Source of the DNA: Mobula hypostoma
Lineage: Eukaryota
Reading direction: 5' to 3'
Assembly: GCF_963921235.1 (NCBI RefSeq)
Contig: NC_086110.1
Span: forward strand, 13,330,001-13,394,000
Length of the DNA: 64,000 nucleotides
Below, piece after piece: positions 1 to 64,000 of this stretch. Within the stretch, counting starts at the first letter, position 1. Each line of letters begins with the position of its first letter. The translations under genes and the position numbers were made by a program. Under the pieces are notes generated by a model. It ran no database searches, was not told where the DNA came from, and worked only from the letters and a program-made list of their open reading frames with translations.

Positions 1-1591
1 ACTCCGCACATTGACAATGAAGTTGAATCTAATTTAATCTAATCTAAAAAAAAAATCTTGAACGTTCCAGTTTGAACTTAGATATTACTCTCAGAAGCCG
101 TCCTTCATTTCGGGAAGTGCTACAAACGCTGATAGAAGTTTCAAAGGAGTTCAACTATAATGAAGCCAGTGGTATATGGCAACCTTGTTCTGGTGATGTG
201 TAAAGTTGCTGCAGCAAATATCTCTATGTAAAAGTAAAAATATGCGCTCAAATTGGGAAAGTAATTAACGAACACAAAAAAAACGTTTCCAGTTGTAGAC
301 AGATGGGTATACAACCGATAAAAAATTAATATATGCTAACAGGAGAATCCAGGTAGGACAAATTTAATAACATTGAACTGCTGGAACTCTGAAGTGAAAC
401 AAACAAATAAAACACAATGTAGATCAGTAAACACGAGAGCAAAGAGAAACGGTTCAAGTTTACATTGCTCTCTGGGAAGCGGTGTTCAATATGAAAGGAC
501 AACGTTTTCTCTTTCCCAAGATGTCGTTGGAGATTTTCAACTTCTGGATTAAGTCCAAAATGTGAGATGACAATACATTTATATGTTGTAGGCATTTCTT
601 TCATAATTGAGGACGATAATCATTCAGCGTAGCCTCGTGGAGTATTAAGCGCCTTGTGGAGTTTCGTTACATGTGGGTATCATTGTGCACCAGATACTAC
701 ACGGTTTATTAGAAGCATATTGGATTCCATTGCAGGTCATGCACTGCTCTGCAGCTCTTTGTTGGGAATCGGAGTTAAAAACTACATATGACTTTCCAAA
801 GCAAGTATTCGTTGCATTTTCAATTTTGATTGCTGTGCCTTCAAATCAGATGTAGCATATATTGCCGGATTTCTAACTTTTGGGATACTGGGAGGATTGG
901 GGGTAGTTTTGAATTATGGGGTTTATTGCGGGATTATTTTCTTCAGTTTTATTCACTTCTTGTATTTTTTCCCATTATGGAGTTCCGGAACACGCCTGTT
1001 TTCTATATGGTTACACTCATCACCGCCATCTTTGATTCGCCCGCGTTGGTATGCGTGTAAAGAACAATATTTTATGGTAGTTAAACAGATAAACGCTATT
1101 AGTTGGAACGTATGTGGCTGGAATCACCCTATCAAGAGAAAGAGGACCTTTCAAATTATTAATCGATTCCAGCCCGATATAATTTTTGCTGACTAAACGC
1201 CTATCAGAACGGGTGATCAAAATAGATATTTTAAAACGTGGAAAGGCCTTCAATACCATGCTACCCGTCAAAATAAAACAAAGGGAGTATCTATTTTTAT
1301 TAAATCTAGTATTTTATTTATCCAAGAAGACATCATCTCAGATATTAATGGTAGATTTTTAATTGTTGAAGGAACAATTTGTAGTAGAAAATTGTCCTGG
1401 TTCATCTATATGGAGCTATTGCAGATGATGCTGCTTTTTTAAAAAATGTATTTGGTTTATTACGAGACTTAAAAGAATATATGTTGCTGATTAGGGGTGA
1501 CTTCCACTGTTGTTTAAATGCTTTAATCGACAAGAGTTTAACCAATCAGCAGCTTCCAAGTTGTTCAGCATCACTTATTAAATCCTTTTTT

Positions 1592-2135
1592 GGTCCCCTA
1601 ATCTGAGGAAAGACATCCTTGCCATAGAGGGAGTACAAAGAAGGTTCACCAGATTGATTCCTGGGATGGCAGGACTTTCATATGAAGAAAGACTGGATGA
1701 ACTGGGCTTGTACTCGTTGGAATTTAGAAGATTGAGGGGGGGGGGATCTGATTGAAACGTATAAGATCCTAAAGGGATTGGACAGGCTAGATGCAGGAAG
1801 ATTGTTCCCGATGTTGGGGAAGTCCAGAACGAGGGGCCACAGTTTGAGGATAGAGGGGAAGCCTTTTAGGACCGAAATGAGGAAAAACTTCTTCACACAG
1901 AGAGTGGTGAATCTGTGGAATTCTCTGCCACAGGAAACAGTTGAGGACAGTTCATTGGCTATATTTAAGAGGGAGTTAGCTATGGCCCTTGTGGCTACGG
2001 GGGTCAGAGGGTATGGAGGGAAGGCTGGGGCGGGGTTCTGAGTTGGATGATCAGCCATGATCATAATAAATGGCGGTGCAGGCTCGAAGGGCCGAATGGC
2101 CTACTCCTGCACCTATTTTCTATGTTTCTATGTTT
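1592..2135 (+). mobile_element. 5'-truncated CR1 LINE inserted in L1 ORF2
   Basis: DRLDAGRLFP..TRGHSLRIEGKPFRTEMRKNFFTQRVVNLWNSLP and a (TTTCTATG)n tail. The L1 frame resumes after it. Confidence 0.92.
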
Positions 2136-5100
2136 CTTTTCAATTGATTATGGTTTGATTGAAATCTGGAGAAATCTACCTCCTAATGATAGAGATTATT
2201 CTTTTTATTCACATATTCATAAAATATTCGAGAATTCATTATTTTATAGCTGATTTCCGATGTTTGTCCAAAGTCCAGAAATGTGAACATGACGCTATTG
2301 TTGTTTTGGATCATGCACCTTTAAGCTTAACTTTTGAATTGAATGATGTTGGTAATGTAAACTTGTCTTGGCGTTTTCCAGAAAATTCATTACAAAGTTC
2401 GGACTTTGTGAAATTTATTGTGACCCAGATTTTTTTTTTCTTTTTATAAGATGAGACATGTGTCGAAATAGATTATATGAGATACATTTAAAGCATATTT
2501 GCGAGGTCAGATAATCTCCTATTTGGCGAAGCTTAAGAAACAGACGAAAGTAGCGTTGGATATGATTTCAAAACAAATTAAAGACTTAGATAATACTTAT
2601 GCAGTCTGTCCTAATATTGATTTATTTAAACAAAGGGTTGAACTTCAATCACAATATAATGTACTATTAACTTATCGTACTGAAGTAAATTTGCGTAATT
2701 AAAAAGTCAATTTTATGTGTTTGGAGATGAAAGTATTAAGCTATTAGCATCCCAACTAAAGGCAGCTAGAGGTAAAAGACAAATTTTAAAAATTCGTAAA
2801 GGAGATGATAGTGTAGCTTGTAATTATGAAGACATTAATACAATTTTTCAAGACTTTTACAGGGAACTCAATGAATCTCAGTTTCCAGCTGATCCTTCTA
2901 AAATGAATGCCTTTGTACAAAAGATTGACTTTCCTAAAATATCTGTTGAAGATCAACAAACTCTTGATACTCCTCTTACTGAAAAAGAAATTCAGAAAGC
3001 TATTTTTTTAATGTAATCTGGTAAAGCTCCTCGATTGGATGGTTTTTCTGTAGGATTTTATTGAAAAAATAAAGAATTGCTTACTCCTTATATGTTGGAA
3101 AAGCTTAAGGGTTTTTTTTTGTTAGGAGCGTTACCTTTCACATTTTATGAAGCTTCTATCTCTTTAATTCCTGAGAAAGATAAAGACCCTACTGGTTGCA
3201 TTTCATATAGACCTATCTCATTATTAAATGTGGATGTGAAAATTCTTTCAAAAATAATGGCTAATGGACTGGAGAATATTCTAGCTAAAATGATTTCTCA
3301 GGACCAAACAGGTTTTATGAAAGGCCGTTATTCCTTTTCTAAATCTCGGAGACTGTTAAATAGTATATACTCATCCCTTTCTAGGACTCCCCAATGTGTT
3401 GTTTCTCTTGATGCTGTAAAGGCATTTGATGGAGTTGAATGGAAATGCTTATTTAACGTTTTAGAGAAATTCAACTTAGGTACTAATTTTAATGAGTGGA
3501 ATAGAATGATATATAAAAGCCCTATTGCCACTGTTATTACTAATAATTGCAGATCCCCTTTTTTCACCTTTCGCCAGGTACGAGGCAAGCATGTCCGTTA
3601 AGTCCCTTGTTATTTAATTCGGTATTGGAACCTTTAGCTATTGCCTTCATGAAACTAAAGATCTTCAAGGAATTTACATAAATGGGACTATTCGTAAGAT
3701 CTCTCTTTGTGCTGATGATCTCTTAGTTTATGTTTCGAATCCTGTAGAATCCATTCCTAGTTTATAGAAATTATTAAATGAATTTGGAAAGTTTTCAGGA
3801 TATAAACTAAACCTGCATAAAAGTGAATTATTTCCTCTAAATGATTCTGCTTCTATATATGATGACATTCCTTTCAAAAATTACGCACTCTTTCAAGTAT
3901 TTAGGTATTATCATCACTAAGAAATGTGGAGACCTTTATAGAGCTACTTTAGCTCCCTTGGTGGATTTTATGGAGCAATTAGTTTCTAGATGGAATCTAT
4001 TTATACTTTCGTTAACCGGTCGAATTCATGCATTTTAAATGATGATTTTACCAACATTCTTTTATGTATTTCAAAATATTCATTTTTTTAACTAAGAAAT
4101 TTTTTGATCAGGTTGACTCTATTATTTAATCTTTTGTTTGGAATAATAAAAGACCAAGAATTGGAAAATATAATTTACAAAAATTAAGAAAGGATGGTGG
4201 TCTTGCTCTGCCTAATTTAAGAATGTATTATTGGGCGGTTAATATACTTTATGCGTCTTCTTGGTTATATTGGACTAATTAAAATGAACGAGCACCTTGA
4301 TTTGATTTGAATTTGAAAGCTGTGAAACCATTTTACCTAACCTGGTTATTAGGAGCCTCTTTACCTTTACAACTAGCCAAAATTTCTATTCTAAATTTAT
4401 ATCCTATGATTAAGCAGTCATTAGGAATTTGTAGCAGTTTTGTAATTTTTATAATCTTAAAAAAATAACCTTCTGAGTTTAATTTATCGAAACTATTTAT
4501 TTAAACTTTCACTTAGAGATCCTACCTTTTTTCTTTGGAGGAATAAAGGAATATATTCCTTCATGGATCTGTTCCAAGAAGGCCCATTGATGCCCTTTGA
4601 GAAATTAGTAACTAAATATTCTCTCTCGGACTCACATTTCTTGCAAAATCTTCAGGTCACATATTTCTTACAAGAATATTTCAGTAATTTTCCATATATA
4701 CAAGATTCTGACCTGTTAGACACTATTTTAAAAATGAATCCTTTAGTGAAAGGGTTTATAGGGAAAATTTATAATTTACTATTACAACAGGATAATTATC
4801 CTTTACTTAAAATTAAGCAAGATTGGGAAAGAGAGCTTAACATCACCTTGATAACAGAGGATTGATTGCGAATTTTGAAGTTGGTTAACTCTTTGTCGAT
4901 TTGTGCCAGTCACTCTCTAATTCAATTTAAACTTGTACATCGTTATTATTTGACAAAAGAGAGACTGTTTAAAATATTTTCTAATGTTTATAGTCAGTGT
5001 GATAGATATAAAACTGAGACAGCTGCATTGACACACACGTTTTGGTCGTGTTCTGTATTCAAACAGTTTTGGAAATCTATTTTTTCTACAATTTCTAAAG

Positions 5101-5603
5101 CTGTAAAAATCAATTTACGACCTAATAAATTGACAGTTTTGTTCGGTATAATCCCTCAATATATTCACGGTATTTCTATATCAGACCAACGTGTCATTGC
5201 AGTTGTCACATTCCTGGCCCGATGGGCTATTTTATTAAAATGGAAAGATGCCTCTTCTCCCACTTTGATGCCATGGTTCTCTCAGGTGATGCTATGTCTC
5301 AGTTTGGAGAAAATCAGAAGTCGAACTTCTGATCCTCGATTTGACTTTGAGAAAAGATAGGGCTCTTTTGCTCGCTCTATCATTTGATTTGAGTTAATTA
5401 AGATGTCCCCCTTCTGATTCTTGGGTAAATGGATTTGGTTGGCGGATTGATATCTTTCTTTTATGGAAGCGTGTATGGTGTATAGCTCCGGGTTTCTGCT
5501 CTCAATGTTTTTTTTTTTGTTCGTAGGGTTTTTGTTGTTTTAGTTAATAGGCGTTCTTTTTTTCTGCTTTATTTTTCCAAAAAAAAAATAGCTTTCACAT
5601 TTT

Positions 5604-5989
5604 AAAGTTGCTGATGAATGCAGCAGGCTAGGCAGCATCTCTAGGAAGAAGTGCAGTCGACGTTTCTGGCCGAGACCCTTCGTCAGGACTGGGTCTCCCT
5701 GGGCCTCCTGTCCCATGATCTTCTCATACCCCTTCTGCCGATCACCTGTCCAGGTCTTGGCTCCATCCCTCCCCGCCCTGTCTTCTCCTATGATTTTGGA
5801 TCTCTCCCTCCCCCTCCCACTTTTAAACCTCTAGCTAGCTCTTTCTTCAGTTAGTCCTGACGAAGGGTCTCGGCCTGAAACGTCGACTGTACCTCTTCCT
5901 AGAGATGCTGCCTGGCCTGCTGCGTTCACCAGCAACGTTGATGTGTGCCGCTTGAATTTTCAGCATCTGCAGAATTCCTCGTGTTTGAA
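5604..5989. mobile_element. Penelope-type inverted-repeat non-autonomous element
   Basis: Inverted arms (..gtcgacgtttctggccgagacccttcgtcaggact / agtcctgacgaagggtctcggcctgaaacgtcgac..) around a pyrimidine-rich core. Near-TSD CTTT(C/T)ACATTTT at 5592-5603 and 5990-6001. Confidence 0.7.
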
Positions 5990-6318
5990 CTTTTACATTT
6001 TGTTTTTTCTTATTATTATTGATATACTGTTTAGCTTGGTTGATAGCTTAACTCTGATTTTACAAATTTATATGTTGACTTGATCAATTTATGTTTTTTG
6101 TTGCTTTATAAGAATAATTAATAAAAAAGATTTAAAAAAACATATATTGCGAAATGATTCATGCGTGTACTGTATTTTCCTATTGACCACTACACCGCGA
6201 TTCTCGTAAGCCGACATTTGACATTTAAAACATCTCAGTCTTTGATTTACGTTTAATTATTCGTCACACGAAGCATGTCTAACAGCCTAACTTCCATTAC
6301 TATATATTACCGTTCATC

Positions 6319-6351
6319 TTAAAGCAACTGGTTATGAACTATTGTGGAATC
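6319..6351 (-). CDS. Exon 6, terminal coding exon (DSTIVHNQLL*)
   Basis: Strong acceptor tgcttcctattgtctttcAG 189 nt after exon 5, phase 0, stop TAA at 6321-6319. A possible ATTAAA poly(A) signal lies at 6257-6252. Confidence 0.6.
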   Translation of the reverse strand, partial: DSTIVHNQLL

Positions 6352-9300
6352 CTGAAAGACAATAGGAAGCAGATTGAACAGGAATATTCATATCCACACT
6401 GGATATATACTTCAAAATAAAAAGTTGTCCGATAGTTTCATTCTTCCCTACTGCGTTCCAAATGTTTAAACAAAATAAATTTATAATATCTCTGCTATAC
6501 GTATACGCGGCTCTGAAAGAAGACAAGCCACTTCACCTACCGGCTCTTCATTCTGACATCTGTCCAAAGAACCTGTGTTTGTACCTTAAGAAAAATAAAC
6601 GAAATTATTTGTAATGTAAAAATTGGATATTATTCGTTTGATACCAATCGAATTCATGGCGTAAGAGGAACTGCGGAAGGTACGGATCTTTCAGAAAGCA
6701 TTTTGTGGTAGCAGTTGTCTTAATGCTGTGCATCAATATCATGGTGCTATGCTCAAGAGTCTTTACTTTTAACGAAGCTGTAAAGTGATAATAGTATATG
6801 AGTGGCTGTACTATATTTAAGTACTGTTGTTAAAATAGAAATTAAAATCAATGAGACATGCATGAGTTCGTCAATGTTCTTTATAAAGTGACAGCAAGCA
6901 TGGACCTACCCCAAGCTGCTTACGCTTCAAAATATAGACCTGCCATTGTATCCAAAACGACATTTGAAGTATTCCAAAGGGATATAACGGCATTTATGAA
7001 CAAGATACCGCATGTAAATACAGCGAGTAGACTGGTGGAATTAATGCATTTTGAGATCCAGCTTGTGTTGTGCCTGCTGATTATCAATGTAATCAGGTTC
7101 GACCATATCAATCCCTGTGTAATCATGCTGTACGACAGTTATTCTTTTTGAAGTTAAATATCTTTAGCGCATCAATTTTTCAGGAATAGATGTGATATTT
7201 CTCAGCAATCAGGGTTCTTACCTTGCGATCTCTTTAACTTGACTTTCACCAAAATTATTATCAGAGCTAAAATTGCCGATCCGCCCACTGCATATGCCAA
7301 ATTCAATTTAGTATTAGAGTCTTGTGGATCTATAGGGGGGAAACAAGAAACTGTAAAGCATTTATATATCTAAAGCCAAATGCACACGAGAATCAACAAT
7401 GTAAAATATCTTATAGTCTCCTTTGAAATCTCACTGCACAATATAGGAAAATATATCATTAGACAGGAAATGCAAATACCCACCTTTGTTATATCACGAT
7501 GAGATATAGAGTTTTCGTTTTGCTCAATTTTGTCAAACGTTCAGAAGTTTGCTATCTTACAACTACTGCACGAATTCAATTTCTTAATTCGTCCTACACG
7601 ATTTTAGCGAACGGAATAACACGTAAGTTTTTGAATACATTTCCCGTTCAATACTCGCTGTCAATTATTAAGCTTCAAAATTAGTCATTCTTCCGTGTTT
7701 GGGTAGCTGTTCAGTAACTGTTCTGAAGAAAGTCATATTGACCCCAGCACTTTGACTTGTAAGCGCTCCCATCTTACACTGAGCGCAAAAGATTGTGAAC
7801 ATGCTGAAATTCAGAATAGCACTAAAAATCCTGGAAGAACTTAGCCGATCAGGCAGATCTAAAATGTCGACGTTTAAGGCCGAGATCGAACATCAAGACA
7901 CCATCTTACCTTGGTCCTGGGTGTAACTGAAATTGGCAGGCACCGTGAGGGAGACATGCGACACCAGACAAGTGTAAACATCTTTTCCCCGAGTAGACTG
8001 TGTGATATTCAATAAACTAAATGCTCCGTACAAGCCGTCCACGCTCCGGTTTGTCACGCTTTCTATTCCAGTGCGAATTTGCTTGTTATTTCTTTGCCAA
8101 ACGAATTCTAATTTCTCCGGGTAGAAGGAAGCCGTTTTACAAAGGAGCTTTCGAGGAGACGAAAACCCTCCAACAGGAACAATTTCCACTGGAGATGGAG
8201 GAGCTTGGGTAAAAACAAAGTTATATTGGGTATTTTCGATCCATTTCAGTACAGGTAGATCCCTTTATCTCCCCGCCAACTAGCATGACACTCAACTATC
8301 AAATTAGTTTCCCACCAGTATTGACGAGTATTTAATAAATTATTTCAATTTCACGTTCAGTTTATTGTTTTTCAACCATACACACACACTCCGAAGCGAA
8401 CCTTTGTTCTTCTGGGGCTCAGTTGCAAAAACAGTATATATAGTCACATACAGCACATGTAGTTACCATCCAGCACTGACAGTCACAAAATAAGCAAAAT
8501 AAAATACAGTCAGTTTGGGATAAGGATGAAAGGAAGAGTTCAGAGAATACACCTCGACGGCGAGGCTAAGAGGTCCGAAGTGTGGAGCATTCTCTTTTGA
8601 ATGGTATTTGAGTTTCATTGCACATTTGGGCTTGCGGCAGGCGTTGGCTTTGAAAACCTGACTACAATTGGATTTTTAATTTCCTATCAAGACTGAGCTA
8701 CAAAACCCAAAATATCACAGATTTCTATAGTACGAATGCACATGGAGTTTAATATTCTGGCAGCTCAGCTGCTTAGGCAGTTTTTCAAGTCTTGGGGTTG
8801 AGCTTTCTAGTCATAAGCATTCAGTAATAGAGACTACCCCGGAATGTGAACCATTCCTGGAACAGTTACCCCGTATTGAACGTGACAAATCATCTCCTCC
8901 GTGAAACATCCAGTCATCCAAATGCAAATTATATTAAGTTGATTGATTCTACAGCTCTATCCTTTCTAAAGCCTGAAGACCTGCAGCAAAATGGTCGACA
9001 GTGACTTGGCACTGCTATAGGATCATTTGTGGAAATGATGCCTTGTAGAGGGTCAGTCAGGAATTGAACAACTTCAATTTCACTATGCTCAGTGTTTACT
9101 AAAACTTGAGCCCAATTTTAAGATTTTGTAAACGTGGACCACTTCCGCCACAGCTATGGTCGGTGTCTAAAAGGGTAGATTCAATAGTTAGATTGTTTTA
9201 TCTGTTTATCACAGCAGTTAGGGTTTCGCACTGCCTACAATAGTCATCCTGAGCGTTGCCTGACTCCACTTCCCACGCCAATACCGACGTCAACGTTCTT

Positions 9301-12300
9301 GGCTTTCTCAAATTCTAGGTGAAGGACAATTCTAAGGTGAAAAAAAATCGAAGGGCTTCGACAGATATAAGCATAAAGGGATAGCGACAGACAAAATTGA
9401 TCCATTTGAAGATCAGCGGGTTTAACAATGCATGGAGCCGAAAGAGCTTGGACCTTATATATTTCCATTCGTATTTATTCGGGAGACGTACACAGAGACT
9501 AAGGCAAAACAGAAAGAGTATCATGGCCCATATACCGATTACAGTCTTGAGGCAAATTAGGGTGTAGAAGTCCCCAGAACATGGCAAGGTGTCCCATCGG
9601 ACCTTTTCGAAAGCTAGTGCAGGAAGTGAAAGGGCCCCGATAGAGGTATTCAAAATGTCCTTACCCGTGGGTAAAATGCCGGAGGACTAGAGTAAACTAA
9701 TGTTTTAAGACCATATAACTATAGGATATAGGAGCCTAATTAGGCCCTTTGGCCCACCAAGTTTGCTCTGCCATTTCATCATTGCTAATATATTCTGTTC
9801 AGCCCCAATCTCCTGCCTTCTCCCCATAGCTCGTCATGCTCTAACCAATCAGGAATCTATCAACCTCTGCTTGAAATATCCATAAAGGTTTGGTCTCCAT
9901 ACCTGCCTGTAGCAAAAAAAAAAAAAAAAATCCACGGGTCCTGGACTCTCTGGCCATAGGCTGTCCTCTTCATCTCCTCTGGTCTTAGACTCTCCCACCA
10001 TAAGAAGCATCCTCTCCACATCCACACAATCAAGGGCTTTCACCTTTCTTAAGGGTTCAATGCCGTTGCCCCTATTTTTTTTTCTGAACTCTAGTGAAAT
10101 GAGGCCTAGAGCCATAAAACGTTCTTCATATGATTAGCTATTGAAGTTTGGAATCATTGTCATAAACCTCCTTTGAATCTTCTCCAGTTTCAGCATATTC
10201 TTTCCAAGAAAAGGGGTGTAAAACTGCCCACAATACGGCGTGACGCCTCACCAGTGCTTTATAAAGTCTGAATCCTACATTCTGGCTTATATATTCTATT
10301 CCTCTTGGAATGAATGCGACCATTGCATTTACCTTCCTGACCACAGACGCAACCTGTATGAAATACTGCACACGGACTCGCAAGTCCCTTTGCACCTCAG
10401 TGTTTTTTGTGTTTTCTCTCCAGTTGGAAAATATTCAAAACTTTCACACCCTCCACCAAACTGCGTGCCCACACACTTTTCGACACTGTATTCCATCGGC
10501 CATTTCCTGGCCTGTCCTCCTAATCTGTCTCAGTCCTTCTGTAGCTTCTCTATTTCCTAAAACTACTTGGCTGTCGACCTCTCTTCATATCGTCCGCAAA
10601 CTTTGCAACAAACCATCAATTCCATCGTCCATATCATTGACATGTGACCTTAAACGAATTGGTTACAACACAGACCCCTGTGGAACACCTTTAGTCACGA
10701 GCAGCCAACCAGAAAATGCTCCCTTTATTCCCATACTTTGTCTCTTACCAACCAGCCACTGCTTTATCCACCCTAGAAGTTTTCCTAAAATACTTTGAGC
10801 TAGTAGCTTGTTTAACAGCCTTGTGTGTGGTACTTTGTCAAAGGCCTTCTGAAAATCTAAGTACACAACAACCAATTGCCTATCTTTATCTATCCGGCTT
10901 TTTATTATTTCAAATATTTCAATCAGATTTGTCTGGTGAGAGTTTCCTTTGAGGAAATCATGCTGACAATGGCGTGTTTTATTATGTGTCTCTAAGTCAC
11001 CTAAGACCTGATCCTTAATGATGGACTCCAACATCTTGTCAACCAGTGAGGTCCGAGTGATCGGCCTATAGTTTCCCTTTTCTGCCTCCTTGCCTTCTTG
11101 AAGAGTGGAGTGACATTTGAAAATTTCCAGTCTTCCAGAACCATTCCAGAATCTAGTAATTCTTGAAAGACCTTTACTGATGCCTCCAGAATCTCTCAGC
11201 AACTTCTATCAGAATCATGAGATGTACATAATCTGGTCTAGGTGAATTACCTACTTTCAGACCTTTCAGTTTCCTAATAACTTGCTCTCCAATTATGTCT
11301 CTAGTTTTGCCGTTGTTCAAGGTAGACTGTCGGAATAAGCCGGGATATTATAGACTAGTTGGTATTACAGTAAAGCGGGTGATTTATTGGAAGATATTCC
11401 AAAGATTAGGATATATAAATATATAGATAGACTGGGCTTGTTTGGGAATAAGCAATATCATTTTGTGCAATGTAGGCTCTGTCTGACCAATCTTAATGAG
11501 CTTTTCGAGCGGGTTACCATAGATCTTTGATAACAGTGGATATGGTCAACATGGATTTTAGCAAAGGAACGTCGACTCAGACCATGAGACGACTGCGTCG
11601 GGCATTTTCATGCTCTACAAAACGCAGATTGGAAGTCTGTGTGGGGCGCCACTCCTCGCACAGACTAGAGCAATGAGTGATAAAGTTCCTTGCTCAAGGG
11701 CAACACACACGCGGCCACAGCTCAGACTCGAAGTAACGACGTTGAGATAACTAGACGAACGCCTTAACCACTTGGCCACGTGCCCAACACTTTGGAAATG
11801 TTCCGCATGGGGATAGTGGGCTAATCAAGTACGTTCGCTTGGCATTCAGGATGAAGGAGTAAATTGTGTCTGACGTTGGCTTCGCGGGAGAAGCCAGAGT
11901 ATGGCAGTAGATAGTTGTTCTTTGAACGAAGGCCTTTAACTGGTGGTGTGCCACATGGTGATCAAAGCTTGCAGCGGGTTAAGGACCAGGTGTAAAAACG
12001 GGCTGAAAATAGCAGATAGGATTTAATGAAGGTAATTGTAAGCTGTTGTTCTTTGAGAAGACAAACCATTCTCGGATATACACATTGAACGAAACTGGCA
12101 TTGAGGAGTGCGGTAAAAAATGATCTTGGAATTATAGATCGATAATTCATTGAAAATGGAGTCAAAGGCGGATGGTATCGTAAAGATAACCTTTGTCATA
12201 TTGGCCTTCATATATCAGAGTATTGAGTGTAGAAGTTGGGATGCCATGCTGAAGATGTATTAGACGTCAGTGAGAACAAATTTGGAGTATTGTTCGCAGT

Positions 12301-14002
12301 TCTGGTTACATATCTGCAGGAAAGTTATCAATATGATTAAATGAGTAGAAAGAAAACTTACAACATGTGGCAGGAATTTGAGGACATGAATTATGAGGAA
12401 AGTTTAACAGGTAAAGATTTTTTTCCATGATTCGTAAGAGAACGAGCGAACATTTGATAGAGGTATACAAAATTATGAGGGATGTAGATATGGTGGATCT
12501 AAGCCTGCATTATCCACTGAGGTTGGGTGAGAATGTAATTGGAATTCATAGCTTCAGAGTGAAATGAGAAGTATTAAAGGCGAACTTGAGGGGAAACGTC
12601 TTCACTCTGACGGTGATGCTATTGTGGAGTGAGCTGACAGCGCAGGTGTTTGCGCTCGACTCCCTGCGCTTTACTATTCAACCGTATCAAAATTCATCTC
12701 AATCTTGAGAGGTCGATATTTCTGCCCGTTTTGTATGGTGAAAGAAGTATAGATTTTGCTAATCCTGCATGATAAAAGTTGGAATGACAATTTGTAGTGC
12801 ATGCGATAAATTGTTACTTGATGTTGGAATTAACTCATTTGGAGCTGGGTATTATTCCTGTATACTTGTTGATGGAGAAATGGAGCATTGTGCTGCTACA
12901 GGCAGATCCTTTGATAGAGATTACTCTATTTAAGTATTAATATTTTGCGTCCTCTGTGATGCGGAATCGAGTTATCCAACTCCAGCCATTCACATTAATA
13001 TTAATATTATTTCAGCCTCTTGCTTGCAACACAATCCTAACCTCGCTTGAAAAGTAATTCGTTATATTCAAAGTACCTTCGCGATAATGAGGGTAACGTC
13101 CTAAGCTATCACTAACCTTGGACATTCGGTTTAATTGGGAGATAGCTGATGAGCAGGGCTGGACGAACAGCAGTGGGGAAGGAGCCGGGGAAGTACGATA
13201 CGATTAACGGAATCAACTCCACTATGCGCCTAATAGTTGCTACATGAAATGTGATTAATTTTTCTGCTCTTTATAATTCTGAATTTAAAATCACTGGACT
13301 GGGGTATATTTTAACACGGAAATCAAATGTATTCTCACCGTTTGTTTTATCAAGTAGAAATATTTCGTTTTATCCCCATCACTAAGTTTGATGTAAAATG
13401 CACAGAGCCGAAAATCTCGAAACAGCCACACTCACCGAACACAGTGAACTTGGTGCCACCTCCAGTCCCTAAGTATTGTTCCTGAAACTTTACTGCACAG
13501 TAATACAGCCCAGAGTCGCTGAATTTGACATTCCAGAGTACAAGTGTTCCTCTTCCCCTTTCTACAGTAAATTGTCTTCTGTTGTCCCTTTCTAAAAACC
13601 CCTTCTCGCCTTTCCTCCACCAACGAACGTCAACGGTATCGTGTGTTAGCGGTAATTTGCAGAACATCGTAACATTCGCACCAACCGGGACGTTCAGGTC
13701 CCGAGGGAATTGAGATACTTCCTTCGCCGTTACTTTGACGACTGCCGGATAAATAAGCAAGAGTATTAATAACAGTTAAACACAGTGAATTAACAAAAAC
13801 TGATGACGTAAGTCATTGGACATCTCAGAGTGAAAGACGACCGACTAGATAAAAAAAAACTGCAACCGAATATGCTGCAGGCACCCAGGGTTAGATATTA
13901 TTAAATAGAATATTCAATTCGGAAACGGCGTGTATAAATCAGCATACTTAGCCAAGTAATAGCCAGAAGTGCCATGTACGAAACCGTAAACTTCTCCGCC
14001 AT
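6319..14002 (-). CDS. Six-exon non-rearranging Ig-superfamily receptor: leader, V(J), C1, TM, cytoplasmic tail (279 aa; NKp30/VJ-C1/SIRP-like)
   Basis: Exons 14002-13948, 13741-13436, 8203-7910, 7329-7222, 6584-6541 and 6351-6319 are joined by GT-AG introns with compatible phases (1,1,1,1,0). They sum to 840 nt with no internal stop. Protein: MAEKFTVSYMALLAITWLIVKVTA-KEVSQFP...YYCAVKFQEQYLGTGGGTKFTVF-APPSPVEIV...YTCLVSHVSL...QDQ-DPQDSNTKLNLAYAVGGSAILALIIILVKVKLKRSQ-GTNTGSLDRCQNEEP-DSTIVHNQLL*. Confidence 0.85.
6541..6584 (-). CDS. Exon 5, cytoplasmic
   Basis: Acceptor ttatttttcttaAG, donor GTAGGT. 44 nt open in phase 1: GTNTGSLDRCQNEEP. Confidence 0.75.
7222..7329 (-). CDS. Exon 4, connecting peptide, transmembrane segment and basic stop-transfer
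   Basis: Acceptor ttcccccctatAG, donor GTAAGA, 108 nt, phase 1-1. LNLAYAVGGSAILALIIILV is followed by KVKLKR. Confidence 0.88.
7910..8203 (-). CDS. Exon 3, C1-set Ig domain
   Basis: Acceptor tttttacccaAG, donor GTAAGA. Contains LLCKTASFYP..LEFVW, NRSVDGLY and YTCLVSHVSL, which are C1-set signatures. Confidence 0.95.
9480..11260 (-). mobile_element. CR1 LINE fragments in intron 2
   Basis: ORF 10663-11202 GNYRPITRTSLVDKMLE..VVYLDFQKAFDKVPH..GVPQGSVL, with further 3' CR1 pieces downstream. Confidence 0.88.
11575..11785 (-). mobile_element. tRNA-derived SINE
   Basis: Minus strand begins GGGCACGTGGCCAAGTGGTTAAGGCG (A-box), has a degenerate B-box (TTCGAGTC), then a GCCCTTGAGCAAGGAACTTT core typical of fish and shark SINEs. 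Confidence 0.7.
12000..12650 (+). mobile_element. Old CR1 3' fragment
   Basis: Degenerate homology to the CR1 RT C-terminus (attgagtgtagaagttggg..tttggagtattgt..ttcactctga..tgtggagtgagctg). Confidence 0.6.
13436..13741 (-). CDS. Exon 2, V-set domain with germline J-like G strand
   Basis: Acceptor ttatccggcAG, donor GTGAGT. Contains B-strand Cys (TMFC), C-strand Trp (VRWW), DSGLYYC and GTGGGTKFTV (GxGTxLxV type). Confidence 0.95.
13781..13801 (+). other. RSS-like heptamer plus nonamer with a non-canonical 5-bp spacer
   Basis: CACAGTG-aatta-ACAAAAACT in intron 1, about 40 bp before the V exon acceptor. Confidence 0.4.
13948..14002 (-). CDS. Exon 1, signal peptide
   Basis: ATG at 14002 gives MAEKFTVSYMALLAITWL plus 1 nt, followed by donor GTATGC. 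Hydrophobic leader, phase 1 as in Ig/TCR genes. Confidence 0.85.
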
Positions 14003-14029
14003 CTTACAGAAACCAAATGGACCAATTCT

Positions 14030-14150
14030 TGCAATGCAAGTGGTATTTTAAAGAATTTGCTGGAGGAAAAGGACTTCGCAAGGAAATGTATTAATCATGC
14101 AAACATGACGCAGGATGACGCCACCGCAAGGCAGAATAATGTGGTTCAGA
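14030..14150 (-). promoter_or_regulatory. Putative lymphoid-type promoter of the Ig-like gene
   Basis: Within 150 bp of the ATG: TTTAAAA TATA-like box (~14046-14052), two GGAA (ETS/NFAT-type) cores, octamer-like ATGCAAAC (14097-14104), two TGACG CRE half-sites, and RUNX TGTGGTT (14140-14146). Confidence 0.45.
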
Positions 14151-16308
14151 TTTAAACCCTGTCTCGGCTGGGAGGAAAATAAGAACTGTTACAATTCTAA
14201 TTTTTACATGGCCTGCCTAGTGCTTTCGTGATTATGTTGGGAATCTTGCCCTCTTGCTGAAGTCAGGAATTATCTAAATCCTTATTGAGATGTACATTCA
14301 AATCTGTACTCTGCGCATTTTGATGGTAAAGATGGAAATCCGCTTAGGAGTTGAAAAATATCTAATAAAATAGGCGGACAAAAATAATAATATTTCTTCA
14401 TTCCAATTTCCCTTTGCAGTTTTGCTCCATTTCCATCATATACCTTGGGTCAAATGGCACCCTGCTGTTTTCTCTAGTAAAGCAGTTGCGCTCATGCGGC
14501 CAAAAGACTTTAAGCCGCGACTGGTGTGGACGATGTTATGTCAATTAAAATTTTGCTTCTCTTGATAATTTCCTTTAGGATTTCGTTTTAACGGTTCGAC
14601 TAATGAACTACTGCTTCCTGTCTGGATTCCTAAACAAAAAGGAAACGATTAACGAGCCTGGTTTGAACAGCAGACATTCCTCCGGACGTCGTCATGCACA
14701 TGTCTCCTGAAGAATGTATGATTTTGGATTCTGAGCATTGATGACAAAGAGTAACGACATGTAATTTTAATGCTTAAGTTTCATGAAACAAAAGCATAAA
14801 ATGAAACCTTCATAAACTCATTCTAGTGACAGATTTCAGTCTGTTTACATAAAGTAGGCCGCATATCACAGTATTTAGGTTCCTTACTCGCTGCTTTGAC
14901 CAGTTCGCATGTGGAACTCAGCGAAAATGCTGTCTGTGATAGATATAGATTCCGAGTATAGGATGTTAATCACATAAAGAGAGTGCTTAGAGTTCAAACA
15001 GCAGGTTATTCGGTTTAATAATAACAGAGATACAAGAGGTACTACGATGAAATCTATAAAGGGCGCATCGAGGAAGCCTCAAATGATTAATTGCAGTTCC
15101 GAGGCTCCATTTTAAATCCAATAAGCACGAGCAGTTGCGTTGCGGGAAATGCTTCTATCTTAAATATCTCCTACATTTTCACAAAGTAAACGGGAGACAA
15201 TAGGATAGTCATCGAGCAAAAATTTTAACCCGATACAGTACAGAAAAAAAAAGGTTCGCACGCATCCTTGTGTCTAACCTGGCAGGGCAATTTATCCATT
15301 TATAAAATGACAACACTAAATAGTCAAAAGCATCTTGGTTGGCAATGAAACAATACTGAGCTTCCATGTGCTTCCTACAAACGGAGTTAAGATCCTGATT
15401 ACCATGTCAAAAGCCTCGACATTTTTAGCAGTTATGTTTCCGAATTTCCACGCAGCGGTGGGGATGTTATGCTTTTTCAATAGAAGCTTTGTCACCATTA
15501 TTAAATTGTATCTTCTGTCCTCTCAGATCTGAAGTTATGTAGCTGCTTGCGGCGTAAAGTTGTTCATAGGTAACACAAATTTTGTCTATTCGATCCCACG
15601 GGATGTAATTGAGGAGTTTATTCGGGAGAGGATATGGACGTTGTGAACCTTATCCTGCTGTGGATCTGCATGAATCGTAAGAGACAATTCTAATAAGGGA
15701 CAGCTTAGTTTTACGTTACAGGTAACTTGTGATACCAAATACAAAAATATGTCTGGGGCAGAAAATACCATTTCCAGAAGGTAAGTTTCCTGTCGAGATT
15801 TCTGCCTTGATCTTCAGATATTCCTTTTTCTCTACAGATAAATGCCAAAGATGAGGGAACTCTGATTAGTTCCCCATGAACCACTCTCTGTTCTCCATTA
15901 GTCCATTCTTCATGTGGTGTATGAATAGAGCAGTGACTTGGACCAATTACTAAGCACTTGAAAACAAGTTTGCTGATAAAAATTGGCCTCTTTTTCGCAT
16001 GGTTGGGATTGTCATGCTAACTCTTAGGTGTCAAATTGAAGAACGTTGCCGATTATTTTCATATTTAAATGCTTTAGAGATAAAACCTACATCTCTATGT
16101 TTTCACCAGCATAAATTTATTCAGCGTTAACTGGGGCGGAAAAGGACAGGTAAGTAGAAGGCATTTTGTTTTTTTCAATTTATTGATTTTTTGATTTCAA
16201 ATGCTTGAAAACATGACAATCTCAGAAAAATCAAGATGTTTTTAAATGTCAAGCACAGCTCTGGTTAGGCCAAAAGATTGACTGTAAATCTAGATTTCTA
16301 ATTTGCGA

Positions 16309-16523
16309 CGCAAACAACAGGAATTCTGCAGATGTTGGAAATTCAAACAACACACATCAAAGTTGCTGGTGAACGCAGCAGGCCAGGCAGCATTGTTAGG
16401 AAGAGGTACAGTCGACGTTTCAGGCCAAGACCCTTCGTCAGGGTCTCGGCTTGAAACGTCGACTGTACCTCTTTCTAGAGATGCTGCCTGGCCTGCTGCG
16501 TTCACCAGCAACTTTGATGTGTG
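16309..16523. mobile_element. Palindromic Penelope-type element with 14-bp TSD
   Basis: 84-bp inverted arms 16350-16433 and 16441-16524 with a 7-nt loop. Direct repeat TTTCTAATTTGCGA at 16295-16308 and 16524-16537. Confidence 0.8.
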
Positions 16524-18699
16524 TTTCTAATTTGCGAGAGTATTTGTCCACCGGACGAGATAATCCTTTATAATATTACGCCTTTAAATGTCTCTACCTT
16601 CATTACAAAGATATTCCGAAATGTTTTCAACAAGGTTCTTCTAGGATAAATGTTTCAACTGAGTGTTGATTATTCTTTAATAGATAATAGGGAGCTTAAT
16701 TGAAGTTAGTTGACTGCAAAATTAAAGCTACTGTTCGTTACTACTGTGTGGAACTCATAGGAAACAATCAGCAAGCCAGGCAGCGTCTGCTGAGAGATAC
16801 AGTGTAAACACTTCAAGCTGATAATTCTTCACTAGGTCATGAAGAGAAATGATTTGTATTTTCCTCTTTCCGTAAAAGGTTCCCGATGTCTTCTGCTTAA
16901 TTTCGGATTGTAAACATCTGCAATCCTGTTTTCCATCAATGACCCTGCTTTTCAATAAATGATCAAAATTGATATGAGCCGAATACAAAGCGACATGACC
17001 TTACTTCCCCTTTCATTCAAAAGTATCGTGGGAAACTTTAGACCAAGACGCAACTCTCGACATTACCACTTCATGTAATGTTGTCTGACTGTGCCTTGTT
17101 CCCTGAACACTCCTTTTAGCATAACAACCGACCAGTACAGAACAGGAGTACGACCTTCGGCTAAGTTGTCCGTCGCGAACACGATGTCAAACTAAACTAA
17201 ATATCTACTAGTTGCGGTCCCTCATTTAACTAATCAGAAAGGAGAATGTTTTCCCTAATAAATCGGTTTACAATGTCTTTTAATCTTCAAAGTAATTGGT
17301 TCTCCATTCAATGCTCTCAGAGAATGACTCACACATAAATATCAAGTATTTAGTTGCTTTTAAGAATTATTTCGTATATATATTTCCAGAATGAACATAG
17401 CACAGAAACAGGAAGTATAGACGTTGCAGCACAACTTGAGAAACATTTAGCTGACAGGAGCAAAATATCAAATGTTGCTTAAATTAAACTTATTGATCTA
17501 CTCTTAAACATCAAGTGCGTCAACACGAGCTGTCTGCTACATAGAGGTTTCAGAGAGGAGCAATCTTTGACCACAAATTTTCCATGATGTTACCAGCAGG
17601 CTCACGAGTGCAATTCTATTCTCAGGTAGCGTATTAGGTCCCATAGACACAAAGTTCAAATGCATTCTTGGTAAACTGACAGATGAATTAAAATTCTATT
17701 CCGAACAGCTTTTTCACAGAAAACTTGCAGAACCTCGCATGCAAATATTCGCATTTGTGAATAATAAACAGGATGTGAAAATATATCTATTTTAAGAGGA
17801 TATGAAACTTCGTCGGAATTGAACTAAAGCAGCTGGCCTTGCAAATGGGCAGATAAAATAGGAAAGGCAGCACAAAAGTCTGCTTACTTCTTTCGAAGTT
17901 AATTGAAATACTCGGATTCATAATTCACGAATGTGGAGTTAGTGGTCTAGAAACACAATGCTTAGAAAAGAAAATAAATTGAAGTGTTAATTCTGTTGAT
18001 CTGCCTGCACATTCTAACCTGATCTGCTGAATATTCCGTGCATTCCATATTCAATAGTCCATCAAGTTGGACCATAGGCCTTTTTGTTATCTATTCTATT
18101 AGGCCACGTTATAGTCCTTGAATATGGAATTTTATTCAGTTTCGTATGCTACCATAATCCGTAAAAGTCCTGATTCCCACAGGTGTAACTGATCCGCGAG
18201 ATGAGTATGCCATTTGGAACAATTTTCAACCGCTGAGGCAGCTGGCATGAAAGGAGGGTCATGGAGGTCAATCTAGGTATAGATTCCGGAAGGTGATGAG
18301 CAGAAAGGCAAAGGCCACCGATTCTGGAATGTAACAAATAAAGGAGAGGGATCATGGGGACCATTAGAGAAGAGGTGAAGGGCATATGGAGCCAAAACAA
18401 GATGGGGGAAGGGAAAGGCTTTGTGTGAAATGTGTGTGTTGTGGATGGATGCAACCACTGGGTAGCAAAGTGTTTTGGAAAGTTACTTCTTCAGATGAGG
18501 ATGTGATAGACTGCCTGAAGCTGAATAGAAACACAATTTCACATTACTTGTATATGGAAGAAAACTGGTGAAACAAGAAATAAACTTATATTGATTATAA
18601 AGTGTTTAACTGTACAATGGTATTGGCGCCTGACAATAATTCAACTAAGCTAAAATATTTTGTGAAGATTTCCATCTGTATTCAGTGCCGGCGGCTTCT

Positions 18700-18960
18700 T
18701 ACATAACTGTACAACTATAATCCGCCAACATGAATGGATTCCAGCTGCCTTGATACTATTGTTGCATGACCGCAATCTCCATGTGAATCCTTTCACCTTG
18801 CTCGTTACGATCAGCATCGAGATCTGCATGGAGGAAGTCTAAATGGGAATGCAGAAAATGAATTTTTACTGACATGCTGCACTTCATGGTTTTATATGCT
18901 TGAAGTATGATGCAAGAAGCTGCACGTAGTTTGATGCTCTGTGGTTGCCAATACATTTTT
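18700..18960 (-). mobile_element. DNA transposase C-terminal fragment, family not assigned
   Basis: MSVKIHFLHSHLDFLHADLDADRNEQGERIHMEIAVMQQ*YQGSWNP..LADY resembles the widespread invertebrate transposase motif LKxHFLHSHLDFFPxNLGAVSDEQGERFHQDI. Confidence 0.6.
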
Positions 18961-19829
18961 GAACGACATCATTGAATGCCTAAGGGAAAGAAAGCCGTGC
19001 TGCACCAAGGCACAATGACTCGGATCAGCCACAATTGTGAACCATTTTGATCTTTTTAAATGGTATGTGTTTCTTAGAGGAAGTACAGTGAAGTTTCTCT
19101 AAATTGGGTCAAACAATATCAATGGAGAGAAGTGAGCAGTTGAAGTTTCGTATTCAGGCTCTTCATCAGGACTGGAAGAACGGAAAGAAGGAGGACAGAT
19201 ACCAGTATTAAAAGGTCAGGAAAAGGTTGGAGCAAGAGTTGGAGAGTAATAACTGGATCCAGGTGAGGAAGTGATTAACATCACTCTCCTAAATCACTTG
19301 ATCCTCCCTTGCATTCCTCACAAACTACCTGGATGTTTAATCAGACTAAATTCCTCGCTCACGATCATGGCTGATCCAATCAGAAACTTTGATTCGGCTT
19401 TCCTTTTCGTCTTCAACACACATCGGAATCAGTCAGCTTTACTTTGTTGCTATTCGGTTGCTTTTTAAAATTCTCCGGCAAACTACTGATATGATTTACG
19501 CCATGTAATCTAAAAGGCTGGAACAATGAAGAAAATCATATTTCAAATCTCGTTCTGGCAGCGTGCGAGTTTGCGTTCAGCTAATGAAATAACGAATCGT
19601 ATGAATAATGGTGCCCACGACTGAGGTACAACACTGTCGAACACTGCAAAAGATCCAGCAGATCATAGATGCCATCCATGATTTAATATGAGAAAGCTAT
19701 TATCCCCCTAATTTTCGTTTAGCCTAACCGAGAAACTCATCTGCTTGAGTAATAACAGTTTTCTATTATTGGTCTAGCACGTCGGCCAGTGTTTAAACAG
19801 GATTCCGGCGAAATATTATAAGAATCGCA

Positions 19830-20360
19830 CAGACCGATGGCTCACCGATACACAGGATGGACCGAACTATTGATTCGGAAAGGTAAAAGGTGGTGGTATC
19901 TGTTTCAGGATAAACTGTACTTCTCCGATGTGGCAGTTTTCTCGTGATCTTGTTCGTCCGAACTTGAACATCCGGAGATCAAACGCCGGCCGTTCTATTT
20001 ACCAAAAGAGTTCTCCGTCATAATCCTGACCGCAGTTTAAATACCACCATCATCCGACTGGGATACTGCATGATGCCATCGCCAGACAGGTAACAGTCCA
20101 TCTCGACGCATTTCAAGTCATATTCGGGGAATTCAATGAGGGTTGTTTGAAGAAATTCCTGCCCAATTACCCTCAGCATATAACCTGTAGCACCAGAAGA
20201 CCTAGCACACTAGCCTACTGCTACTGTATAAAATATTAGAAATGTCGAAACCTCCAAGCCCAAAAGGCACTTCTGATCGCTTGGCTGTCCTTCTCCTACC
20301 TGCATAGAGCCAAAAGCAAACGAACAAGGGTCCGCAGATTAGGACAACGAAAATGTGGTG
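19830..20360 (+). mobile_element. Rex1/Babar-type LINE endonuclease fragment
   Basis: Frameshifted motifs KRRPFYLPKEFSVIILTAV*IPP, GEFN and TSDRLAVLLLPA. Confidence 0.7.
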
Positions 20361-20950
20361 GCGGGAGGCAGAGGAGCGGCAACGAGATCGAAACTTTATA
20401 AATGTTTTAAATACTTTAAGAAGAAATATTTTGTCATTCTGGTTTGGACCAAAAATTGTCTCTCAATATCAGGTTGTGGGGTGGGCGGGGGGGAGGGGTG
20501 CCGCTGGAATCGGCCCCAAATGCAAGACTGTCACAAAAAACTGTGGGTCAATTGTTTAAGAAAAATAACAAGATGGCTTGAGTCGCAAAAATAGATTGAG
20601 GTGCTTTTATTTACCTCAAAACAAGATAAAAATGGGGAAAAAAAACTGTATATATATAGCCACCCTCAAACAAAACACAGAAGAAAACTAAAACCTAAAG
20701 CCTTGGTAACCTGAGGATAATAAATGCTAAGTCCCTCCTCCTAGACCAACCAAAAGGTAATTAACTCAATTATCAAATTACAGATGGTATCCTCCACCAT
20801 CAGCACACCTGTGCAGGTTGCTGCTGCCTCTATATGAGACAGCTCTATGCAGCAGCTCTGTTTCAGACACAGTCCCTATTACTGCTGGGGATGAGTGTTT
20901 TACCAAGTGCGCCATGTGCCGTCCGTAGTCAGTGACGGGCCTTCGTTACA

Positions 20951-20967
20951 TTACCACCCTTCTTCCC
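20951..20967 (-). promoter_or_regulatory. Polypurine tract of the Gmr1-like element
   Basis: GGGAAGAAGGGTGGTAA immediately precedes TGTAAC of the 3' LTR. Confidence 0.8.
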
Positions 20968-23900
20968 CTGCAGCGCCAATGCTTGGCAGTCTTGACAGGT
21001 AGCCTGCTGTGATGTTCTCCTTGCCTGATTTGTGCCGCACACAGAACCTGAAAGGTTGAAGTTCCAGGTACCACCTAGTCACCCTGGCATTCCGTTCTTT
21101 CATTGTCTGGATCCAGGTCAGGGCTCTGTGGTCCGTCTGGAGGTCAAACTTTCTCCCAAGAATGTATTACCTGAGGCTGTCCAATGCCCACTTGTATGCC
21201 AGACACTCCTTCTCGATTGTGGAGTACCGGGTTTCACGGGGCAGAAGTTTCCTGCTGAGATATGACACAGGACGTTCCTCACCTGCCTTTCCCTGAGCTA
21301 GTACTGCCCCGATGCCTACACATGAGACATCCACCTGCACCAGGAAGCGGCGTTCAAAGTCAGAACTCTGCAACACAGGGGAAGAGCATAATTTCTCCTT
21401 CAGGCCCTGGAGAGCACTTTCACACTCCTCACTCCATTCCACAGGATTACGGGCCAACTTGCAGGTGAGGTTGGTCAATGGGACTGCCAGGGTAGAGAAG
21501 TGAGGGATGAACCGTCGGTACCAGCCCTCTAGGCTAAGAAAAGACCGGACCTGGGTCTTGGTACGAGGCCTGGGGCTGTTCAGAATTACCTCAGCTTTTT
21601 CCACCTGAGCTCGGACTTCTCCTCTCCCCAACTGATACCACAGGTACCGGGTTTCCTCCCTGGCCCACTCACATTTCTGCAGGTTGAGTGTAAGTCCTGC
21701 CGTATTGATTGCACCTACGACTAGACAAAGGTGCTCCAGATGTTCCTCGCAGGTCAGGCTAAAATGACCACATCATCCAAATAGGCGGCGCTGCAGTCCT
21801 CACAACCTTCCAGCACTCTGTCCATAAGCCTCTGGAATGTGGCTAGGGCACCATGTAAGCCAAAGGGCATCACCGTGAACGGAAAGAGGCCTAGAGTGGT
21901 CCTGAATGCAGTGGGAGGCCGGGACTGGCTCTCCAGGGGGACCTGCCAATACCCCTTGCAGAGGTCCAAGGTGGTGATGTAGTTGGCTCTTCCAATCTCT
22001 CCAGCAGGTCCTCAATCAGGAGCATCGGGCAGGCATCGAAAAATGAGATGGCATTCAGTTTCCTAAAGTCAATACAAATGCGAAGAGTTCCATCCTACTT
22101 CGGCACAATGACAATAGGGCTCCTCCACTCACTTTCAGACGGTTCGATGTCTCCCAGCTCCAACATCAAGTGGACCTCCTCCTTCAACGCCTTCACCAGA
22201 CGTTCTGGTACTTGGTAGCATGCCTGCCGTACTGGACTCTGACCTGGTTTGAATTGGATGGCATGCTGCAATACATCTGTATGGCCTAGATTCTGTGTGA
22301 ACAACTGAGGGAATGTGTCGAATATGATTTGCAATTCAACTGGCTTCATACCATGCAGGTGAGAGAGTTCCACCTTGGCAGCTGTTTCCAGGCCTCCACT
22401 ATACCTTCAGAGTCATCTTCCTCAATCACCCGCCGTGCCAGTAGTGAGGTGATGGACGGGGGGCTGCATCTTTCCTCCCAGGGTTTCAAAAGGTTCACAT
22501 GGTAACTTTGCTTTTGTTTCCCCTTCTCCGGCTGCAGGCTCTCATATGTTGTAGGCCTCATCCTCCTTATAACCTCAAAAGGTCCCTGCTACTTGGCCAA
22601 CAGCCTGCTGGCTAAGGTGGCCAGGAGCAGCAAGATCTTTTGACCTGGTTTGAGCTCACCTTGGCATGCCTGCAGGTCATACCACCGCTTTTGAGTCTTC
22701 TGAGCCTCCAGGAGGTTGAGTCTGGCCTCCGCTCGGTACCCTCCGACCGGTCCCTCAGTTGGAGGGCATATTGTACAACACTTTGCCCCTCTACAGTATT
22801 ACCTGCCACCTGCTCCTCCCAGTTCTGTTTCAGCAGATCCAGGGGCCCCTGGACTGACCAACCACAGAGCAGCTCGAAAGGAGAGAATTCGGTAGGTACC
22901 TGAGGCACTTCCCAGTAGGCAAAGAGCAAAAAGGGTAACCACGTATCCCAATCCTTCCCTGTATCAGATACAAACTTTCTGAGCATCCTTTTGAGGGTTT
23001 GGTTAAACCTCTCCACTAGGCCATCTGTCTCTGGGTGATAAAGAGATGTCCTGATAGCGGTTATGCCCAACTCCTTGGTCCGAGTTCCCTGGTCGGTCAG
23101 GATTTCCTCCGGGATGCCTGCACGAGAAAAGAGATGGACAAGAGCTGCACAAGAGCACTGATCAGTCTTGGAGTGGTTACTAACCGGGGAGGAAAAGCTT
23201 CAGGGAATCGTGTGGCATAACCACATACAACAAGAATGTACTGATATCCTTCTGAGCTTTTTTCCAGGGGCCCCACAATGTCCATTGCAATCCGATTAAA
23301 TGGGGTGGTAATCACTGGCCTGGATTGGAGGGGTACTCGGTCTGATTTACGGACATCACTGGGTTTTTGCCACTCTGGGCACGTTTTGCAATAAGTCTGC
23401 AAATCAGTGTACATTGAAGGCCAAAAGAACCAAAAGGCCAACCTGAGATATGTCTTATGGTGACCTAAGTGTCCTGCCCAGGGAATGGTATGTGCAAGGT
23501 GTAGTATAAGTAACCTGCAAATACTTAACACCACTAACCTCCTGTTGCCTGGCTCCTCTCCTTGATAAAGGATGCCGTTCTGAAGGACATACACTGAACC
23601 ACCTACATGGGCGGTTTCATTAGCAGAGGTTAAGACCTTGGTTAACAGAGACTTTAACAAAGGATCAGACTGTTGTAACATGGTGATATTGTCTGGCACT
23701 TCCCACTTAACATCTGTCACTGCATTTTCAGGCATTTCATAAGATAAAGGCGTACCAGTGTGTTTCTCTCACCGCCGTTGCCGACGTGTCTTTCTAGGCC
23801 CTTTGGTTCCAGCATTGCATGGACTACCACATTGGTCTGGCAAAGGTTGCATTCCAGACTGAGCTTGGGTTTTTGCCTGGAACCGTGTCATGACAAAACA

Positions 23901-25366
23901 GGAGACATGTATTTTGGGTTCTGCCACAGGTTCACGAGCATTACAGAGACTTCTACGCCTGCTTAGGAGATCATACAAAACAGGCAAATCCCACCCCAAA
24001 TACATCTCCACTGGTAAATTTTCCACCACCCCAATGTCATCAGATACTTTTGTCCATCTACCTCCACTGTAAGTTCTATCTGGGGCTCTGGCTTACAGTC
24101 ACTAAGTACAAATAAAACCTCTGTTCGCTGGCTGTAGTCAACAGCATAGTGCACACAACATTTTCTTATGAATGACATGGAACTACCAGAATCAAGGAGA
24201 GCAGTAAAAGTTTACCATTAACTTTTACTGGAACAGATCTTGACTCTCCCTCCCTGTCCTGGCAGTCTTAGTAAATGACTGAGTAGTGTGTTCCTTGTCA
24301 CTTGCCCCTCGATTGCGATCAAAGTTCTTCGTAAAGCTGTCCCTGGGGCGGTTGTAGTTCCTGGAATCCACCTGTGTTGGTCGTGACGGAGCCCAGTTTC
24401 TGGCGTTTAAATACTGCATGGCCAACTTCGCTGCCGTCAGTCCATCCTCCGGTTCATGTTCTCTCACCCACGTCCTGATGTCTGGAGGAAGCACCTGCAG
24501 CAGCTGCTCAGGATTATGGTCTCCCTTAGCTGATCCTTATTCCTCTGCCGTGGCTGCATCCAGCGACGACAGAGGCCCCTCAGCCGGTGATACGTCTCTG
24601 TCGGTGTCTCCCCAGATGGTGTTGAGGTGGCCCGGAACTGTTGACGGTAGGCCTCTGAAGAGATGTCAAATTTGGCCAGCAGCGCCTCCCTCAAGTCCGT
24701 ACAACAGTTAGACTTGTCTTTATCCCTGGCCGTGTAGGCCTCCAGGGCTTTCCCGGTCAGCAGGGGAATTAGTCGACAGGACCACTCCTCCCAGGGCCAC
24801 TGCCATGTTTTTGCCATGCGTTCAAAATGTAGAAGGAAATTTTCATTGTCTTCATCTTGTTGATACACTGGTATCAACCACTGGTATCTTGGGCTCCTTA
24901 CGCTGGACTACTGGAGGGTGAACAGATGGATCACCCAGTCTGTCAGGGGAAGACACCAACGATTGCCCAAAGTCGGAGGTGTCAGGTTAGCCTCCCCTTC
25001 TGGGCGCTGGAGTTGGAAGTTCCAGTCTAAGTCTCCCAGCTTCTGCTGTGGGGGACTGCCCTGCTAGGGATGGCTGTAGGATAGGCTGTCGGGAGGTCTC
25101 CAGTGAGCTCTTCTTGGAGAATATCATCTCTCTTCTGCTGGGCGGCTAAAAAGTACATGAAGAGATTTACCACCTCTCGGGTTGAGGGACCACCTTCCGG
25201 CCAAGGCCCAGGCTGCAGTTGTCGGGTTTTGGATCATGCCCCTTGTGCCTTTTCCTCTGACGTCTCCGCTGTCTCCCACTCATCCTCATTCTTCATCTGA
25301 AGTTGCTGGTTTTGAGACCGTAGCCCAGTTCGTTTTTTAAAAGCACGCTTAGTTTTGCGACTGGCC

Positions 25367-25384
25367 ATCCCACCACTGCCACCA
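25367..25384 (-). promoter_or_regulatory. Primer-binding site, tRNA-Leu
   Basis: TGGTGGCAGTGGTGGGAT, 2 nt inside the 5' LTR, complementary to the vertebrate tRNA-Leu 3' end (..AUCCCACCACUGCCACCA). Confidence 0.85.
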
Positions 25385-26379
25385 TATGTCACAAAAAGCT
25401 GTGGGTCAATTGTTTACGAAAAATAACAAGGTGGCTTGGGGCCAAAAATACATTAAGCTGCTTTTATTTACCTCAAAACAAGACAAAAACTGGAATATAT
25501 ATATATAGCTTCCCTCAGACTAAACACAAAAGAAAACAAAAACCCAAACCTGAGGCTTATAACTTTATAACTGCTAAACCCCTCCCCCTAGATCAACCAA
25601 AAGCTAATTATCTAAATTATCCAATTAAAGATGGTATGCTCCACCATCAGCACACCTGTTCAGGTTGCTGTTGCCTCTATATGAGACAGCTCCATGCAGC
25701 AGCTCTGGTTCAGACCCAGTCACTATTACTGCAGGGGATGAGTGTTTTACCGAGTGCGCCATGTGCCGCCCGTAGTCAGTGACAGGCCCTTGTCACAAAG
25801 ACACAGACACTGCAGTACTAGGAACAGGACTGAACGAGACCAGGATTCAGGGCCGAGGCTAGGACTTGGGCTAGAAGGAAGGGAACCGGACGTGGAACTA
25901 GGAACAAGGAACCTGGACTAGGACTCCGAGCCAGAGACTGGACACGGACCCGAAACTGGGTCTTGACTCGGGATCGGACCCCGGATCTAGGCGAGGAAAA
26001 GACGTGGCTACAGGATTGGACGTGGCTAGGATATCGGACAGGGCGTGGCTACAGGACTGGACGTGGAAAACCCTGCACAGGACCAGGCACATGGACAGGA
26101 CGAGAACACAAAGCCTGGACTTAGACAGGACGAGGTTCTTGGACTAGGCTTGGACTAGAAGAGACTCCTGGACAGGAGGAAGGAAATCCAGCACAGGACC
26201 AGGGATCTCCAGCACAGGACGAGTGATCTCCAGCCCAGGACGAGGGATCTCCAGCACCTTGTGGGCGAGGTACACCTGGGCTGGGCCAGGTACTGGAACT
26301 AGATGAGGACCCGAAGCTCAGATTTGGACAGGGCGGGAACACGGCGGCTGGACTTGGTCTTGGAAGACAGGAACACAGA

Positions 26380-26650
26380 GCCTCGGACGTGGACTGCACG
26401 CTCAGAGCCTTGAGCGTGGACTGGACGCTCAGAGCCTTGGACGTGGACTGGACGCTCAGAGCCTTGGACGGGGATTGGACGAGGTACTCCGGGGCAGGAC
26501 GGGGCTGTTGGACTCGTCTTAATTGGGCACTTGGGTACGGGACCTGGATTTCTCCTTGGAGCACGGGGCCGGGACCCTTACTAGGACGCAGGGCCGGGAC
26601 CCTTACTAGGACGCAGGGCCGGGACCCTTTTTTGGACGCAGGGCCGGGAT
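26380..26650. repeat. 27-bp and 25-bp minisatellites inside the solo LTR
   Basis: About 3-4 copies of GGACGTGGACTGGACGCTCAGAGCCTT, then about 3 copies of GGACGCAGGGCCGGGACCCTTACTA. Confidence 0.85.
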
Positions 26651-29264
26651 GGTTTCTTGGACGCGGGGCCAGGATGACTGCCGAGGATACTTGCCGAGGT
26701 AAACTGCCGAGCATTCGGATGGGGACGATCCAGAACAGGACGAGGAATGTCCGGTACCTGGCTGGGCGAGGCACATGGACTGGAAGTGAATACGAAGCTC
26801 AGACTTAGACAGGGCTGGAACACGGCTCCTGGACTTGGTCTTGGAACACAGGAACACAGAGCCTTGGACTTGAGCACAGGAACATAGAACAAAGAGACAG
26901 GACCCCTCCTTGGGGACAGGGCATAGGGTTAAGACTCGTACACAGAACACAGAGCTAAGTCTCCTCCTTGGGAACAGGACTTAGGGCCGTGGCTCTACCC
27001 AGAGTCAGGACCCCTCCTTTGGAACAGGACCTAGGGCTGGGACCCTTCTTTGACATGGACACTAACACAAGGGCACAAAGAGACAGTTCTAAACTCAACG
27101 ATAGATAGTTCTTTATCTTGACGTGGCAAGGCGCCGGTCTCACGCCGGCGGTGGAGCTAGACGGCGATACAGGCGAGGACGCAGGGGAGGTTGCAGGCAA
27201 GGTAGCAGGCGAAGGTAACAGACGAAGATTACAGACGAAGGTTAGTGCCGAAGTAACTGTTGAGATGAACCGCCAAAGTAACTGCCAGGGGAGGGGAAGG
27301 GAAAAGTCCAGCAGGGAATCCTTGGTTTGAGAGATATGTATGTGCCAGCCCGCAACGAGAATCGGGATCCTCAATTAAGGCACCCAACAGAACAAGGGAG
27401 AAAACAGGAAAACCCGGAACAAGGATGGGTGGACCGGACCATGAACAGGAATGCGGACTTCACGGACCAGACCATAACACTCAAGTTCCTTCTATGTTTG
27501 ATATGTGCAGGTCATTTATACACCTCAACCCTCTAGATATCATCCTATGATGGAATGGTAAACCAATAATGTACATGGCCTCCTCCTGTAGAATTTCCCA
27601 AATATTCCCATGATCTGGAAGACGGAGAGCTGCTGCAGATAATATTGTTCTGATATCTTCCCAAGATTACTAATAGGTTCTGCTGGGTTGCAACTCACAA
27701 CATAATTAACACAAATTGAACAACAGAGAAGAAAAGTAAATATAGAAGGTTTTGGAAATACCCCATTAGTTTGGCACCTTCTGTGGAGAAAAAGTAGGCT
27801 GGGGAGCATTCACCACGCAGTAAACTCGAAAAATCTTAATCTGACATTTTCCACAGCTGCTTCCTGAGTTGGTGTGGACTCTAAATTTGCTTCCATCCAC
27901 ACTCAGCTCATGCACAGCAAATACTACCCAGCTTATTTGCTACCTTGTTTTTTCGTATTTGTCATTTATAAATATCATGAAACTTCGCGATCCTAGAACA
28001 AACTCCAAATGGTCGCCAATTAGCCAATTAGTACAATATGAGTATTTTTTTTCCTGAATAGCATCTCTCAAGCCTTCACGCTCGAACAATTTCAACATTT
28101 AACTCAAAAATTATCTTCAATTCTCATTTTGTTCATCGACTCTGCTGTGGAACAGTTCTGATACGCTTTGACAATGCAGTATTAAATAAATGTACCATGA
28201 TAAAATGTCAGCATTCACAATTTCAATATAACTTTTTTTTTAACTGAGATTGCGAAGATTTCTTCCGTATTTAAAGTTAAACATTTAAAAAAAACTTTTC
28301 TCCACATTCCATATCTCTGCTCTTGTTAGTATACAGATGATAACACGGTAACACTTAATTCGCCATTTAGCATTCCGAGAATTTAAAAGGACAGAAAATA
28401 CTAGGCATATATAAGCAATACTTCTCTAGCATTTTTTTAGGATTTGTGCTTACATTCATACAAGGCAATTTGTCCTTCTCAATATCTTATCATAAACTTA
28501 AGTGATATCACTTAAATTCCGACGGGCAACTGCTTTAGCTGGAAATTATCGACAATATTTCCAGCTGGACGTTTTCACAATACATTTGTTCGGCGGATTA
28601 TAAGAGAGTTTTTCTCCTGGCATTGACTTTATTTTGTCTAGTTCAGTTCTGATGAAAGGTTTCGGTCTGAAACGTCGACTGTTTATTCATTTCCATAGAT
28701 GTTGCCTAAGGTGCTGAGTTGCTTCAGCGTTTGGTGTACTGCAGCTCTGCATTTTCAACAACTGCAGAAAAGCTTGTGTCTATAAATTTTATCCTGCCTA
28801 GGGTGACAAATCGCAATTATACAATGCTCATCGAAAAATATTCGAATATTTAAAACAGGTATTTAAGTGATATAAAAATGGTTGATATATATGTGTTCTT
28901 GAATGACATATCCTGAGTACAGAAACACATACTTTTCAGAAATTGCTTTACAAGTAGTTTACTTAAGTTAACTTTCTTACTTTTCACTTAAACGTTAAAC
29001 GCGATAACGTGGGTATCTGCAACTTACTCGCCTGAGACGGTGAAACTTCTGACCGCATAGAGTTTCCATGATGTCACCAGCTAACCGTGAGTGCAGTTAC
29101 TTTGCTCTCTATGCTGTCTCGTTTAGCAAAGACATTTTGTACTGGGTGCATCTTGTCATTGCAAAAGTAGAAAAGTTCGCCCTTGAGGATTTATAATCGT
29201 GTTTCACATGCAGAATATGTGCCTCTTTCGGCAAATAATTTACATTTCCATCACCAAACACAAC

Positions 29265-29314
29265 CACACACACACACGCACACACACACACGCGCGCGCG
29301 CGCGCGCACACACA
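29265..29314. repeat. Compound (CA)n(CG)8(CA)n microsatellite
   Basis: 50 bp of uninterrupted purine/pyrimidine alternation, including (CG)8 at 29291-29306. Confidence 0.95.
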
Positions 29315-30284
29315 ATATTGCACAATGGGTTCAATACATGTAGCATGAACGTTTATTTAGATATAGTTGTTAAATCGTTACCATATCTTAATGGAGCATA
29401 GCAAAAATAATAATTTTAAATACTTTCTGATTCTGAGTACTTCAGATAATATGACTCATGAGTGAGCTGTTAAACACACAAAAAGAGTTAGCTTACCAAA
29501 AGGAATACAAAAGAGAAGAAAAACATTAAATTCCAGAGCTGAGGTTTGGCATTGTTCGCCGTGGAAAAAAGACGATCATTTGGGGTTGGGGAATGGGGTA
29601 TACCGTAAATCAGCCGAGGTATACTTTTAGCTCTGGGCCTCGAAAAGGGGATAGAGTCTTGAGGAGCAAAAGCAAAGAGAGACTTGAAATGATGGATAAC
29701 AATTATAAAATCCTTGTTGGGTTTCGCCAAATGGCAGAGTGGGTCGGTTGTAGATAAACGGGTCTCATGCACAAATCACGCAGTTACACAGTGATGTCGA
29801 CCAACTCTTAGAATTAGTTGTCCACATTGGCCCGCATATATAGTCCCACAGTAATGTCCTCACGCCCAGGCGTGCACAAAGAAGCATAAAGTCAGACAAT
29901 TCTTCTGCATCTACTGGGACTGCAATACTCTGTTTGAAACTGTTCAATCCTATTGCTTTCCCAGCACGATAACCAGGAAAGTCGACCAATCATTGCACAT
30001 TCTCAATGACAGTGACCCGAAATTTTCTGAATTATCAAGACACTTTAATTGCTGGGACACAGCATGCCGGCACATCTAGATTTCTTAACAGTACCATTTT
30101 CATACTGATGCACCCATTGTTGACTAGACACCTTTTCATTCATCTTGCATTAACTTACGTTCCTCCAAAACTATGTGGTGTCGTACGGGGCATGTTCTCG
30201 TGATCTATCGTCCAGGACTCAGGACCTACCTTTGTTTAGTTGCCCCTGTGCTTGAAATTTACAACCGCCAAGCTCAGACCAAGT

Positions 30285-31350
30285 ATGATGATGATGATGA
30301 TTATTATTATTATTATTATTATTATTGCTTCGAGCTGGTAAAGCGAGCTAATTTCCCAACTGCCAGCAAAATTTGGATTGGTATTTAGTATTATTGATTT
30401 CTGGAAATTTCTATAAATACTGCTGTGTAGACCTAATTGTTTAATGCTTTTGTGCAATGACTTTGGGATGATATCAGTTGTGGGTATCACTATTTGGACA
30501 AGATACACCCTGTTCATGTCTCATAGTCTTTTAATATTCTCTTTTAATTTCAGGTTATTTTTACTCATTGATTTCTGTATATTATGTGTGTTTGGACTGG
30601 CTATATCTATTAAGTTTTTGCTTGTTTATCCTGTAATATTTATATGCGAACTATTATTATAGATGGTCCCATCTGTAATAATGGATTAGTTGTAATATAG
30701 CTTGCGGGACTCTGACTGTAAAACTGAACCAAACTCGTATTTATCGTAAGGTAAAGTTCCACTTCTGAGTTTGTAATTTAAAGCAAGATTTTGGTAAGGA
30801 ACGCTTTGTCGCTCGATTGCCCCTATATAAGTAATCGGATTGACTTCAACTGCTGCAAGATCCTGTAATGTGTTGGATTGTTTCTGGTTTCTCTTAGCAT
30901 TTTCTGCATGAATCGTCTTACCTTTGTTGGTTTTCCTATTCTGTATTTTTGGTATTCTTTTGTGTTAACCACCTGGTCATGTATTGTCAAGAGGAACCAC
31001 TTTGTTCTGAGAAGAGGTCTCCAACTCTTAGCCAGGCGTTCGACGCTTCCTTGATGACATCTAATTTACTCAGATCCTGAAGATGTCTCCAAGGACGGTC
31101 ATATTCTTCCATTGGTTAAGTTTCTTTCTTCTAGAGTGATAATTTCTTCATTTTTCTGGGTTTTGCTTTAATTTCAGTTTAGAGGTGTGTTTTTCTTATC
31201 AGAATTGCACGTGTTCGCCTGGAATGCTGAATCATTTTTCCATTGATGAAAGTATATCCTTAGAAGTTTTATCTGACTGTTGTACAAAGTTCATTTATTA
31301 ATGTTATTCCTCTTCCCCCTTCTGTCCCAGTTAGTGTTAATCTAAGCGCG
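30285..31350 (-). mobile_element. R4/Dong-clade non-LTR retrotransposon 3' fragment with (AAT)n(CAT)n tail
   Basis: Frameshifted motifs LTLTGTEGGRGI, FLLTIHDQVVNTKEYQKY, ETIQHITGSC (zinc knuckle), YQNLALNYKL..LPYDKY, and VQIVIPTTDIIPKSLHKSIKQLGL..QKSIILNT (restriction-like endonuclease tail). Ends in a trinucleotide run at 30285-30326. Confidence 0.75.
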
Positions 31351-31351
31351 T

Positions 31352-32732
31352 TCGAATCAGGGGCCTCAATGACTACAGACCGGTGGCATTGACCTCCCAC
31401 ATCATGAAGACCCTGGAGAGGCTTGTTCTGGAGCTGTTCGGGCCTATGGTCAGGCCACACTTAGATCCCCTCCATTTCACCTACCAGTCCCGACTAGGAG
31501 TTGAGAATGCCATCGTCTTCCTGCTGAACCGTGTCTACGCCCACCTGGACAAGCCAGCGAGCACTGTGAGGGTCATGTTTTTTGACTTCCCCACTGCATT
31601 CAACACCATCCGCCCTGCTCTGCTGGGGGAGAAGCTGACAGCGATGCAGGTGGATGATTCCCTGGTATCATGGATTATTGGTTACCTGACTGGCAGACCA
31701 AAGTACATGTGCTTGCAACAGTGTGTGTCCAACAGAGTGATCAGCAGCACTGGGGCTCCACACGGGACTGTCTTGTCTCCCTTTATCTTCACCATTTACA
31801 CCTCGGACGTCAACTACTGCACAGAGTCTTTTCATCTTCAGAAGTTTTCGGATGACTCTGCCATAGTTGCATGCATCAGCAAAGGAGATGAGGCTGAGTA
31901 CAGGGCTACGGTAGGAAACTTTGTCACATGGTGTGAGCAGGATTATCTGCAGCTTAATGTGAAAAAGACTAAGGAGCTGATGGTAGTCCTGAGGAGAGCT
32001 AAGGTACCAGTGACCCCTGTTTCCACCCAAGGGATCAGTGTGGACATAGTGTAGGATTACAAATCTCGGGGATACGAATTGACAATAAACTGGAGTGATC
32101 AAAGAACACTGAGGCTGTCTACAAGAAGGGTCAGAGCCGTCTCTATTTCCTGAGGAGACTGAGGTCATTTAACATCTGCCAGAAAATGCTTAGGATGTTC
32201 TGCAAGTCTGTGGTGGCCAGTGCGATCATGTTTGCTGTTGTGTGCTGGGGCAGCAGGCTGAGGGTGGCAGACACCAGCAGAATCAACAAACTCATTCGTA
32301 AGTCCAGTGATGTTGTGGGGATGGAACTGGACTCTCTCACGGTGGCTTCAGAAAAGAGGATGCTGTTTAAGTTGCATGCCATCTTGGTCAATGTCTCCCA
32401 TCCATTACATAATGTACTGGGTGGGCACAGGAGTACATTCAGCTAGAGACTCATTCCACCGAGATGAAGCACTGAGCGTCATAGGAAGTCATCCCTGCCT
32501 GAGGCCATCAAGCTGTACAAATCCTCCCTTGGAGGGTCAGACATCCTGAGCTAATAGGCTGGTCCTGGACTTACTTCATAATTTACTGGCATAATTTACA
32601 TATTACTATTTAACTATTTATGTTTCTATTACTATTTATTATTCATGGTGCAACTGTAACGAAAATCAATTTCCCCCGGGATTAATAAAGTATGACTATG
32701 TCTATTACTATGACTATGACTATGACTATGAC
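31352..32732 (+). mobile_element. 5'-truncated Rex1/Babar LINE (RT plus 3' UTR)
   Basis: DYRPVALTSHIMKTLERL..RVMFFDFPTAFNTI..GAPHGTVLSP..KFSDDSAIV..LNVKKTKE. AATAAAG followed by a (TATGAC)n tail. Confidence 0.92.
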
Positions 32733-33399
32733 ATTGTGCTTTCTACAATTTATAATCTTAATTCTTACTTTTCCTTGTAAATTTTCCAGATGGGCTTCGA
32801 CCCAAGATGTTATGCCGGAAGAATACGTTAATGGGTATTATTATCAATATTATTAGTATACCATTATTAGTATAACCATAGTTGCCACCTCATGCGAGTA
32901 TCCAGATATCCCGCGCGGAGTGATCAGGGATAGTTCCTTCAAACAATTGTCTTTACCATTGCAGTACACTGCAGTCTTTTTACCAACTGTTCTATTTTAT
33001 TCCCCGTTAGCATCCGGCCTTTACGGAAAATTCATCTAATTCGTTGCTTGAACATCGCTAGAAAGCTTACTGCTGTTGGCACTGCTTTTCCTAACCAGGT
33101 AAATTTTCACACCCATCTTCCATAAGTTAAGTACTCCCTTTCAAATAGTCTATTTGCACGATGATAGATTGTCTGGATATTTTCACACTCCAGATGCATC
33201 TTTTAAGCAAGCTCCCGTTCTTGAAGTGTTCCTCCTGTTTTGATCCGAGGAACAGCAATTTTTGTAGCCGCAATATTAAGTTAAAATTCACAGCGGTAAG
33301 AATAGTACTCAGACTCCCCCTACTGGCATTGCTCGGAGTAGACGTGTTTCTCGAACGGCTCCGTTCTTTTTAAATTACTGAGTCCAATCTGCTTAGAAA

Positions 33400-35700
33400 A
33401 ACTTATTTTTGGAGTATTATGATGTCTCGTGCTAAAACTTCAAGAAAAGAAGAGGATCATTCTGTGACTATGGAAGCTATTGCGGAGTTAGTTCGGAAAG
33501 CTCGGAGTGAAACGTCTGAACAACTTCCGGATGTATGTTTAAAAGTTATCCCAGAGCTTAAACGAATGGAGATTCTGCTGCAGACTTTGCAAAAAACTTT
33601 ACAGAAACATACTACTCAGATTCAAGAACATGAAGATGCTTTAACCAGACGGGATACTAAGACGGATGAATTCCAAAAGCTCGGAGATAAACAATCGAAA
33701 ATCGTTGAATCTTTAAGCCAAAGGATTGTCGCCTTGGAGAATAGATCAAGAAGGAACAATATACCAATTCTGGGTCTTCCTGAGTTGGTCGAAGGCAGGC
33801 GACCTGCAAAATTTTTTTGCAAATCTGTTGGCTCGTTTGTTTTCTGATGTTTTGGATACTCCACCAAGAATAGACGGGGCACACCGAATTCCAGTGTTTA
33901 GACCCGCCTCTCAACAAAAACCTCGACCTACGGTAATTGCTTTTCATGACTTCCAAACTGAGGTTTCTATAATTCGCCAATCTTTTCGGTATTATAAGAT
34001 TAGACTTGTCGAAGATTATTCACCTGAGGTATTAAACGAACGTTTTAAGTATAAAAAGGTTATGGTGGAGTTATATATCAAAGGTTATAAACCTTCACTA
34101 AATTATCCCGCTGGCCTCAGGATCATTTTGGAAAATGGATGTCTCAAGTGATTTCGTTCGATTGAGGAAGTGCACGATTTTCTTCAGGCCAAATCAAATC
34201 AAGAAGACTAATTGTTTATTACTGTATCATAAAAATTCCGTTTCCTTAGCCTGACCGATTCTTTGTTGTTGGATGTTTACAATCTATTGGTTTAGTACGT
34301 CTTTTTTTGAAAAATTCTCTCTTCTATTCTCGTATACTCTTATAATTAGTTTCTGTTCTTATCGGATTTTCTTTGCTGAGTTATTTTTTTCAACATGATG
34401 TTTTGAACTCTTCTTTAGCTCTCTGGAATAATATTTAGTCTATCAACTCCAGAAGTTTAAATGTTTATTTCTGCTTCATACAGTATAACCTTGTTCCCTC
34501 AGTTTGACTGATTAATTCGTTGCAATTTTGCAGTTTATTTATTTATTACTTTTCTCTTTGAATAATTTATTTTTTCGATATATTCACTTATGAGGTTAAT
34601 CGAAAATGGTTAGATCAACCTTTTTCTTCTGAGCAAATTGCACGGGTTGTCCATTCTCTGAGTTCGGGGAAGGCTCCCAGTCCTAACGGATTTTCTGGAG
34701 AATTCTACAAGGCTTTTGCGGCTTTGCTTATTCCTCATCTACCTTCTGTTCTTTCTGACTCTTTTAAATTAGGTAGGTTGTCACATTCTTTTTACGATGC
34801 CTCTATTTCACTTATTCTCCAAAGGAATAAAGATCCAATTGATTGCTCTTCCTACAGACCTATTTATTTACTTAATGTTGACGCTAAAATTTTATCTAAA
34901 CTTTTGCCTCATAGGATGTAAAACATTTTGCCTTTTATTATCTCTGATGACCAGACCGGATTTATTAAAAATCGTTATTCTCATTTTAACATTCGTCGTT
35001 TACTGAATGTTATTTATATAACGGGAGTAGGAGAAGTTGACGTTGCGACGCAGCGCGCGCTGCCTCTCCGGTGATGAATATATGTAATCTGTCAAGTAGG
35101 AGGCCGTGCACAATGCTGATTTGATGGAGGCAGACGTGAGAGCACGGAGGAACATCTGGTGACACTTCTGAAAAGCCTGCATGATAAATTTTGGATAGAA
35201 GTATTTCAAACTTCCTCGGAGCTTTTTATAGTAAACTTTAAACGCAACCCCCGACTGCCTTGTTTGGCATTGTTGGAGGAAATGATTTTACTCTTAAGTC
35301 GAATGATTTGCATATTTTGGCTTTTATTTCTCTTTTAGCCAGAAGAGTATTGTTGCTTAAATGGAAAGATGCCGTTGCACCTATTCATGCCCACTGGTTG
35401 ATTGATGTTATGTCATGTTTAAATCTAAAGAAGATTAGGTGTTCTATTTCCATACCTAGACAACATTTTTTTCACATTATGGGGACCTTTTTGGAACTAC
35501 TTTCACAATTTTCGATTTCGTCAGCCATTTCTATTGATTCTGTTGTATTTCTCTGTTCTACTGTGAAGGCCTGCAAGGAATTTTTTCTCAAGATTGTATA
35601 TGGTGATATATACATACTTGGAAAGTAAAGTTCATTTCAACTTCGAACTTTTGAGCTTTAAACTTTTCAACCAGGCATAAAACAGGAAGATATCTTTGGG
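33400..35700 (+). mobile_element. Internally deleted L1: ORF1, partial RT, C-terminus
   Basis: ORF1 LENRSRRNNIPILGLPE..IDGAHRI..KPRPTVIAFH; RT start GKAP..DPIDCSSYRPIYLLNVDAKIL..DQTGF; C-terminus ILAFISLLARRVLLLKWK. Endonuclease and most of RT are missing. Confidence 0.85.
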
Positions 35701-35934
35701 CTTGTAATGGGCTCTCCGGGCCTGTATGCGGAGTCGGAGACCATTGGGCTACAAGGCTTTTAGATGCACCTAAATTGGTTAATTATTGTTTAACGAGATT
35801 CGTTAATTGTTTATATTTCCTTGTTAGTATTATTTGAAATATCTCGGGGATTCGTGTGACTTGTATTATTTGCGAGTACGGTCCACCAGCACTATCGCTA
35901 ATTTGGAGAAATTTGCAGCCGTGGTGTTGCCCAG

Positions 35935-36567
35935 CTGAGACACTGATGATCTCTGTCAAGTAGGGTACCGTGCACAATCCTGATCTGATGGAGGCAGACG
36001 TGAGAGTACGGAGGAATATCTGGTGAAACTTCTGAAATACCTGTATCGCTGCCGCTGCTGCTGTAGGACACAGAATCTCCAGAGGGGAGGGCCCCGAGTC
36101 CTCAACTTTGCTTGTTACTAGGCGGCTGGGGCCGGATGGAAGCGCTTGGCAGCGATGGTGCTCGGTGCTCGGTGTCGGAGGGCTGATCGGAGGCTCGAAG
36201 TTTTCGGATGGACTCAGAGACGGCTGTGGTCAGGTGCTGCCAGTGTGCTGCATCGGCAAGTTTGCAGCGCTGGAAGTTCATTGGAGGGAGAGTTTTTCCC
36301 TTCTACCGTCTGCGTGAGATGATGGGCTATAGGGACTTTGAAACTTTTTTTTACCGTTCCCATAGTCTGCTCTTTATCAAATTACGGTATTGCTTTGCAC
36401 TGTTATAACCATATGTAATAATTATGTGGCTTGTGTCAGTTTTAGTCTTGGTCTGTCCTGTGTTGCTGTGATATCATACTGGAGGAACATTGTATCATTT
36501 CTAATACATGCATTTCTAAATGACAATGAACAAGGACTGAGTGTCCTTATAATCTAATCTAATCTAA
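35935..36567 (+). mobile_element. Non-coding retroposon with (AATCT)n tail; truncated second copy at ~35070-35170
   Basis: Shares ctgtcaagtagg..ccgtgcacaat.ctgat.tgatggaggcagacgtgagag.acggaggaa with 35070-35170 and ends taatctaatctaatctaaaaaa. A similar tail occupies window positions 25-56. Confidence 0.55.
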
Positions 36568-36763
36568 AAAAGAACAAGCCCATGTGGTATATTTCCAGGA
36601 AACTCAGTTAACGGATAATGAGCATGGAAAATTAAAGAGAATGGACTTCACTAATTTGTTCTTCTCCTCATATAAATCAGGACATTGAAGAGGAGTTGCT
36701 ATTCTCATCTCAAGTTAGCTAAATTTTGAAAAGGTATTCGATATGGGAGATAAGGAGGGCAGA

Positions 36764-38019
36764 TATAGAAACATAGAAACATAGAAAATAGGTGCAGGAG
36801 TAGGCCATTCGGCCCTTCGAGCCTGCACCGCCATTTATTATGATCATGGCTGATCATCCAACTCAGAACCCAGCCTTCCCTCCATACCCCCTGACCCCTG
36901 TAGCCACAAGGGCCATATCTAACTTCCTTTTAAACATAGCTAATGAACTGGCCTCAACAGTTTGCTGTGGCAGAGAATTCCACAGATTCACCACTCTCTG
37001 TGTGAAGAAGTTTTTCCTAACCTCGGTCCTAAAAGGCTTCCCCTCTATCCTCAAACTGTGACCCCTCGTTCTAGACCTCCCCAACATCGGGAACAATCTT
37101 CCTGCATCTAGCCTGTCCAATCCCTTTAGGATCTTATACGTTTCAATCAGATCCCCCCTCAATCTTCTAAATTCCAACGAGTACAAGCCCAGTTCATCCA
37201 GTCTTTCTTCATATGAAAGACCTGCCATCCCAGGAATCAATCTGGTGAACCTTCTTTGTACTCCCTCTATGGCAAAGATGTCTTTCCTCAGATTAGGGGA
37301 CCAAAACTGCACACAATACTCCAGGTGTGGTCTCACCAAGGCCTTGTACAACTGCAGTAGTACCTCCCTGCTCCTGTACTCGAATCCTCTCGCTATAAAT
37401 GCCAGCATACCGTTCGCCTTTTTCACCGCCTGCTGTACCTGCATGCCCACTTTCAATGACTGGTGTATAATGACACCCAGGTCTCGTTGCACCTCCCCTT
37501 TTCCTAATCGGCCACCATTCAGATAATAATCTGTTTTCCTATTTTTGCCACCAAAGTGGATAACTTCACATTTATCCACATTAAATTGCATCTGCCATGA
37601 GTTTGCCCACTCACCCAACCTATCCAAGTCACCCTGCATCCTCTTAGCATCCTCCTCACTGCTAACACTGCCACCCAGCTTCGTGTCATCCGCAAACTTG
37701 GAGATGCTGCATTTAATTCCCTCATCCAAGTCATTAATATATATTGTAAACAACTGGGGTCCCAGCACTGAGCCTTGCGGTACCCCACTAGTCACCGCCT
37801 GCCATTCTGAAAAGGTCCCGTTTATTCCCACTCTTTGCTTCATGTCTGCTAACCAATTCTCCACCCACACCAATACCTTACCCCCAATACCGTGTGCTTT
37901 AAGTTTGCACACTAATCTCCTATGTGGGACCTTGTCAAAAGCCTTTTGAAAATCCAAATATACCACATCCACTGGTTCTCCCCTATCCACTCTACTAGTT
38001 ACATCCTCAAAAAATTCTA
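36764..38019 (-). mobile_element. Young 5'-truncated CR1 LINE (uninterrupted 375-aa RT ORF)
   Basis: VVYLDFQKAFDKVPH..GVPQGSVLGP..KFADDTK..RKNFFTQRVVNLWNSLP with no stops. (TTTCTATG)n tail. Same family as 1592-2135. Confidence 0.95.
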
Positions 38020-39759
38020 TATTGTGGTAAGGGGGAATATAGATGGAAATGCAGTTACTTTATTGAATATATATGCACCCCGAGGAAGTGATATTAGGTT
38101 CTTCCAGAAAATTAGTAATATTATGCTAACAGAAACAGAAGGTCTCTTGATCTGTGGCGGAGACATAAATTTACAATTACAACCAAAGTTAGACTCTTCC
38201 AACAGAAAAAAGTTATGAAACTAAGTCCTTACATAAGAAAGATAACAATCTTTTTGAGAATGTTGGTCTAATTGATATATGGAGGGACCTCTTCCCCGAC
38301 AGAAGGGATTGCACTCATTATTCTGCCGTCCCATTCCATATATACAAGGATAGACTATTTCATAACATTAGGAAAAGATATAGACTAAATAAGTACCTGT
38401 GGAATTGGGACAATAGATGTAAGGGACCATGCACCTATATATTTATCTGTTGATTTTGACGTACAACCAAAGAATACTATTTGCAAACTAAATTCAAGTC
38501 TACTCAATGATCCCCATTTCAGGGAACAAATCAAAAAAGAAACTGGTCTTTACTTAGAATTCAGTGATAATGGAGAGGCTTCTCCTCCCATTCTATGGGA
38601 TACTCTGAAGCCTGTCTTAAGAGGGAAAATTTCAGCGATATCTTCATATAAAGGAAAAATAAGGAATAAATCATCAGAGGAATTACAAAATAAGCTGAAG
38701 GATCAAGGAAAACACAAATTGAGTTTGGCACAGGATACACTGCAGGAAATTTTTAAAAATGGAATGAAATTAATAGTTTGGTTACACAAGAAATTAGAAA
38801 AAAATAATCTTTATGAAACAGAAACACTATGAAAGTGGATCAAAATCAATGAAAATACTGGCGTGGAAACAGAAAAAAAAAAGATAACGGAAAATACTCA
38901 AAACTCTATATTCCAAAGTTCCAGGGGGAAGTATAACCCAAATTGACACCTTCCTGAATTCTTTAGAGCTACCCACTTTAAGTAAAGAACGGAATAGAAC
39001 GATGACTGTTACCATAACTGAAGCTGAACTAAGAACTACAATTAGTAGGCTAAAATTAAGAAAGTCACCAGGATCAGAGGGGTATACGGCAGAGTGGTAT
39101 AAAGAGTTTAGAAGTGAATTAATTACCATTTAACTCCCCACACTGAACAGGACCCTAAGAAAGGTGCAAATGCCACGCATCTGGAAGGAGGTGATAATCT
39201 CAGCTATATCGAAAGAATGTCATAAGATGGTGGCTGAGAACGAACCCAAGTGAAAGACACAGACACTGAAGTATTAGGGACATGACTAGGATACAGGCTG
39301 ATGGCAAGGACACGGACACGAAAACCAGGAACCTGGAATAGAACTGCACAAGGGAGCTAGGAGCCCGAGCTTGGACTCCGAGCCAGAAACTGGACAAGGA
39401 ACCAGTACCTGAGTCTTTCCTCAGGCCTGGACCCCAGAACCAGGCAAGGACGAAGCTTGGCAGGCAGGCAGGATGAGGTTGCAGTCTTAGAGACTTGAGG
39501 CGAGGCTTGGCAGGAGGCAGGAGACTTCACTCGAGGCTTGGCAGGGGGCGTGGACCGAGCCAGAGAGTGGACAAGCATCCAGTACCTGGGTCCTGCCTCT
39601 GGCTCGGACCCCAAAACGAGGCAAGGACCAGGCTTAGCTAGCAGGCAGGACGAAGCTGGAGTCTTAGAGACTTGAGGCAAGGCTTGGCAGGAGGCAGAAG
39701 ACTCGAGGCGAGGCTTGGCAGGAGGCTAGAGGCGTGAGGCGAGGCTTGGCTGGAGGCTA

Positions 39760-40390
39760 GAGACTTGAGGCTAGGCAGGAGGCTGCAGTCTTCAAGCTTG
39801 AGGATAGGCAGAAGGCTGCAGTCTTCGGGCTTGAGGATGGGCAGAAGGCTGAAGTCTTCGGGCCTGAGGCTAGGCAGGAGACTGAAGTCTTCAGGCTTGA
39901 GGCTAGGAAGGAGGCTGGATTCTACAGGCTTGAAGATAGGCAGGAGGCTGCAGTCTTCAGGCTTGAGGATAGGCAGGAGACTGGAGACTTCAGTCTTGAG
40001 ACTAGGCAGGAGGCTGCAGTCTTCATGCTTGAGGCTAGGCAGGAGACTGGAGACTTCAGTCTTGAGACTAGGCAGGAGGCTGCAGTCTTCATGCTTGAGG
40101 CTAGGCAGGAGACTGGAGTCTTCAAACTTGAGGCTATGCCGGAAGCTGCAGTCTTCAGGCTTGAGGCTAGGCAGGAGGCTGCAGTCTTCATGCTTGAGGC
40201 TATGTCGGAGGCTACAGTCTTCAGGCTTGAGACTAGGCAGGAGGCTGCAGTCTTCAGGCTTGAGGCTAGGCAGGAGACTGGAGACTTCAGGCTTGAGACT
40301 AGGCAGGAGGCTGCAGTCTTCATGCTTGAGGCTAGGCAGGAAGCTGGAGACTTCAAGCTTGAGGCTAGGCAGGAGGATGGAGTCTTCATG
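39760..40390. repeat. 33-bp minisatellite in the U5 of array LTR1 (variable copy number in every LTR)
   Basis: Consensus AGGCTTGAGGCTAGGCAGGAGGCTGCAGTCTTC. It gives the 11-aa periodic ORFs (RLEARQEAAVF)n. Other blocks lie at ~41740-42130, 43370-43700, 45070-45480, 46845-47510, 48500-48900 and 50175-50720. Confidence 0.95.
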
Positions 40391-41252
40391 CTTGAGAGTA
40401 TCTTAGCTCCTCCGGGGCAGTGCGCGGTACTCCTGGGCAGGGCGCGGTTCAGCACCCGACGGAGGCATAGAAGAGGAAGGGACAGAACCAACCGCAGGTA
40501 ACGGCGACACGGCCTGGCTTACCCGACGGAGGTAAAGGACAGGAAGGGACAGAAGCAACCGCAGGTAACGGCAAGACCGGTGTGGAGGCAAGGGACAGGA
40601 AGGGGGGCAAGGTACATGATGGCTGCATGACAAGACTGCAGGCGAGACGAGGCTAGAGGTACCAGCAAGAAAAGGTAAGGCTTCAGGCAATGCAAGAAGA
40701 GACGGAAAATTCAGGCGAGCAGAGAGTTACCAGCAAGACAAGGCAGTGCTTCAGGCGAGGAAACAAGAGGGCCTGGTTTACTTGTCCGGAGGCAAGGAGC
40801 AGGAAGGGAGCTAGGTACAGGGTGGCTCCAGGACAAGACTGCAGGCGAGACGAGGCGAGAGTTACCAGCAAGACAAGGCAAGGCGTCAGGCAATGCAAGA
40901 CTAGACGAGAACTTCAGGTGAGGGGAGAGTTACCGGCAAGACAAGGCAAGTCTTCTGGCAAAGCAAGGCGAGACGGGAACTTCAGGCGAGCCGAGAGTTA
41001 CCGGCAAGACAAGGCAGGGCTTCAGACGAGGAAACAAGAGGCAGAGCGAGGGATACAAGAAGCAGGACAAGAACAATCCAGCCGCCACGCCCTGGTCTCT
41101 GAAGGTATTTATGCAGGCTGCCCCAACCTGCATCAGCTGACTCAATTAGAGCTCAACAAGAACAGCAACAGGGTAGACAGGAAAACCTGGAGCAAGGATC
41201 GATGGACCGGACAGTGAAATGGAATACGGACTTAACGGACAGGACAATGTCA

Positions 41253-41424
41253 GTACCACCCACCCCACCCCACGCCTCAACGGGAGCCTCGGGCGACCAA
41301 ACATGGTATCCAGACTATCGACTACCCGGGCGGGTGGGAGGGTATTGAACCAAAAGGAAACCCATGTGGCAAGAGGAAAACGACAGTGTCTTTGTCCCTG
41401 GGTCCATGGTTGGGTGGATTGTTC
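41253..41424 (-). other. Mini internal domain: self-priming PBS, gag-like start, chromovirus 3' end, PPT
   Basis: Minus strand: GAACAATCCACCCAACC-ATGGACCCAGGG (30-codon ORF MDPGTKTL..)..GGTCGCCCGAGGCTCCCGTTGAGG-CGTGGGGTGGGGTGGGTGGTAC|TGACA. Confidence 0.8.
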
Positions 41425-44400
41425 TGTCATATGGTGGTGGCTGGGAGCGGACCCAAGTGCAAGACACAGACACTGAAGTACTAGGGACAGGACAAGGATG
41501 CAGGCTCATGGCAAGGACATGGACACGAAAACCAGGAACCTGGAACATCACTGGACAAGAGAGCTAGGAGCCCGGGCTTGGACTCCGAGCCAGAGACTGG
41601 ACAAGAAACCAGGAGGGTCTTGCCTCTGGCTGGAACCCCAGAACCAGGCAAGGACGAGGCTTGGCTGGCAAGCAGGACAAGGCTGGAAACTTAGAGACTT
41701 GAGGCGAGGCTTGGCAGTTGGCTCGAGACTTGAGGCTTGAGGGTAGGCAGGAGGCTGCAGTCTTCAGGCTTGAGGCCAGGAAGGAGGCTGGAGTCTTCAG
41801 GATTGAGGGTAGGCAGGAGAATGTAGTGTCCAGGCTTTAGGCTAGGAAGGAGGCTGGAGTCTTCACGCTTGAGGATAGGCAAGAGGCTGCAGTGCTCAGG
41901 CTTGAGGCTAGGAAGGAGGCTGCAGTCTTGAGGCTTGAGACTAAGCAGGAGGATGGAGTATCAGGCTTGAGGCTAGGCAGGAAGATGGAGTCTTCAGGCT
42001 TGAGACTAAGCAGGAGGATGGAGTATCAGGCTTGAGGCTAGGCAGGAGGCTGGAGTCTTCAGGCTTGAGGCTAGGCAGGAGGCTGGAGACTTCAGACTTG
42101 AGGCAAGGCAGGAGGCTGGAGTGTTCAGGCTTGAGGGTAGCTGAGCTCCTCCGAAGCAGGGCGCGGTACTCCTGGGCAGGGCGCGGCTCACCTGGGCAGA
42201 GCGCGGATCACCTTGTCAGGGCGCTGTCCTCCTGTGCAGGGCGCGGTACCCCTGGGCACTGCGCCGTTCACCACCAGATGGAGGCATGGGACAGGTTGGG
42301 ACAGAACCAACCGCAGTTAACGGCGAGACGGCTTGGCTTACCCGACGGAGGCAAGGGATAGATAGGAAGGGACGTAACCAACCGCAGGTAACGGCAAGAG
42401 GGCCTGGTTTACTTGTGCGGAGGCAAGGGGCAGGAAGGGAGCTAGGTACAGGGTGGCTCCAGGACAAGACTGCAGGCGAGACGAGGCGAGAGTTACCAGC
42501 AAGACAAGGCAATGCTTCAGGCAATGAAAGACTAGACGAGAACTTCAGGTGAGGGGAGAGTTACCGGGAAGACAAAGCAAGGCTTCTGGCAAAGCAAGGC
42601 GCGAATGGAACTTCAGGCGAGCCGCGAGTTACCGGCAAGGCAAGGCAAGACTTCAGGCGAGGAAACAAGAGGCAGAGGAAGGGATTCAAGAAGCAGGACA
42701 AGAACAATCCAACCGCCATGCCCTGGACTCTGAAGGTATTTATGCAGGCTGCCCCAACCTGCATCAGCTGACTCAATTAGAGCTCAACAAGAACAGCAAC
42801 AGGGTAGACAGGAAAACCTGGAGCAAGGATCGATGGACCGGACAGTGAAATGGAATACGGACTTAACGGACAGGACAATGTCAGTACCACCCACCCCACC
42901 CCACGCCTCAACGGGAGCCTCGGGCGACCAAACATGGTATCCAGACTATCGACTACCCGGGCGGGTGGGAGGGTATTGAACCAAAAGGAAACCCGTGTGG
43001 CAAGAGGAAAACGACAGTGTCTTTGTCCCTGGGTCCATGGTTGGGTGGATTGTTCTGTCATATGGTGGTGGCTGGGAGCGGACCCAAGTGCAAGACACAG
43101 ACACTGAAGTACTAGGGACAGGACAAGGATGCAGGCTCATGGCAAGGACATGGACACGAAAACCAGGAACCTGGAACATCACTGGACAAGAGAGCTAGGA
43201 GCCCGGGCTTGGACTCCGAGCCAGAGACTGGACAAGAAACCAGGAGGGTCTTGCCTCTGGCTGGAACCCCAGAACCAGGCAAGGACGAGGCTTGGCTGGC
43301 AAGCAGGACAAGGCTGGAAACTTAGAGACTTGAGGCGAGGCTTGGCAGTTGGCTCGAGACTTGAGGCTTGAGGGTAGGCAGGAGGCTGCAGTCTTCAGGC
43401 TTGAGGCCAGGAAGGAGGCTGGAGTCTTCAGGATTGAGGGTAGGCAGGAGAATGTAGTGTCCAGGCTTTAGGCTAGGAAGGAGGCTGGAGTCTTCACGCT
43501 TGAGGATAGGCAAGAGGCTGCAGTGCTCAGGCTTGAGGCTAGGAAGGAGGCTGCAGTCTTGAGGCTTGAGACTAAGCAGGAGGATGGAGTATCAGGCTTG
43601 AGGCTAGGCAGGAGGCTGGAGTCTTCAGGCTTGAGGCTAGGCAGGAGGCTGGAGACTTCAGACTTGAGGCAAGGCAGGAGGCTGGAGTGTTCAGGCTTGA
43701 GGGTAGCTGAGCTCCTCCGAAGCAGGGCGCGGTACTCCTGGGCAGGGCGCGGCTCACCTGGGCAGAGCGCGGATCACCTTGTCAGGGCGCTGTCCTCCTG
43801 TGCAGGGCGCGGTACCCCTGGGCACTGCGCCGTTCACCACCAGATGGAGGCATGGGACAGGTTGGGACAGAACCAACCGCAGTTAACGGCGAGACGGCTT
43901 GGCTTACCCGACGGAGGCAAGGGATAGATAGGAAGGGACGTAACCAACCGCAGGTAACGGCAAGAGGGCCTGGTTTACTTGTGCGGAGGCAAGGGGCAGG
44001 AAAGGATCTAGGTACAGGGTGGCTCCAGGACAAGACTGCAGGCGAGACGAGGCGAGAGTTACCAGCAAGACAAGGCAATGCTTCAGGCAATGAAAGACTA
44101 GACGAGAACTTCAGGTGAGGGGAGAGTTACCGGGAAGACAAAGCAAGGCTTCTGGCAAAGCAAGGCGCGAATGGAACTTCAGGCGAGCCGAGAGTTACCG
44201 GCAAGGCAAGGCAAGACTTCAAGCGAGGAAACAAGAGGCAGAGGAAGGGATTCAAGAAGCAGGACAAGAACAATCCAACCGCCATGCCCTGGACTCTGCA
44301 GGTATTTATGCAGACAGCCCCAACCAGCATCAGCTGACTCAATTACAGCTCAACAAGAACAGCAACAGGGTAGACAGGAAAACCTGGAGCAAGGATCGAT

Positions 44401-47400
44401 GGACCGGACCGTGAAGTGGATTACGGACTGAACGGACAGGACCATGTCAGTACCACCCACCACACCCCACGCCTCAACGGGAGCCTCGGGCGACCAAACA
44501 TGGTATCCAGACTATGGACTACCCTATTGAACCGAAAGGAAACCCGGGTGGCAAGAGGAAAACGACAGTGTCTTTGTCCCTGGGTCCATGGTGGGGGTGG
44601 ATTGTTCTGTCATATGGTGGAGGCTGGGAGCGGACCCAAGTGCAAGACACAGACACTGAAGTACAAGGGACAGGACTAGGATGCAGGCTGATGGCAAGGA
44701 CATGGACATGAGAACCAGGAACCTGGAACAGGTCTGGGCAATAGAGCTAGGAGCCCGGGCTTGGACTCCAAGCCAGAGACTGGACAAGAAACCAGGAGGG
44801 TCTTGCCTCTGGCTCGAACCCCAGAACCAGGCAAGGACGAGGCTTTGCTGGCAAGCAGGACAAGGCTGGAAACTTAGAGACTTGAGGCGAGGCTTGGCAG
44901 GATGCAGGAGACTTGAGACGCGGCTTGGTAGGATGAAGTCGACTTGAGGCGAAGCTTGGCAGGAGGCAGGAGACTTGACACGAGGCTTGGCAGGAGGCAG
45001 GAGACTTGACACGCGGCTTGGCAGGAGGCAGGAGACTTGAGGCGAGGCTTGGCAGTTGGCTCGAGATTTGAGGCTTGAGGGTAGGCAGGAGGCTGCAGTC
45101 TTCATGCTTGAGGCCAGGAAGGAGGCTGGAGTCTTCAGGCTTGAGGACAGGCAGGAGGCTGCAGTGTTCAGGTTTGAGGCTAGGAATGAGGCTGGAGTCT
45201 TCAGGCTTGAGGGTAGGCAGGAGGCTGGAGCCTTCAGATTTGAGACTAGGCAGGAGAATGGAGTGTTCAGGCTTCAGGCTAGGAAGGAGGCTGGAGTCCT
45301 CACGCTTGAGGATAGGCAGGAGGCTCCATTCTTCAGGCTTCAGGATAGGCAGGAGGCTGGAGCCTTCAGGTTTGAGGCTAGACAGGAGGCTGCAGTGTTC
45401 AGGTTTGAGGCTAGGAAGGAGGCTGCAGTCTTCAGGCTTGAGGCTAGGCAGGAGGCTGGAGTCTTCAGGATTGAGGGTAGCTGAGCTCCTCCGATGCAGG
45501 GCGCGGTACTCCTGGGCAGGGCGCGGCTCACCTGGGCAGAGCGCGGATCACCTTGTCAGGGCGCTGTCCTCCTGTGCAGGGCGCGGTACCCCTGGGCAGT
45601 GCGCCGTTCACCACCAGATGGAGGCATGGGACAGGTTGGGACAGAACCAACCGCAGTTAACGGCGAGACGGCTTGGCTTACCCGACGGAGGCAAGGGATA
45701 GATAGGAAGGGACGTAACCAAACCGTAGGTAACGGCAAGAGGGCCTGGTTTACTTGTGCGGAGGCAAGGGGCAGGAAGGGAGCTAGGTACAGGGTGGCTC
45801 CAGGACAAGACTGCAGGCGAGACGAGGCGAGAGTTACCAGCAAGACAAGGCAATGCTTCAGGCAATGCAAGACTAGACGAGAACTTCAGGTGAGGGGAGA
45901 GTTACCGGGAAGACAAAGCAAGGCTTCTGCCAAAGCAAGGCGCGAATGGAACTTCAGGCGAGCCGAGAGTTACCGGCAAGACAAGGCAAGACTTCAGGCG
46001 AGGAAACAAGAGGCAGAGGAAGGGATTCAAGAAGCAGGACAAGAAGAATCCAACCGCCATGCCCTGGACTCTGAAGGTATTTATGCAGGCAGCCCCAACC
46101 AGCTTCAGCTGACTCAATTACAGCTCAACAAGAACAGCAACAGGGTAGACAGGAAAACCTGGAGCAAGGATCGATGGACCGGACCGTGAAATGGATTACG
46201 GACTGAACGGACAGGACAATGTCAGTACCACCCACCACACCCCAAGCCTCAACGGGAGCCTCGGGCGACCAAACATGGTATCCAGACTATGGACTACCCT
46301 ATTGAACCGAAAGGAAACCCGGGTGGCAAGCGGAAAACGACAGTGTCTTTGTCCCTGGGTCCATGGTTGGGTGGATTGTTCTGTCACATGGTGGAGGCTG
46401 GGAGCGGACCCAAGTGTAAGACACAGACACTGAAGTACAAGGGACAGGACTAGGATGCAGGCTGATGGCTAGGACATGGACACGAGAACCAGGAACCTGG
46501 AACAGGTTCTGGACAAGAGAGCTAGGAGCCCGGGCTTGGACTCCGAGCCAGAGACTGGACAAGAAACCAGGAGGGTCTTGCCTCTGGCTCGAACCCCAGA
46601 ACCAGGCAAGGACGAGGCTTTGCTGGCAAGCAGGACAAGACTGGAAACTTAGAGACTTGAGGCGAGGCTTGGCAGGATGCAGGAGACTTGAGACGAGGCT
46701 TGGTAGGATGAAGTCGACTTGAGGCGAAGCTTGGCAGGAGGCAGGAGACTTGACACGAGGCTTGGCAGGAGGCAGGAGACTTGACACGCGGCTTGGCAGG
46801 AGGCAGGAGACTTGAGGCGAGGCTTGGCAGTTGGCTCGAGACTTGAGGCTTGAGGGTAGGCAGGAGGCTGCAGTCTTCAGGCTTGAGGCCAGGAAGGAGG
46901 CTGGAGTCTTCAGGCTTGAGGATAGGCAGGAGGCTGCAGTGCTCAGGTTTGAGGCTAGGAAGGAGGCTGGAGTCTTCAGGCTTGAGGGTAGGCAGGAGGC
47001 TCCATTCTGCAGGCTTGAGGCCAGGAAGGAGGCTGGAGCCTTCAGATTTGAGACTAGGCAGGAGAATGGAGTGTTCAGGCTTCAGGCTAGGAAGGAGGCT
47101 GGAGTCTTCACGCTTGAGGATAGGCAGGAGGCTCCATTCTTCAGGCTTCAGGATAGGCAGGAGGCTGGAGCCTTCAGGTTTGAGGCTAGACAGGAGGCTG
47201 CAGTTTTCAGGTTTGAGGCTAGGAAGCAGGCTGGAGTCTTCAGGTTTGAGGGTAGGCAGAAGGCTGCAGTCTTCAGGCTTGAGGATAGGCAGGAGTCTGG
47301 AGCCTTCAGATTTGAGGCTAGGCAGGAGAATGGAGTGTTCAGGCTTCAGGCTAGGAAGGAGGCTGGAGTCTTCACGCTTGAGGATAGGCAAGAGGCTACA

Positions 47401-50400
47401 GTGCTCAGGCTTGAGGCTAGGAGAAAGGCTGCAGTCTTTAGGCTTGAGACTAAGCAAGAGGATGGAGTATCAGGCTTGAGGCTAGGCAGGAGGCTGGAGT
47501 ATTCAGCATTTAGGCTAGGCAGAAAGCGAAGCTGGGCAGGGCGTGGCTCACCTGGGCAGAACGCGGATCACCTGGTCAGGGCACTGTACTCCTGGGCAGG
47601 GCGCGGTACTCCTGGGCACGTCGCCGTTCACCACCAGATGGAGGCATGGGACAGGTTGGGACAGAACCAACCGCAGGTAACGGCGAGACGGCTTGGCTTA
47701 CCCGACGGAGGCAAGGGATAGGAAGGGACGTAACCACCGCAGGTAACGGCAAGAGGGCCCGGTTTACTTGTGCGGAGGCAAGGGGCAGGAAGGAAGCTAG
47801 GTACAGGGTGGCTCCAGGGCAAGACTGCAGGCGAGACGAGGCGAGAGTTACCAGCAAGACAAGGCAGGGCTTCAGGCAATGCAAGGCGAGACGAGAACTT
47901 CAGGTGAGGGGAGAGTTACCGGCAAGACAAGGCAAGGCTTCTGGCAAAGCAAGGCAAGAATGGAACTTCAGGCGAGCCGAGAGTTACCGGCAAGACAAGG
48001 CAGGGCTTCAGGCGAGGAAACAAGAGGCAGAGGAAGGGATACAAGAAGCAGGACAAGAACAATCCAGCCGCCACGCCCTGGTCTCTGAAGGTATTTATGT
48101 AGCCAGCCCCAACCAGAATTAGGTGACTCAATTAGAGCTCAACAAGAACAGCAACAGGGTAGACAGTCTTGCCTCAGGCCCGGACCCCAGAACCAGGCAA
48201 GGACGAAGCTTGGCAGGCAGTCCTAGAGACTTGAGGCGAGGCTTGGCAGGAGGCAGGAGACTTCACTCGAGGCTTGGCAGGGGGCGTGGACCGAGCCAGA
48301 GAGTGGACAAGCATCCAGTACCTGGGTCCTGCCTCTGGCTCGGACCCTAGAACCAGGCAAGGACAAGGCTTAACTAGCAGGCAGGACGAAGCTGGAGTCT
48401 GAGAGACTTGAGGCGAGGCTTGGCAGGAGGCAGGTGACTCGAGGCGAGGCTTGGCAGGAGGCTAGAGGCGTGAGGCAAGGCTTGGCTGGAGGATAGAGAC
48501 TTGAGGCTAGGCAGGAGGCTGCAGTCTTCAGGCTTGAGCCTAGGCAGGAGGCTGCAGTCTTCAATCTTGAGGATAGGCAGAAGGCTGCAGTCTTCGGGCT
48601 TGAGGCTAGGCAGGAGGCTGAAGTCTTCGGGCTTGAGGCTCGGCAGGAGGCTGCAGTCTTCAGGCTTGAGGCTAGGCAGGACGCTGGATTCTTCAGGATT
48701 GAGGGTAGGCAGGAGGCTGCAGTCTTCAGGCTTGAGGCTAGGCAGGAGACTGGAGACTTCAGGCTTGAGACTAGGCAGGAGGCTGCAGTCTTCATGCTTG
48801 AGGCTAGGCAGGAGACTGGAGTCTTCAAACTTGAGGCTATGCCGGAGGCTACAGTCTTCAGGCTTGAGGCTAGGCAGGAGAATGGAGTCTTCAGGCTTGA
48901 GAGTATCTTAGCTCCTCCGGGGCAGTGCGCGGTACTCCTGGGCAGGGCGCGGTTCAGCAGCCGACGGAAGCATAGAAGAGGAAGGGACAGAACCAACCGC
49001 AGGTAACAGCGAGACGGCCTGGCTTACCCGACGGAGGTAAAGGACAGGAAGGGACAGAAGCAACCGCAGGTAACGGCAAGACCGGTGCGGAGGCAAGGGA
49101 CAGGAAGGGGGCAAGGTACATGATGGCTGCATGACAAGACTGCAGGCGAGACGAGGCGAGAGGTACCAGCAAGAAAAGGTAAGGCTTCAGGCAATGCAAG
49201 GCGAGACGGGAACTTCAGGCGAGCAGAGAGTTACCGGCAAGACAAGGCAGTGCTTCAGGCGAGGAAACAAGAGGGCCTGGTTTACTTGTGCGGAGGCAAG
49301 GGGCAGGAAGGGAGCGAGGTACAGGGTGGCTCCAGGACAAGACTGCAGGCGAGACGAGGCGAGAGTTACCAGCAAGACAAGGCAAGGCTTCAGGCGAGGA
49401 AACAAGAGGCAGAGGAAGCGATACAAGAAGCAGGAGAAGAACAATCCAACCGCCACGCCCTGGTCTCTGAAGCTATTTATGCAGGCAGCCCCAACCAGCA
49501 TCAGCTGACTCAATTACAGCTCAACAAGAACAGCAACAGGGTAGACAGGAAAACCTGGAGCAAGGATCGATGGACCGGACAGTGAAATGGAATACGGACT
49601 TAACGGACAGGACAATGTCAGTACCACCCACCTCACCCCACGCCTCAACGGGAGCCTCGGGCGACCAAACATGGTATCTAGACTATGGACTACCCTGTTG
49701 AACCGAAAGAAAACCCGGGTGGCAAGAGGAAAACGACAGTGTCTTTGTCCCTGGGTCCATGGTTGGGTGGATTTTTCTGTCATATGGTGGTGGCTGGGAG
49801 CGGACCCAAGTGCAAGACACAGACACTGAAGTACAAGGGACAGGACTAGGATGCAGGCTCATGGCAAGGACATGGACACGAAAACCAGGAACCTGGAACA
49901 GGTCTGGACAAGAGAGCTAGGAGCCCGGGCTTGGACTCCGAGCCAGAGGCTGGACAAGAAACCAGGAGGGTCTTGCCTCTGGCTCTAACCCCAGAACCAG
50001 GCAAGGACGAGGCTTCGCTGGGAAGCAGGACAAGGCTGGAAACTTAGAGACTTGAGGCGAGGCTTGGTAGGATGAAGTCGACTTGAGGCGAAGCTTGGCA
50101 GGAGGCAGGAGACTTGACATGAGGCTTGGCAGGAGGCAGGAGACTTGAGGCGAGGCTTGGCAGTTAGCTCGTGACTTGAGGCTTGAGGGTAGGCAGGAGG
50201 CTGCAGTCATCAGGCTTGAGGCCACGAAGGAGGATGGAGTCTTCAGGCTTGAGGATAGGCAGGAGGCTGCAGTATTCAGGTTTCAGGCTAGGAAGGACGC
50301 TAGAGTCTTCAGGCTTGAGGGTAGGCAGGAGGCTGGAGCCTTCAGATTTGAGGCTAGGCAGGAGAATGCAGTGTTCAGGCTTCAGGCTAGGAAGGAGGCT

Positions 50401-51714
50401 GGAGTCTTCACGCTTGAGGATAGGCAAGAGGCTGCAGTGCTCAGGCAGGCTTGAGGCTAGGAAGGAGGCTGCAGTCTTTAGGCTTGAGACTAAGCAGGAG
50501 GATGGAGTATCAGGCTTGAGGCTAGGCAGGAGGCTGGAGTATTCAGCCTTGAGACTAAGCAGGAGGATGGAGTATCAGGCTTAAGGCTAGGCAGGAGGCT
50601 GGAGTCTTCAGGCTTGAGGCTTGGCAGGAAGCTGGAGACTTCAGGCTTGAGGCTAGGCAGGAGGCTGGAGAATTCAGGCTTGAGGCTAGGCAAGAGGCTG
50701 GAATCTTCAGGCTTGAGGGTAGCTGAGCTCCTCCGGAGCAGGGCGCGGTACTCCCGGGCAGGGCGCGGCTCACCTGGGCAGAGCGCGGATCACCTGGTGA
50801 GGGCACTGTCCTCCTGGGCAGGGCGCGGTACTCCTGGGCACGGCGCCGTTCACCACCAGATGGAGGCGTGGGACAGGTTGGGACAGAACCAACCGCAGGT
50901 AACGGCGAGACGTCTTGGCTTACCCGACGGAGGCAAGGGATAGGGAGGGACGTAACCAACCGCAGGTAACGGCAAGAGGGCCTGGTTTACTTGTGCGGAA
51001 GCAAGGGGCAGGAAGGGAGCTAGGTACAGGGTGGCTCCAGGACAAGACTGCAGGCGAGACGAGGCGAGAGTTACCAGCAAGACAAGGCAAGGCTTCAGGC
51101 AATGCAAGGCGAGACGAGAACTTCAGGTGAGGGGAGAGTTACCGGCAAGACAAGGCAAGGCTTCTGGCAAAGCAAGGCAAGAATGGAACTTCAGGCGAGC
51201 CGAGAGTTACCGGCAAGACAAGGCAGGGCTTCAGGCGAGGAAACAAAAGGCAGAGGAAGGGATACAAGAAGCAGGACAAGAACAATCCAGCCGCCGCTCC
51301 CTGTTCTCTGAAGATATTTATGCAGCCAGCCCCAACCAGAATTAGGTGACTCAATTAGAGCTCAACAATTACAGCAACAGGGTAGTCAGGAAAACCTGTT
51401 GCAAGGATCAATGGACCGGAACGTGAACCGGAATACAGACTAGACGGACGGGACCATGACAAAGAAGGCAAGGAAGAAATTGTATGTGTGACATTTCGAC
51501 CAATATTTGTTCTAAATGTGGATTACAACATATTTACCTCCATCGTGGCCAAACGATGAGAAGAGTAGAGTCGAAACCCAGACTGATACATAATGATCAT
51601 AGAGTTTTATACAACAACGCCAAACACAAGACAATGTACGAAGGACACTTCATATTATTGATCATATAAAATAATTGAAATTCAAGCAATAGTGATAGGA
51701 TCAACACCGGAGGA

Positions 51715-53640
51715 GCATGAGACGTGACTGTTTATGTGTCAGGCCGCCTAAAAGCGGAAGGGTTGAAACTCGCACTGGACAAGTTCCTGCTCTTAAGACG
51801 TCAGTTAACTAAGTCATTCACATAGTCTCCCCGGATGTAGTGGCGACGGATCCATCGAAGATACAGGCGGTAACCACATGGCCAGGGACCAAGAATGTGA
51901 GGGTCGTACGTTCATTCCTTGGATTTTGTGGGTACTACCGGAGATTTGTAAAGGGCCACTCCAGAGTAAGCCATCAGTTGAATGAACTTCTGTATGATTA
52001 CCCTCCCTTAGTGAAGGAAGGTATGGAACAAAGGGAGAAGAAGGCAAGGTTTATCTTCGCTCTTCGGAGCCTTTAGAGGAAAGATGGGATGCAAAGTGTG
52101 AAGAGGCATTTCAGCTGCTGAAGAGTTATTGACTAAAGCACCCTTGCCTGCCTTTGCAAAGCAACAGTTGCCGTATTTATTGCACACAGACGCCAGCCGT
52201 TATGGATTGGGCGGTGTTCTATATCAGGATGAAGATTTTGATTTCTGCCTTGCATATCGGCCTCGAAGTCAAAGCAATGATGCGGCTGCGTTGTCACGAA
52301 GTTCTCATGAGGTGCCGGCAAAAGACTGAGAGTGGGAGGACGCTCCTGTCTCTGGTATTAAGGCAATGTGCCAGTTTTCCACAGCTGGGGAATCAGAGCA
52401 CAGACTTTAGCCTGATACAGCGATGATTATTTGGGAGCTTCGAACCATGCCATTCCCTAAGTATATTGCAACTTGACCGCGCTGAATACGAAGAAGCTGC
52501 TCGCCTCGAGTACTTCGGATTTGGCAGCAGCTCAGCAAGCCGACACTTGTAAAGCTGCCTTCTAGTTTTCTGTTGTCAAGGTCGTTATGGGCGCAGTTGA
52601 GAAGACAAAACACCCTGCCATGCCCATACCTATGAGGAAATGGGACAAACTGGACTTGAGGAACAAAGCTTTACACAGTGTTCCATTTCACCCAGATAGA
52701 CCTCGACGTTCCCAGTTGCGTTTCCCTGAAAGAAATATTCGAAGATTGTACTGAAGTCACTTTAGGTCATTTGGCATTTGCTAAGACTTCCGGATTAGTC
52801 CAAGATCGGTTTTATTGGACACGAGTGAAGCCTGAAGTTGAAAAGTACTGCACGTCGTGCATCCAATGCATTCGGAGGAAGACGCTGCCCACCAGAGTTG
52901 TCTGTTAGACGCTGCCTTTATCTCATTTACAAAGAAATGGATCACTTGTCAGTGTGTGTATGGAATTCCTGTCCATGGAGCCTGATTCCAGTAACACTGC
53001 GAACGTCTTGGTCACCACGGACCAATACACCAGATATGCTCAAGCCTTCTCCACTAAGGATCAGAGAGTATCCACAGTTGTCAAAATGTTATGAGATAAA
53101 TATATTATTCATTATGGCCTCCTGAGAAGGATACACAGTAAGCAGGGAAGAGATTTTTAGAGCCTGGTCATATATAAGTTACTCAGCATGCTTGGAGTTG
53201 AGAAGTCAAAGACTACGCCATGTCACTCTTAAGGTGATCCTCAGCCTGAAAGATTCAACAGCACATTGATCGACATGCTTGTGACCCTGGATGCCAACAG
53301 AAAAAAAAAGTGGAGCCAACATATTAGACATTTGATACACTGCTGCAACTGCACACAGAATAAATTGGAGTTGCCGCAGAACACGTATCGGAAGTATGTG
53401 TCTGACGTGAGGAAAGAAATGCAAAAAGCCTATTAGTTAGTAGCAGTTTCTGCTACCAAGCAAAACCAAGGTAAGTTAGAAGAGATATGGTCAAAGAATC
53501 ATATTCTTCCAGTTGATGCCTGGAGAAAGAGTTTGAATAATAAGTTTGGGACTACAAGGGAAGCAGAAGTTTGCCAACCACTGGATTTCTACGGCTTACG
53601 TAGTGGAGAGCCAGATTACAGATTTGCTAGTTATCCGGGT
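51715..53640 (+). mobile_element. Degraded Gypsy pol fragment (RT-RH-IN)
   Basis: VATDPSKIQAVTTWP..VRSFLGFCGYYRRFV; LHTDASRYGLGGVLYQ; integrase core (AFSTKDQR..IHSKQGRDF). Confidence 0.85.
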
Positions 53641-54976
53641 GAAGCCCAGCTCTATAAGACGGTGCACTTTGGAGGCCACCCGAAACTCCGTTCTGCTCAG
53701 GAATCCGCATACTATCTCGTGTCTGATCGAGGTCCTTAATTCATCTCGCAGGTATGGAAGGCCTTCTGTCAAGCCTTAGGTGCCTCGGTCAGCCTGTCTT
53801 CCAGCTTTCACCCACAGACGAACGGGCAAACGGAACGGGTCAACCAGGACTTAGCTACGTTGTATTACAACCAACAATCAATCTACCTGGAGCGACCACC
53901 TCGAGTGGGTTGAGTAAGCCCACAAATCTCTGGTTCGTACTGCCATCGGAAGGTCTCCGTTGAGTACTCCCTTGGGTACCAACCCCCGCTATTCCCGCGT
54001 GAAGAGGAGATTGCGGTGCCGTCTGTTCACGCCCATATCTATCGGTGCCACAAGCTTGACAGACGTACGATCAGCCGATCTCAATAGGAAGATTGCCGAT
54101 CGACACCGAACTCCTGCGCCTCAGTATCGACCTGGGCAGATGGTATGGCTTTCATCCAAAGACATCCCTCTCAAAAACGAGCCTAAGAAACTCACCCCTC
54201 GCTTTCTGGGACTTCTCAAGGTCGAAAATATCGTCAACCCGACAGCAGTCTGAATTAAACTACCAAGATCTATGCACATCCACCCTATTTTTCATGTTTC
54301 CCAATTAAAACCACTTTCCGTCAGCCCCTTGTGTCATATGACCGAAACCCCTCCACCCGCCCCGATCAGCGACAACCATCCGGCATACACCGTCCGACGG
54401 CTACTAGATGTGTGCCGTCACGGCAGGAGACTCCAATACCTGGTCGACTGGGAAGGGTACGGCCCAGAGGAGCGCTCCTGGGTTCCCCGCTTCCTCATCC
54501 TGGACACCTTCCTCATCCAAGACTTCCATCGGGACCATCCGGACAAGCCTGGAGGATCGCCTGGAGGCTTCCGTTTGGACCGAAAACTGTCGTGGTCCCG
54601 TCTGGCAATCCCCATCTTGCTATTACTTCCTTAGTTGGGCCTGAATCCGCTTGTCTGATTTCCAATCATTCCCAGTTCCGCTAATTACAGCCACCTGGTA
54701 CCCACTAGCGAACATAGGATAAAACTCGGGCGGCACAGCCATGCTTTGCCAGTTCGTTGGTCGACTCTAGTGTGAGTAAACCTCGTTTCCTGATTCCTTG
54801 TGACTGTCAGTTCTAAGCTCCACATTATTTCCAGCATACTCTACGTAAACCTTGTTTCCGTGTGAAGACTCTCCTGGATACCGGTTCCCCGTTCGTAGCG
54901 GTGCTAACGCCTCTCGACTCTGCCTCCGCGACTTTGTCCTGCACTTGGGTTCGTCCTCAGCCTCATCTTTGCAACA
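53640..54976 (+). mobile_element. Sushi-like chromovirus 3' fragment (IN, chromodomain, 3' LTR 54588-54976)
   Basis: [27 protein letters not shown]; GQMVWLSSKDIPLK..KLTPRFLG; chromodomain [29 protein letters not shown] runs TGTCGTGG...GCAACA. Confidence 0.9.
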
Positions 54977-55606
54977 ACATTAACATAGATTTCATAACCA
55001 TATGAGCATAATTTCAAAATTAGATTAACATTATCAGAAAGTAAATTCCAGCTGCGTGACAACAAAGGCTATGTGCCCAAGAGCACGTCAGTTACTGCGC
55101 GGCTGCATACCCGCACAGCTTAATTGGAACAGTGGGGGCAAGTGTATACAGACCACATAGGGAGAAGGCTGGTTTCCTAATGAACTGATCTGCCTGCACA
55201 AACTTCTGTAATTTTGGTCATGCTGTTCGTTCCAGTCTCCCGCTGTCTAAATTTTGAGTATTATCATTGACTTGAAACCAGCAAAGAGCCTTGAAGCACG
55301 TCAAGGTTGAACATTGATATACAAGAGCTTCCACATTGTGATCATTACAGACGCGAATTCTCTCTCTACGAAAAAAAAACATCATTTTCACATGGACACG
55401 TGGATAAAGTACCCGTCCAGAGACGGATGTACTATTTTCGTTGGATTAAAAAAAAGGGTCATGCAGAAAAGGATACCCAATAAATAAACAAAGCAACCCT
55501 CTTTGTGTTACGTCACCACGGTTTCGTGTACTGTAGGTGTCACTTTAAAACGCCTGGATGCGGCGGAACTATGACGTCAGTATACCAAGCTGCGACAGAC
55601 CTCTGG

Positions 55607-55738
55607 NNNNNNNNNNNNNNNNNNNNNNNNNNNNNNNNNNNNNNNNNNNNNNNNNNNNNNNNNNNNNNNNNNNNNNNNNNNNNNNNNNNNNNNNNNNNNN
55701 NNNNNNNNNNNNNNNNNNNNNNNNNNNNNNNNNNNNNN
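55607..55738. other. Assembly gap (132 N)
   Basis: Run of N. Confidence 1.
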
Positions 55739-56199
55739 CCGCAGGAACTTGCTGCAACAATGTGTAACGTCTGATGCTTTCCCATGCCCAAAGGATTGGG
55801 TTGATCAACGGCACACAATGACCATTGGATGTGTGACTGTCACTTCCAATGATCTATTCGTGGATTTTGTTGGAGTACCCTGTGGCGACCACCTTTATTA
55901 ACCCTGACATGGTTATCGGCATGGTATGTGGTAACCACTTGTGATAAGGAATATTCCATGACTGTCACCGTGTAATATTTCTACGTGGATTTCGGGACGA
56001 CTCGATGGATAAGATCTGCTGCGACTGTTACTTCGATTTCCCAACGTGAAACCTGTAGAATCCTTAGTGACCGCCTCCTCTCTACATTTTAATGTGGATT
56101 TACAAGTTTCTCCCCTCATTTATTCCGTGGATTACTGGACCTTTCTAGTTTGCCATATTAAGATTTTAAGAACTGTCCCTTAGAAATTCTGTCGAAAGT

Positions 56200-56630
56200 C
56201 AATGATGTGGATTATATAGTGAAAACAGCAGATAGCACAAGGCCAACCCAGCTTTGTCACGTAAACATGCTTCAGCTATATCATGAGAAACAGACAGCAG
56301 CTGTGACGGTTGCTGTCAATAACAATGAATCTGAACTCTCTGGGAATTTGCTAGCTGATCCATCTGAGGTTTATTTTAAATCAAACATTATTTCAACCAG
56401 ATTGACAAACTCGACTATTTTGGAAAATCCTAATGAGAAATTGGCTTAGTTACAGCCACAGCAATGGCAACAGATGAAGATGTTGATCATGAAATTTAAG
56501 GATTTGTTCCCTGAAGTTCCAAAAAGAACAACAGTAGCCTCACATGATGTAGATAGCAGTGATGTCAAACCTATAAAACAGCATCTGTATTGCATGAATC
56601 TTGAAATATATAGACCTGCTGAACAAGAGA
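56200..56630 (+). mobile_element. Gypsy fragment: integrase C-terminus followed by RT start (Gmr1-like order)
   Basis: DYIVKT..QLCHVNML, then KFKDLFPEVPKRTTVASHDVD..KPIKQHLY. Confidence 0.6.
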
Positions 56631-57066
56631 TGGTGCTGGAGGATTGGCGTATTGCTCATGTGGTTCCATTGTTTAAAAAGGTTTCTAAGAGTAAACCTAG
56701 CAAATATCGGCCTGTGAGTTTGACGTCAGTGGTGGGTAAATTGATAGAAAATATTCTAGAGATGGTACACATAATTATCTGGGTAGACAGTGTCTGACTA
56801 GGAACAGTCAACGTGGATTTATGCGTGAAAGGTCATGTTTGACAAATCTTATTGACTCTTTTGATGCGGTTACTAGGAAAGTTGACGAGGGTAAAGCGGT
56901 GGATGTTTTCTATATGGACTTCAGTAAGGCCTTTTACAAGGTTCTACACGCAAGGTTAGTTAGGAAGGTTCAATCGTTGGGCATTAAGTAGTAAAATGGA
57001 TTCAGCAGTGGCTGGATGGGCGACGCCAGAGAGTAGTGGTGGATAACTGTGTGTCAAATTGGAGGA
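56630..57066 (+). mobile_element. CR1 RT fragment
   Basis: LEDWRIAHVVPLFKK..KYRPVSLTSVVGKLIENIL..YMDFSKAF. Truncated by an L1 5' end. Confidence 0.85.
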
Positions 57067-59290
57067 CGGGGGGACTTCCGGGTCGTAAAAAAAGAAAGTA
57101 AACTGTCCCAAAATCGAATTGAGACGAATACTTAATATTCCATAACTATATTAATAAAAGGGGCAAGGATGATGTCGAAAAGAAAATTAAAAAGTCCGCT
57201 CCGAAGGCTGATAAACACAAAGAGACGCACCAAGGCGACGGGCCTAGCTCCCCCACGGCAAGCCAGGACGGAGAGAATGAGGGGGAATCGTTGACTCTGT
57301 CTTTGATTCTCGGAAGGATTCGCGAGTTCCGACAAGATAACAGCAAACAGCTGGAAGATATTAAATGAGAAATAGTAAAAACTAACTCGTGGATAGATGA
57401 AACCGAAGCGAGGATTGTTGGAATTGAAGAGAAGCTACAACACGCCGAGGAAGTGATAGCAGAAATGCTAAAGCTGCTAGAGCAGCTCCAGTGGAAACTA
57501 ATAGATCAAGAAGGCCGCTCAAGAAGGGAAAATGTGAGGATTTACGGAGTTCCCGAAGGAACTGAAGGTAAACCCGGTTTGATGATTCCCTTCGTGGAGA
57601 AGTTGCTGAGAGAGAACCTTGATATACCGGCTGCAAAAGACCTACAGATAGAAAGGGCTCACCGCGCGTTGGCACCACAGCCTCCGGCAAGCGCCCAGCC
57701 CAGATCGATTCTGGTCAGATTTCTCAGTTACAGAACGAAGGAAGAGGTGCTTAAACGGGCATGGCAGAAGAAAAGTTTCACGTGGAGCAATTGTAAAATC
57801 AGTTTAGACCACGACTACGCACCGGGGATTCTTGCCAGACGGAAGGAATATACGGAAACACGGAGGGTCCTGAAGGAAAACAACATCAGATTCCAGACCC
57901 TGTATCCAGCTCGGCTGAGAGTCCTTTACGACGAAGGGACAAAAACTTACGCTACGGTGCAGGAGGCAACATTGGACCTGGCGGACCGGGGACTACCTAT
58001 TAAAGTTATCACCCAACCGGAGTCGCTACTGGAGAGGATTCGGCAGAAGACGTGGAAGCCAGTGTGGTGAGGACGCTCCACACGAACCAGAGTGTCAAAC
58101 TACAAGGAAAAGCTGCAAATATTCAGACGCGAAAGTACAGAGAAAACAGATTAATTAAGAGAAATGACTGAAAAGAATAAATCGGACTTAAAGGTAAAAT
58201 GAAAACTGGTAACTGAAAATAAACTAGACGGAATAACTTGAATGATAGCAATATGGTCGAGACACAAACAGGAGACAATTCTCTATGATTATTCAAACTG
58301 CTGAGGGCCCTCTAACACAGGGTGAAGATAGAGGTTATCCCTCTGAACTGAGGCGGGTCGGTGCTCAGGCCTCACTGTGGGAAGTCGGGAAAAATTTTCA
58401 AATGTTACACGTTCAAAAATGTCTAGGGTGTGGTTATATGTCTTGGTTTACTGTTGAGAAGGGATTGCTTACTGTTTGGTTAGAAAAGGAGAGTGTCTTT
58501 TTTCTACTAGAGAAAAATGCAAACTGAATTGGTAAAAATAATTTCCTATAATGTTAATGGGGTTTTGAATCCAATTAAAAGAAGTAAGATTATGTCTAAA
58601 TTGAAAAAAGAGAGGGCACATATAGCTTTCCTCCAAGAAACACATATGAGCCACTCTGAACATGAAAAATTAAAAAGAATGGGCTTTAAGCATATATTTT
58701 ATTCATTATATAAATTGAGTCACAAAAGAGGGGTAGCTACTTTCATATCAAGTACTCTTAATTATGAACATATTTCAGAGATTAAAGACAAAGAAGGACG
58801 GTTTGTAAAAATTACAGGAAGAATAGAAGGTACAGAAATAACATTGCTAAATGTTTATGCTCCTCCAGGTTGTGAATGGTCATTCTATAGACACATTTTT
58901 GATCTAATGGTCAGTTCTCAAGGGGTAGTAATTTGTGGAGGGGATTTTAACATTAGATTAAATCCTGTATTAGATTCTTCAAGAATAGTTACTCAGAATA
59001 AACCTCTGACTCGAAAAATGAATTTATTAATGGAGGAGTTGGGAATTATAGATGTGTGGAGGGAATTACACCCCACTAGTAAAGATTATACACATTACTC
59101 TTTCCCTCATTCAGCCTATTCAAGGATAGACTATTTCTTTATCTTTAATGCAGATAGACTCAGGATAAAAAAAAACTGTAATATTGCAGCAGTTGATCTG
59201 TCGGATCATAGCCCAGTCTCTATGTCTCTAATCCTGGAATGGAAAATGAGGAAAACACTATGGAGGCTAAACTCACATATACTCAATAAC
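57067..59290 (+). mobile_element. L1 5' portion (5' UTR, ORF1, endonuclease of ORF2)
   Basis: Starts GGGGGACTTCCGG. ORF1 DQEGRSRRENVRIYGVPE..IERAHR..PRSILVRF..LYPARL has one TGA near 57366. ORF2 ISYNVNG..FLQETH..NVYAP..GGDFN..SRIDYF..SDHSPV is open for about 260 aa. Confidence 0.92.
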
Positions 59291-59542
59291 CTGGAAGTCC
59301 CTGCCTGGTTCTGGGCAATGCCGAGGCTATGGGTCCATGTCCAGTCTCGGGCTCGGAGTCCAAGCCTTGCCTTCTAGTCGCTGGTTTCTAGGCCTGGTCC
59401 CTCTTTCCCTAGCCCAAGTCTGCGTTCTTGTCGCTGATCCTGGTCTGAGTCCTGTCACGTCTCTACTCTAGTCAAGTCCTGTTCCTTGTACATCAGTGGC
59501 TGTGTCTTGTATTTGGGTCCGTTCCCAGACCCCATTGTGATA
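59291..59542 (+). mobile_element. U5-end fragment of the same LTR family group, in the opposite orientation
   Basis: Reverse complement tgtatcacaatggggtctgggaacggacccaaatacaagacacagccactgatgtacaagg matches the array LTR terminus. Confidence 0.75.
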
Positions 59543-59709
59543 CAAGGGCGTGACCGTTGGGGAGCTATATTTATATCCAATCCTCGCCTGGGTTGATACT
59601 TTCACCTCTGAAAAACGGTCCCCTTTGTTGTGGTCACAGTCGGTGACTTCGAAAGGATTTCGGAGGATAACGGGAAGATCAATTGAAGATAATGGGAAGA
59701 AATTGGTAA

Positions 59710-59765
59710 CGAAAACCAATCTCCCTCGGGATCAATAAAGTATGACTATGACTATGACTACGAGT
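59710..59765 (+). mobile_element. Rex1-type 3' tail remnant
   Basis: caatctccctcgggatcAATAAAG(TATGAC)3, matching the tail at 32667-32732. Confidence 0.75.
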
Positions 59766-59805
59766 ATGATCGACGGCGTCAGCTCACCTGAAGATTCAAA
59801 TATCG

Positions 59806-59807
<2 letters not shown>

Positions 59808-59841
<34 letters not shown>
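59808..59841. repeat. (CT)n microsatellite
   Basis: About 17 CT units. Confidence 0.95.
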
Positions 59842-59842
<1 letters not shown>

Positions 59843-62099
59843 CCACTACTCAGCTCAACACCACGAACTGAACTGAACGTTAGTCATCTTCGTAAGACTA
59901 CCTATTTACCCCATACACTTGAAGAAGCTTGGTTGTCATATATTTCCACACTTACTTATACATAATCATTGCTAACCTGTTTTATGTATCTGCATTTATA
60001 TTACTGTATTGCGTAGTTTCTAATACATTCCATTAGTTAATAGTGTTTTCTATCCCTGCTGGCTGTTTAACCTGTCACGGGGTACGTGACATCTGTACCT
60101 ACTCTCCACCTTTCTTAACCCCGCACGTTATCCAAATAAACACGTTGACCAGATGACCAACAATTATATATTATTCTAACAGGATGTTCTCCCTGTTGTG
60201 TCACACATACATCTACCTGAATCGGAGTTAATGTGTCAATTTATTGACTATTGGCCAAATAATTGCTGGGCATATTGCTGACTTATTTTGCTCCATCGGG
60301 CAATTGGGAAGTTATTAATCGCTGAGGAGCTCTGTCCAGAGCACCATATTCTTCGAGAGTACACATCTAAAGACGTGATTCCTATATAAATTTACATTCT
60401 AACGTCCACGTTTTTCAGTCAAATGTTATGGTTAGGCTAAACTTGATTTGCTTTAATTTGACCATGTGCTTATTTCCTCTGCCCAGTGTGGGCTGTGAAC
60501 GTACGCAGATTGTGATGCATTTCTCTTGCCTTTTGGCTGCCCTGGCATTTCTGTTACGACCATGTGATAGTACAGTTATATTTTACAACTAATTTTGAGC
60601 AGCAAGTCATGAATGTATATGAAACAGAAGAGTACTGCATTTTTTTATCATACGACATTTACTGATAAAAATTCAGGCACAGAGGTGTTATCACGAGAAT
60701 ACTTTGCGATCTTTTTTTTCACATCTTCAAATCTGTATTTCCCTCAGTTGAACGTTGACATCAGTGAGCAAGAATAACTGTTCAGTTGGTGGATGTTACC
60801 CTACAAACAACGTTTCCCTCGCAGGCTGTGACGAATCTCTGATATTTCTTTCATCCTCTGAGGACTGGGGAGGGAATATCTTGGTGGCGGAGGGGTTTTT
60901 AAAGCAATGTAGGTTTATATCATGGAACGACTGGGAACTGTTCAATTAACCAGCAAAGGAGGTTATTGTTGAACATATCAGGCATTATCCTCTTGAATGA
61001 CCGGGCAGTAGAGAGAGTTGGAATGGCACAATGTATTCTCAATCTTATCCATAAGCTTCGTTCTTTTATTTTTTTTCCAGTGATAATCGCCCCCAATAAA
61101 TCGAAGACGAAATTGATCCCTTATCTTCCAAACTCATACATGTGATATCGATTAACAATCTATGTCTGGATGCAAGAAATGGAACAAAACAGTGCCTCGG
61201 GATAGCATTCATTGATAGTCCGTAGCTCTAAACTGCAGCTGGATTCTCAGCTTCACAGTTTCTTTGCTGTAATTACATCTGCGTACAATGAATGTTGGTT
61301 TTGATGTTTGGATGCTGAGGTGTTCTTGGAATCGGGAAGCTGCAGAGTGGCGTAAGTCAGTTTGTCAGCTCCAATTCTTTTCGTCTGTGAAAATATTTCA
61401 AAACCAGCAGTTAATCAAGAATCATCGATTGAACAAACTGAATCAAAGATTGTAGAATAAATTGGTGATGCGCCCATAAGTTATCAAACTAGATTTCTGC
61501 TGTTTTACACAAAAGTTTTGTCAATATTTTTTCAACTTTTTCTTTTTGATTCATATGGTATTTCCACTCTAACAGCCTGTGTTGGCACACTGAACAATAA
61601 GCGTTTCTGTCCTTATTTGAAATGAAGTTCAACAAAATCGAGTTGGGAGAGTTGTTAACTCCTTGAAGCAGCAGGTATACTGTATACAAAATATTTCGCT
61701 AACTGAAAATACAAGCACATTTTTTGTGTTATATGTGTCTGATTGCTGCAAACTGCTTAGTCTATAGACCTTACTGGTATTTCCTCAGTCACACCTGAAA
61801 ACAGAACTCCAAATACACATAGACACTGCTATCAGTGGATACCGCACAGCTGATAGATTGAAGTTTGGCACTTTGTTCATTCATTCCGTATGCTTACTGT
61901 TTAGTCACAGTTCAGTATTTCCATCAATAACACCAATGTTCGTTTGGTTCAGTGTTCCACTGTTATTATCAGATATTCGTGTTCATTATGGAGATGATAA
62001 TGGGCTTTGGAGAGGATGGCTTTCGCATGTACATGCTTTTTAGTACTTCCTGGTTTGCAAATTACATATGGGAAATTAAATTCATAAAAGCAAGAGAAA

Positions 62100-62650
62100 A
62101 AGCTAATCTTGAGAGAGTTTGCAGATGCTGGAAATCTTGAGGAATGCAAAGAAAAATGCTGAAGAAATTCATTATCTAAGGCAGCATGTATAAATAAACT
62201 GTCGATGTTTCTGGCCGAAGCGCTTTAACAGGACAGTAAATGGAGTCAGAAGTTAGAATCAGAAGGTGGGGAAGGGGTAGAGCATGGCAGGTGATAGGAA
62301 AAACAAGGTTGGTAAGAAGGTGTGTGGATGATGGGGGATGGAGTGACGTAGAAGCTAGGACGTGGTGGGTGGAAAAGGAAAATGGTGGAGGAAGGAGTCT
62401 GATAGGAAGAATCAATGGACCCTGGAAGAAATGGAAGAAGGTGGGGCACCAGTAGAGGTGATGGACAGATCAGAGAAGAGAAGAGAAGAGGTGAAAGGGA
62501 GCCAGAATTGGGAGCAGAGAAAAAAAAGAGAGGAGGTGGTGATGAAGTAAGTATCAAAAGTTAGAGAGATCAATGCTTATGCCTTCAGGTTGGAGTCCAC
62601 CCAGATGGAACAAAAAGGTAATGATATTTCGAGGGTATTCAGTTGTAAAT
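62100..62650. mobile_element. Degenerate Penelope-type non-autonomous element
   Basis: gtttgcagatgctggaaatctt..gcagcat..gtcgatgtttctggccgaag followed by a purine-rich core, as at 5604-5989. Confidence 0.6.
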
Positions 62651-62719
62651 GTCATAGTGACAAAGGTCTGCTCAGGTCGGTAAAATTAACCTCCTTTGGG
62701 ATAATGTTTATATAAGGAT

Positions 62720-63060
62720 ACTACAGACCTGTTAGCTTGACATGAGTGGTTCGGAAGTTGTGGGAAGCGATGGTAGGGAAGAGAATACGGAGTATCTGGA
62801 TGCACATGACAAGATAGGCCAAAGCAAGCATGATTTTCTGAAAGGAGAATCCTGCCTGACTAACCTATTTCAATTTCTGAGGAAAGTATAAGCAGGGTAG
62901 AGAAAGAAAATGTAGTAGATATGGTGTACTTAGATTTTCAGAAGGCCTTTGACATGGTGCCGCACATGAGACTGCTTGGCAAGATAAGAGCCCATGGCAT
63001 TACATAGGAGTCAGTAGCATGGGAGTAGCAGTGGCTGATTGGCAAAAAACAGAGAGTGGA
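62720..63060 (+). mobile_element. CR1 RT fragment
   Basis: YRPVSLT..VYLDFQKAFDMVPH..IRAHGI. Confidence 0.75.
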
Positions 63061-64000
63061 ATAAGACCATAAGACAAAGGAGCAGAAGTCGACCATTCGG
63101 CCCATCGAGTCTGCTCCGGCATTTGATCATGAGCTGATCCATTCTCCCATTTAGTCCCAACCCCTGCCTTCTCACCATAACCTTTGATGCCCTGGCTACT
63201 CAGATACCTATCAATCTCTGCCTTAAACACACCCAAAGACGTGGCCTCCACTGCTGCCCGTGGCAAGAAATTCCATAGATTCACCACCGTCTGACTAAAA
63301 AAAATTCTTCGCATTTCTGACCTGAATGGGCGCCCTTCGATCCTTAAGTCATGCCCTCTCGTAATAGACTCCCCCATCATGGGAACAAACTTTGCCACAT
63401 CCACTCTGTCCATGCCTTTCAACATTCGAAATGTTTCTATGAGGTCTCCCTCATTCTGCTAAACTCCAAGGAATACAGTGCAAGAGCGGACAAACGTTCC
63501 TCATATGTTAATCCTCTCTTTCACGGAATCATTCTCGTGAATCTTCACTGTACCCTCTCCAACGTTAGCACATCCTTTCTTAAATATAGAGACCAAAACT
63601 GCCGACAGTACTCCAAGTGAGGTCTCACCAGCGCCTTATAGAGCCTCAACATCACATTCCTGCTCCTATACTCTATTCCTCTAGAAATGAATGCAAACAT
63701 TGCATTCGCCTTCTTCACTACCGATTCAACCTGGAGGTTAACCTTAAGAGTATCCTGTACGAGGACTCCCAAGCCTCGTTGCATCTCAGAACTTTGAATT
63801 CTTTCATCATTTAAATAATAATCTGCCCGTTTATTTCTTCTGCCAAAGTGGATAACCGTACACTTTCCAACATTGTATTTCATTGGCCACTTCTTCGCCC
63901 ATTCTGCGAATCTATCCAAGTCTCTCTGCGGCCTCTCCGTTTCCTCAGCACTACCGGCCCCTCCCGCTATCTTCGTATCGTCAGCAAACTTAGCCACAAA
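63061..64000 (-). mobile_element. CR1 LINE 3' part running off the window end
   Basis: KFADDTKIAG..YNVGKCTVIHFG..LYKALVRPHLEYC..RRIFFSQTVVNLWNFLP. Confidence 0.92.

What the first reader, a model, noticed from the sequence alone, without database searches (positions are those of the whole stretch)
6319..14002. Non-rearranging V-J-C1 membrane receptor, an antigen-receptor look-alike
Seen: one exon encodes a complete V domain plus a J-like GTGGGTKFTV strand, spliced to a true C1-set exon, then TM and tail, with Ig/TCR-style phase-1 introns. There are no separate D/J segments or 12/23 RSSs between V and C. Known: C1-set domains are confined to jawed-vertebrate adaptive-immunity molecules (Ig, TCR, MHC, tapasin, SIRP). 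Germline VJ domains with a G-T-G-x-G-T strand are NKp30-like, and germline VJ-C1 genes have been proposed as relatives of the pre-RAG receptor. Inference: a shark/ray member of that group, combining an NKp30-like V with a C1.
Basis: partly seen in the sequence, partly recalled or inferred. Interest (0 to 1): 0.78.

Follow-up and report, generated by a model that had tools for sequence, protein, structure and literature searches.

The report
Devil-ray SIRP-like inhibitory V-C1 receptor
This is a real gene of the lesser devil ray for a cell-surface immune receptor whose outer part looks like one antibody or T-cell-receptor chain but needs no DNA rearrangement. It is one inhibitory copy of a large shark-and-ray family of paired "brake/accelerator" receptors, so it is an ordinary member of an under-studied but already annotated kind.

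Summary
The first five minus-strand exons are real: split leader, single-exon VJ-type V, one true C1-set domain, TM and first tail exon. All have GT-AG sites, and the four Ig-type introns are phase 1. The window holds no RSS.

The window's product matches RefSeq XP_062923462.1 (Mobula hypostoma, 349 aa) over residues 1-269. That model then continues with an 80-residue tail encoded beyond the window's start. The tail carries TPYASL (ITSM), LTYAVL (ITIM) and ALYADV.

The gene belongs to a family of at least 80 protein clusters. I found it only in rays, sharks and chimaeras, under a mishmash of RefSeq names. About 25 of 65 sampled members have ITIM/ITSM tails, and 18 have a charged TM with a short tail.

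The best reviewed whole-protein match is SIRP-alpha. The V domain alone matches CD79b, CD8-beta, Ig/TCR V and shark VNAR, not NKp30.

This copy has an Arg-TM "activating" twin with a 95% identical V domain. Site patterns suggest V-exon gene conversion within species.

This scan has flagged the same family many times on other DNA of this genome.

The parts
13948..14002 (-). Exon 1: start codon and most of the signal peptide (MAEKFTVSYMALLAITWL + 1 nt). It is a split leader with a phase-1 donor, A|GTATGC.
   Evidence: Identical to residues 1-18 of RefSeq P0183.
13436..13741 (-). Exon 2: end of the leader plus the whole VJ-type V domain. It holds Cys46 and Cys100, WWRKGE, DSGLYYC and the J-like strand LGTGGGTKFTVF. 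Both flanking introns are phase 1.
   Evidence: Pfam V-set 48.3 bits. The AF2 V model has pLDDT 89, with a G strand broken at the GxG bulge. No RSS in the window.
7910..8203 (-). Exon 3: a single C1-set domain (APPSPVEIV...CKTASFYPEKLEFVW...VYTCLVSHVSL...). Both flanking introns are phase 1.
   Evidence: Pfam C1-set 44.6 bits. The best per-domain PDB profile match is Ig lambda CL at 45.8 bits, with UrIg2 domains at 35-37 bits.
7222..7329 (-). Exon 4: stalk without a cysteine, an uncharged transmembrane helix (LAYAVGGSAILALIIILV) and the stop-transfer KVKLKRSQ. The donor is phase 1.
   Evidence: AF2 predicts a helix at residues 220-252. Hydrophobicity scan.
6541..6584 (-). Exon 5: first cytoplasmic exon (GTNTGSLDRCQNEEP), with phase-0 donor CCG|GTAGGT. 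It is the last exon of the gene inside the window that RefSeq uses.
   Evidence: The identity with P0183 ends exactly here, at residue 269.
6319..6351 (-). It is a possible acceptor plus a short open frame. It is not used by the RefSeq models of this gene or of its Mobula birostris ortholog, so it is probably not part of the main product.
6481..6540 (-). Read-through of the exon-5 donor would add VGEVACLLSEPRIRIAEIL*. A RefSeq paralog (P0025, 285 aa) ends in just this form. It is a possible short-tailed alternative product and is untested.
29028..29058 (-). Alternative first exon (MRSEVSPSQA, phase-1 donor GTAAGT) of RefSeq isoform X2 (P0163, 239 aa). This isoform splices straight to the C1 exon and so lacks both signal peptide and V.

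Best explanation
The locus is the 5' three-quarters of a non-rearranging immune receptor gene of the lesser devil ray (RefSeq XP_062923462.1, 349 aa).

Its product is a type I membrane protein. It has one short VJ-type V domain, one C1-set domain, a cysteine-free stalk, an uncharged TM helix and a roughly 100-residue tail. Most of that tail is encoded just beyond the window's start.

The tail carries an ITSM (TPYASL), a canonical ITIM (LTYAVL) and an ITIM-like ALYADV. The most likely mechanism is that of SIRP-alpha and other inhibitory paired receptors:
- The V domain binds a still unknown ligand through its CDR-like loops.
- Src-family kinases phosphorylate the tail tyrosines.
- SH2 phosphatases (SHP-1/SHP-2) are recruited and damp the cell's activation.

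It is one member of a large, tandemly clustered chondrichthyan family. Inhibitory forms alternate with charged-TM, short-tailed forms that would couple to an ITAM adaptor.

This copy has such a twin (XP_062923614.1). The twin's V domain is kept nearly identical, probably by gene conversion, so both should see the same ligand.

Shown here: gene structure, domains, motifs, family membership and the twin. Inferred: expression, ligand binding, phosphorylation and phosphatase recruitment.
For: Gene structure:
- Exons, splice sites and phases were read from the sequence.
- V-set and C1-set pass Pfam cut-offs.
- Residues 1-269 are identical to RefSeq P0183, whose tail holds TPYASL, LTYAVL and ALYADV.
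- The Mobula birostris ortholog P0181 has the same 349-aa layout, with 87% tail identity.
- The AF2 model has both Ig domains at pLDDT above 90, a TM helix at 220-252 and a disordered tail.

Closest known proteins:
- The best Swiss-Prot structural matches of the whole model are bovine, human and rat SIRP-alpha (E 2.5e-17 to 2e-15).

Family:
- 80 clusters reach E 1e-6 or better, 78 of them at 161-463 bits and all from rays, sharks and chimaeras. The only other two score 58 and 47 bits.
- Many members lie on the same 80.6-Mb contig as this gene.
- Of 65 members, 25 have ITIM/ITSM tails and 18 have Arg or Lys in the TM with short tails. The tree needs at least 11 switches of type.

The twin:
- P0162 is 95% identical in V and 88% in C1, but 44% in stalk+TM and 8% in the tail.
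- It falls in a four-row clade with SH-aLRT 97.
- In V, 4 sites group by species and 0 by type. In C1, 4 sites group by type and 0 by species.
Against: - Expression rests on RefSeq models in two species.
- The ITIM tail exons were not seen in DNA, because they lie outside the window. The locus DNA could not be fetched either.
- Identity to SIRP-alpha is only 16-18%, and SIRPs have two C1 domains.
- The two-domain ectodomain also resembles Fab light chains and B7/butyrophilin proteins.
- Tail motifs are short and recur in many receptor families.
- The gene-conversion inference rests on 8 informative amino-acid sites (Fisher p about 0.03).
- No ligand is known, and no cell type is known.
Confidence: 0.8

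Rival explanations
1. A relic of the pre-RAG antigen receptor. On this reading the family is the closest surviving non-rearranging sister of Ig/TCR chains (VJ + one C1 + TM), so it shows what the receptor looked like before the RAG transposon split the V exon. This is not exclusive with the SIRP-like inhibitory function.
For: - It has a split leader, a single-exon VJ, one C1, a TM and phase-1 introns.
- The V-only model matches antigen-receptor-type V domains best: VNAR at 25-28% identity, TCR V-alpha/V-beta, Ig kappa, CD79b, CD8-beta and VpreBJ.
- The C1 profile's best single-domain match is Ig lambda CL at 45.8 bits.
- The family is present in chimaeras, sharks and rays, so it is over 400 My old.
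Against: - No tree with reference Ig, TCR, UrIg or SIRP sequences could be built here.
- Published candidates (UrIg, UrIg2) are linked to the MHC or to the Ig/TCR complex (PMC12227049). The MHC notes of this scan that I saw all lie on other pieces of the genome, and the white-shark member sits on a 193.5-Mb contig, whereas the white-shark MHC is reported on chromosome 19 (PMC10751288).
- Similarity scores among Ig domains at 20-28% identity do not resolve sister relationships.
Confidence: 0.12
2. A germline-joined derivative of a rearranging Ig light-chain or TCR cluster, of the kind common in cartilaginous fish, that later gained TM and tail exons.
For: - RefSeq calls several family members 'immunoglobulin lambda-1 light chain-like' or 'TCR beta chain-like'.
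- Fab light chains are the best PDB structural matches of the whole model.
Against: - Identity to light chains is only 20-25%.
- The J-like strand lacks the Phe/Trp of F/W-G-x-G (family consensus x-G-N-G-T-G-x-x-L-T-V).
- FR2 reads WWRKGE rather than WYQQ.
- There is no C-terminal Cys for chain pairing.
- There is no RSS relic in 64 kb.
- The same architecture and motifs are shared by 78 clusters from chimaera to rays. A recent germline joining would not give that.
Confidence: 0.04
3. A member of the B7/butyrophilin (V plus C) ligand family, as the RefSeq names 'NCR3LG1-like', 'PD-L1-like' and 'CD276 homolog' suggest. On this reading it acts as a ligand rather than a receptor.
For: - CD276, PD-L1, NCR3LG1 and butyrophilins appear among Swiss-Prot matches at E 1e-15 to 1e-13, with the best TM-scores for the two-domain body (0.45-0.51).
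- Atlas structure rows at TM 0.76-0.78 are butyrophilins and B7 proteins.
Against: - The C domain scores 44.6 bits on C1-set but only 13.5 bits (E 0.076) on the butyrophilin C2-set_3 model.
- The V has the GxG J-type bulge strand, which from my own knowledge B7 V domains generally lack.
- ITIM/ITSM tails, and charged-TM twins, are features of receptors and not of B7 ligands.
- SIRP-alpha has the better E-values.
Confidence: 0.04

Closest known systems
SIRP family (SIRP-alpha / PTPNS1, SIRP-beta)
   Same: - Non-rearranging VJ-type V followed by C1-set domain(s), then a TM.
- The inhibitory form has several Y-A-x-L/V tail motifs.
- Paired forms have a basic TM residue and a short tail, with nearly identical V domains.
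- SIRP-alpha is the best reviewed whole-protein structural match (E 2.5e-17).
- RefSeq names many members 'tyrosine-protein phosphatase non-receptor type substrate 1-like'.
   Different: - One C1 domain instead of two. A few family members, such as P0168, do have two.
- Only 16-18% identity.
- SIRP V is not among the best matches of the V alone.
- Orthology, synteny and CD47 binding are untested.
UrIg and UrIg2 (elasmobranch non-rearranging VJ-C1 genes; PMC12227049, PDB 9dmx)
   Same: - Split leader and single-exon VJ domain followed by C1-type domains in cartilaginous fish.
- UrIg2 C domains are among the best PDB sequence matches of the C1 (51.9 bits for the single query; 35-37 bits per domain for the profile).
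   Different: - UrIg has three C domains and is secreted by the liver.
- UrIg2 has nine or more C domains.
- Both are single genes linked to the MHC or the Ig/TCR complex.
- The gene here has one C1 and an ITIM tail, and belongs to a multigene family of paired receptors.
NKp30 / NCR3
   Same: A germline VJ domain with a G-T-G-x-G-T-x-x-x-V strand. This rests on my own knowledge of the human sequence. It is an immune receptor.
   Different: - NKp30 has no C domain, and it has an Arg in its TM.
- It is not among the best 60 PDB sequence matches.
- It is not among the best 30 or 50 structural matches of the V.
Ig light chains and TCR chains
   Same: - V plus one C1 layout, split leader and phase-1 introns.
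- Fab light chains are the best PDB structural matches.
- Ig lambda CL is the best per-domain match of the C1 profile.
   Different: - No V/J segments and no RSS.
- No interchain Cys.
- No charged TCR-type TM.
- It has its own ITIM tail.
- 20-25% identity.
PRARP (Fu et al. 2019, J Immunol, pmid 30770416)
   Same: [quoted passage not shown]
   Different: Could not be compared. The paper is not held, and no PRARP sequence was returned by any search.

Membership tests
VJ-C1 non-rearranging IgSF receptors (descriptive class) | V domain and J-like G strand (G-x-G-T-x-L/F-x-V) encoded in one exon, with no RSS | tested here: met
   Exon 13741-13436 ends ...LGTGGGTKFTVF. No 12- or 23-spacer RSS with up to 3 mismatches in 64 kb.
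VJ-C1 non-rearranging IgSF receptors (descriptive class) | Membrane-proximal domain is C1-set | tested here: met
   Pfam C1-set 44.6 bits against a cut-off of 21. FYPE...W...YTCLVSH motifs are present.
Chondrichthyan SIRP-like V-C1 paired-receptor family (RefSeq models only) | Full-length similarity and shared motifs (WW[RK]xGE, DSGxYYC, PPTPL linker, CKTAxFYPE, VYTCLVSHVSL) | tested here: met
   Alignments A1 and A4. Profile hits score 161-463 bits, all from Chondrichthyes. The tree places it in a clade with SH-aLRT 97.
SIRP family | V followed by two C1-set domains | tested here: not met
   Only one C1 exon lies between V and TM, and P0183 has one C1.
SIRP family | Inhibitory member with ITIM-type tail tyrosines, and an activating member with a basic TM residue | tested here: met
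   TPYASL, LTYAVL and ALYADV are in the P0183 tail. The twin P0162 has Arg in its TM and a short tail. These are motifs only; binding was not tested.
SIRP family | Orthology or synteny with tetrapod SIRP loci, and CD47 binding | not testable with these tools
   Apart from this gene's exons and one neighbour exon, the long ORFs checked in the window are transposon fragments. Flanking DNA could not be fetched.
NKp30 / NCR3 | Single V domain with no C domain; Arg in the TM; closest V similarity to NCR3 | tested here: not met
   A C1 exon is present and the TM is uncharged. NCR3 is absent from the best matches.
UrIg / UrIg2 | VJ plus three or more C1-type domains; single-copy gene in the MHC or Ig/TCR complex | tested here: not met
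   One C1, a multigene family, and an ITIM tail. The defining features are taken from PMC12227049.
Germline-joined IgL | Nested in IgL V and C clades; no TM; C-terminal Cys | tested here: not met
   TM and tail exons are present, there is no C-terminal Cys, and identity to light chains is 20-25%. No formal tree with IgL was built.
PRARP | Sequence relationship to chicken PRARP genes | not testable with these tools
   The paper is not held. No non-chondrichthyan V-C1 relative appeared.

The most novel reading that the evidence does not exclude
The chondrichthyan V-C1 paired-receptor family, of which this gene is a member, is the direct non-rearranging sister lineage of Ig/TCR chains (VJ + one C1 + TM). 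SIRPs would be its tetrapod remnant. If so, it is a living model of the receptor that the RAG transposon invaded. Its V-exon gene conversion between inhibitory and activating twins would then be a pre-RAG way of diversifying and matching receptors.
Probability: 0.1. Interest if true: 0.8.

Novelty: new member of a known kind. Interest (0 to 1): 0.4.

Why it matters
Genes with an unsplit VJ exon joined to a C1 domain are sought as clues to what antigen receptors were before RAG-mediated rearrangement (PMC12227049, PMC10751288). This gene shows that cartilaginous fish carry not only the single UrIg genes but also a large, clustered, fast-turning family of V-C1 receptors with SIRP-type inhibitory and activating signalling.

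The family is present in public annotation under at least eight unrelated names. I found no description of it in the papers I could search.

For this copy, two points stand out:
- The corrected gene model, with the inhibitory tail lying outside the window.
- An activating twin whose V exon appears to be homogenised with it.

This is a typical signature of paired receptors under pathogen pressure. It gives a concrete pair for ligand hunting.

Tried and rejected
- **Locus DNA beyond the window:** The look-up of encoding contigs found nothing on record for isoform X2. For X1 it gave only the gene span, without DNA.
- **PRARP and UrIg papers:** Fu 2019 and PMC10530332 are not held. Word searches for PRARP gave mostly unrelated acronyms.
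- **Relatives outside Chondrichthyes:**
  - The exhaustive V-domain search was swamped by giant multi-Ig proteins. All of its single-V plus C1 hits whose source I checked were chondrichthyan. The nearest others were reptile multi-V proteins without a C1.
  - The profile search scored only the 8000 candidates sharing most words, so a blank beyond sharks and rays is weak evidence.
  - The V-region-only search returned only close paralogs, from 31 candidates.
- **PDB sequence rankings:** these are distorted by summed scores of multi-domain chains, so I used per-domain scores.
- **ITIM tail exons:** I looked for them downstream of exon 5 inside the window and found none. The only tail exon, at 61388-61257, belongs to the upstream neighbour.
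- **Reference tree:** a formal tree against named IgL, TCR, SIRP, NKp30 and UrIg sequences was not built, because no tool returned those sequences as usable records.

Full report
**Observation**

The gene lies on the minus strand. Reading the DNA and assembling it in a script gives these exons:

| Exon | Window coordinates | Content |
|---|---|---|
| 1 | 14002-13948 | leader, MAEKFTVSYMALLAITWL + 1 nt |
| 2 | 13741-13436 | end of leader plus V domain |
| 3 | 8203-7910 | C1 domain |
| 4 | 7329-7222 | stalk, TM and stop-transfer |
| 5 | 6584-6541 | first cytoplasmic exon, GTNTGSLDRCQNEEP |

All introns are GT-AG. The phases are 1, 1, 1, 1, then 0.

Pfam scores exon 2 as V-set (48.3 bits, cut-off 26) and exon 3 as C1-set (44.6 bits, cut-off 21). 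The V exon runs without interruption from the leader's end through DSGLYYCAVKFQEQYLGTGGGTKFTVF, so V and the J-like strand are one exon.

No RSS-like site (heptamer, 12 or 23 spacer, nonamer, up to 3 mismatches) exists anywhere in the 64 kb, where shuffles give about 0.6. The V-C1 intron holds a LINE reverse-transcriptase fragment. There is no second V, C1 or TM copy in the window.

Searching the V domain against 1.84 billion representatives, and then the family, led to RefSeq proteins of Mobula hypostoma.

XP_062923462.1 (P0183, 349 aa) is identical to the window model for residues 1-269, exactly to the end of exon 5. It then continues ADQAAVEHTTPYASLNMRESKRWHKDRQQEECIIYSQTKGSGADKLTYAVLQLPDSKNTPTTTHQNKHALYADVNISKKL.

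These 80 residues are not encoded in window 1-6540. The called gene spans 34,971 bp on an 80.6-Mb contig of GCA_963921235.1.

Isoform X2 (P0163) starts at an alternative exon at 29058-29028. If that exon marks the gene's 5' end, the last exons lie a few kb beyond the window's first base. This position is an inference.

The Mobula birostris ortholog (P0181) has the same 349-aa layout, with 87% identity in the tail. That argues against a chimeric model.

The only ITIM-type exon inside the window, 61388-61257, is the intact last exon of the upstream neighbour.

**What the protein is**

AlphaFold2 on a 56-sequence family alignment gives both Ig domains at pLDDT above 90, a TM helix at 220-252 and a disordered tail. 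Other features:
- The V is short, at 101 residues. Its C'-C'' region is reduced and its G strand is broken at the GxG bulge.
- The stalk has no cysteine.
- The TM (LAYAVGGSAILALIIILV) is uncharged.
- The tail has an ITSM (TPYASL), a canonical ITIM (LTYAVL) and an ITIM-like ALYADV.

**Family**

A profile of 19 members found 80 protein clusters at E 1e-6 or better. Of these, 78 score 161-463 bits. All of them are from rays (Mobula, Hypanus, Hemitrygon, Pristis, Amblyraja, Leucoraja), sharks (Heterodontus, Heptranchias, Scyliorhinus, Chiloscyllium, Mustelus, Carcharodon, Cetorhinus) and the chimaera Callorhinchus.

The scores then drop to 58 and 47 bits. Only the 8000 candidates sharing most words were scored, so absence elsewhere is weak evidence.

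RefSeq names for the family are a mishmash: SIRP-alpha-like, SIRP-beta-like, NCR3LG1-like, Ig lambda-like, TCR-beta-like, tapasin-related-like, PD-L1-like, CD276 homolog and MHC class II-like.

In each species the members listed sit on a single large contig, apart from a few on small unplaced contigs. Earlier notes of this scan place copies from 12.9 Mb before to 250 kb beyond this window.

Of 65 members classified by script, 25 have ITIM/ITSM tails, and 18 have Arg or Lys in the TM core with short tails. The ectodomain tree needs at least 11 switches between these types. This is the pattern of a paired-receptor family.

**This copy and its twin**

In the tree, the window's gene forms a four-row clade (SH-aLRT 97) with three others:
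- its M. birostris ortholog, P0181
- an Arg-TM, short-tailed M. hypostoma gene, P0162 (XP_062923614.1)
- the M. birostris counterpart of that gene, P0158

| Region | Identity to P0162 (twin) | Identity to P0181 (ortholog) |
|---|---|---|
| V | 95% | 90% |
| C1 | 88% | 93% |
| stalk + TM | 44% | 75% |
| tail | 8% | 87% |

Site patterns split cleanly by domain:
- In V, four sites (38, 48, 51, 101) group the two genes of each species together, and none group by signalling type.
- In C1, four sites (180, 186, 192, 196) group by type, and none group by species.

This fits gene conversion of the V exon between the inhibitory and activating genes after the two Mobula species split, with the C1 exon keeping the orthologous signal. 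It rests on eight sites (Fisher p about 0.03) and needs DNA alignments.

**Comparison with known families**

For the whole model against Swiss-Prot structures, the best matches are bovine, human and rat SIRP-alpha (E 2.5e-17 to 2e-15, 16-18% identity). Next come CD276, tapasin-related protein, PD-L1, TCR beta, NCR3LG1 and Ig lambda. Against the PDB, the best matches are Fab light chains at 20-25% identity.

For the V alone, the best matches are CD79b, CD8-beta, Ig kappa V and TCR V. In the PDB they are shark VNAR at 25-28% identity, TCR V-alpha/V-beta, CD79b and VpreBJ.

NKp30 does not appear in those lists. It is also absent from the best 60 PDB sequence matches.

For the C1 profile, the best single-domain match is Ig lambda CL (45.8 bits), with UrIg2 domains at 35-37 bits.

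UrIg and UrIg2 are the published elasmobranch non-rearranging VJ-C1 genes. They have three, and nine or more, C domains respectively, and they are single genes linked to the MHC or the Ig/TCR complex (PMC12227049). The gene here is not one of them.

PRARP could not be compared, because the paper is not held.

Linkage to the MHC could not be tested in the window, where the long ORFs I checked outside the receptor exons are transposon fragments. The eight MHC notes shown (of 110) all lie on other pieces of the genome, which is a lead only.

**Verdict**

This is a real gene that is already predicted in RefSeq. It is an inhibitory member of a large SIRP-like V-C1 paired-receptor family of cartilaginous fish. 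This scan has flagged the family many times on other DNA of the same genome, and my own tests agree with those notes.

The interest is moderate. The family deserves a proper description and phylogeny, and this copy offers a clean inhibitory/activating twin with a homogenised V exon.

Noticed in passing
window 61257-61388 (-): An intact last exon, TKRIGADKLTYATLQLPDSKNTSASKHQNQHSLYADVITAKKL*, behind a cacag acceptor. It is the ITIM tail exon of the upstream neighbour V-C1 gene, whose V, C1 and TM exons lie beyond the window's end.
   Followed up: partly
window 29028-29058 (-): An alternative first exon (MRSEVSPSQA, phase-1 donor) used by RefSeq isoform X2. That isoform skips the leader and V, so its product has no signal peptide. 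It is probably an aberrant or regulatory transcript.
   Followed up: partly
window 6481-6567 (-): Reading through the exon-5 donor gives ...NEEPVGEVACLLSEPRIRIAEIL*. The RefSeq model of a paralog (P0025, 285 aa) ends in the homologous read-through, so short-tailed, ITIM-less products may be made by intron retention.
   Followed up: no
window 10663-11202 (-), 3077-3601 (+), 4866-5360 (+), 23097-23735 (-), 31383-32054 (+), 36863-37990 (-), 57453-59377 (+): Transposon fragments fill most of the window. There are reverse-transcriptase pieces (one inside the V-C1 intron), a zf-RVT, an integrase zinc domain, and an L1-type ORF1 plus endonuclease.
   Followed up: partly
window 39213-51466: A GC-rich, strongly skewed stretch. 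Other reports of this scan have already described it as a tandem array of giant LTRs. It is unrelated to the receptor gene.
   Followed up: no
family proteins P0168, P0173, P0192: Some family members are longer. P0168 (Chiloscyllium, 436 aa) has V-C1-C1 like SIRP-alpha. P0173 (Callorhinchus, 489 aa) matches the V-C1 unit twice. P0192 (Amblyraja, 493 aa) is similarly long, but its domain layout was not examined.
   Followed up: no
window 55607-55738: An assembly gap of 132 N. It was left untouched.
   Followed up: no

Follow-up and report, generated by a model that had tools for sequence, protein, structure and literature searches.

This locus of Mobula hypostoma raises the question of how seven unusually long LTRs came to stand in tandem within one target-site duplication. 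A combination of repeat finding, pattern search and alignment over the window (the whole stretch of 64,000 nucleotides analysed here) delimits a single insertion at 39218-51461. Its ends are TGTCA...TGACA, and the outer borders of the array read AAGAA-TGTCA...TGACA-AAGAA, with the left copy of the duplication at 39213-39217 and the same five nucleotides repeated at 51462-51466. It is proposed, with a probability of about 0.68, that the whole is best explained by a coding-less, self-primed element, read from the minus strand, that inserted once and was later enlarged by unequal exchange between its LTRs.

The array comprises seven LTRs of 1394-2035 bp (1.39-2.04 kb) and five spacers of 157-172 bp, all placed on the minus strand; a single LTR-interior-LTR unit would measure 3-4 kb. 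LTR starts (TGTCATATGGTGG...) lie at 39218, 41425, 43056, 44608, 46382 and 49778, LTR6 being without its start, and LTR ends at 41252, 42883, 44449, 46224, 49620 and 51461, LTR5 being without its end. LTR1 (39218-41252, 2035 bp), the outer "A-type", contains about 22 copies of a 33-bp minisatellite and internal duplications of 177 bp and 203 bp. It is followed by internal region 1 (41253-41424, 172 bp), which begins with a PPT-like G-rich tract (41253-41278) and ends with a candidate self-priming PBS (41412-41424). LTR2 (41425-42883, 1459 bp) is a B/A hybrid, and the adjacent internal region 2 (42884-43055, 172 bp) is 99.4% identical to region 1. LTR3 (43056-44449, 1394 bp) has the same first 256 nt as LTR2 and a 3' block 97.8% identical to that of LTR2; internal region 3 (44450-44607, 158 bp) is without the 15-bp segment GGGCGGGTGGGAGGG, an indel that distinguishes the spacers. 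LTR4 (44608-46224, 1617 bp) and internal region 4 (46225-46381, 157 bp) come next, and then LTR5 (46382-48166, 1785 bp), which has about 24 copies of the 33-bp repeat and is 3'-truncated, without its last ~72 nt in plus coordinates. LTR5 is joined directly, with no spacer between, to the 5'-truncated LTR6 (48167-49620, 1454 bp), which is without its first ~195 nt. Internal region 5 (49621-49777, 157 bp) carries the PBS candidate with one substitution (TGGATTTTTC), and the outer "B-type" LTR7 (49778-51461, 1684 bp) ends in TGACA. The number of 33-bp copies ranges from 11 to 24 and is different in every LTR.

A preliminary description of the locus, made from the letters alone, had placed seven LTRs of 1.4-2.0 kb at one integration site (39213-51466), and both the repeat structure with its AAGAA borders and the measured lengths bear this out. 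Its spacer size of 157-172 bp also holds; its spacer number does not, because a deletion of ~430 bp fuses LTR5 to LTR6 at 48166 and leaves five spacers instead of six. The TGTCA/TGACA ends it gave are right for the outer ends of the array; all LTR starts are TGTCA, forming short inverted termini, and the 3' ends of all five internal LTRs likewise read TGTCA, TGACA occurring only at the outermost end. Lack of coding capacity was confirmed in that none of the six longest ORFs of the array gave a Pfam match above the curated cut-off. Rfam and tRNA scans of the whole window returned no match.

The insertion interrupts a decayed plus-strand LINE ORF2, whose left part, running from where the endonuclease region ends to where the reverse transcriptase begins, occupies 38201-39217 and whose right part (GKEEIVCVTFRPIFVLNVDY...) resumes the same frame at 51467-51800. 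When the array and one AAGAA are removed, the flanks read ...IISAISKE followed directly by GKEEIVCVTFRPIFVLNVDY... in one reading frame, as the preliminary description had claimed for an L1 reverse transcriptase. We take the rejoined sequence to be the N-terminal motif of the LINE ORF2 reverse transcriptase, as in L1-type elements. The LINE pieces beside the junction, which are short and ridden with stops, gave no reverse-transcriptase match in Pfam; alignment to another LINE reverse transcriptase within the window was too weak for use, and the window holds no second copy of the interrupted LINE as an empty site. Independent side-by-side insertions were rejected, there being no adjacent LTR pairs with duplications of their own. 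A young array nested in an old solo LTR was rejected as well, since LTR1 and LTR7 have neither an internal terminus nor an internal duplication.

The array is unlikely to be an assembly expansion, because it contains no N residues, its units differ in 33-bp copy number and by the spacer indel, and contig depths argue otherwise. In an independent read set, which may derive from the same individual as the assembly, exact contigs have a depth of 12.5-18 (~13) on LTR1-specific sequence and of 22-27 on two exact contigs in the stretch of near-identical units from LTR2 to LTR3. That some units, especially the near-identical second and third, were multiplied by the assembly would suit the 98-100% identity of the LTR2 and LTR3 units over long stretches; against the differing minisatellite numbers and spacer indels, the contrast in depth and the gap-free sequence, we regard this as highly improbable.

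The giant LTRs are true LTRs of a real, dispersed and very abundant family, because a related solo LTR has its own target duplication and contigs diverge at the LTR terminus. The solo LTR ("LTR-B") lies in the same window on the minus strand, with its main part at 25798-27479 and its first 61 nt at 20468-20528, the two being split by a nested gypsy element; it shows ~70% identity to the array LTRs at both ends and is flanked by the 5-bp duplication CTCAA. Among contigs from two species, 115-145 per run leave the family sequence precisely at the TGTCA terminus, beyond which their flanks are unrelated. For the family the summed contig depth is 1e4-1e6, versus 12-27 for single exact contigs; these figures are sums over contigs and not copy numbers, and only their orders of magnitude carry meaning. 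At that resolution the LTRs of the two species would seem to number in the thousands to tens of thousands. Genome annotation would mistake the units of this high-copy family for satellites or for "LTR" fragments unrelated to each other.

The growth of the array is recorded in its internal LTRs. Of 36 diagnostic sites in their 5' block, 28-31 are in the state of LTR7, and across the last ~165-200 nt they change to the LTR1 state. The outer edges are only 83-87% identical to their interior equivalents, versus 94.5-100% among the interior units themselves: the first 256 nt of LTR1 are 85-87.5% identical to internal LTR starts, and the last 93 nt of LTR7 are 83-84% identical to internal LTR ends. 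Judged from these sequence patterns, each internal LTR is a hybrid of both outer LTRs, as unequal recombination between LTRs characteristically leaves behind when it acts in place. We propose that a coding-less LTR retroelement integrated once into the LINE ORF2, generating the 5-bp duplication, and that long afterwards, when its two LTRs were ~10-15% diverged, the right LTR of one chromatid would have recombined unequally with the left LTR of another to give a hybrid middle LTR. Repeated unequal exchanges would have produced seven LTRs, the ~430 bp deletion would later have removed one spacer, and minisatellite slippage would have given every LTR a different length.

A different route to the same layout is the integration of a ready-made multimer that was later only homogenised, its source being cDNA in concatemeric form or transcription that read through an older array. 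The enclosure of the whole array in a single duplication would accord with such an event, and concatenated cDNA is among the mechanisms proposed for Cassandra arrays (PMC7215508). The individual units speak against it: units 2 and 3 are almost identical, against differences of 3-6% among others, the LTR1-specific duplications are copied in LTR6, the middle of which is 96% identical to LTR1, and one junction is a deletion. Exchange in place is therefore needed in any case. A 12-kb cDNA would moreover probably be large for a chromovirus particle, and integration as a multimer appears improbable to us. With exchange in place as the preferred reading, the locus is a clean, datable case of the conversion of a single LTR-element insertion into a tandem array of kb-scale units, in which the outer LTR edges preserve the diverged original states and every inner LTR is a right/left hybrid. 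The array has only seven kb-scale units, of 1.3-2.0 kb each, and to describe it as "turning into a macrosatellite", as the preliminary description did, is to extrapolate from these seven.

A separate matter is whether the inserted element already had so short an interior. In the proposed element the 157-172 bp would hold only two cis signals, a PBS beside the 5' LTR and a G-rich tract beside the 3' LTR. The preliminary description had taken it for a non-autonomous "mini-internal, maxi-LTR" retroelement; the dispersed LTR family stands, and a propagating mini form does not follow from the contigs. The first ~35 nt of the spacer occur only at array-level depth (summed over contigs, 47 for organism A and 0 for organism B, where parts of the LTR reach 1e5-1e6), so that mobility of the exact mini form is no more than conjectural; the contigs of the two species show no other copy of the exact LTR/interior junction. 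A longer, possibly autonomous element may instead have inserted here, a local deletion cutting its interior to ~172 bp before the array grew, in which case there would be no mobile "mini" family. The confinement of the junction between the LTR end and the adjoining 42 nt to this same depth accords with such a deletion, as do the remaining 130 nt of the spacer, which are common to about 1e2-1e3 copy-equivalents, and a single-copy contig that departs from the spacer sequence at 41295. A random deletion, on the other hand, would rarely leave precisely the two sides that carry PBS and PPT, and a hole in contig depth is by itself no proof of absence. We put an interior that was already short at insertion at slightly better than even, and later local shortening, though it must be taken seriously, at unlikely.

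The sense strand of the element is probably the minus strand of the window, as judged from the arrangement of its putative signals and from the likeness of its terminus to a neighbouring chromovirus LTR end. The 10 nt adjoining the LTR are a perfect complement of a motif within the LTR, the complementarity extending over 10-13 nt across units. This motif, GGCTGGATTGTTC on the minus strand (41071-41083 in LTR1), is the putative self-primer and transcript start and is found in 7/7 LTRs; the PBS candidate, GAACAATCCAGCC, stands at offset 0 from the LTR on the minus strand in 5/5 spacers, both with 0-2 mismatches. Only 0.14% of Markov-resampled LTRs had at least 10 nt of complementarity at offset 0. 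In nearly all other family contigs of both species a C occupies position 41414, with which the duplex reaches 12-13 nt. Every LTR also has a minus-strand TATA box, ATAAATA (plus 41106-41112 in LTR1), whose start precedes the motif by 29-30 nt. On the same strand the G-rich tract GGGGTGGGGTGGGTGGTAC, broken by T and with TAC as its last letters, adjoins the other LTR side. Each LTR would comprise a short U3 of ~170 nt with the TATA box, a start of transcription at GGCTGGATTGTTC, and an R/U5 enlarged to 1.2-1.9 kb by minisatellites of 33, 20 and 68 bp. A self-priming PBS paired with the transcript's own 5' end, with no tRNA, is a candidate feature with the layout of Tf1/Sushi elements; no tRNA-type PBS occurs in the interior. 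Tf1/Sushi chromoviruses are known to self-prime in hosts ranging from yeast to vertebrates (PMC4600332, PMC6317226).

When the 1.3-kb leader is folded to minimum energy, nucleotides 1-14 pair with the PBS in the LTR2 and LTR3 RNAs; in the LTR5 and LTR7 RNAs the 5' end pairs with a minisatellite unit instead. The 33-bp minisatellite, which on this reading lies in U5, repeats 11 of the 13 letters of the PBS. Substitutions in the motif of LTR4 and in the PBS of spacer 5 have no compensating change, a pattern that would fit decay after insertion and gives no covariation support. AATAAA and ATTAAA are found on neither strand of the element. The PBS-like look of the LTR start (TA TGGTGGTGG...) was taken as chance, as it is not known to match any tRNA 3' end.

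In the opposite orientation, a plus-strand element would have a long U3 rich in repeats, a TATTTAT box, an R-U5 of ~115 nt and some unknown mode of priming. A TATA-like box can be read on both strands, and this layout is closer to the typical LTR design; an R/U5 as long as 1.2-1.9 kb is unusual and repeats are more often found in U3, which would favour the plus strand. Plus-strand orientation was rejected because that strand has no PBS, TGG-type included, no complementarity beyond 8 nt and no purine tract; a chromovirus LTR end that resembles the terminus, moreover, points to the opposite sense. The sequence could also be read as a non-LTR, DDE-type DNA transposon with short inverted ends, for which a 6-nt terminal inverted repeat and a 5-bp duplication would suit an integrase-like transposase; against this, an LTR-spacer-LTR periodicity and solo copies are as expected of LTR elements. 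Taken together, these two readings seem very improbable, and we retain the minus-strand, self-primed element.

Compared with known systems, the element shares with LARDs, whose interiors are long, conserved, non-coding and several kb in size, its non-autonomous nature and long LTRs; its own interior of 157-172 bp is far from kb-scale. In Tf1 the self-primer lies much closer to the PBS than the 1.2-1.9 kb seen here, and the array element differs from the Tf1/Sushi group further in having no gag/pol, its self-priming being read from sequence only. Like Tf1, Tj1 and sushi-ichi, it has a candidate PBS beside the 5' LTR that would be complementary to its own transcript start, no tRNA PBS, a 5-bp target duplication, and a terminus resembling that of a chromovirus LTR 3.5 kb away (PMC4600332, PMC6317226). 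In three-LTR tandem proviruses or elements that arose by unequal exchange between LTRs (BARE1 LTR3-I2 structures, for example, cited in PMC7215508), the recombination mechanism and the hybrid 3'/5' middle LTR are the same; those elements stop at two full-length coding interiors, whereas repeated rounds and a tiny interior characterise the present array.

The closest parallels are TRIM arrays. The TDRx_I(x-1) pattern is known from plants, cestodes and bivalves (PMC6934838, PMC7215508), and in zebrafish the miniature LTR element LTR-11_DR is reported to form tandem arrays (PMC10886601), a vertebrate equivalent that the preliminary description had not been aware of. Wukong, Cassandra, biv-TRIM, the cestode TRIMs and Helenus LTR-11_DR are likewise coding-less, with a short interior and LTR(n)-internal(n-1) arrays; solo LTRs occur in both, and unequal LTR recombination has been invoked (PMC6934838, PMC7215508, PMC4528315, PMC10886601). 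TRIM LTRs measure ~100-350 bp and the whole element usually less than ~1.3 kb, whereas the LTRs described here are 1.4-2.0 kb long and filled with minisatellites, so that the element has the absence of coding and the short interior of a TRIM without its miniature size. Helenus and Cassandra have tRNA-type PBSs and LTRs that carry pol III small-RNA genes; in the present array the TATA box is of pol II type and the PBS candidate a self-priming one. The array is thus a large-LTR member of the known kind of miniature-element array and not a new category, only its LTR size being unusual.

For mobilisation, reverse transcriptase and integrase would be supplied in trans by a Sushi-group chromovirus. 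Plus-strand chromovirus pol fragments at 51840-54634 encode Chromo, SH3_Tf2-1, Integrase_H2C2 and RNase H. Aligned without gaps to the 47 nt that close the minus-strand giant LTR, the presumed 3' LTR end of this copy (54930-54976, plus strand) agrees at 32 of 47 positions. At a threshold of at least 27/47, the LTR terminus matched only family copies and this chromovirus LTR end in the whole window. The likeness is limited to the terminal ~50 nt, and the U3-side alignment is not significant; the neighbouring copy is truncated and without a 5' LTR and PBS. No autonomous partner with matching LTRs was recovered, the two relative contigs examined stopping before any LTR. The nested Gmr1-like gypsy (20529-25797) was rejected as a partner, having different LTR ends and a TGG-type PBS. 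If self-priming is true, a vertebrate chromovirus can sustain a parasite that has only a promoter, a self-primer, a PBS and a PPT, and minisatellite growth can enlarge LTRs several-fold with the conserved ends intact. A broader proposal, which we consider doubtful, is that the array may be one locus of an uncatalogued, very abundant fish LTR family that is coding-less, self-primed and mobilised in trans by Sushi-group chromoviruses, in which the 33-bp minisatellite would act as a decoy or alternative priming site, LTR length would change at each retrotransposition, and kb-unit arrays would form unusually readily owing to the length of the LTRs. The chromodomain ORF has no exact protein on record; among its best 120 matches the closest relatives show at most 71% identity and, where the source names the organism, come from ray-finned fishes.

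Searches for repeats and tandem repeats, together with a BLAST comparison of one unit with the whole window, delineate a head-to-tail array (39218-51461) with periods of 1315-2014 bp, in which seven LTRs, LTR1 to LTR7 from left to right, are separated by short interiors, here called spacers. A pattern search for unit ends places LTR starts (TGTCATATGGTGG...) at 39218, 41425, 43056, 44608, 46382 and 49778, and LTR ends at 41252, 42883, 44449, 46224, 49620 and 51461; the spacers measure 172, 172, 158, 157 and 157 bp from left to right and are 94-99% identical to one another, with a 15-bp segment present in two and absent from three. LTR5 and LTR6 are fused without a spacer: LTR5 ends at 48166, about 72 nt short of its normal end, and the sequence after the break resumes at approximately LTR position 195. 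The short LTR5 end, the absent LTR6 start and the missing spacer indicate that a single deletion of about 430 bp took the LTR end, spacer and LTR start together. From LTR1 to LTR7, the copy number of the 33-bp minisatellite is about 22, 13, 11, 16, 24, 12 and 19, and duplications of 177 bp and 203 bp are common to LTR1 and LTR6 and absent from the other LTRs. The long ORFs of the array fall in minisatellites, and the six longest gave no Pfam match above the curated cut-off, in line with the lack of coding capacity stated in a preliminary description made from the sequence. That description had also reported seven LTRs with 157-172-bp spacers and TGTCA/TGACA ends; its observation is confirmed by coordinates and alignments with two small corrections, namely that only five spacers exist and that the TGTCA/TGACA pair applies to the array termini, since the five LTR 3ˊ ends inside the array all read TGTCA and only LTR7 keeps TGACA.

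At the left outer junction cgaAAGAA is directly followed by TGTCATAAGATGG..., and at the right outer junction ...GGGACCATGACA is directly followed by AAGAAggc. The left flank translates to ...WKEVIISAISKE, its last codon complete at 39217. When the array and one AAGAA are taken out, GKEEIVCVTFRPIFVLNVDYNIFTSIVAKR, the translation of the right flank from 51467, continues this frame, so that the single AAGAA target site duplication and the rejoining LINE reverse transcriptase frame described earlier both hold. We take the translated junction to be the N-terminal reverse transcriptase motif of an L1-type ORF2, and the sequence upstream of it is presumably the end of an endonuclease domain. The interrupted LINE is decayed, with several stops, and its short flanking pieces gave no Pfam score.

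Within the first 256 nt, 36 sites distinguish the two outer LTRs, and the internal LTRs agree with LTR7 at 28-31 of them. In the 3ˊ block the agreement with LTR7 extends from the first column over roughly 290, after which the final ~165-200 nt follow LTR1; in LTR5 and LTR6 the switch points differ. Over its first 256 nt, LTR1 shares 85-87.5% identity with every other LTR start, against 94.5-100% among those other starts, and the last 93 nt of LTR7 are 83-84% identical to all other ends (94.6-100% among themselves). A middle LTR that resembles the right LTR on its 5ˊ side and the left LTR on its 3ˊ side is the expected product of unequal crossing-over between misaligned chromatids, in which exchange between a right and a left LTR would leave such a hybrid between them; this process has been cited as the origin of three-LTR structures and TRIM arrays (PMC7215508, PMC6934838). 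The near identity of units 2 and 3 marks them as the latest duplication, and the repetition of LTR1-specific features in LTR6 suggests an exchange whose breakpoint lay elsewhere. A single coding-less insertion followed by unequal LTR exchange in place is the best explanation of the array, to which we assign a probability of roughly 0.7. Alternatively, a ready-made multimer may have integrated as the starting point, yet exchange in place would still be required. Across 749 alignable non-minisatellite positions the two outer LTRs differ by ~11%; had they started out identical, the insertion would be old, with the expansion falling within roughly the last third of its residence.

An expansion introduced by the assembly, which the preliminary description had listed for checking, is at odds with several observations. 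The units all differ from one another, in minisatellite number, the spacer indel or the LTR1/LTR6 duplications. The array contains no N characters; a gap of 132 N lies at 55607-55738. Contigs from four public runs of the same species contain the array stretch, with exact-contig depths of 12.5-18 on LTR1-specific sequence and 22-27 for two contigs in the LTR2-to-LTR3 stretch, where the units are near-identical. These depths agree with the assembled copy number, and they come from short contigs, none spanning the array, in runs that are possibly the assembly's own sample.

Both strands were searched for complementarity between LTR-abutting sequence and the LTR itself. The plus strand showed none longer than 8 nt, and on the minus strand the first 10 nt after the LTR (GAACAATCCA), the candidate primer binding site (PBS), perfectly complement TGGATTGTTC inside the LTR, a motif located in LTR1 at plus 41071-41083. 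The pair is kept in 7/7 LTRs and 5/5 spacers with 0-2 mismatches, and a perfect match of at least 10 nt at offset 0 occurred in 0.14% of 5000 Markov-resampled LTRs. Position 41414 is C, not G, in nearly all other family contigs of both species compared, extending the duplex to 12-13 nt and thus giving the pairing independent read support. The LTR4 motif and the spacer 5 PBS carry mutations without compensation. In every LTR, the first paired base is preceded on the minus strand by an ATAAATA that starts 29-30 nt before it, the usual TATA-to-start distance, and GGGGTGGGGTGGGTGGTAC adjoins the start of the next LTR on that strand, at the position of a polypurine tract (PPT). Neither AATAAA nor ATTAAA occurs on either strand, and R/U5 would be unusually long on the minus-strand reading. 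In minimum-energy folds of the 1.3-kb minus-strand leader, nt 1-14 pair with the PBS in LTR2 and LTR3 RNAs, and the 5ˊ end in LTR5 and LTR7 leaders pairs instead with the 33-bp repeat unit. This unit (arrays at 39665-40396 and equivalents in every LTR) contains GGCTGGAGTCTTC, an 11/13 copy of the PBS complement GGCTGGATTGTTC, and may serve as a decoy or an alternative self-priming site, or the likeness may be due to chance (rough p ~0.003). Tf1/Sushi chromoviruses of hosts ranging from yeast to vertebrates are described as priming with a PBS that pairs with their own 5ˊ end and takes the place of a tRNA PBS (PMC4600332, PMC6317226).

A decayed, 5ˊ-truncated chromovirus occupies 51840-54976 on the plus strand (matches to RNase H, Integrase_H2C2, SH3_Tf2-1 and Chromo), beginning within the same LINE ~370 bp past the right end of the array. 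The terminal 47 nt of the LTR, read on the minus strand, agree with plus 54930-54976, the presumed chromovirus LTR end ~300 bp downstream of its pol, at 32/47 ungapped positions, co-linear to the final CA; on both strands of the whole window, at least 27/47 is reached only by family copies and this stretch, against a background of 11.5 ± 3. Among the best 120 matches, the closest relatives of the chromodomain ORF (at most 71% identity) are from ray-finned fishes where the source names the organism. Judged from these sequence features, the array element is probably tied to Sushi-group chromoviruses.

Among plant TRIMs, Cassandra and Wukong being examples, the LTR(n)-interior(n-1) layout is an established arrangement (PMC7215508, PMC4528315), and miniature LTR elements of cestodes and bivalves form arrays up to TDR58_I57 (PMC6934838). 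The zebrafish Helenus element LTR-11_DR comprises 5575 LTRs and 2618 interiors, of which 'tandem arrays ... are observed' (PMC10886601); a vertebrate precedent therefore exists, where the preliminary description named none, and the interpretation offered there is partly supported. With LTRs of 1.4-2.0 kb the array element is too large for a TRIM, and it lacks the long interior of a LARD. Helenus and Cassandra contain a pol III gene and rely on a PBS of the tRNA kind, whereas the array element shows a TATA box of the pol II type together with a candidate site for self-priming. We therefore file it as a large-LTR case of the non-autonomous LTR retroelements that form tandem arrays via unequal LTR recombination, a tidy example of such arrays and not a new category.

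The array units are LTRs, and the family they belong to is dispersed and very abundant. In alignments of contigs from two species to 40950-41669, 115-145 contigs per run passed into unrelated sequence rich in AT precisely at the TGTCA start (41425), as also occurred at the corresponding start of a sister subfamily beginning TGTCAAAAGGGGGC. Many copies in both species belong to the sister subfamily, whose LTR begins TGTCAAAAGGGGGCG, not TGTCATATGGTGGTGG (window 41425-41442); position 41083 is A in ~99% of family contigs and C in the array. Summed contig depth over LTR parts, an order-of-magnitude measure rather than a copy number, was 1e4-1e6 versus 12-27 for single exact contigs, and the family comprises thousands of copies or more in that sense; it is possibly uncatalogued. 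Family contigs also occur in runs guessed to be RNA, which is not proof of transcription.

At an identity of at least 85%, the 130 nt of spacer beside the PBS, the leader side, reach summed depths of 1.6e3-1.5e4, and one single-copy contig shares this leader and diverges at 41295, which indicates that the leader is common to other elements with a different interior, probably longer than that of the array. On the PPT-like side, the depth over the spacer's first ~35 nt is 47 in one species (organism A) and 0 in the other (organism B), the former being roughly what the array alone would yield. Either the interior was shortened locally, or sister elements of the same LTR-short interior-LTR form diverge by >15% in this stretch, or the contigs covering so low-complexity a piece were filtered out.

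Two further family members lie in the window. A solo LTR of ~1.74 kb (20468-20528 and 25798-27479), with CTCAA on both sides, is ~70% identical to the array LTR in its first ~210 and its last ~180 nt, with quite different minisatellites in between. It is split by a minus-strand gypsy element (20529-25797; AAGAC duplication; 422-bp LTRs, 84% identical) with the domain order SCAN/PNMA-like gag, integrase, RT/RNase H, integrase before RT being the Gmr1-like arrangement; its PBS, TGGTGGCAGTGGTGGGAT, 2 nt past the 5ˊ LTR, resembles the 3ˊ end of a tRNA-Leu. The third copy, truncated and on the minus strand (59297-59544), retains the conserved terminal ~240 nt (35/47 at the terminus) with no adjoining interior. 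This fragment adjoins the end of two apparently intact LINE ORFs at 57453-59377 on the plus strand, a 205-aa ORF1-like frame and a 286-aa endonuclease-type N-terminus.

Follow-up and report, generated by a model that had tools for sequence, protein, structure and literature searches.

A giant-LTR array in Mobula hypostoma with candidate signals for Tf1/sushi-type self-primed reverse transcription

Introduction

Tf1, Tf2 and Tj1 of fission yeasts are the founding self-primed LTR retrotransposons. They carry a self-primer at the predicted RNA 5' end and a PBS right behind the terminal CA of the 5' LTR, the two forming a duplex of ~11 nt, and they have no tRNA PBS. For Tf1, PMC4600332 and bioRxiv 10.1101/2022.12.06.519325 report experiments showing that this signature is the primer, and the latter source describes the compact 5'-UTR structure known as the 'pretzel'. 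According to PMC4600332, PMC6317226 and bioRxiv 10.1101/2022.12.06.519325, all of which cite Butler et al. 2001, self-priming is common in Tf1/sushi elements, vertebrate ones included. Sushi-ichi and other vertebrate members are chromoviruses predicted to self-prime (Butler et al. 2001, as cited in PMC4600332 and PMC6317226).

The mechanism is already known for Tf1/sushi chromoviruses, and the LTR array described here is a probable new member. It resembles Tf1, Tf2 and Tj1 in the placement of self-primer and PBS, in duplex length, in the absence of a tRNA PBS and in having autonomous relatives of the chromovirus type. In contrast to them, it resides in a fish, is non-coding and keeps primer and PBS 1.2-1.7 kb apart with tandem repeats. 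This kilobase-scale, pyrimidine-rich, tandem-repeat R-U5 is its notable feature. Compared with the other vertebrate Tf1/sushi elements, the array is a deletion derivative, and its LTRs are 3-5 times longer than those of the relatives that we retrieved (359-700 nt).

TRIM and LARD elements are likewise ORF-less and presumed to be mobilised in trans. In LARDs, the internal domain is long. Small terminal repeats define the TRIMs (PMC6934838). The array has a very short internal domain (157-172 nt) that keeps PBS and polypurine tract (PPT), and this is its only TRIM-like trait; with LTRs of 1,394-2,035 nt, assignment to the TRIMs was rejected. The array fits neither definition well.

Structure of the array

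The window, i.e. the whole stretch of 64,000 nt of Mobula hypostoma NC_086110.1 that was analysed, contains a single LTR-retrotransposon insertion at 39,218-51,461 on the minus strand. Instead of a simple LTR pair, it is a repeated LTR-remnant unit comprising five internal remnants of 157-172 nt and seven direct LTRs of 1.4-2.0 kb with TG...CA ends, two of which are fused. Its outer ends, TGTCATGG...ATGACA, are flanked by a 5-bp target duplication, TTCTT. The upstream copy (51462..51466, minus strand) is preceded by ...gcc and forms the junction TTCTT/TGTCATGG at 51466-51454, while the downstream copy (39213..39217, minus strand) forms ...cttATGACA/TTCTT at 39223-39213.

All units are read on the minus strand. 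The 5'-most LTR1 (49778..51461, 1,684 nt) has its TATA-like box at 51321-51315 and its self-primer site at 51289-51279, and is followed by internal remnant 1 (49621..49777, 157 nt), whose PBS is mutated to GAAAAATCCA. A 3'-truncated LTR2 is then fused to a 5'-truncated LTR3 (together 46382..49620) near 48166/48167, with no remnant at the junction and with primer sites at 49448-49438 and 48066-48056. Internal remnant 3 (46225..46381, 157 nt) has an intact PBS, as have remnant 4 (44450..44607, 158 nt) and remnant 5 (42884..43055, 172 nt). Between these lie LTR4 (44608..46224, 1,617 nt), with its primer site mutated to TGGATTCTTC at 46052-46043, and LTR5 (43056..44449, 1,394 nt), with its primer site at 44277-44267. 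LTR6 (41425..42883, 1,459 nt) has a U3 of nt 1-172 and an R-U5 of 1.29 kb that is 63% pyrimidine and composed of tandem repeats of 68, 67, 20, 33 and 31 nt. Internal remnant 6 (41253..41424, 172 nt) precedes the 3'-most LTR7 (39218..41252, 2,035 nt; TATA-like box 41112-41106, primer site 41080-41070). The units differ in repeat number, so that growth after insertion may account for part of the 1.2-1.7-kb loop.

No coding sequence remains in the array. Remnant 6 consists of the PBS, the gag start, ~100 nt from the 3' end of pol, and the PPT. Its gag start codon (41407-41405, minus strand) lies within ACC ATG GAC CCA, and its G-rich PPT, GAGGCGTGGGGTGGGGTGGGTGGTAC (41253..41278, minus strand), abuts the next LTR (TGACATTG); GAGGCGTGGGGTGGGGTGGGTGGTAC directly precedes each internal LTR of the array. 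Two regions of full-length relatives (L002, L003 and L006), the PBS-gag start and the pol C-terminus/PPT, align with the remnant, as does a chromovirus fragment in the window, C1. Since gag start, pol 3' end and PPT are all retained, the element is an internal-deletion derivative. No autonomous element with an array-type LTR was found within the 64,000-nt window.

C1 (53740..54979, plus strand) derives from the 3' part of a related autonomous chromovirus, with an integrase C-terminus, SH3_Tf2-1 and a chromodomain (to 54631); the domain matches were Chromo (E 1.2e-8) and SH3_Tf2-1. Its short 3' LTR (54588 to about 54976-54979, plus strand) is homologous to the array LTR at both ends. A solo LTR of a ~70%-related giant-LTR family, with 1,739 nt of its own sequence and its own target duplication (TTGAG), lies at 20467..27479 on the minus strand. 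It is split by a nested element, E2 (20529-25797), which, unlike the array, has a plain TGG PBS 2 nt past its LTR. The solo LTR has a homologue of the primer site, TGGACTTTTC at 27310-27301, and no PBS, and at the same position as the array it carries different repeats. In other copies of the array family, the LTR boundary is the same and the flanks differ.

Self-primer and PBS

Every array LTR contains CATAAATA, and TGGATTGTTCT begins 31-32 nt downstream, at LTR nt 173-183. As had been noted, each LTR has ATAAATA, which occurs in it once (LTR nt 141-147). In LTR6, this TATA-like box is at 42737..42743, the proposed self-primer TGGATTGTTCT, with which the RNA is predicted to begin, at 42701..42711 (11 nt) and its exact complement, the PBS AGAACAATCCA, at 41415..41425 (all minus strand). 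The PBS joins the last A of LTR6 to the initial 10 nt of remnant 6. The same arrangement is found at every remnant: GAACAATCCA opens it right behind the last A of the LTR and gives an 11-nt complement, with one mutated copy in remnant 1. Because the outer 5-bp target duplication fixes the LTR ends independently of the motif, the complement can be located exactly at the LTR/internal junction.

The original prediction had described these motifs as a 10-nt pairing. Its positions proved exact on the minus strand, both for TGGATTGTTC (41080-41071, 42711-42702, 44277-44268, 48066-48057, 49448-49439 and 51289-51280) and for the complement GAACAATCCA (41424-41415, 43055-43046, 44607-44598 and 46381-46372), as did the two one-mismatch copies, TGGATTCTTC at 46052-46043 and GAAAAATCCA at 49777-49768. 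The pairing itself is present and extends over 11 nt, TGGATTGTTCT with AGAACAATCCA, as it takes in the last A of the LTR. The predicted loop of 1.3-1.7 kb was close to the measured primer-to-PBS distance of 1,222-1,685 nt across the array. The claim that there is no tRNA-type TGG PBS was borne out: the first TGG downstream of the LTR is at +19-21, where it is part of the ATGG start codon, and the gag ATG lies 7 nt past the primer-PBS duplex.

An 11-nt match to the junction anywhere in the 1,459-nt LTR was obtained in 13 of 5,000 shuffles; by our own arithmetic, this figure falls to about 1e-5 if the match must lie within a few nt of +31 of the TATA-like box. The mutated primer and the mutated PBS affect the same base pair in different units and do not compensate each other. 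The sequence at the predicted start site differs from the textbook initiator. The only runs containing array sequence were short Logan contigs, which are probably DNA.

Comparison with teleost relatives

The array was compared with full-length elements of five further families, taken from five or six teleost genomes: L001/L004 (L001 from Labeo rohita, L004 from Cirrhinus mrigala), L002 (Mugilogobius chulae), L003 (Festucalex cinctus), L006 (Scortum barcoo) and L007. They are Ty3/gypsy elements whose gag falls in the Ty3_capsid/PEG10/RTL1-8_LDOC families, with Chromo or SH3_Tf2-1 in L001-L004, L006 and L007, and L001 carries the NCBI name 'Transposon Tf2-6 polyprotein'. The likeness to sushi-ichi concerns these sushi-ichi-derived PEG10/RTL1-8 capsid families and not the sushi-ichi sequence itself. 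Relatives and array share the PPT border GGGG..TAC/TGT.A, with the same layout (GGGGGGTAC/TGTCA) in L001-L007, an LTR ending in ..ACA, a PBS that begins 0-2 nt after the LTR and a gag start ATGGAYCC a few nt further on, 3-9 nt downstream of the duplex in the relatives. L003 also has tandem repeats in R-U5, like the array. The relatives differ from the array in encoding gag-pol and in a primer-PBS distance of 248-561 nt, against 1,222-1,685 nt.

These five families have LTRs that cannot be aligned, and each family has its own complement of 9-12 nt between the primer site and the first nt after the 5' LTR, with family-specific letters. The pairs (primer/PBS) are GCCAGATTGTTC/GAACAATCTGGC in L002 (12 nt), GTCGGATTATT/AATAATCCGAC in L003 (11 nt), ACCAGACATT/AATGTCTGGT in L004b and the L001 3' LTR (10 nt), GCCAGATCGT/ACGATCTGGC in L006 (10 nt) and GTCCGGTAT/ATACCGGAC in L007 (9 nt). 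The L002 PBS (GAACAATCTGGC) is visibly homologous to that of the array (GAACAATCCACC). In four further families (five elements), the primer starts 28-32 nt past a TATA-like box, while no such box was recognisable in the L002 LTR. The observed match length was reached in 2-18 of 5,000 shuffles in the four relatives shuffled (all but L007). Compensatory change across families, a check named in the original prediction, was found: in the five aligned families, both sides have changed in six of the 12 duplex columns, with no break inside the duplex. L007, a sixth family outside this alignment, adds its own 9-nt pair.

RNA folding

In the 1,317-nt R-U5-PBS RNA of the window element, the minimum-energy and centroid folds both close with an 11+3-bp helix, in which 11 bp are followed by a bulge and 3 more bp. 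The L002 fold likewise closes with the primer-PBS helix. The full L003 fold lacks the duplex. In truncated co-folds of five families, the central duplex was obtained for the window element only, and accessory duplexes, of which the Tf1 'pretzel' has two, did not form consistently.

Origin and mode of priming

Judged from its sequence, the array very probably descends by internal deletion from a Tf1/sushi-type chromovirus (Ty3/gypsy) and is a non-autonomous element with that clade's cis signals for self-primed reverse transcription. It is placed in the Tf1/sushi clade on the basis of domains, gag type (PEG10/RTL1-8), Ty3/gypsy affinity and database names. The RNA would start at or beside the T of TGGATTGTTCT, a start placed by TATA spacing alone, and its first 11 nt would reach back over the 1.2-1.7 kb of pyrimidine-rich R-U5 to pair with the PBS. 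A helper element would provide the reverse transcriptase, whose RNase H would cut after about nt 11, a cut with which duplexes of 9-12 nt are compatible. From the freed 3'-OH, synthesis of minus-strand strong-stop DNA would proceed through U5 and R. An autonomous sushi-like element would supply Gag, protease, reverse transcriptase and integrase in trans. The original prediction that the units keep the cis signals for mobilisation is supported by the primer/PBS complement, the TATA spacing and the cross-family covariation. One primer and one PBS are already mutated, and the present copies, which have diverged by 3-16%, are probably relics.

We consider it highly improbable that the complement is a chance inverted repeat that arose once in the 1.6-kb unit and was copied as the array grew, with no role in priming. 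We estimate that any 1.6-kb sequence should contain about one 10-nt inverted pair. The motifs had been called conserved in the array units, and six of seven primers and four of five PBSs are indeed intact, but this reflects descent rather than selection: the copies share their origin, and such counts are the expectation of neutral copying at 3-6% divergence, so that conservation inside the array adds no evidence. What chance would not explain is that the match sits both at the LTR/internal junction and 31-32 nt past the TATA-like box, and that five other families, whose LTRs cannot be aligned, each show a complement of their own at these two positions, both sides having changed in six columns. 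Just as improbable is an incidental LTR match, with a tRNA, a tRNA half or some other small cellular RNA pairing with the PBS. Half-tRNA primers are known in some Ty1/copia lineages (PMC6317226), yet no TGG is present at the LTR end of the array or close to it, and Rfam gave no match above threshold in the unit. Moreover, the PBS letters vary by family, in every case in step with the LTR site of the same family, a pattern that a conserved cellular RNA would not give. ARAGORN detected no tRNA genes in the window.

The pairing may also be real and selected and yet serve RNA circularisation, control of gag translation or packaging/dimerisation, with priming achieved otherwise. In all families, the gag start codon follows the duplex closely, at a distance of 7 nt (3-9 nt in the relatives), and efficient intramolecular priming looks harder across a kilobase loop than it does in Tf1. 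Such a role in place of priming seems unlikely to us. No alternative primer site adjoins the LTR, and the PBS borders the LTR end directly, as plus-strand transfer demands. In Tf1, the same signature is the primer according to the experiments reported in PMC4600332 and bioRxiv 10.1101/2022.12.06.519325.

Within the self-priming reading, we tentatively suggest that elements of this lineage went through complete retrotransposition while 1.2-1.6 kb of pyrimidine-rich tandem repeats separated self-primer and PBS, a span several times longer than in the teleost relatives (248-561 nt). We propose this because the diverged (70%), 1,739-nt solo LTR has a separate target duplication and, at the corresponding place, other repeats, because other copies of the family share the LTR boundary in different flanks, and because the minimum-energy and centroid folds retain the closing helix. 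If so, the 5' end would reach the PBS either over a long loop with weak structure or in trans, on a second RNA packaged with it, and minus-strand strong-stop DNA would exceed 1 kb.

Implications

The known mechanism itself is unchanged by the array. The comparison across families provides comparative confirmation of Tf1/sushi-type self-priming in a non-autonomous element of a fish, and the self-priming signature has outlasted deletion of nearly the whole coding region. It also offers a rule for annotation, namely that the bases right after the CA of the LTR are complementary to a site about 30 nt past the LTR TATA box. Because the PBS complements a site in the element's own LTR, tRNA-based PBS finders miss such elements. 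If the giant R-U5 was present at transposition, the reach of a self-primer would be far larger than the compact yeast model suggests.

Structure of the array

The 5'-most unit of the array (window positions 39,218-51,461, minus strand) starts TGTCATGG after ...gccTTCTT (51,466-51,454), and the 3'-most unit closes with ...cttATGACA followed by TTCTT (39,223-39,213). Since TTCTT, a 5-bp target duplication, is found at both outer ends and the termini are of the TG...CA type, the 12.2-kb block is a single minus-strand LTR-retrotransposon insertion. A plus-strand 'TGTCA TATGGTGG', considered as an LTR end followed by a tRNA-type primer-binding site (PBS), was rejected because the target duplication and the polypurine tract (PPT) place the element on the minus strand. 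The insertion site appears to be LINE-derived sequence. LINE remnants flank the array at 36863-37990 (minus), 37922-38218 and 58517-59377 (plus); named from their translations only, they include a 375-aa ORF for a CR1/L2-like reverse transcriptase as well as ORFs for L1-like endonucleases.

The block is built of LTRs 1,394-2,035 nt long and, between them, internal remnants of 157-172 nt, arranged as LTR1, remnant, LTR2 fused to LTR3, remnant, LTR4, remnant, LTR5, remnant, LTR6, remnant and LTR7. Each LTR comprises a U3-like part of 172 nt with CATAAATA at nt 140-147, the predicted self-primer TGGATTGTTCT at nt 173-183 and a 1.2-1.9-kb tail, 63% pyrimidine, with tandem repeats of 68, 67, 20, 33 and 31 nt. 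The remnants contain GAACAATCCA, which adjoins the last A of the LTR and gives a complementarity of 11 nt in all, then, seven nt further, ACC ATG GAC CCA, about 100 nt aligning to the pol C-terminus of related elements, and GAGGCGTGGGGTGGGGTGGGTGGTAC adjoining the next LTR. The element lacks coding capacity and is an internal-deletion derivative, reduced to its PBS, gag start, pol tail and PPT.

Pairwise identity among the array copies is 84-100%. Over its first 200 nt, LTR1 (49778-51461) shares only 84-87% identity with the other LTRs, against 93-98% among these, and the last 250 nt of LTR7 (39218-41252) show the same 84-87% against 94-100% among the others. These divergent edges may reflect incoming cDNA that recombined into an older resident LTR, adding units. 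Alternatively, homogenisation may stop short of the array edges.

The motif pair and its placement

The original prediction described a Tf1/sushi-style, tRNA-independent self-priming signature in the array units. When the minus strand was re-read between 38,000 and 52,000, all of its motif coordinates proved exact: TGGATTGTTC occurs seven times in the array on that strand (one copy mismatched), its complement GAACAATCCA five times (one mismatched), and ATAAATA once per unit. Across the window, 19 matches with at most one mismatch were counted, against 5.7 expected from shuffles. The complement, described as lying right after the LTR, sits at the junction that the target duplication fixes independently. 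The reported conservation is correct as a count, with 6/7 and 4/5 copies intact, but is uninformative on selection because the copies descend from one another.

A single 10-nt inverted pair is unremarkable within a 1.6-kb unit. The placement of both arms is nevertheless improbable by chance. One arm spans the independently defined LTR end, and the other begins 31-32 nt past the TATA-like box, the spacing that is canonical between a TATA box and the transcription start. A junction match of the observed length arose anywhere in the LTR in 13 of 5,000 shuffles; limited to a few positions around +31, the figure falls to about 1e-5 by our own arithmetic.

Related elements in the window and in other genomes

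Two different Ty3/gypsy pol remnants lie back to back at 51813-53433 and 53740-54631 (plus), each with its own integrase-core end, one of which reads GDPQPERFNSTL... Only the second, a chromovirus 3' fragment termed C1 (53,740 to ~54,979, plus), is followed by an LTR related to that of the array. C1 codes for the C-terminal part of an integrase, including SH3_Tf2-1 and a chromodomain, and both ends of its short LTR, TGTCGTGGTCCCGTC... and ...TGCACTTGGGTTCGTCCTCAGCC..., resemble the array LTR. At 59297-59545 (plus), a 5'-truncated fragment of about 250 nt carries a related LTR 3' end finishing ...CCCATTGTGATACA, with no PBS-like sequence after it. A solo LTR at 20467-27479 (minus) measures 1,739 nt, has the target duplication TTGAG and represents a giant-LTR family some 70% related to that of the array. 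Its repeats differ, with 21-, 27- and 25-nt periods (26165-26674) at the same R-U5 position, and it terminates in ...CTGATA, not ...CA. As the solo LTR, C1 and the 59297-59545 fragment all lack a 5' LTR/PBS junction, covariation was sought in elements from other genomes and not in these window relatives.

Relatives were located by searching the C1 chromodomain piece against 1.8 billion representatives and then fetched as DNA (loci L001-L007). Full elements were found in teleosts, including Labeo rohita, Mugilogobius chulae, Festucalex cinctus, Cirrhinus mrigala and Scortum barcoo; L005 is a 3' fragment only. The fetched relatives are Ty3/gypsy elements with a Ty3_capsid/PEG10/RTL1-8_LDOC gag, RT, RNase H, integrase and Chromo/SH3_Tf2-1, and one carries the label 'Transposon Tf2-6 polyprotein'. 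They share with the array, letter-identical in places, the cis layout of PPT GGGGGGTAC|TGTCA..., LTR end ...ACA, PBS and ATGGAYCC, and the homology between the L002 junction GAACAATCTGGCCACATGGACCCA and the array junction GAACAATCCACCCAACCATGGACCCA is plain.

The Scortum barcoo locus (L006:1-16222, CM041536.1) contains a full-length sushi-like element arrayed in tandem (LTR-internal-LTR); its four LTRs recur every ~4.96 kb at 98% identity. It has the same architecture as the window array, with the coding region intact. Two loci of the seven are tandem arrays, which may point to such a tendency in the clade.

Covariation between putative self-primer and PBS

In LTR6 of the window, self-primer and PBS (TGGATTGTTCT / AGAACAATCCA) match over 11 nt at a distance of 1,286 nt. 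The corresponding pairs are GCCAGATTGTTC / GAACAATCTGGC in L002 (12 nt, distance 248 nt), GTCGGATTATT / AATAATCCGAC in L003 (11 nt, 561 nt), ACCAGACATT / AATGTCTGGT in L004b and the L001 3' LTR (10 nt, ~280 nt), GCCAGATCGT / ACGATCTGGC in L006 (10 nt, 386 nt) and GTCCGGTAT / ATACCGGAC in L007 (9 nt). The Labeo rohita element (L001) has lost GCACCA, the six bases that start the self-primer block, from its 5' LTR (840-1198), while its 3' LTR (5549-5914) retains the 10-nt complement to the PBS. The primer block begins 28-32 nt past a TATA-like box in all families except L002, where no box is recognisable, and the PBS begins 0-2 nt past the LTR. For every relative but L007, shuffling reached the observed match length in 2-18 of 5,000 cases.

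With five families aligned on the homologous PBS, 6 of the 12 duplex columns differ as Watson-Crick pairs changed on both sides, and no pair is broken inside the duplex of any of the five. The covariation proposed as a check is thus present. It makes a chance repeat very improbable, and equally so a cellular primer common to the families (a tRNA, for instance, or half of one). The unrelated nested LTR element E2 in the window (20529-25797, minus), taken as a control, has an ordinary TGG-type PBS, TGGTGGCAGTGGTGGGAT, two nt past its LTR. The LTRs of E2 measure 420 nt and are 84% identical, its target duplication is GTCTT, and its domains run gag - protease - integrase - RT/RNase H, an arrangement known from Gmr1-like elements in which integrase precedes RT. 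No tRNA genes were found in the window, and an Rfam scan of one array unit returned no match at the gathering score.

A search for RNA runs returned eight small-share runs, stored as Logan contigs, none of them recorded as RNA. Four gave hundreds of contig pieces, mostly <200 nt (longest listed, 774 nt), which are probably DNA of related copies. The pieces give no starts or ends, and they speak neither for transcription nor for silence. They reveal many further family copies, some of them bounded at the same LTR end (49,777/49,778) by different flanking sequence. In runs X1, X2 and X4, the plus strand of other copies shows GAACAACCCAG in place of the window's GAACAATCCAG (51268-51290), corresponding to the primer-site variant TGGGTTGTTCT; a compensating PBS would read GAACAACCCA.

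RNA folding

The RNA folded for the window element spans 1,317 nt and runs from its predicted start to slightly beyond the PBS. Both its MFE and centroid folds are closed by the 11-bp duplex, which continues after a one-base bulge with three further pairs. The R-U5-PBS fold suggested as a further check was recovered likewise in L002, but the primer-PBS duplex is absent from the full fold of L003. Overall folding energy is uninformative, as neither L002 (z = 0.50) nor L003 (z = -0.60) exceeds its shuffles in stability. When the initial 70 nt were co-folded with the U5-end/PBS region alone, the results were inconsistent: only the window element formed the central duplex, and no accessory helix was shared. 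The two accessory duplexes known from the Tf1 'pretzel' (bioRxiv 10.1101/2022.12.06.519325) may still form.

Proposed self-priming in the array element

The cross-family covariation supports the self-priming interpretation, and the array very probably carries a genuine Tf1/sushi-type signature. Transcription would start at the primer block, the 5' 11 nt of the RNA would pair with the PBS, the RNase H of a helper reverse transcriptase would cut after about nt 11, and the primer would be extended through U5 and R, with proteins supplied in trans by an autonomous sushi-like element. These steps are those that PMC4600332 and bioRxiv 10.1101/2022.12.06.519325 describe for Tf1. More speculatively, the pyrimidine-rich R-U5 would have little self-complementarity, so that the long-range duplex may form more easily.

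Self-priming is a recognised, common trait of Tf1/sushi elements in fungi, vertebrates and some plants, according to PMC6317226, PMC4600332 and bioRxiv 10.1101/2022.12.06.519325, all citing Butler et al. 2001. The array therefore adds a member to this group and not a mechanism. Its primer-PBS distance is 1.2-1.7 kb, slightly wider than the 1.3-1.7 kb priming loop first proposed, whereas the fetched relatives have 248-561 nt. A tandem-repeat make-up of R-U5 is seen in milder form in L003, and also in the ~70%-related solo LTR. What is unusual in this element is the long primer-PBS distance, the tandem-repeat R-U5, the minute internal domain and the tandem array.
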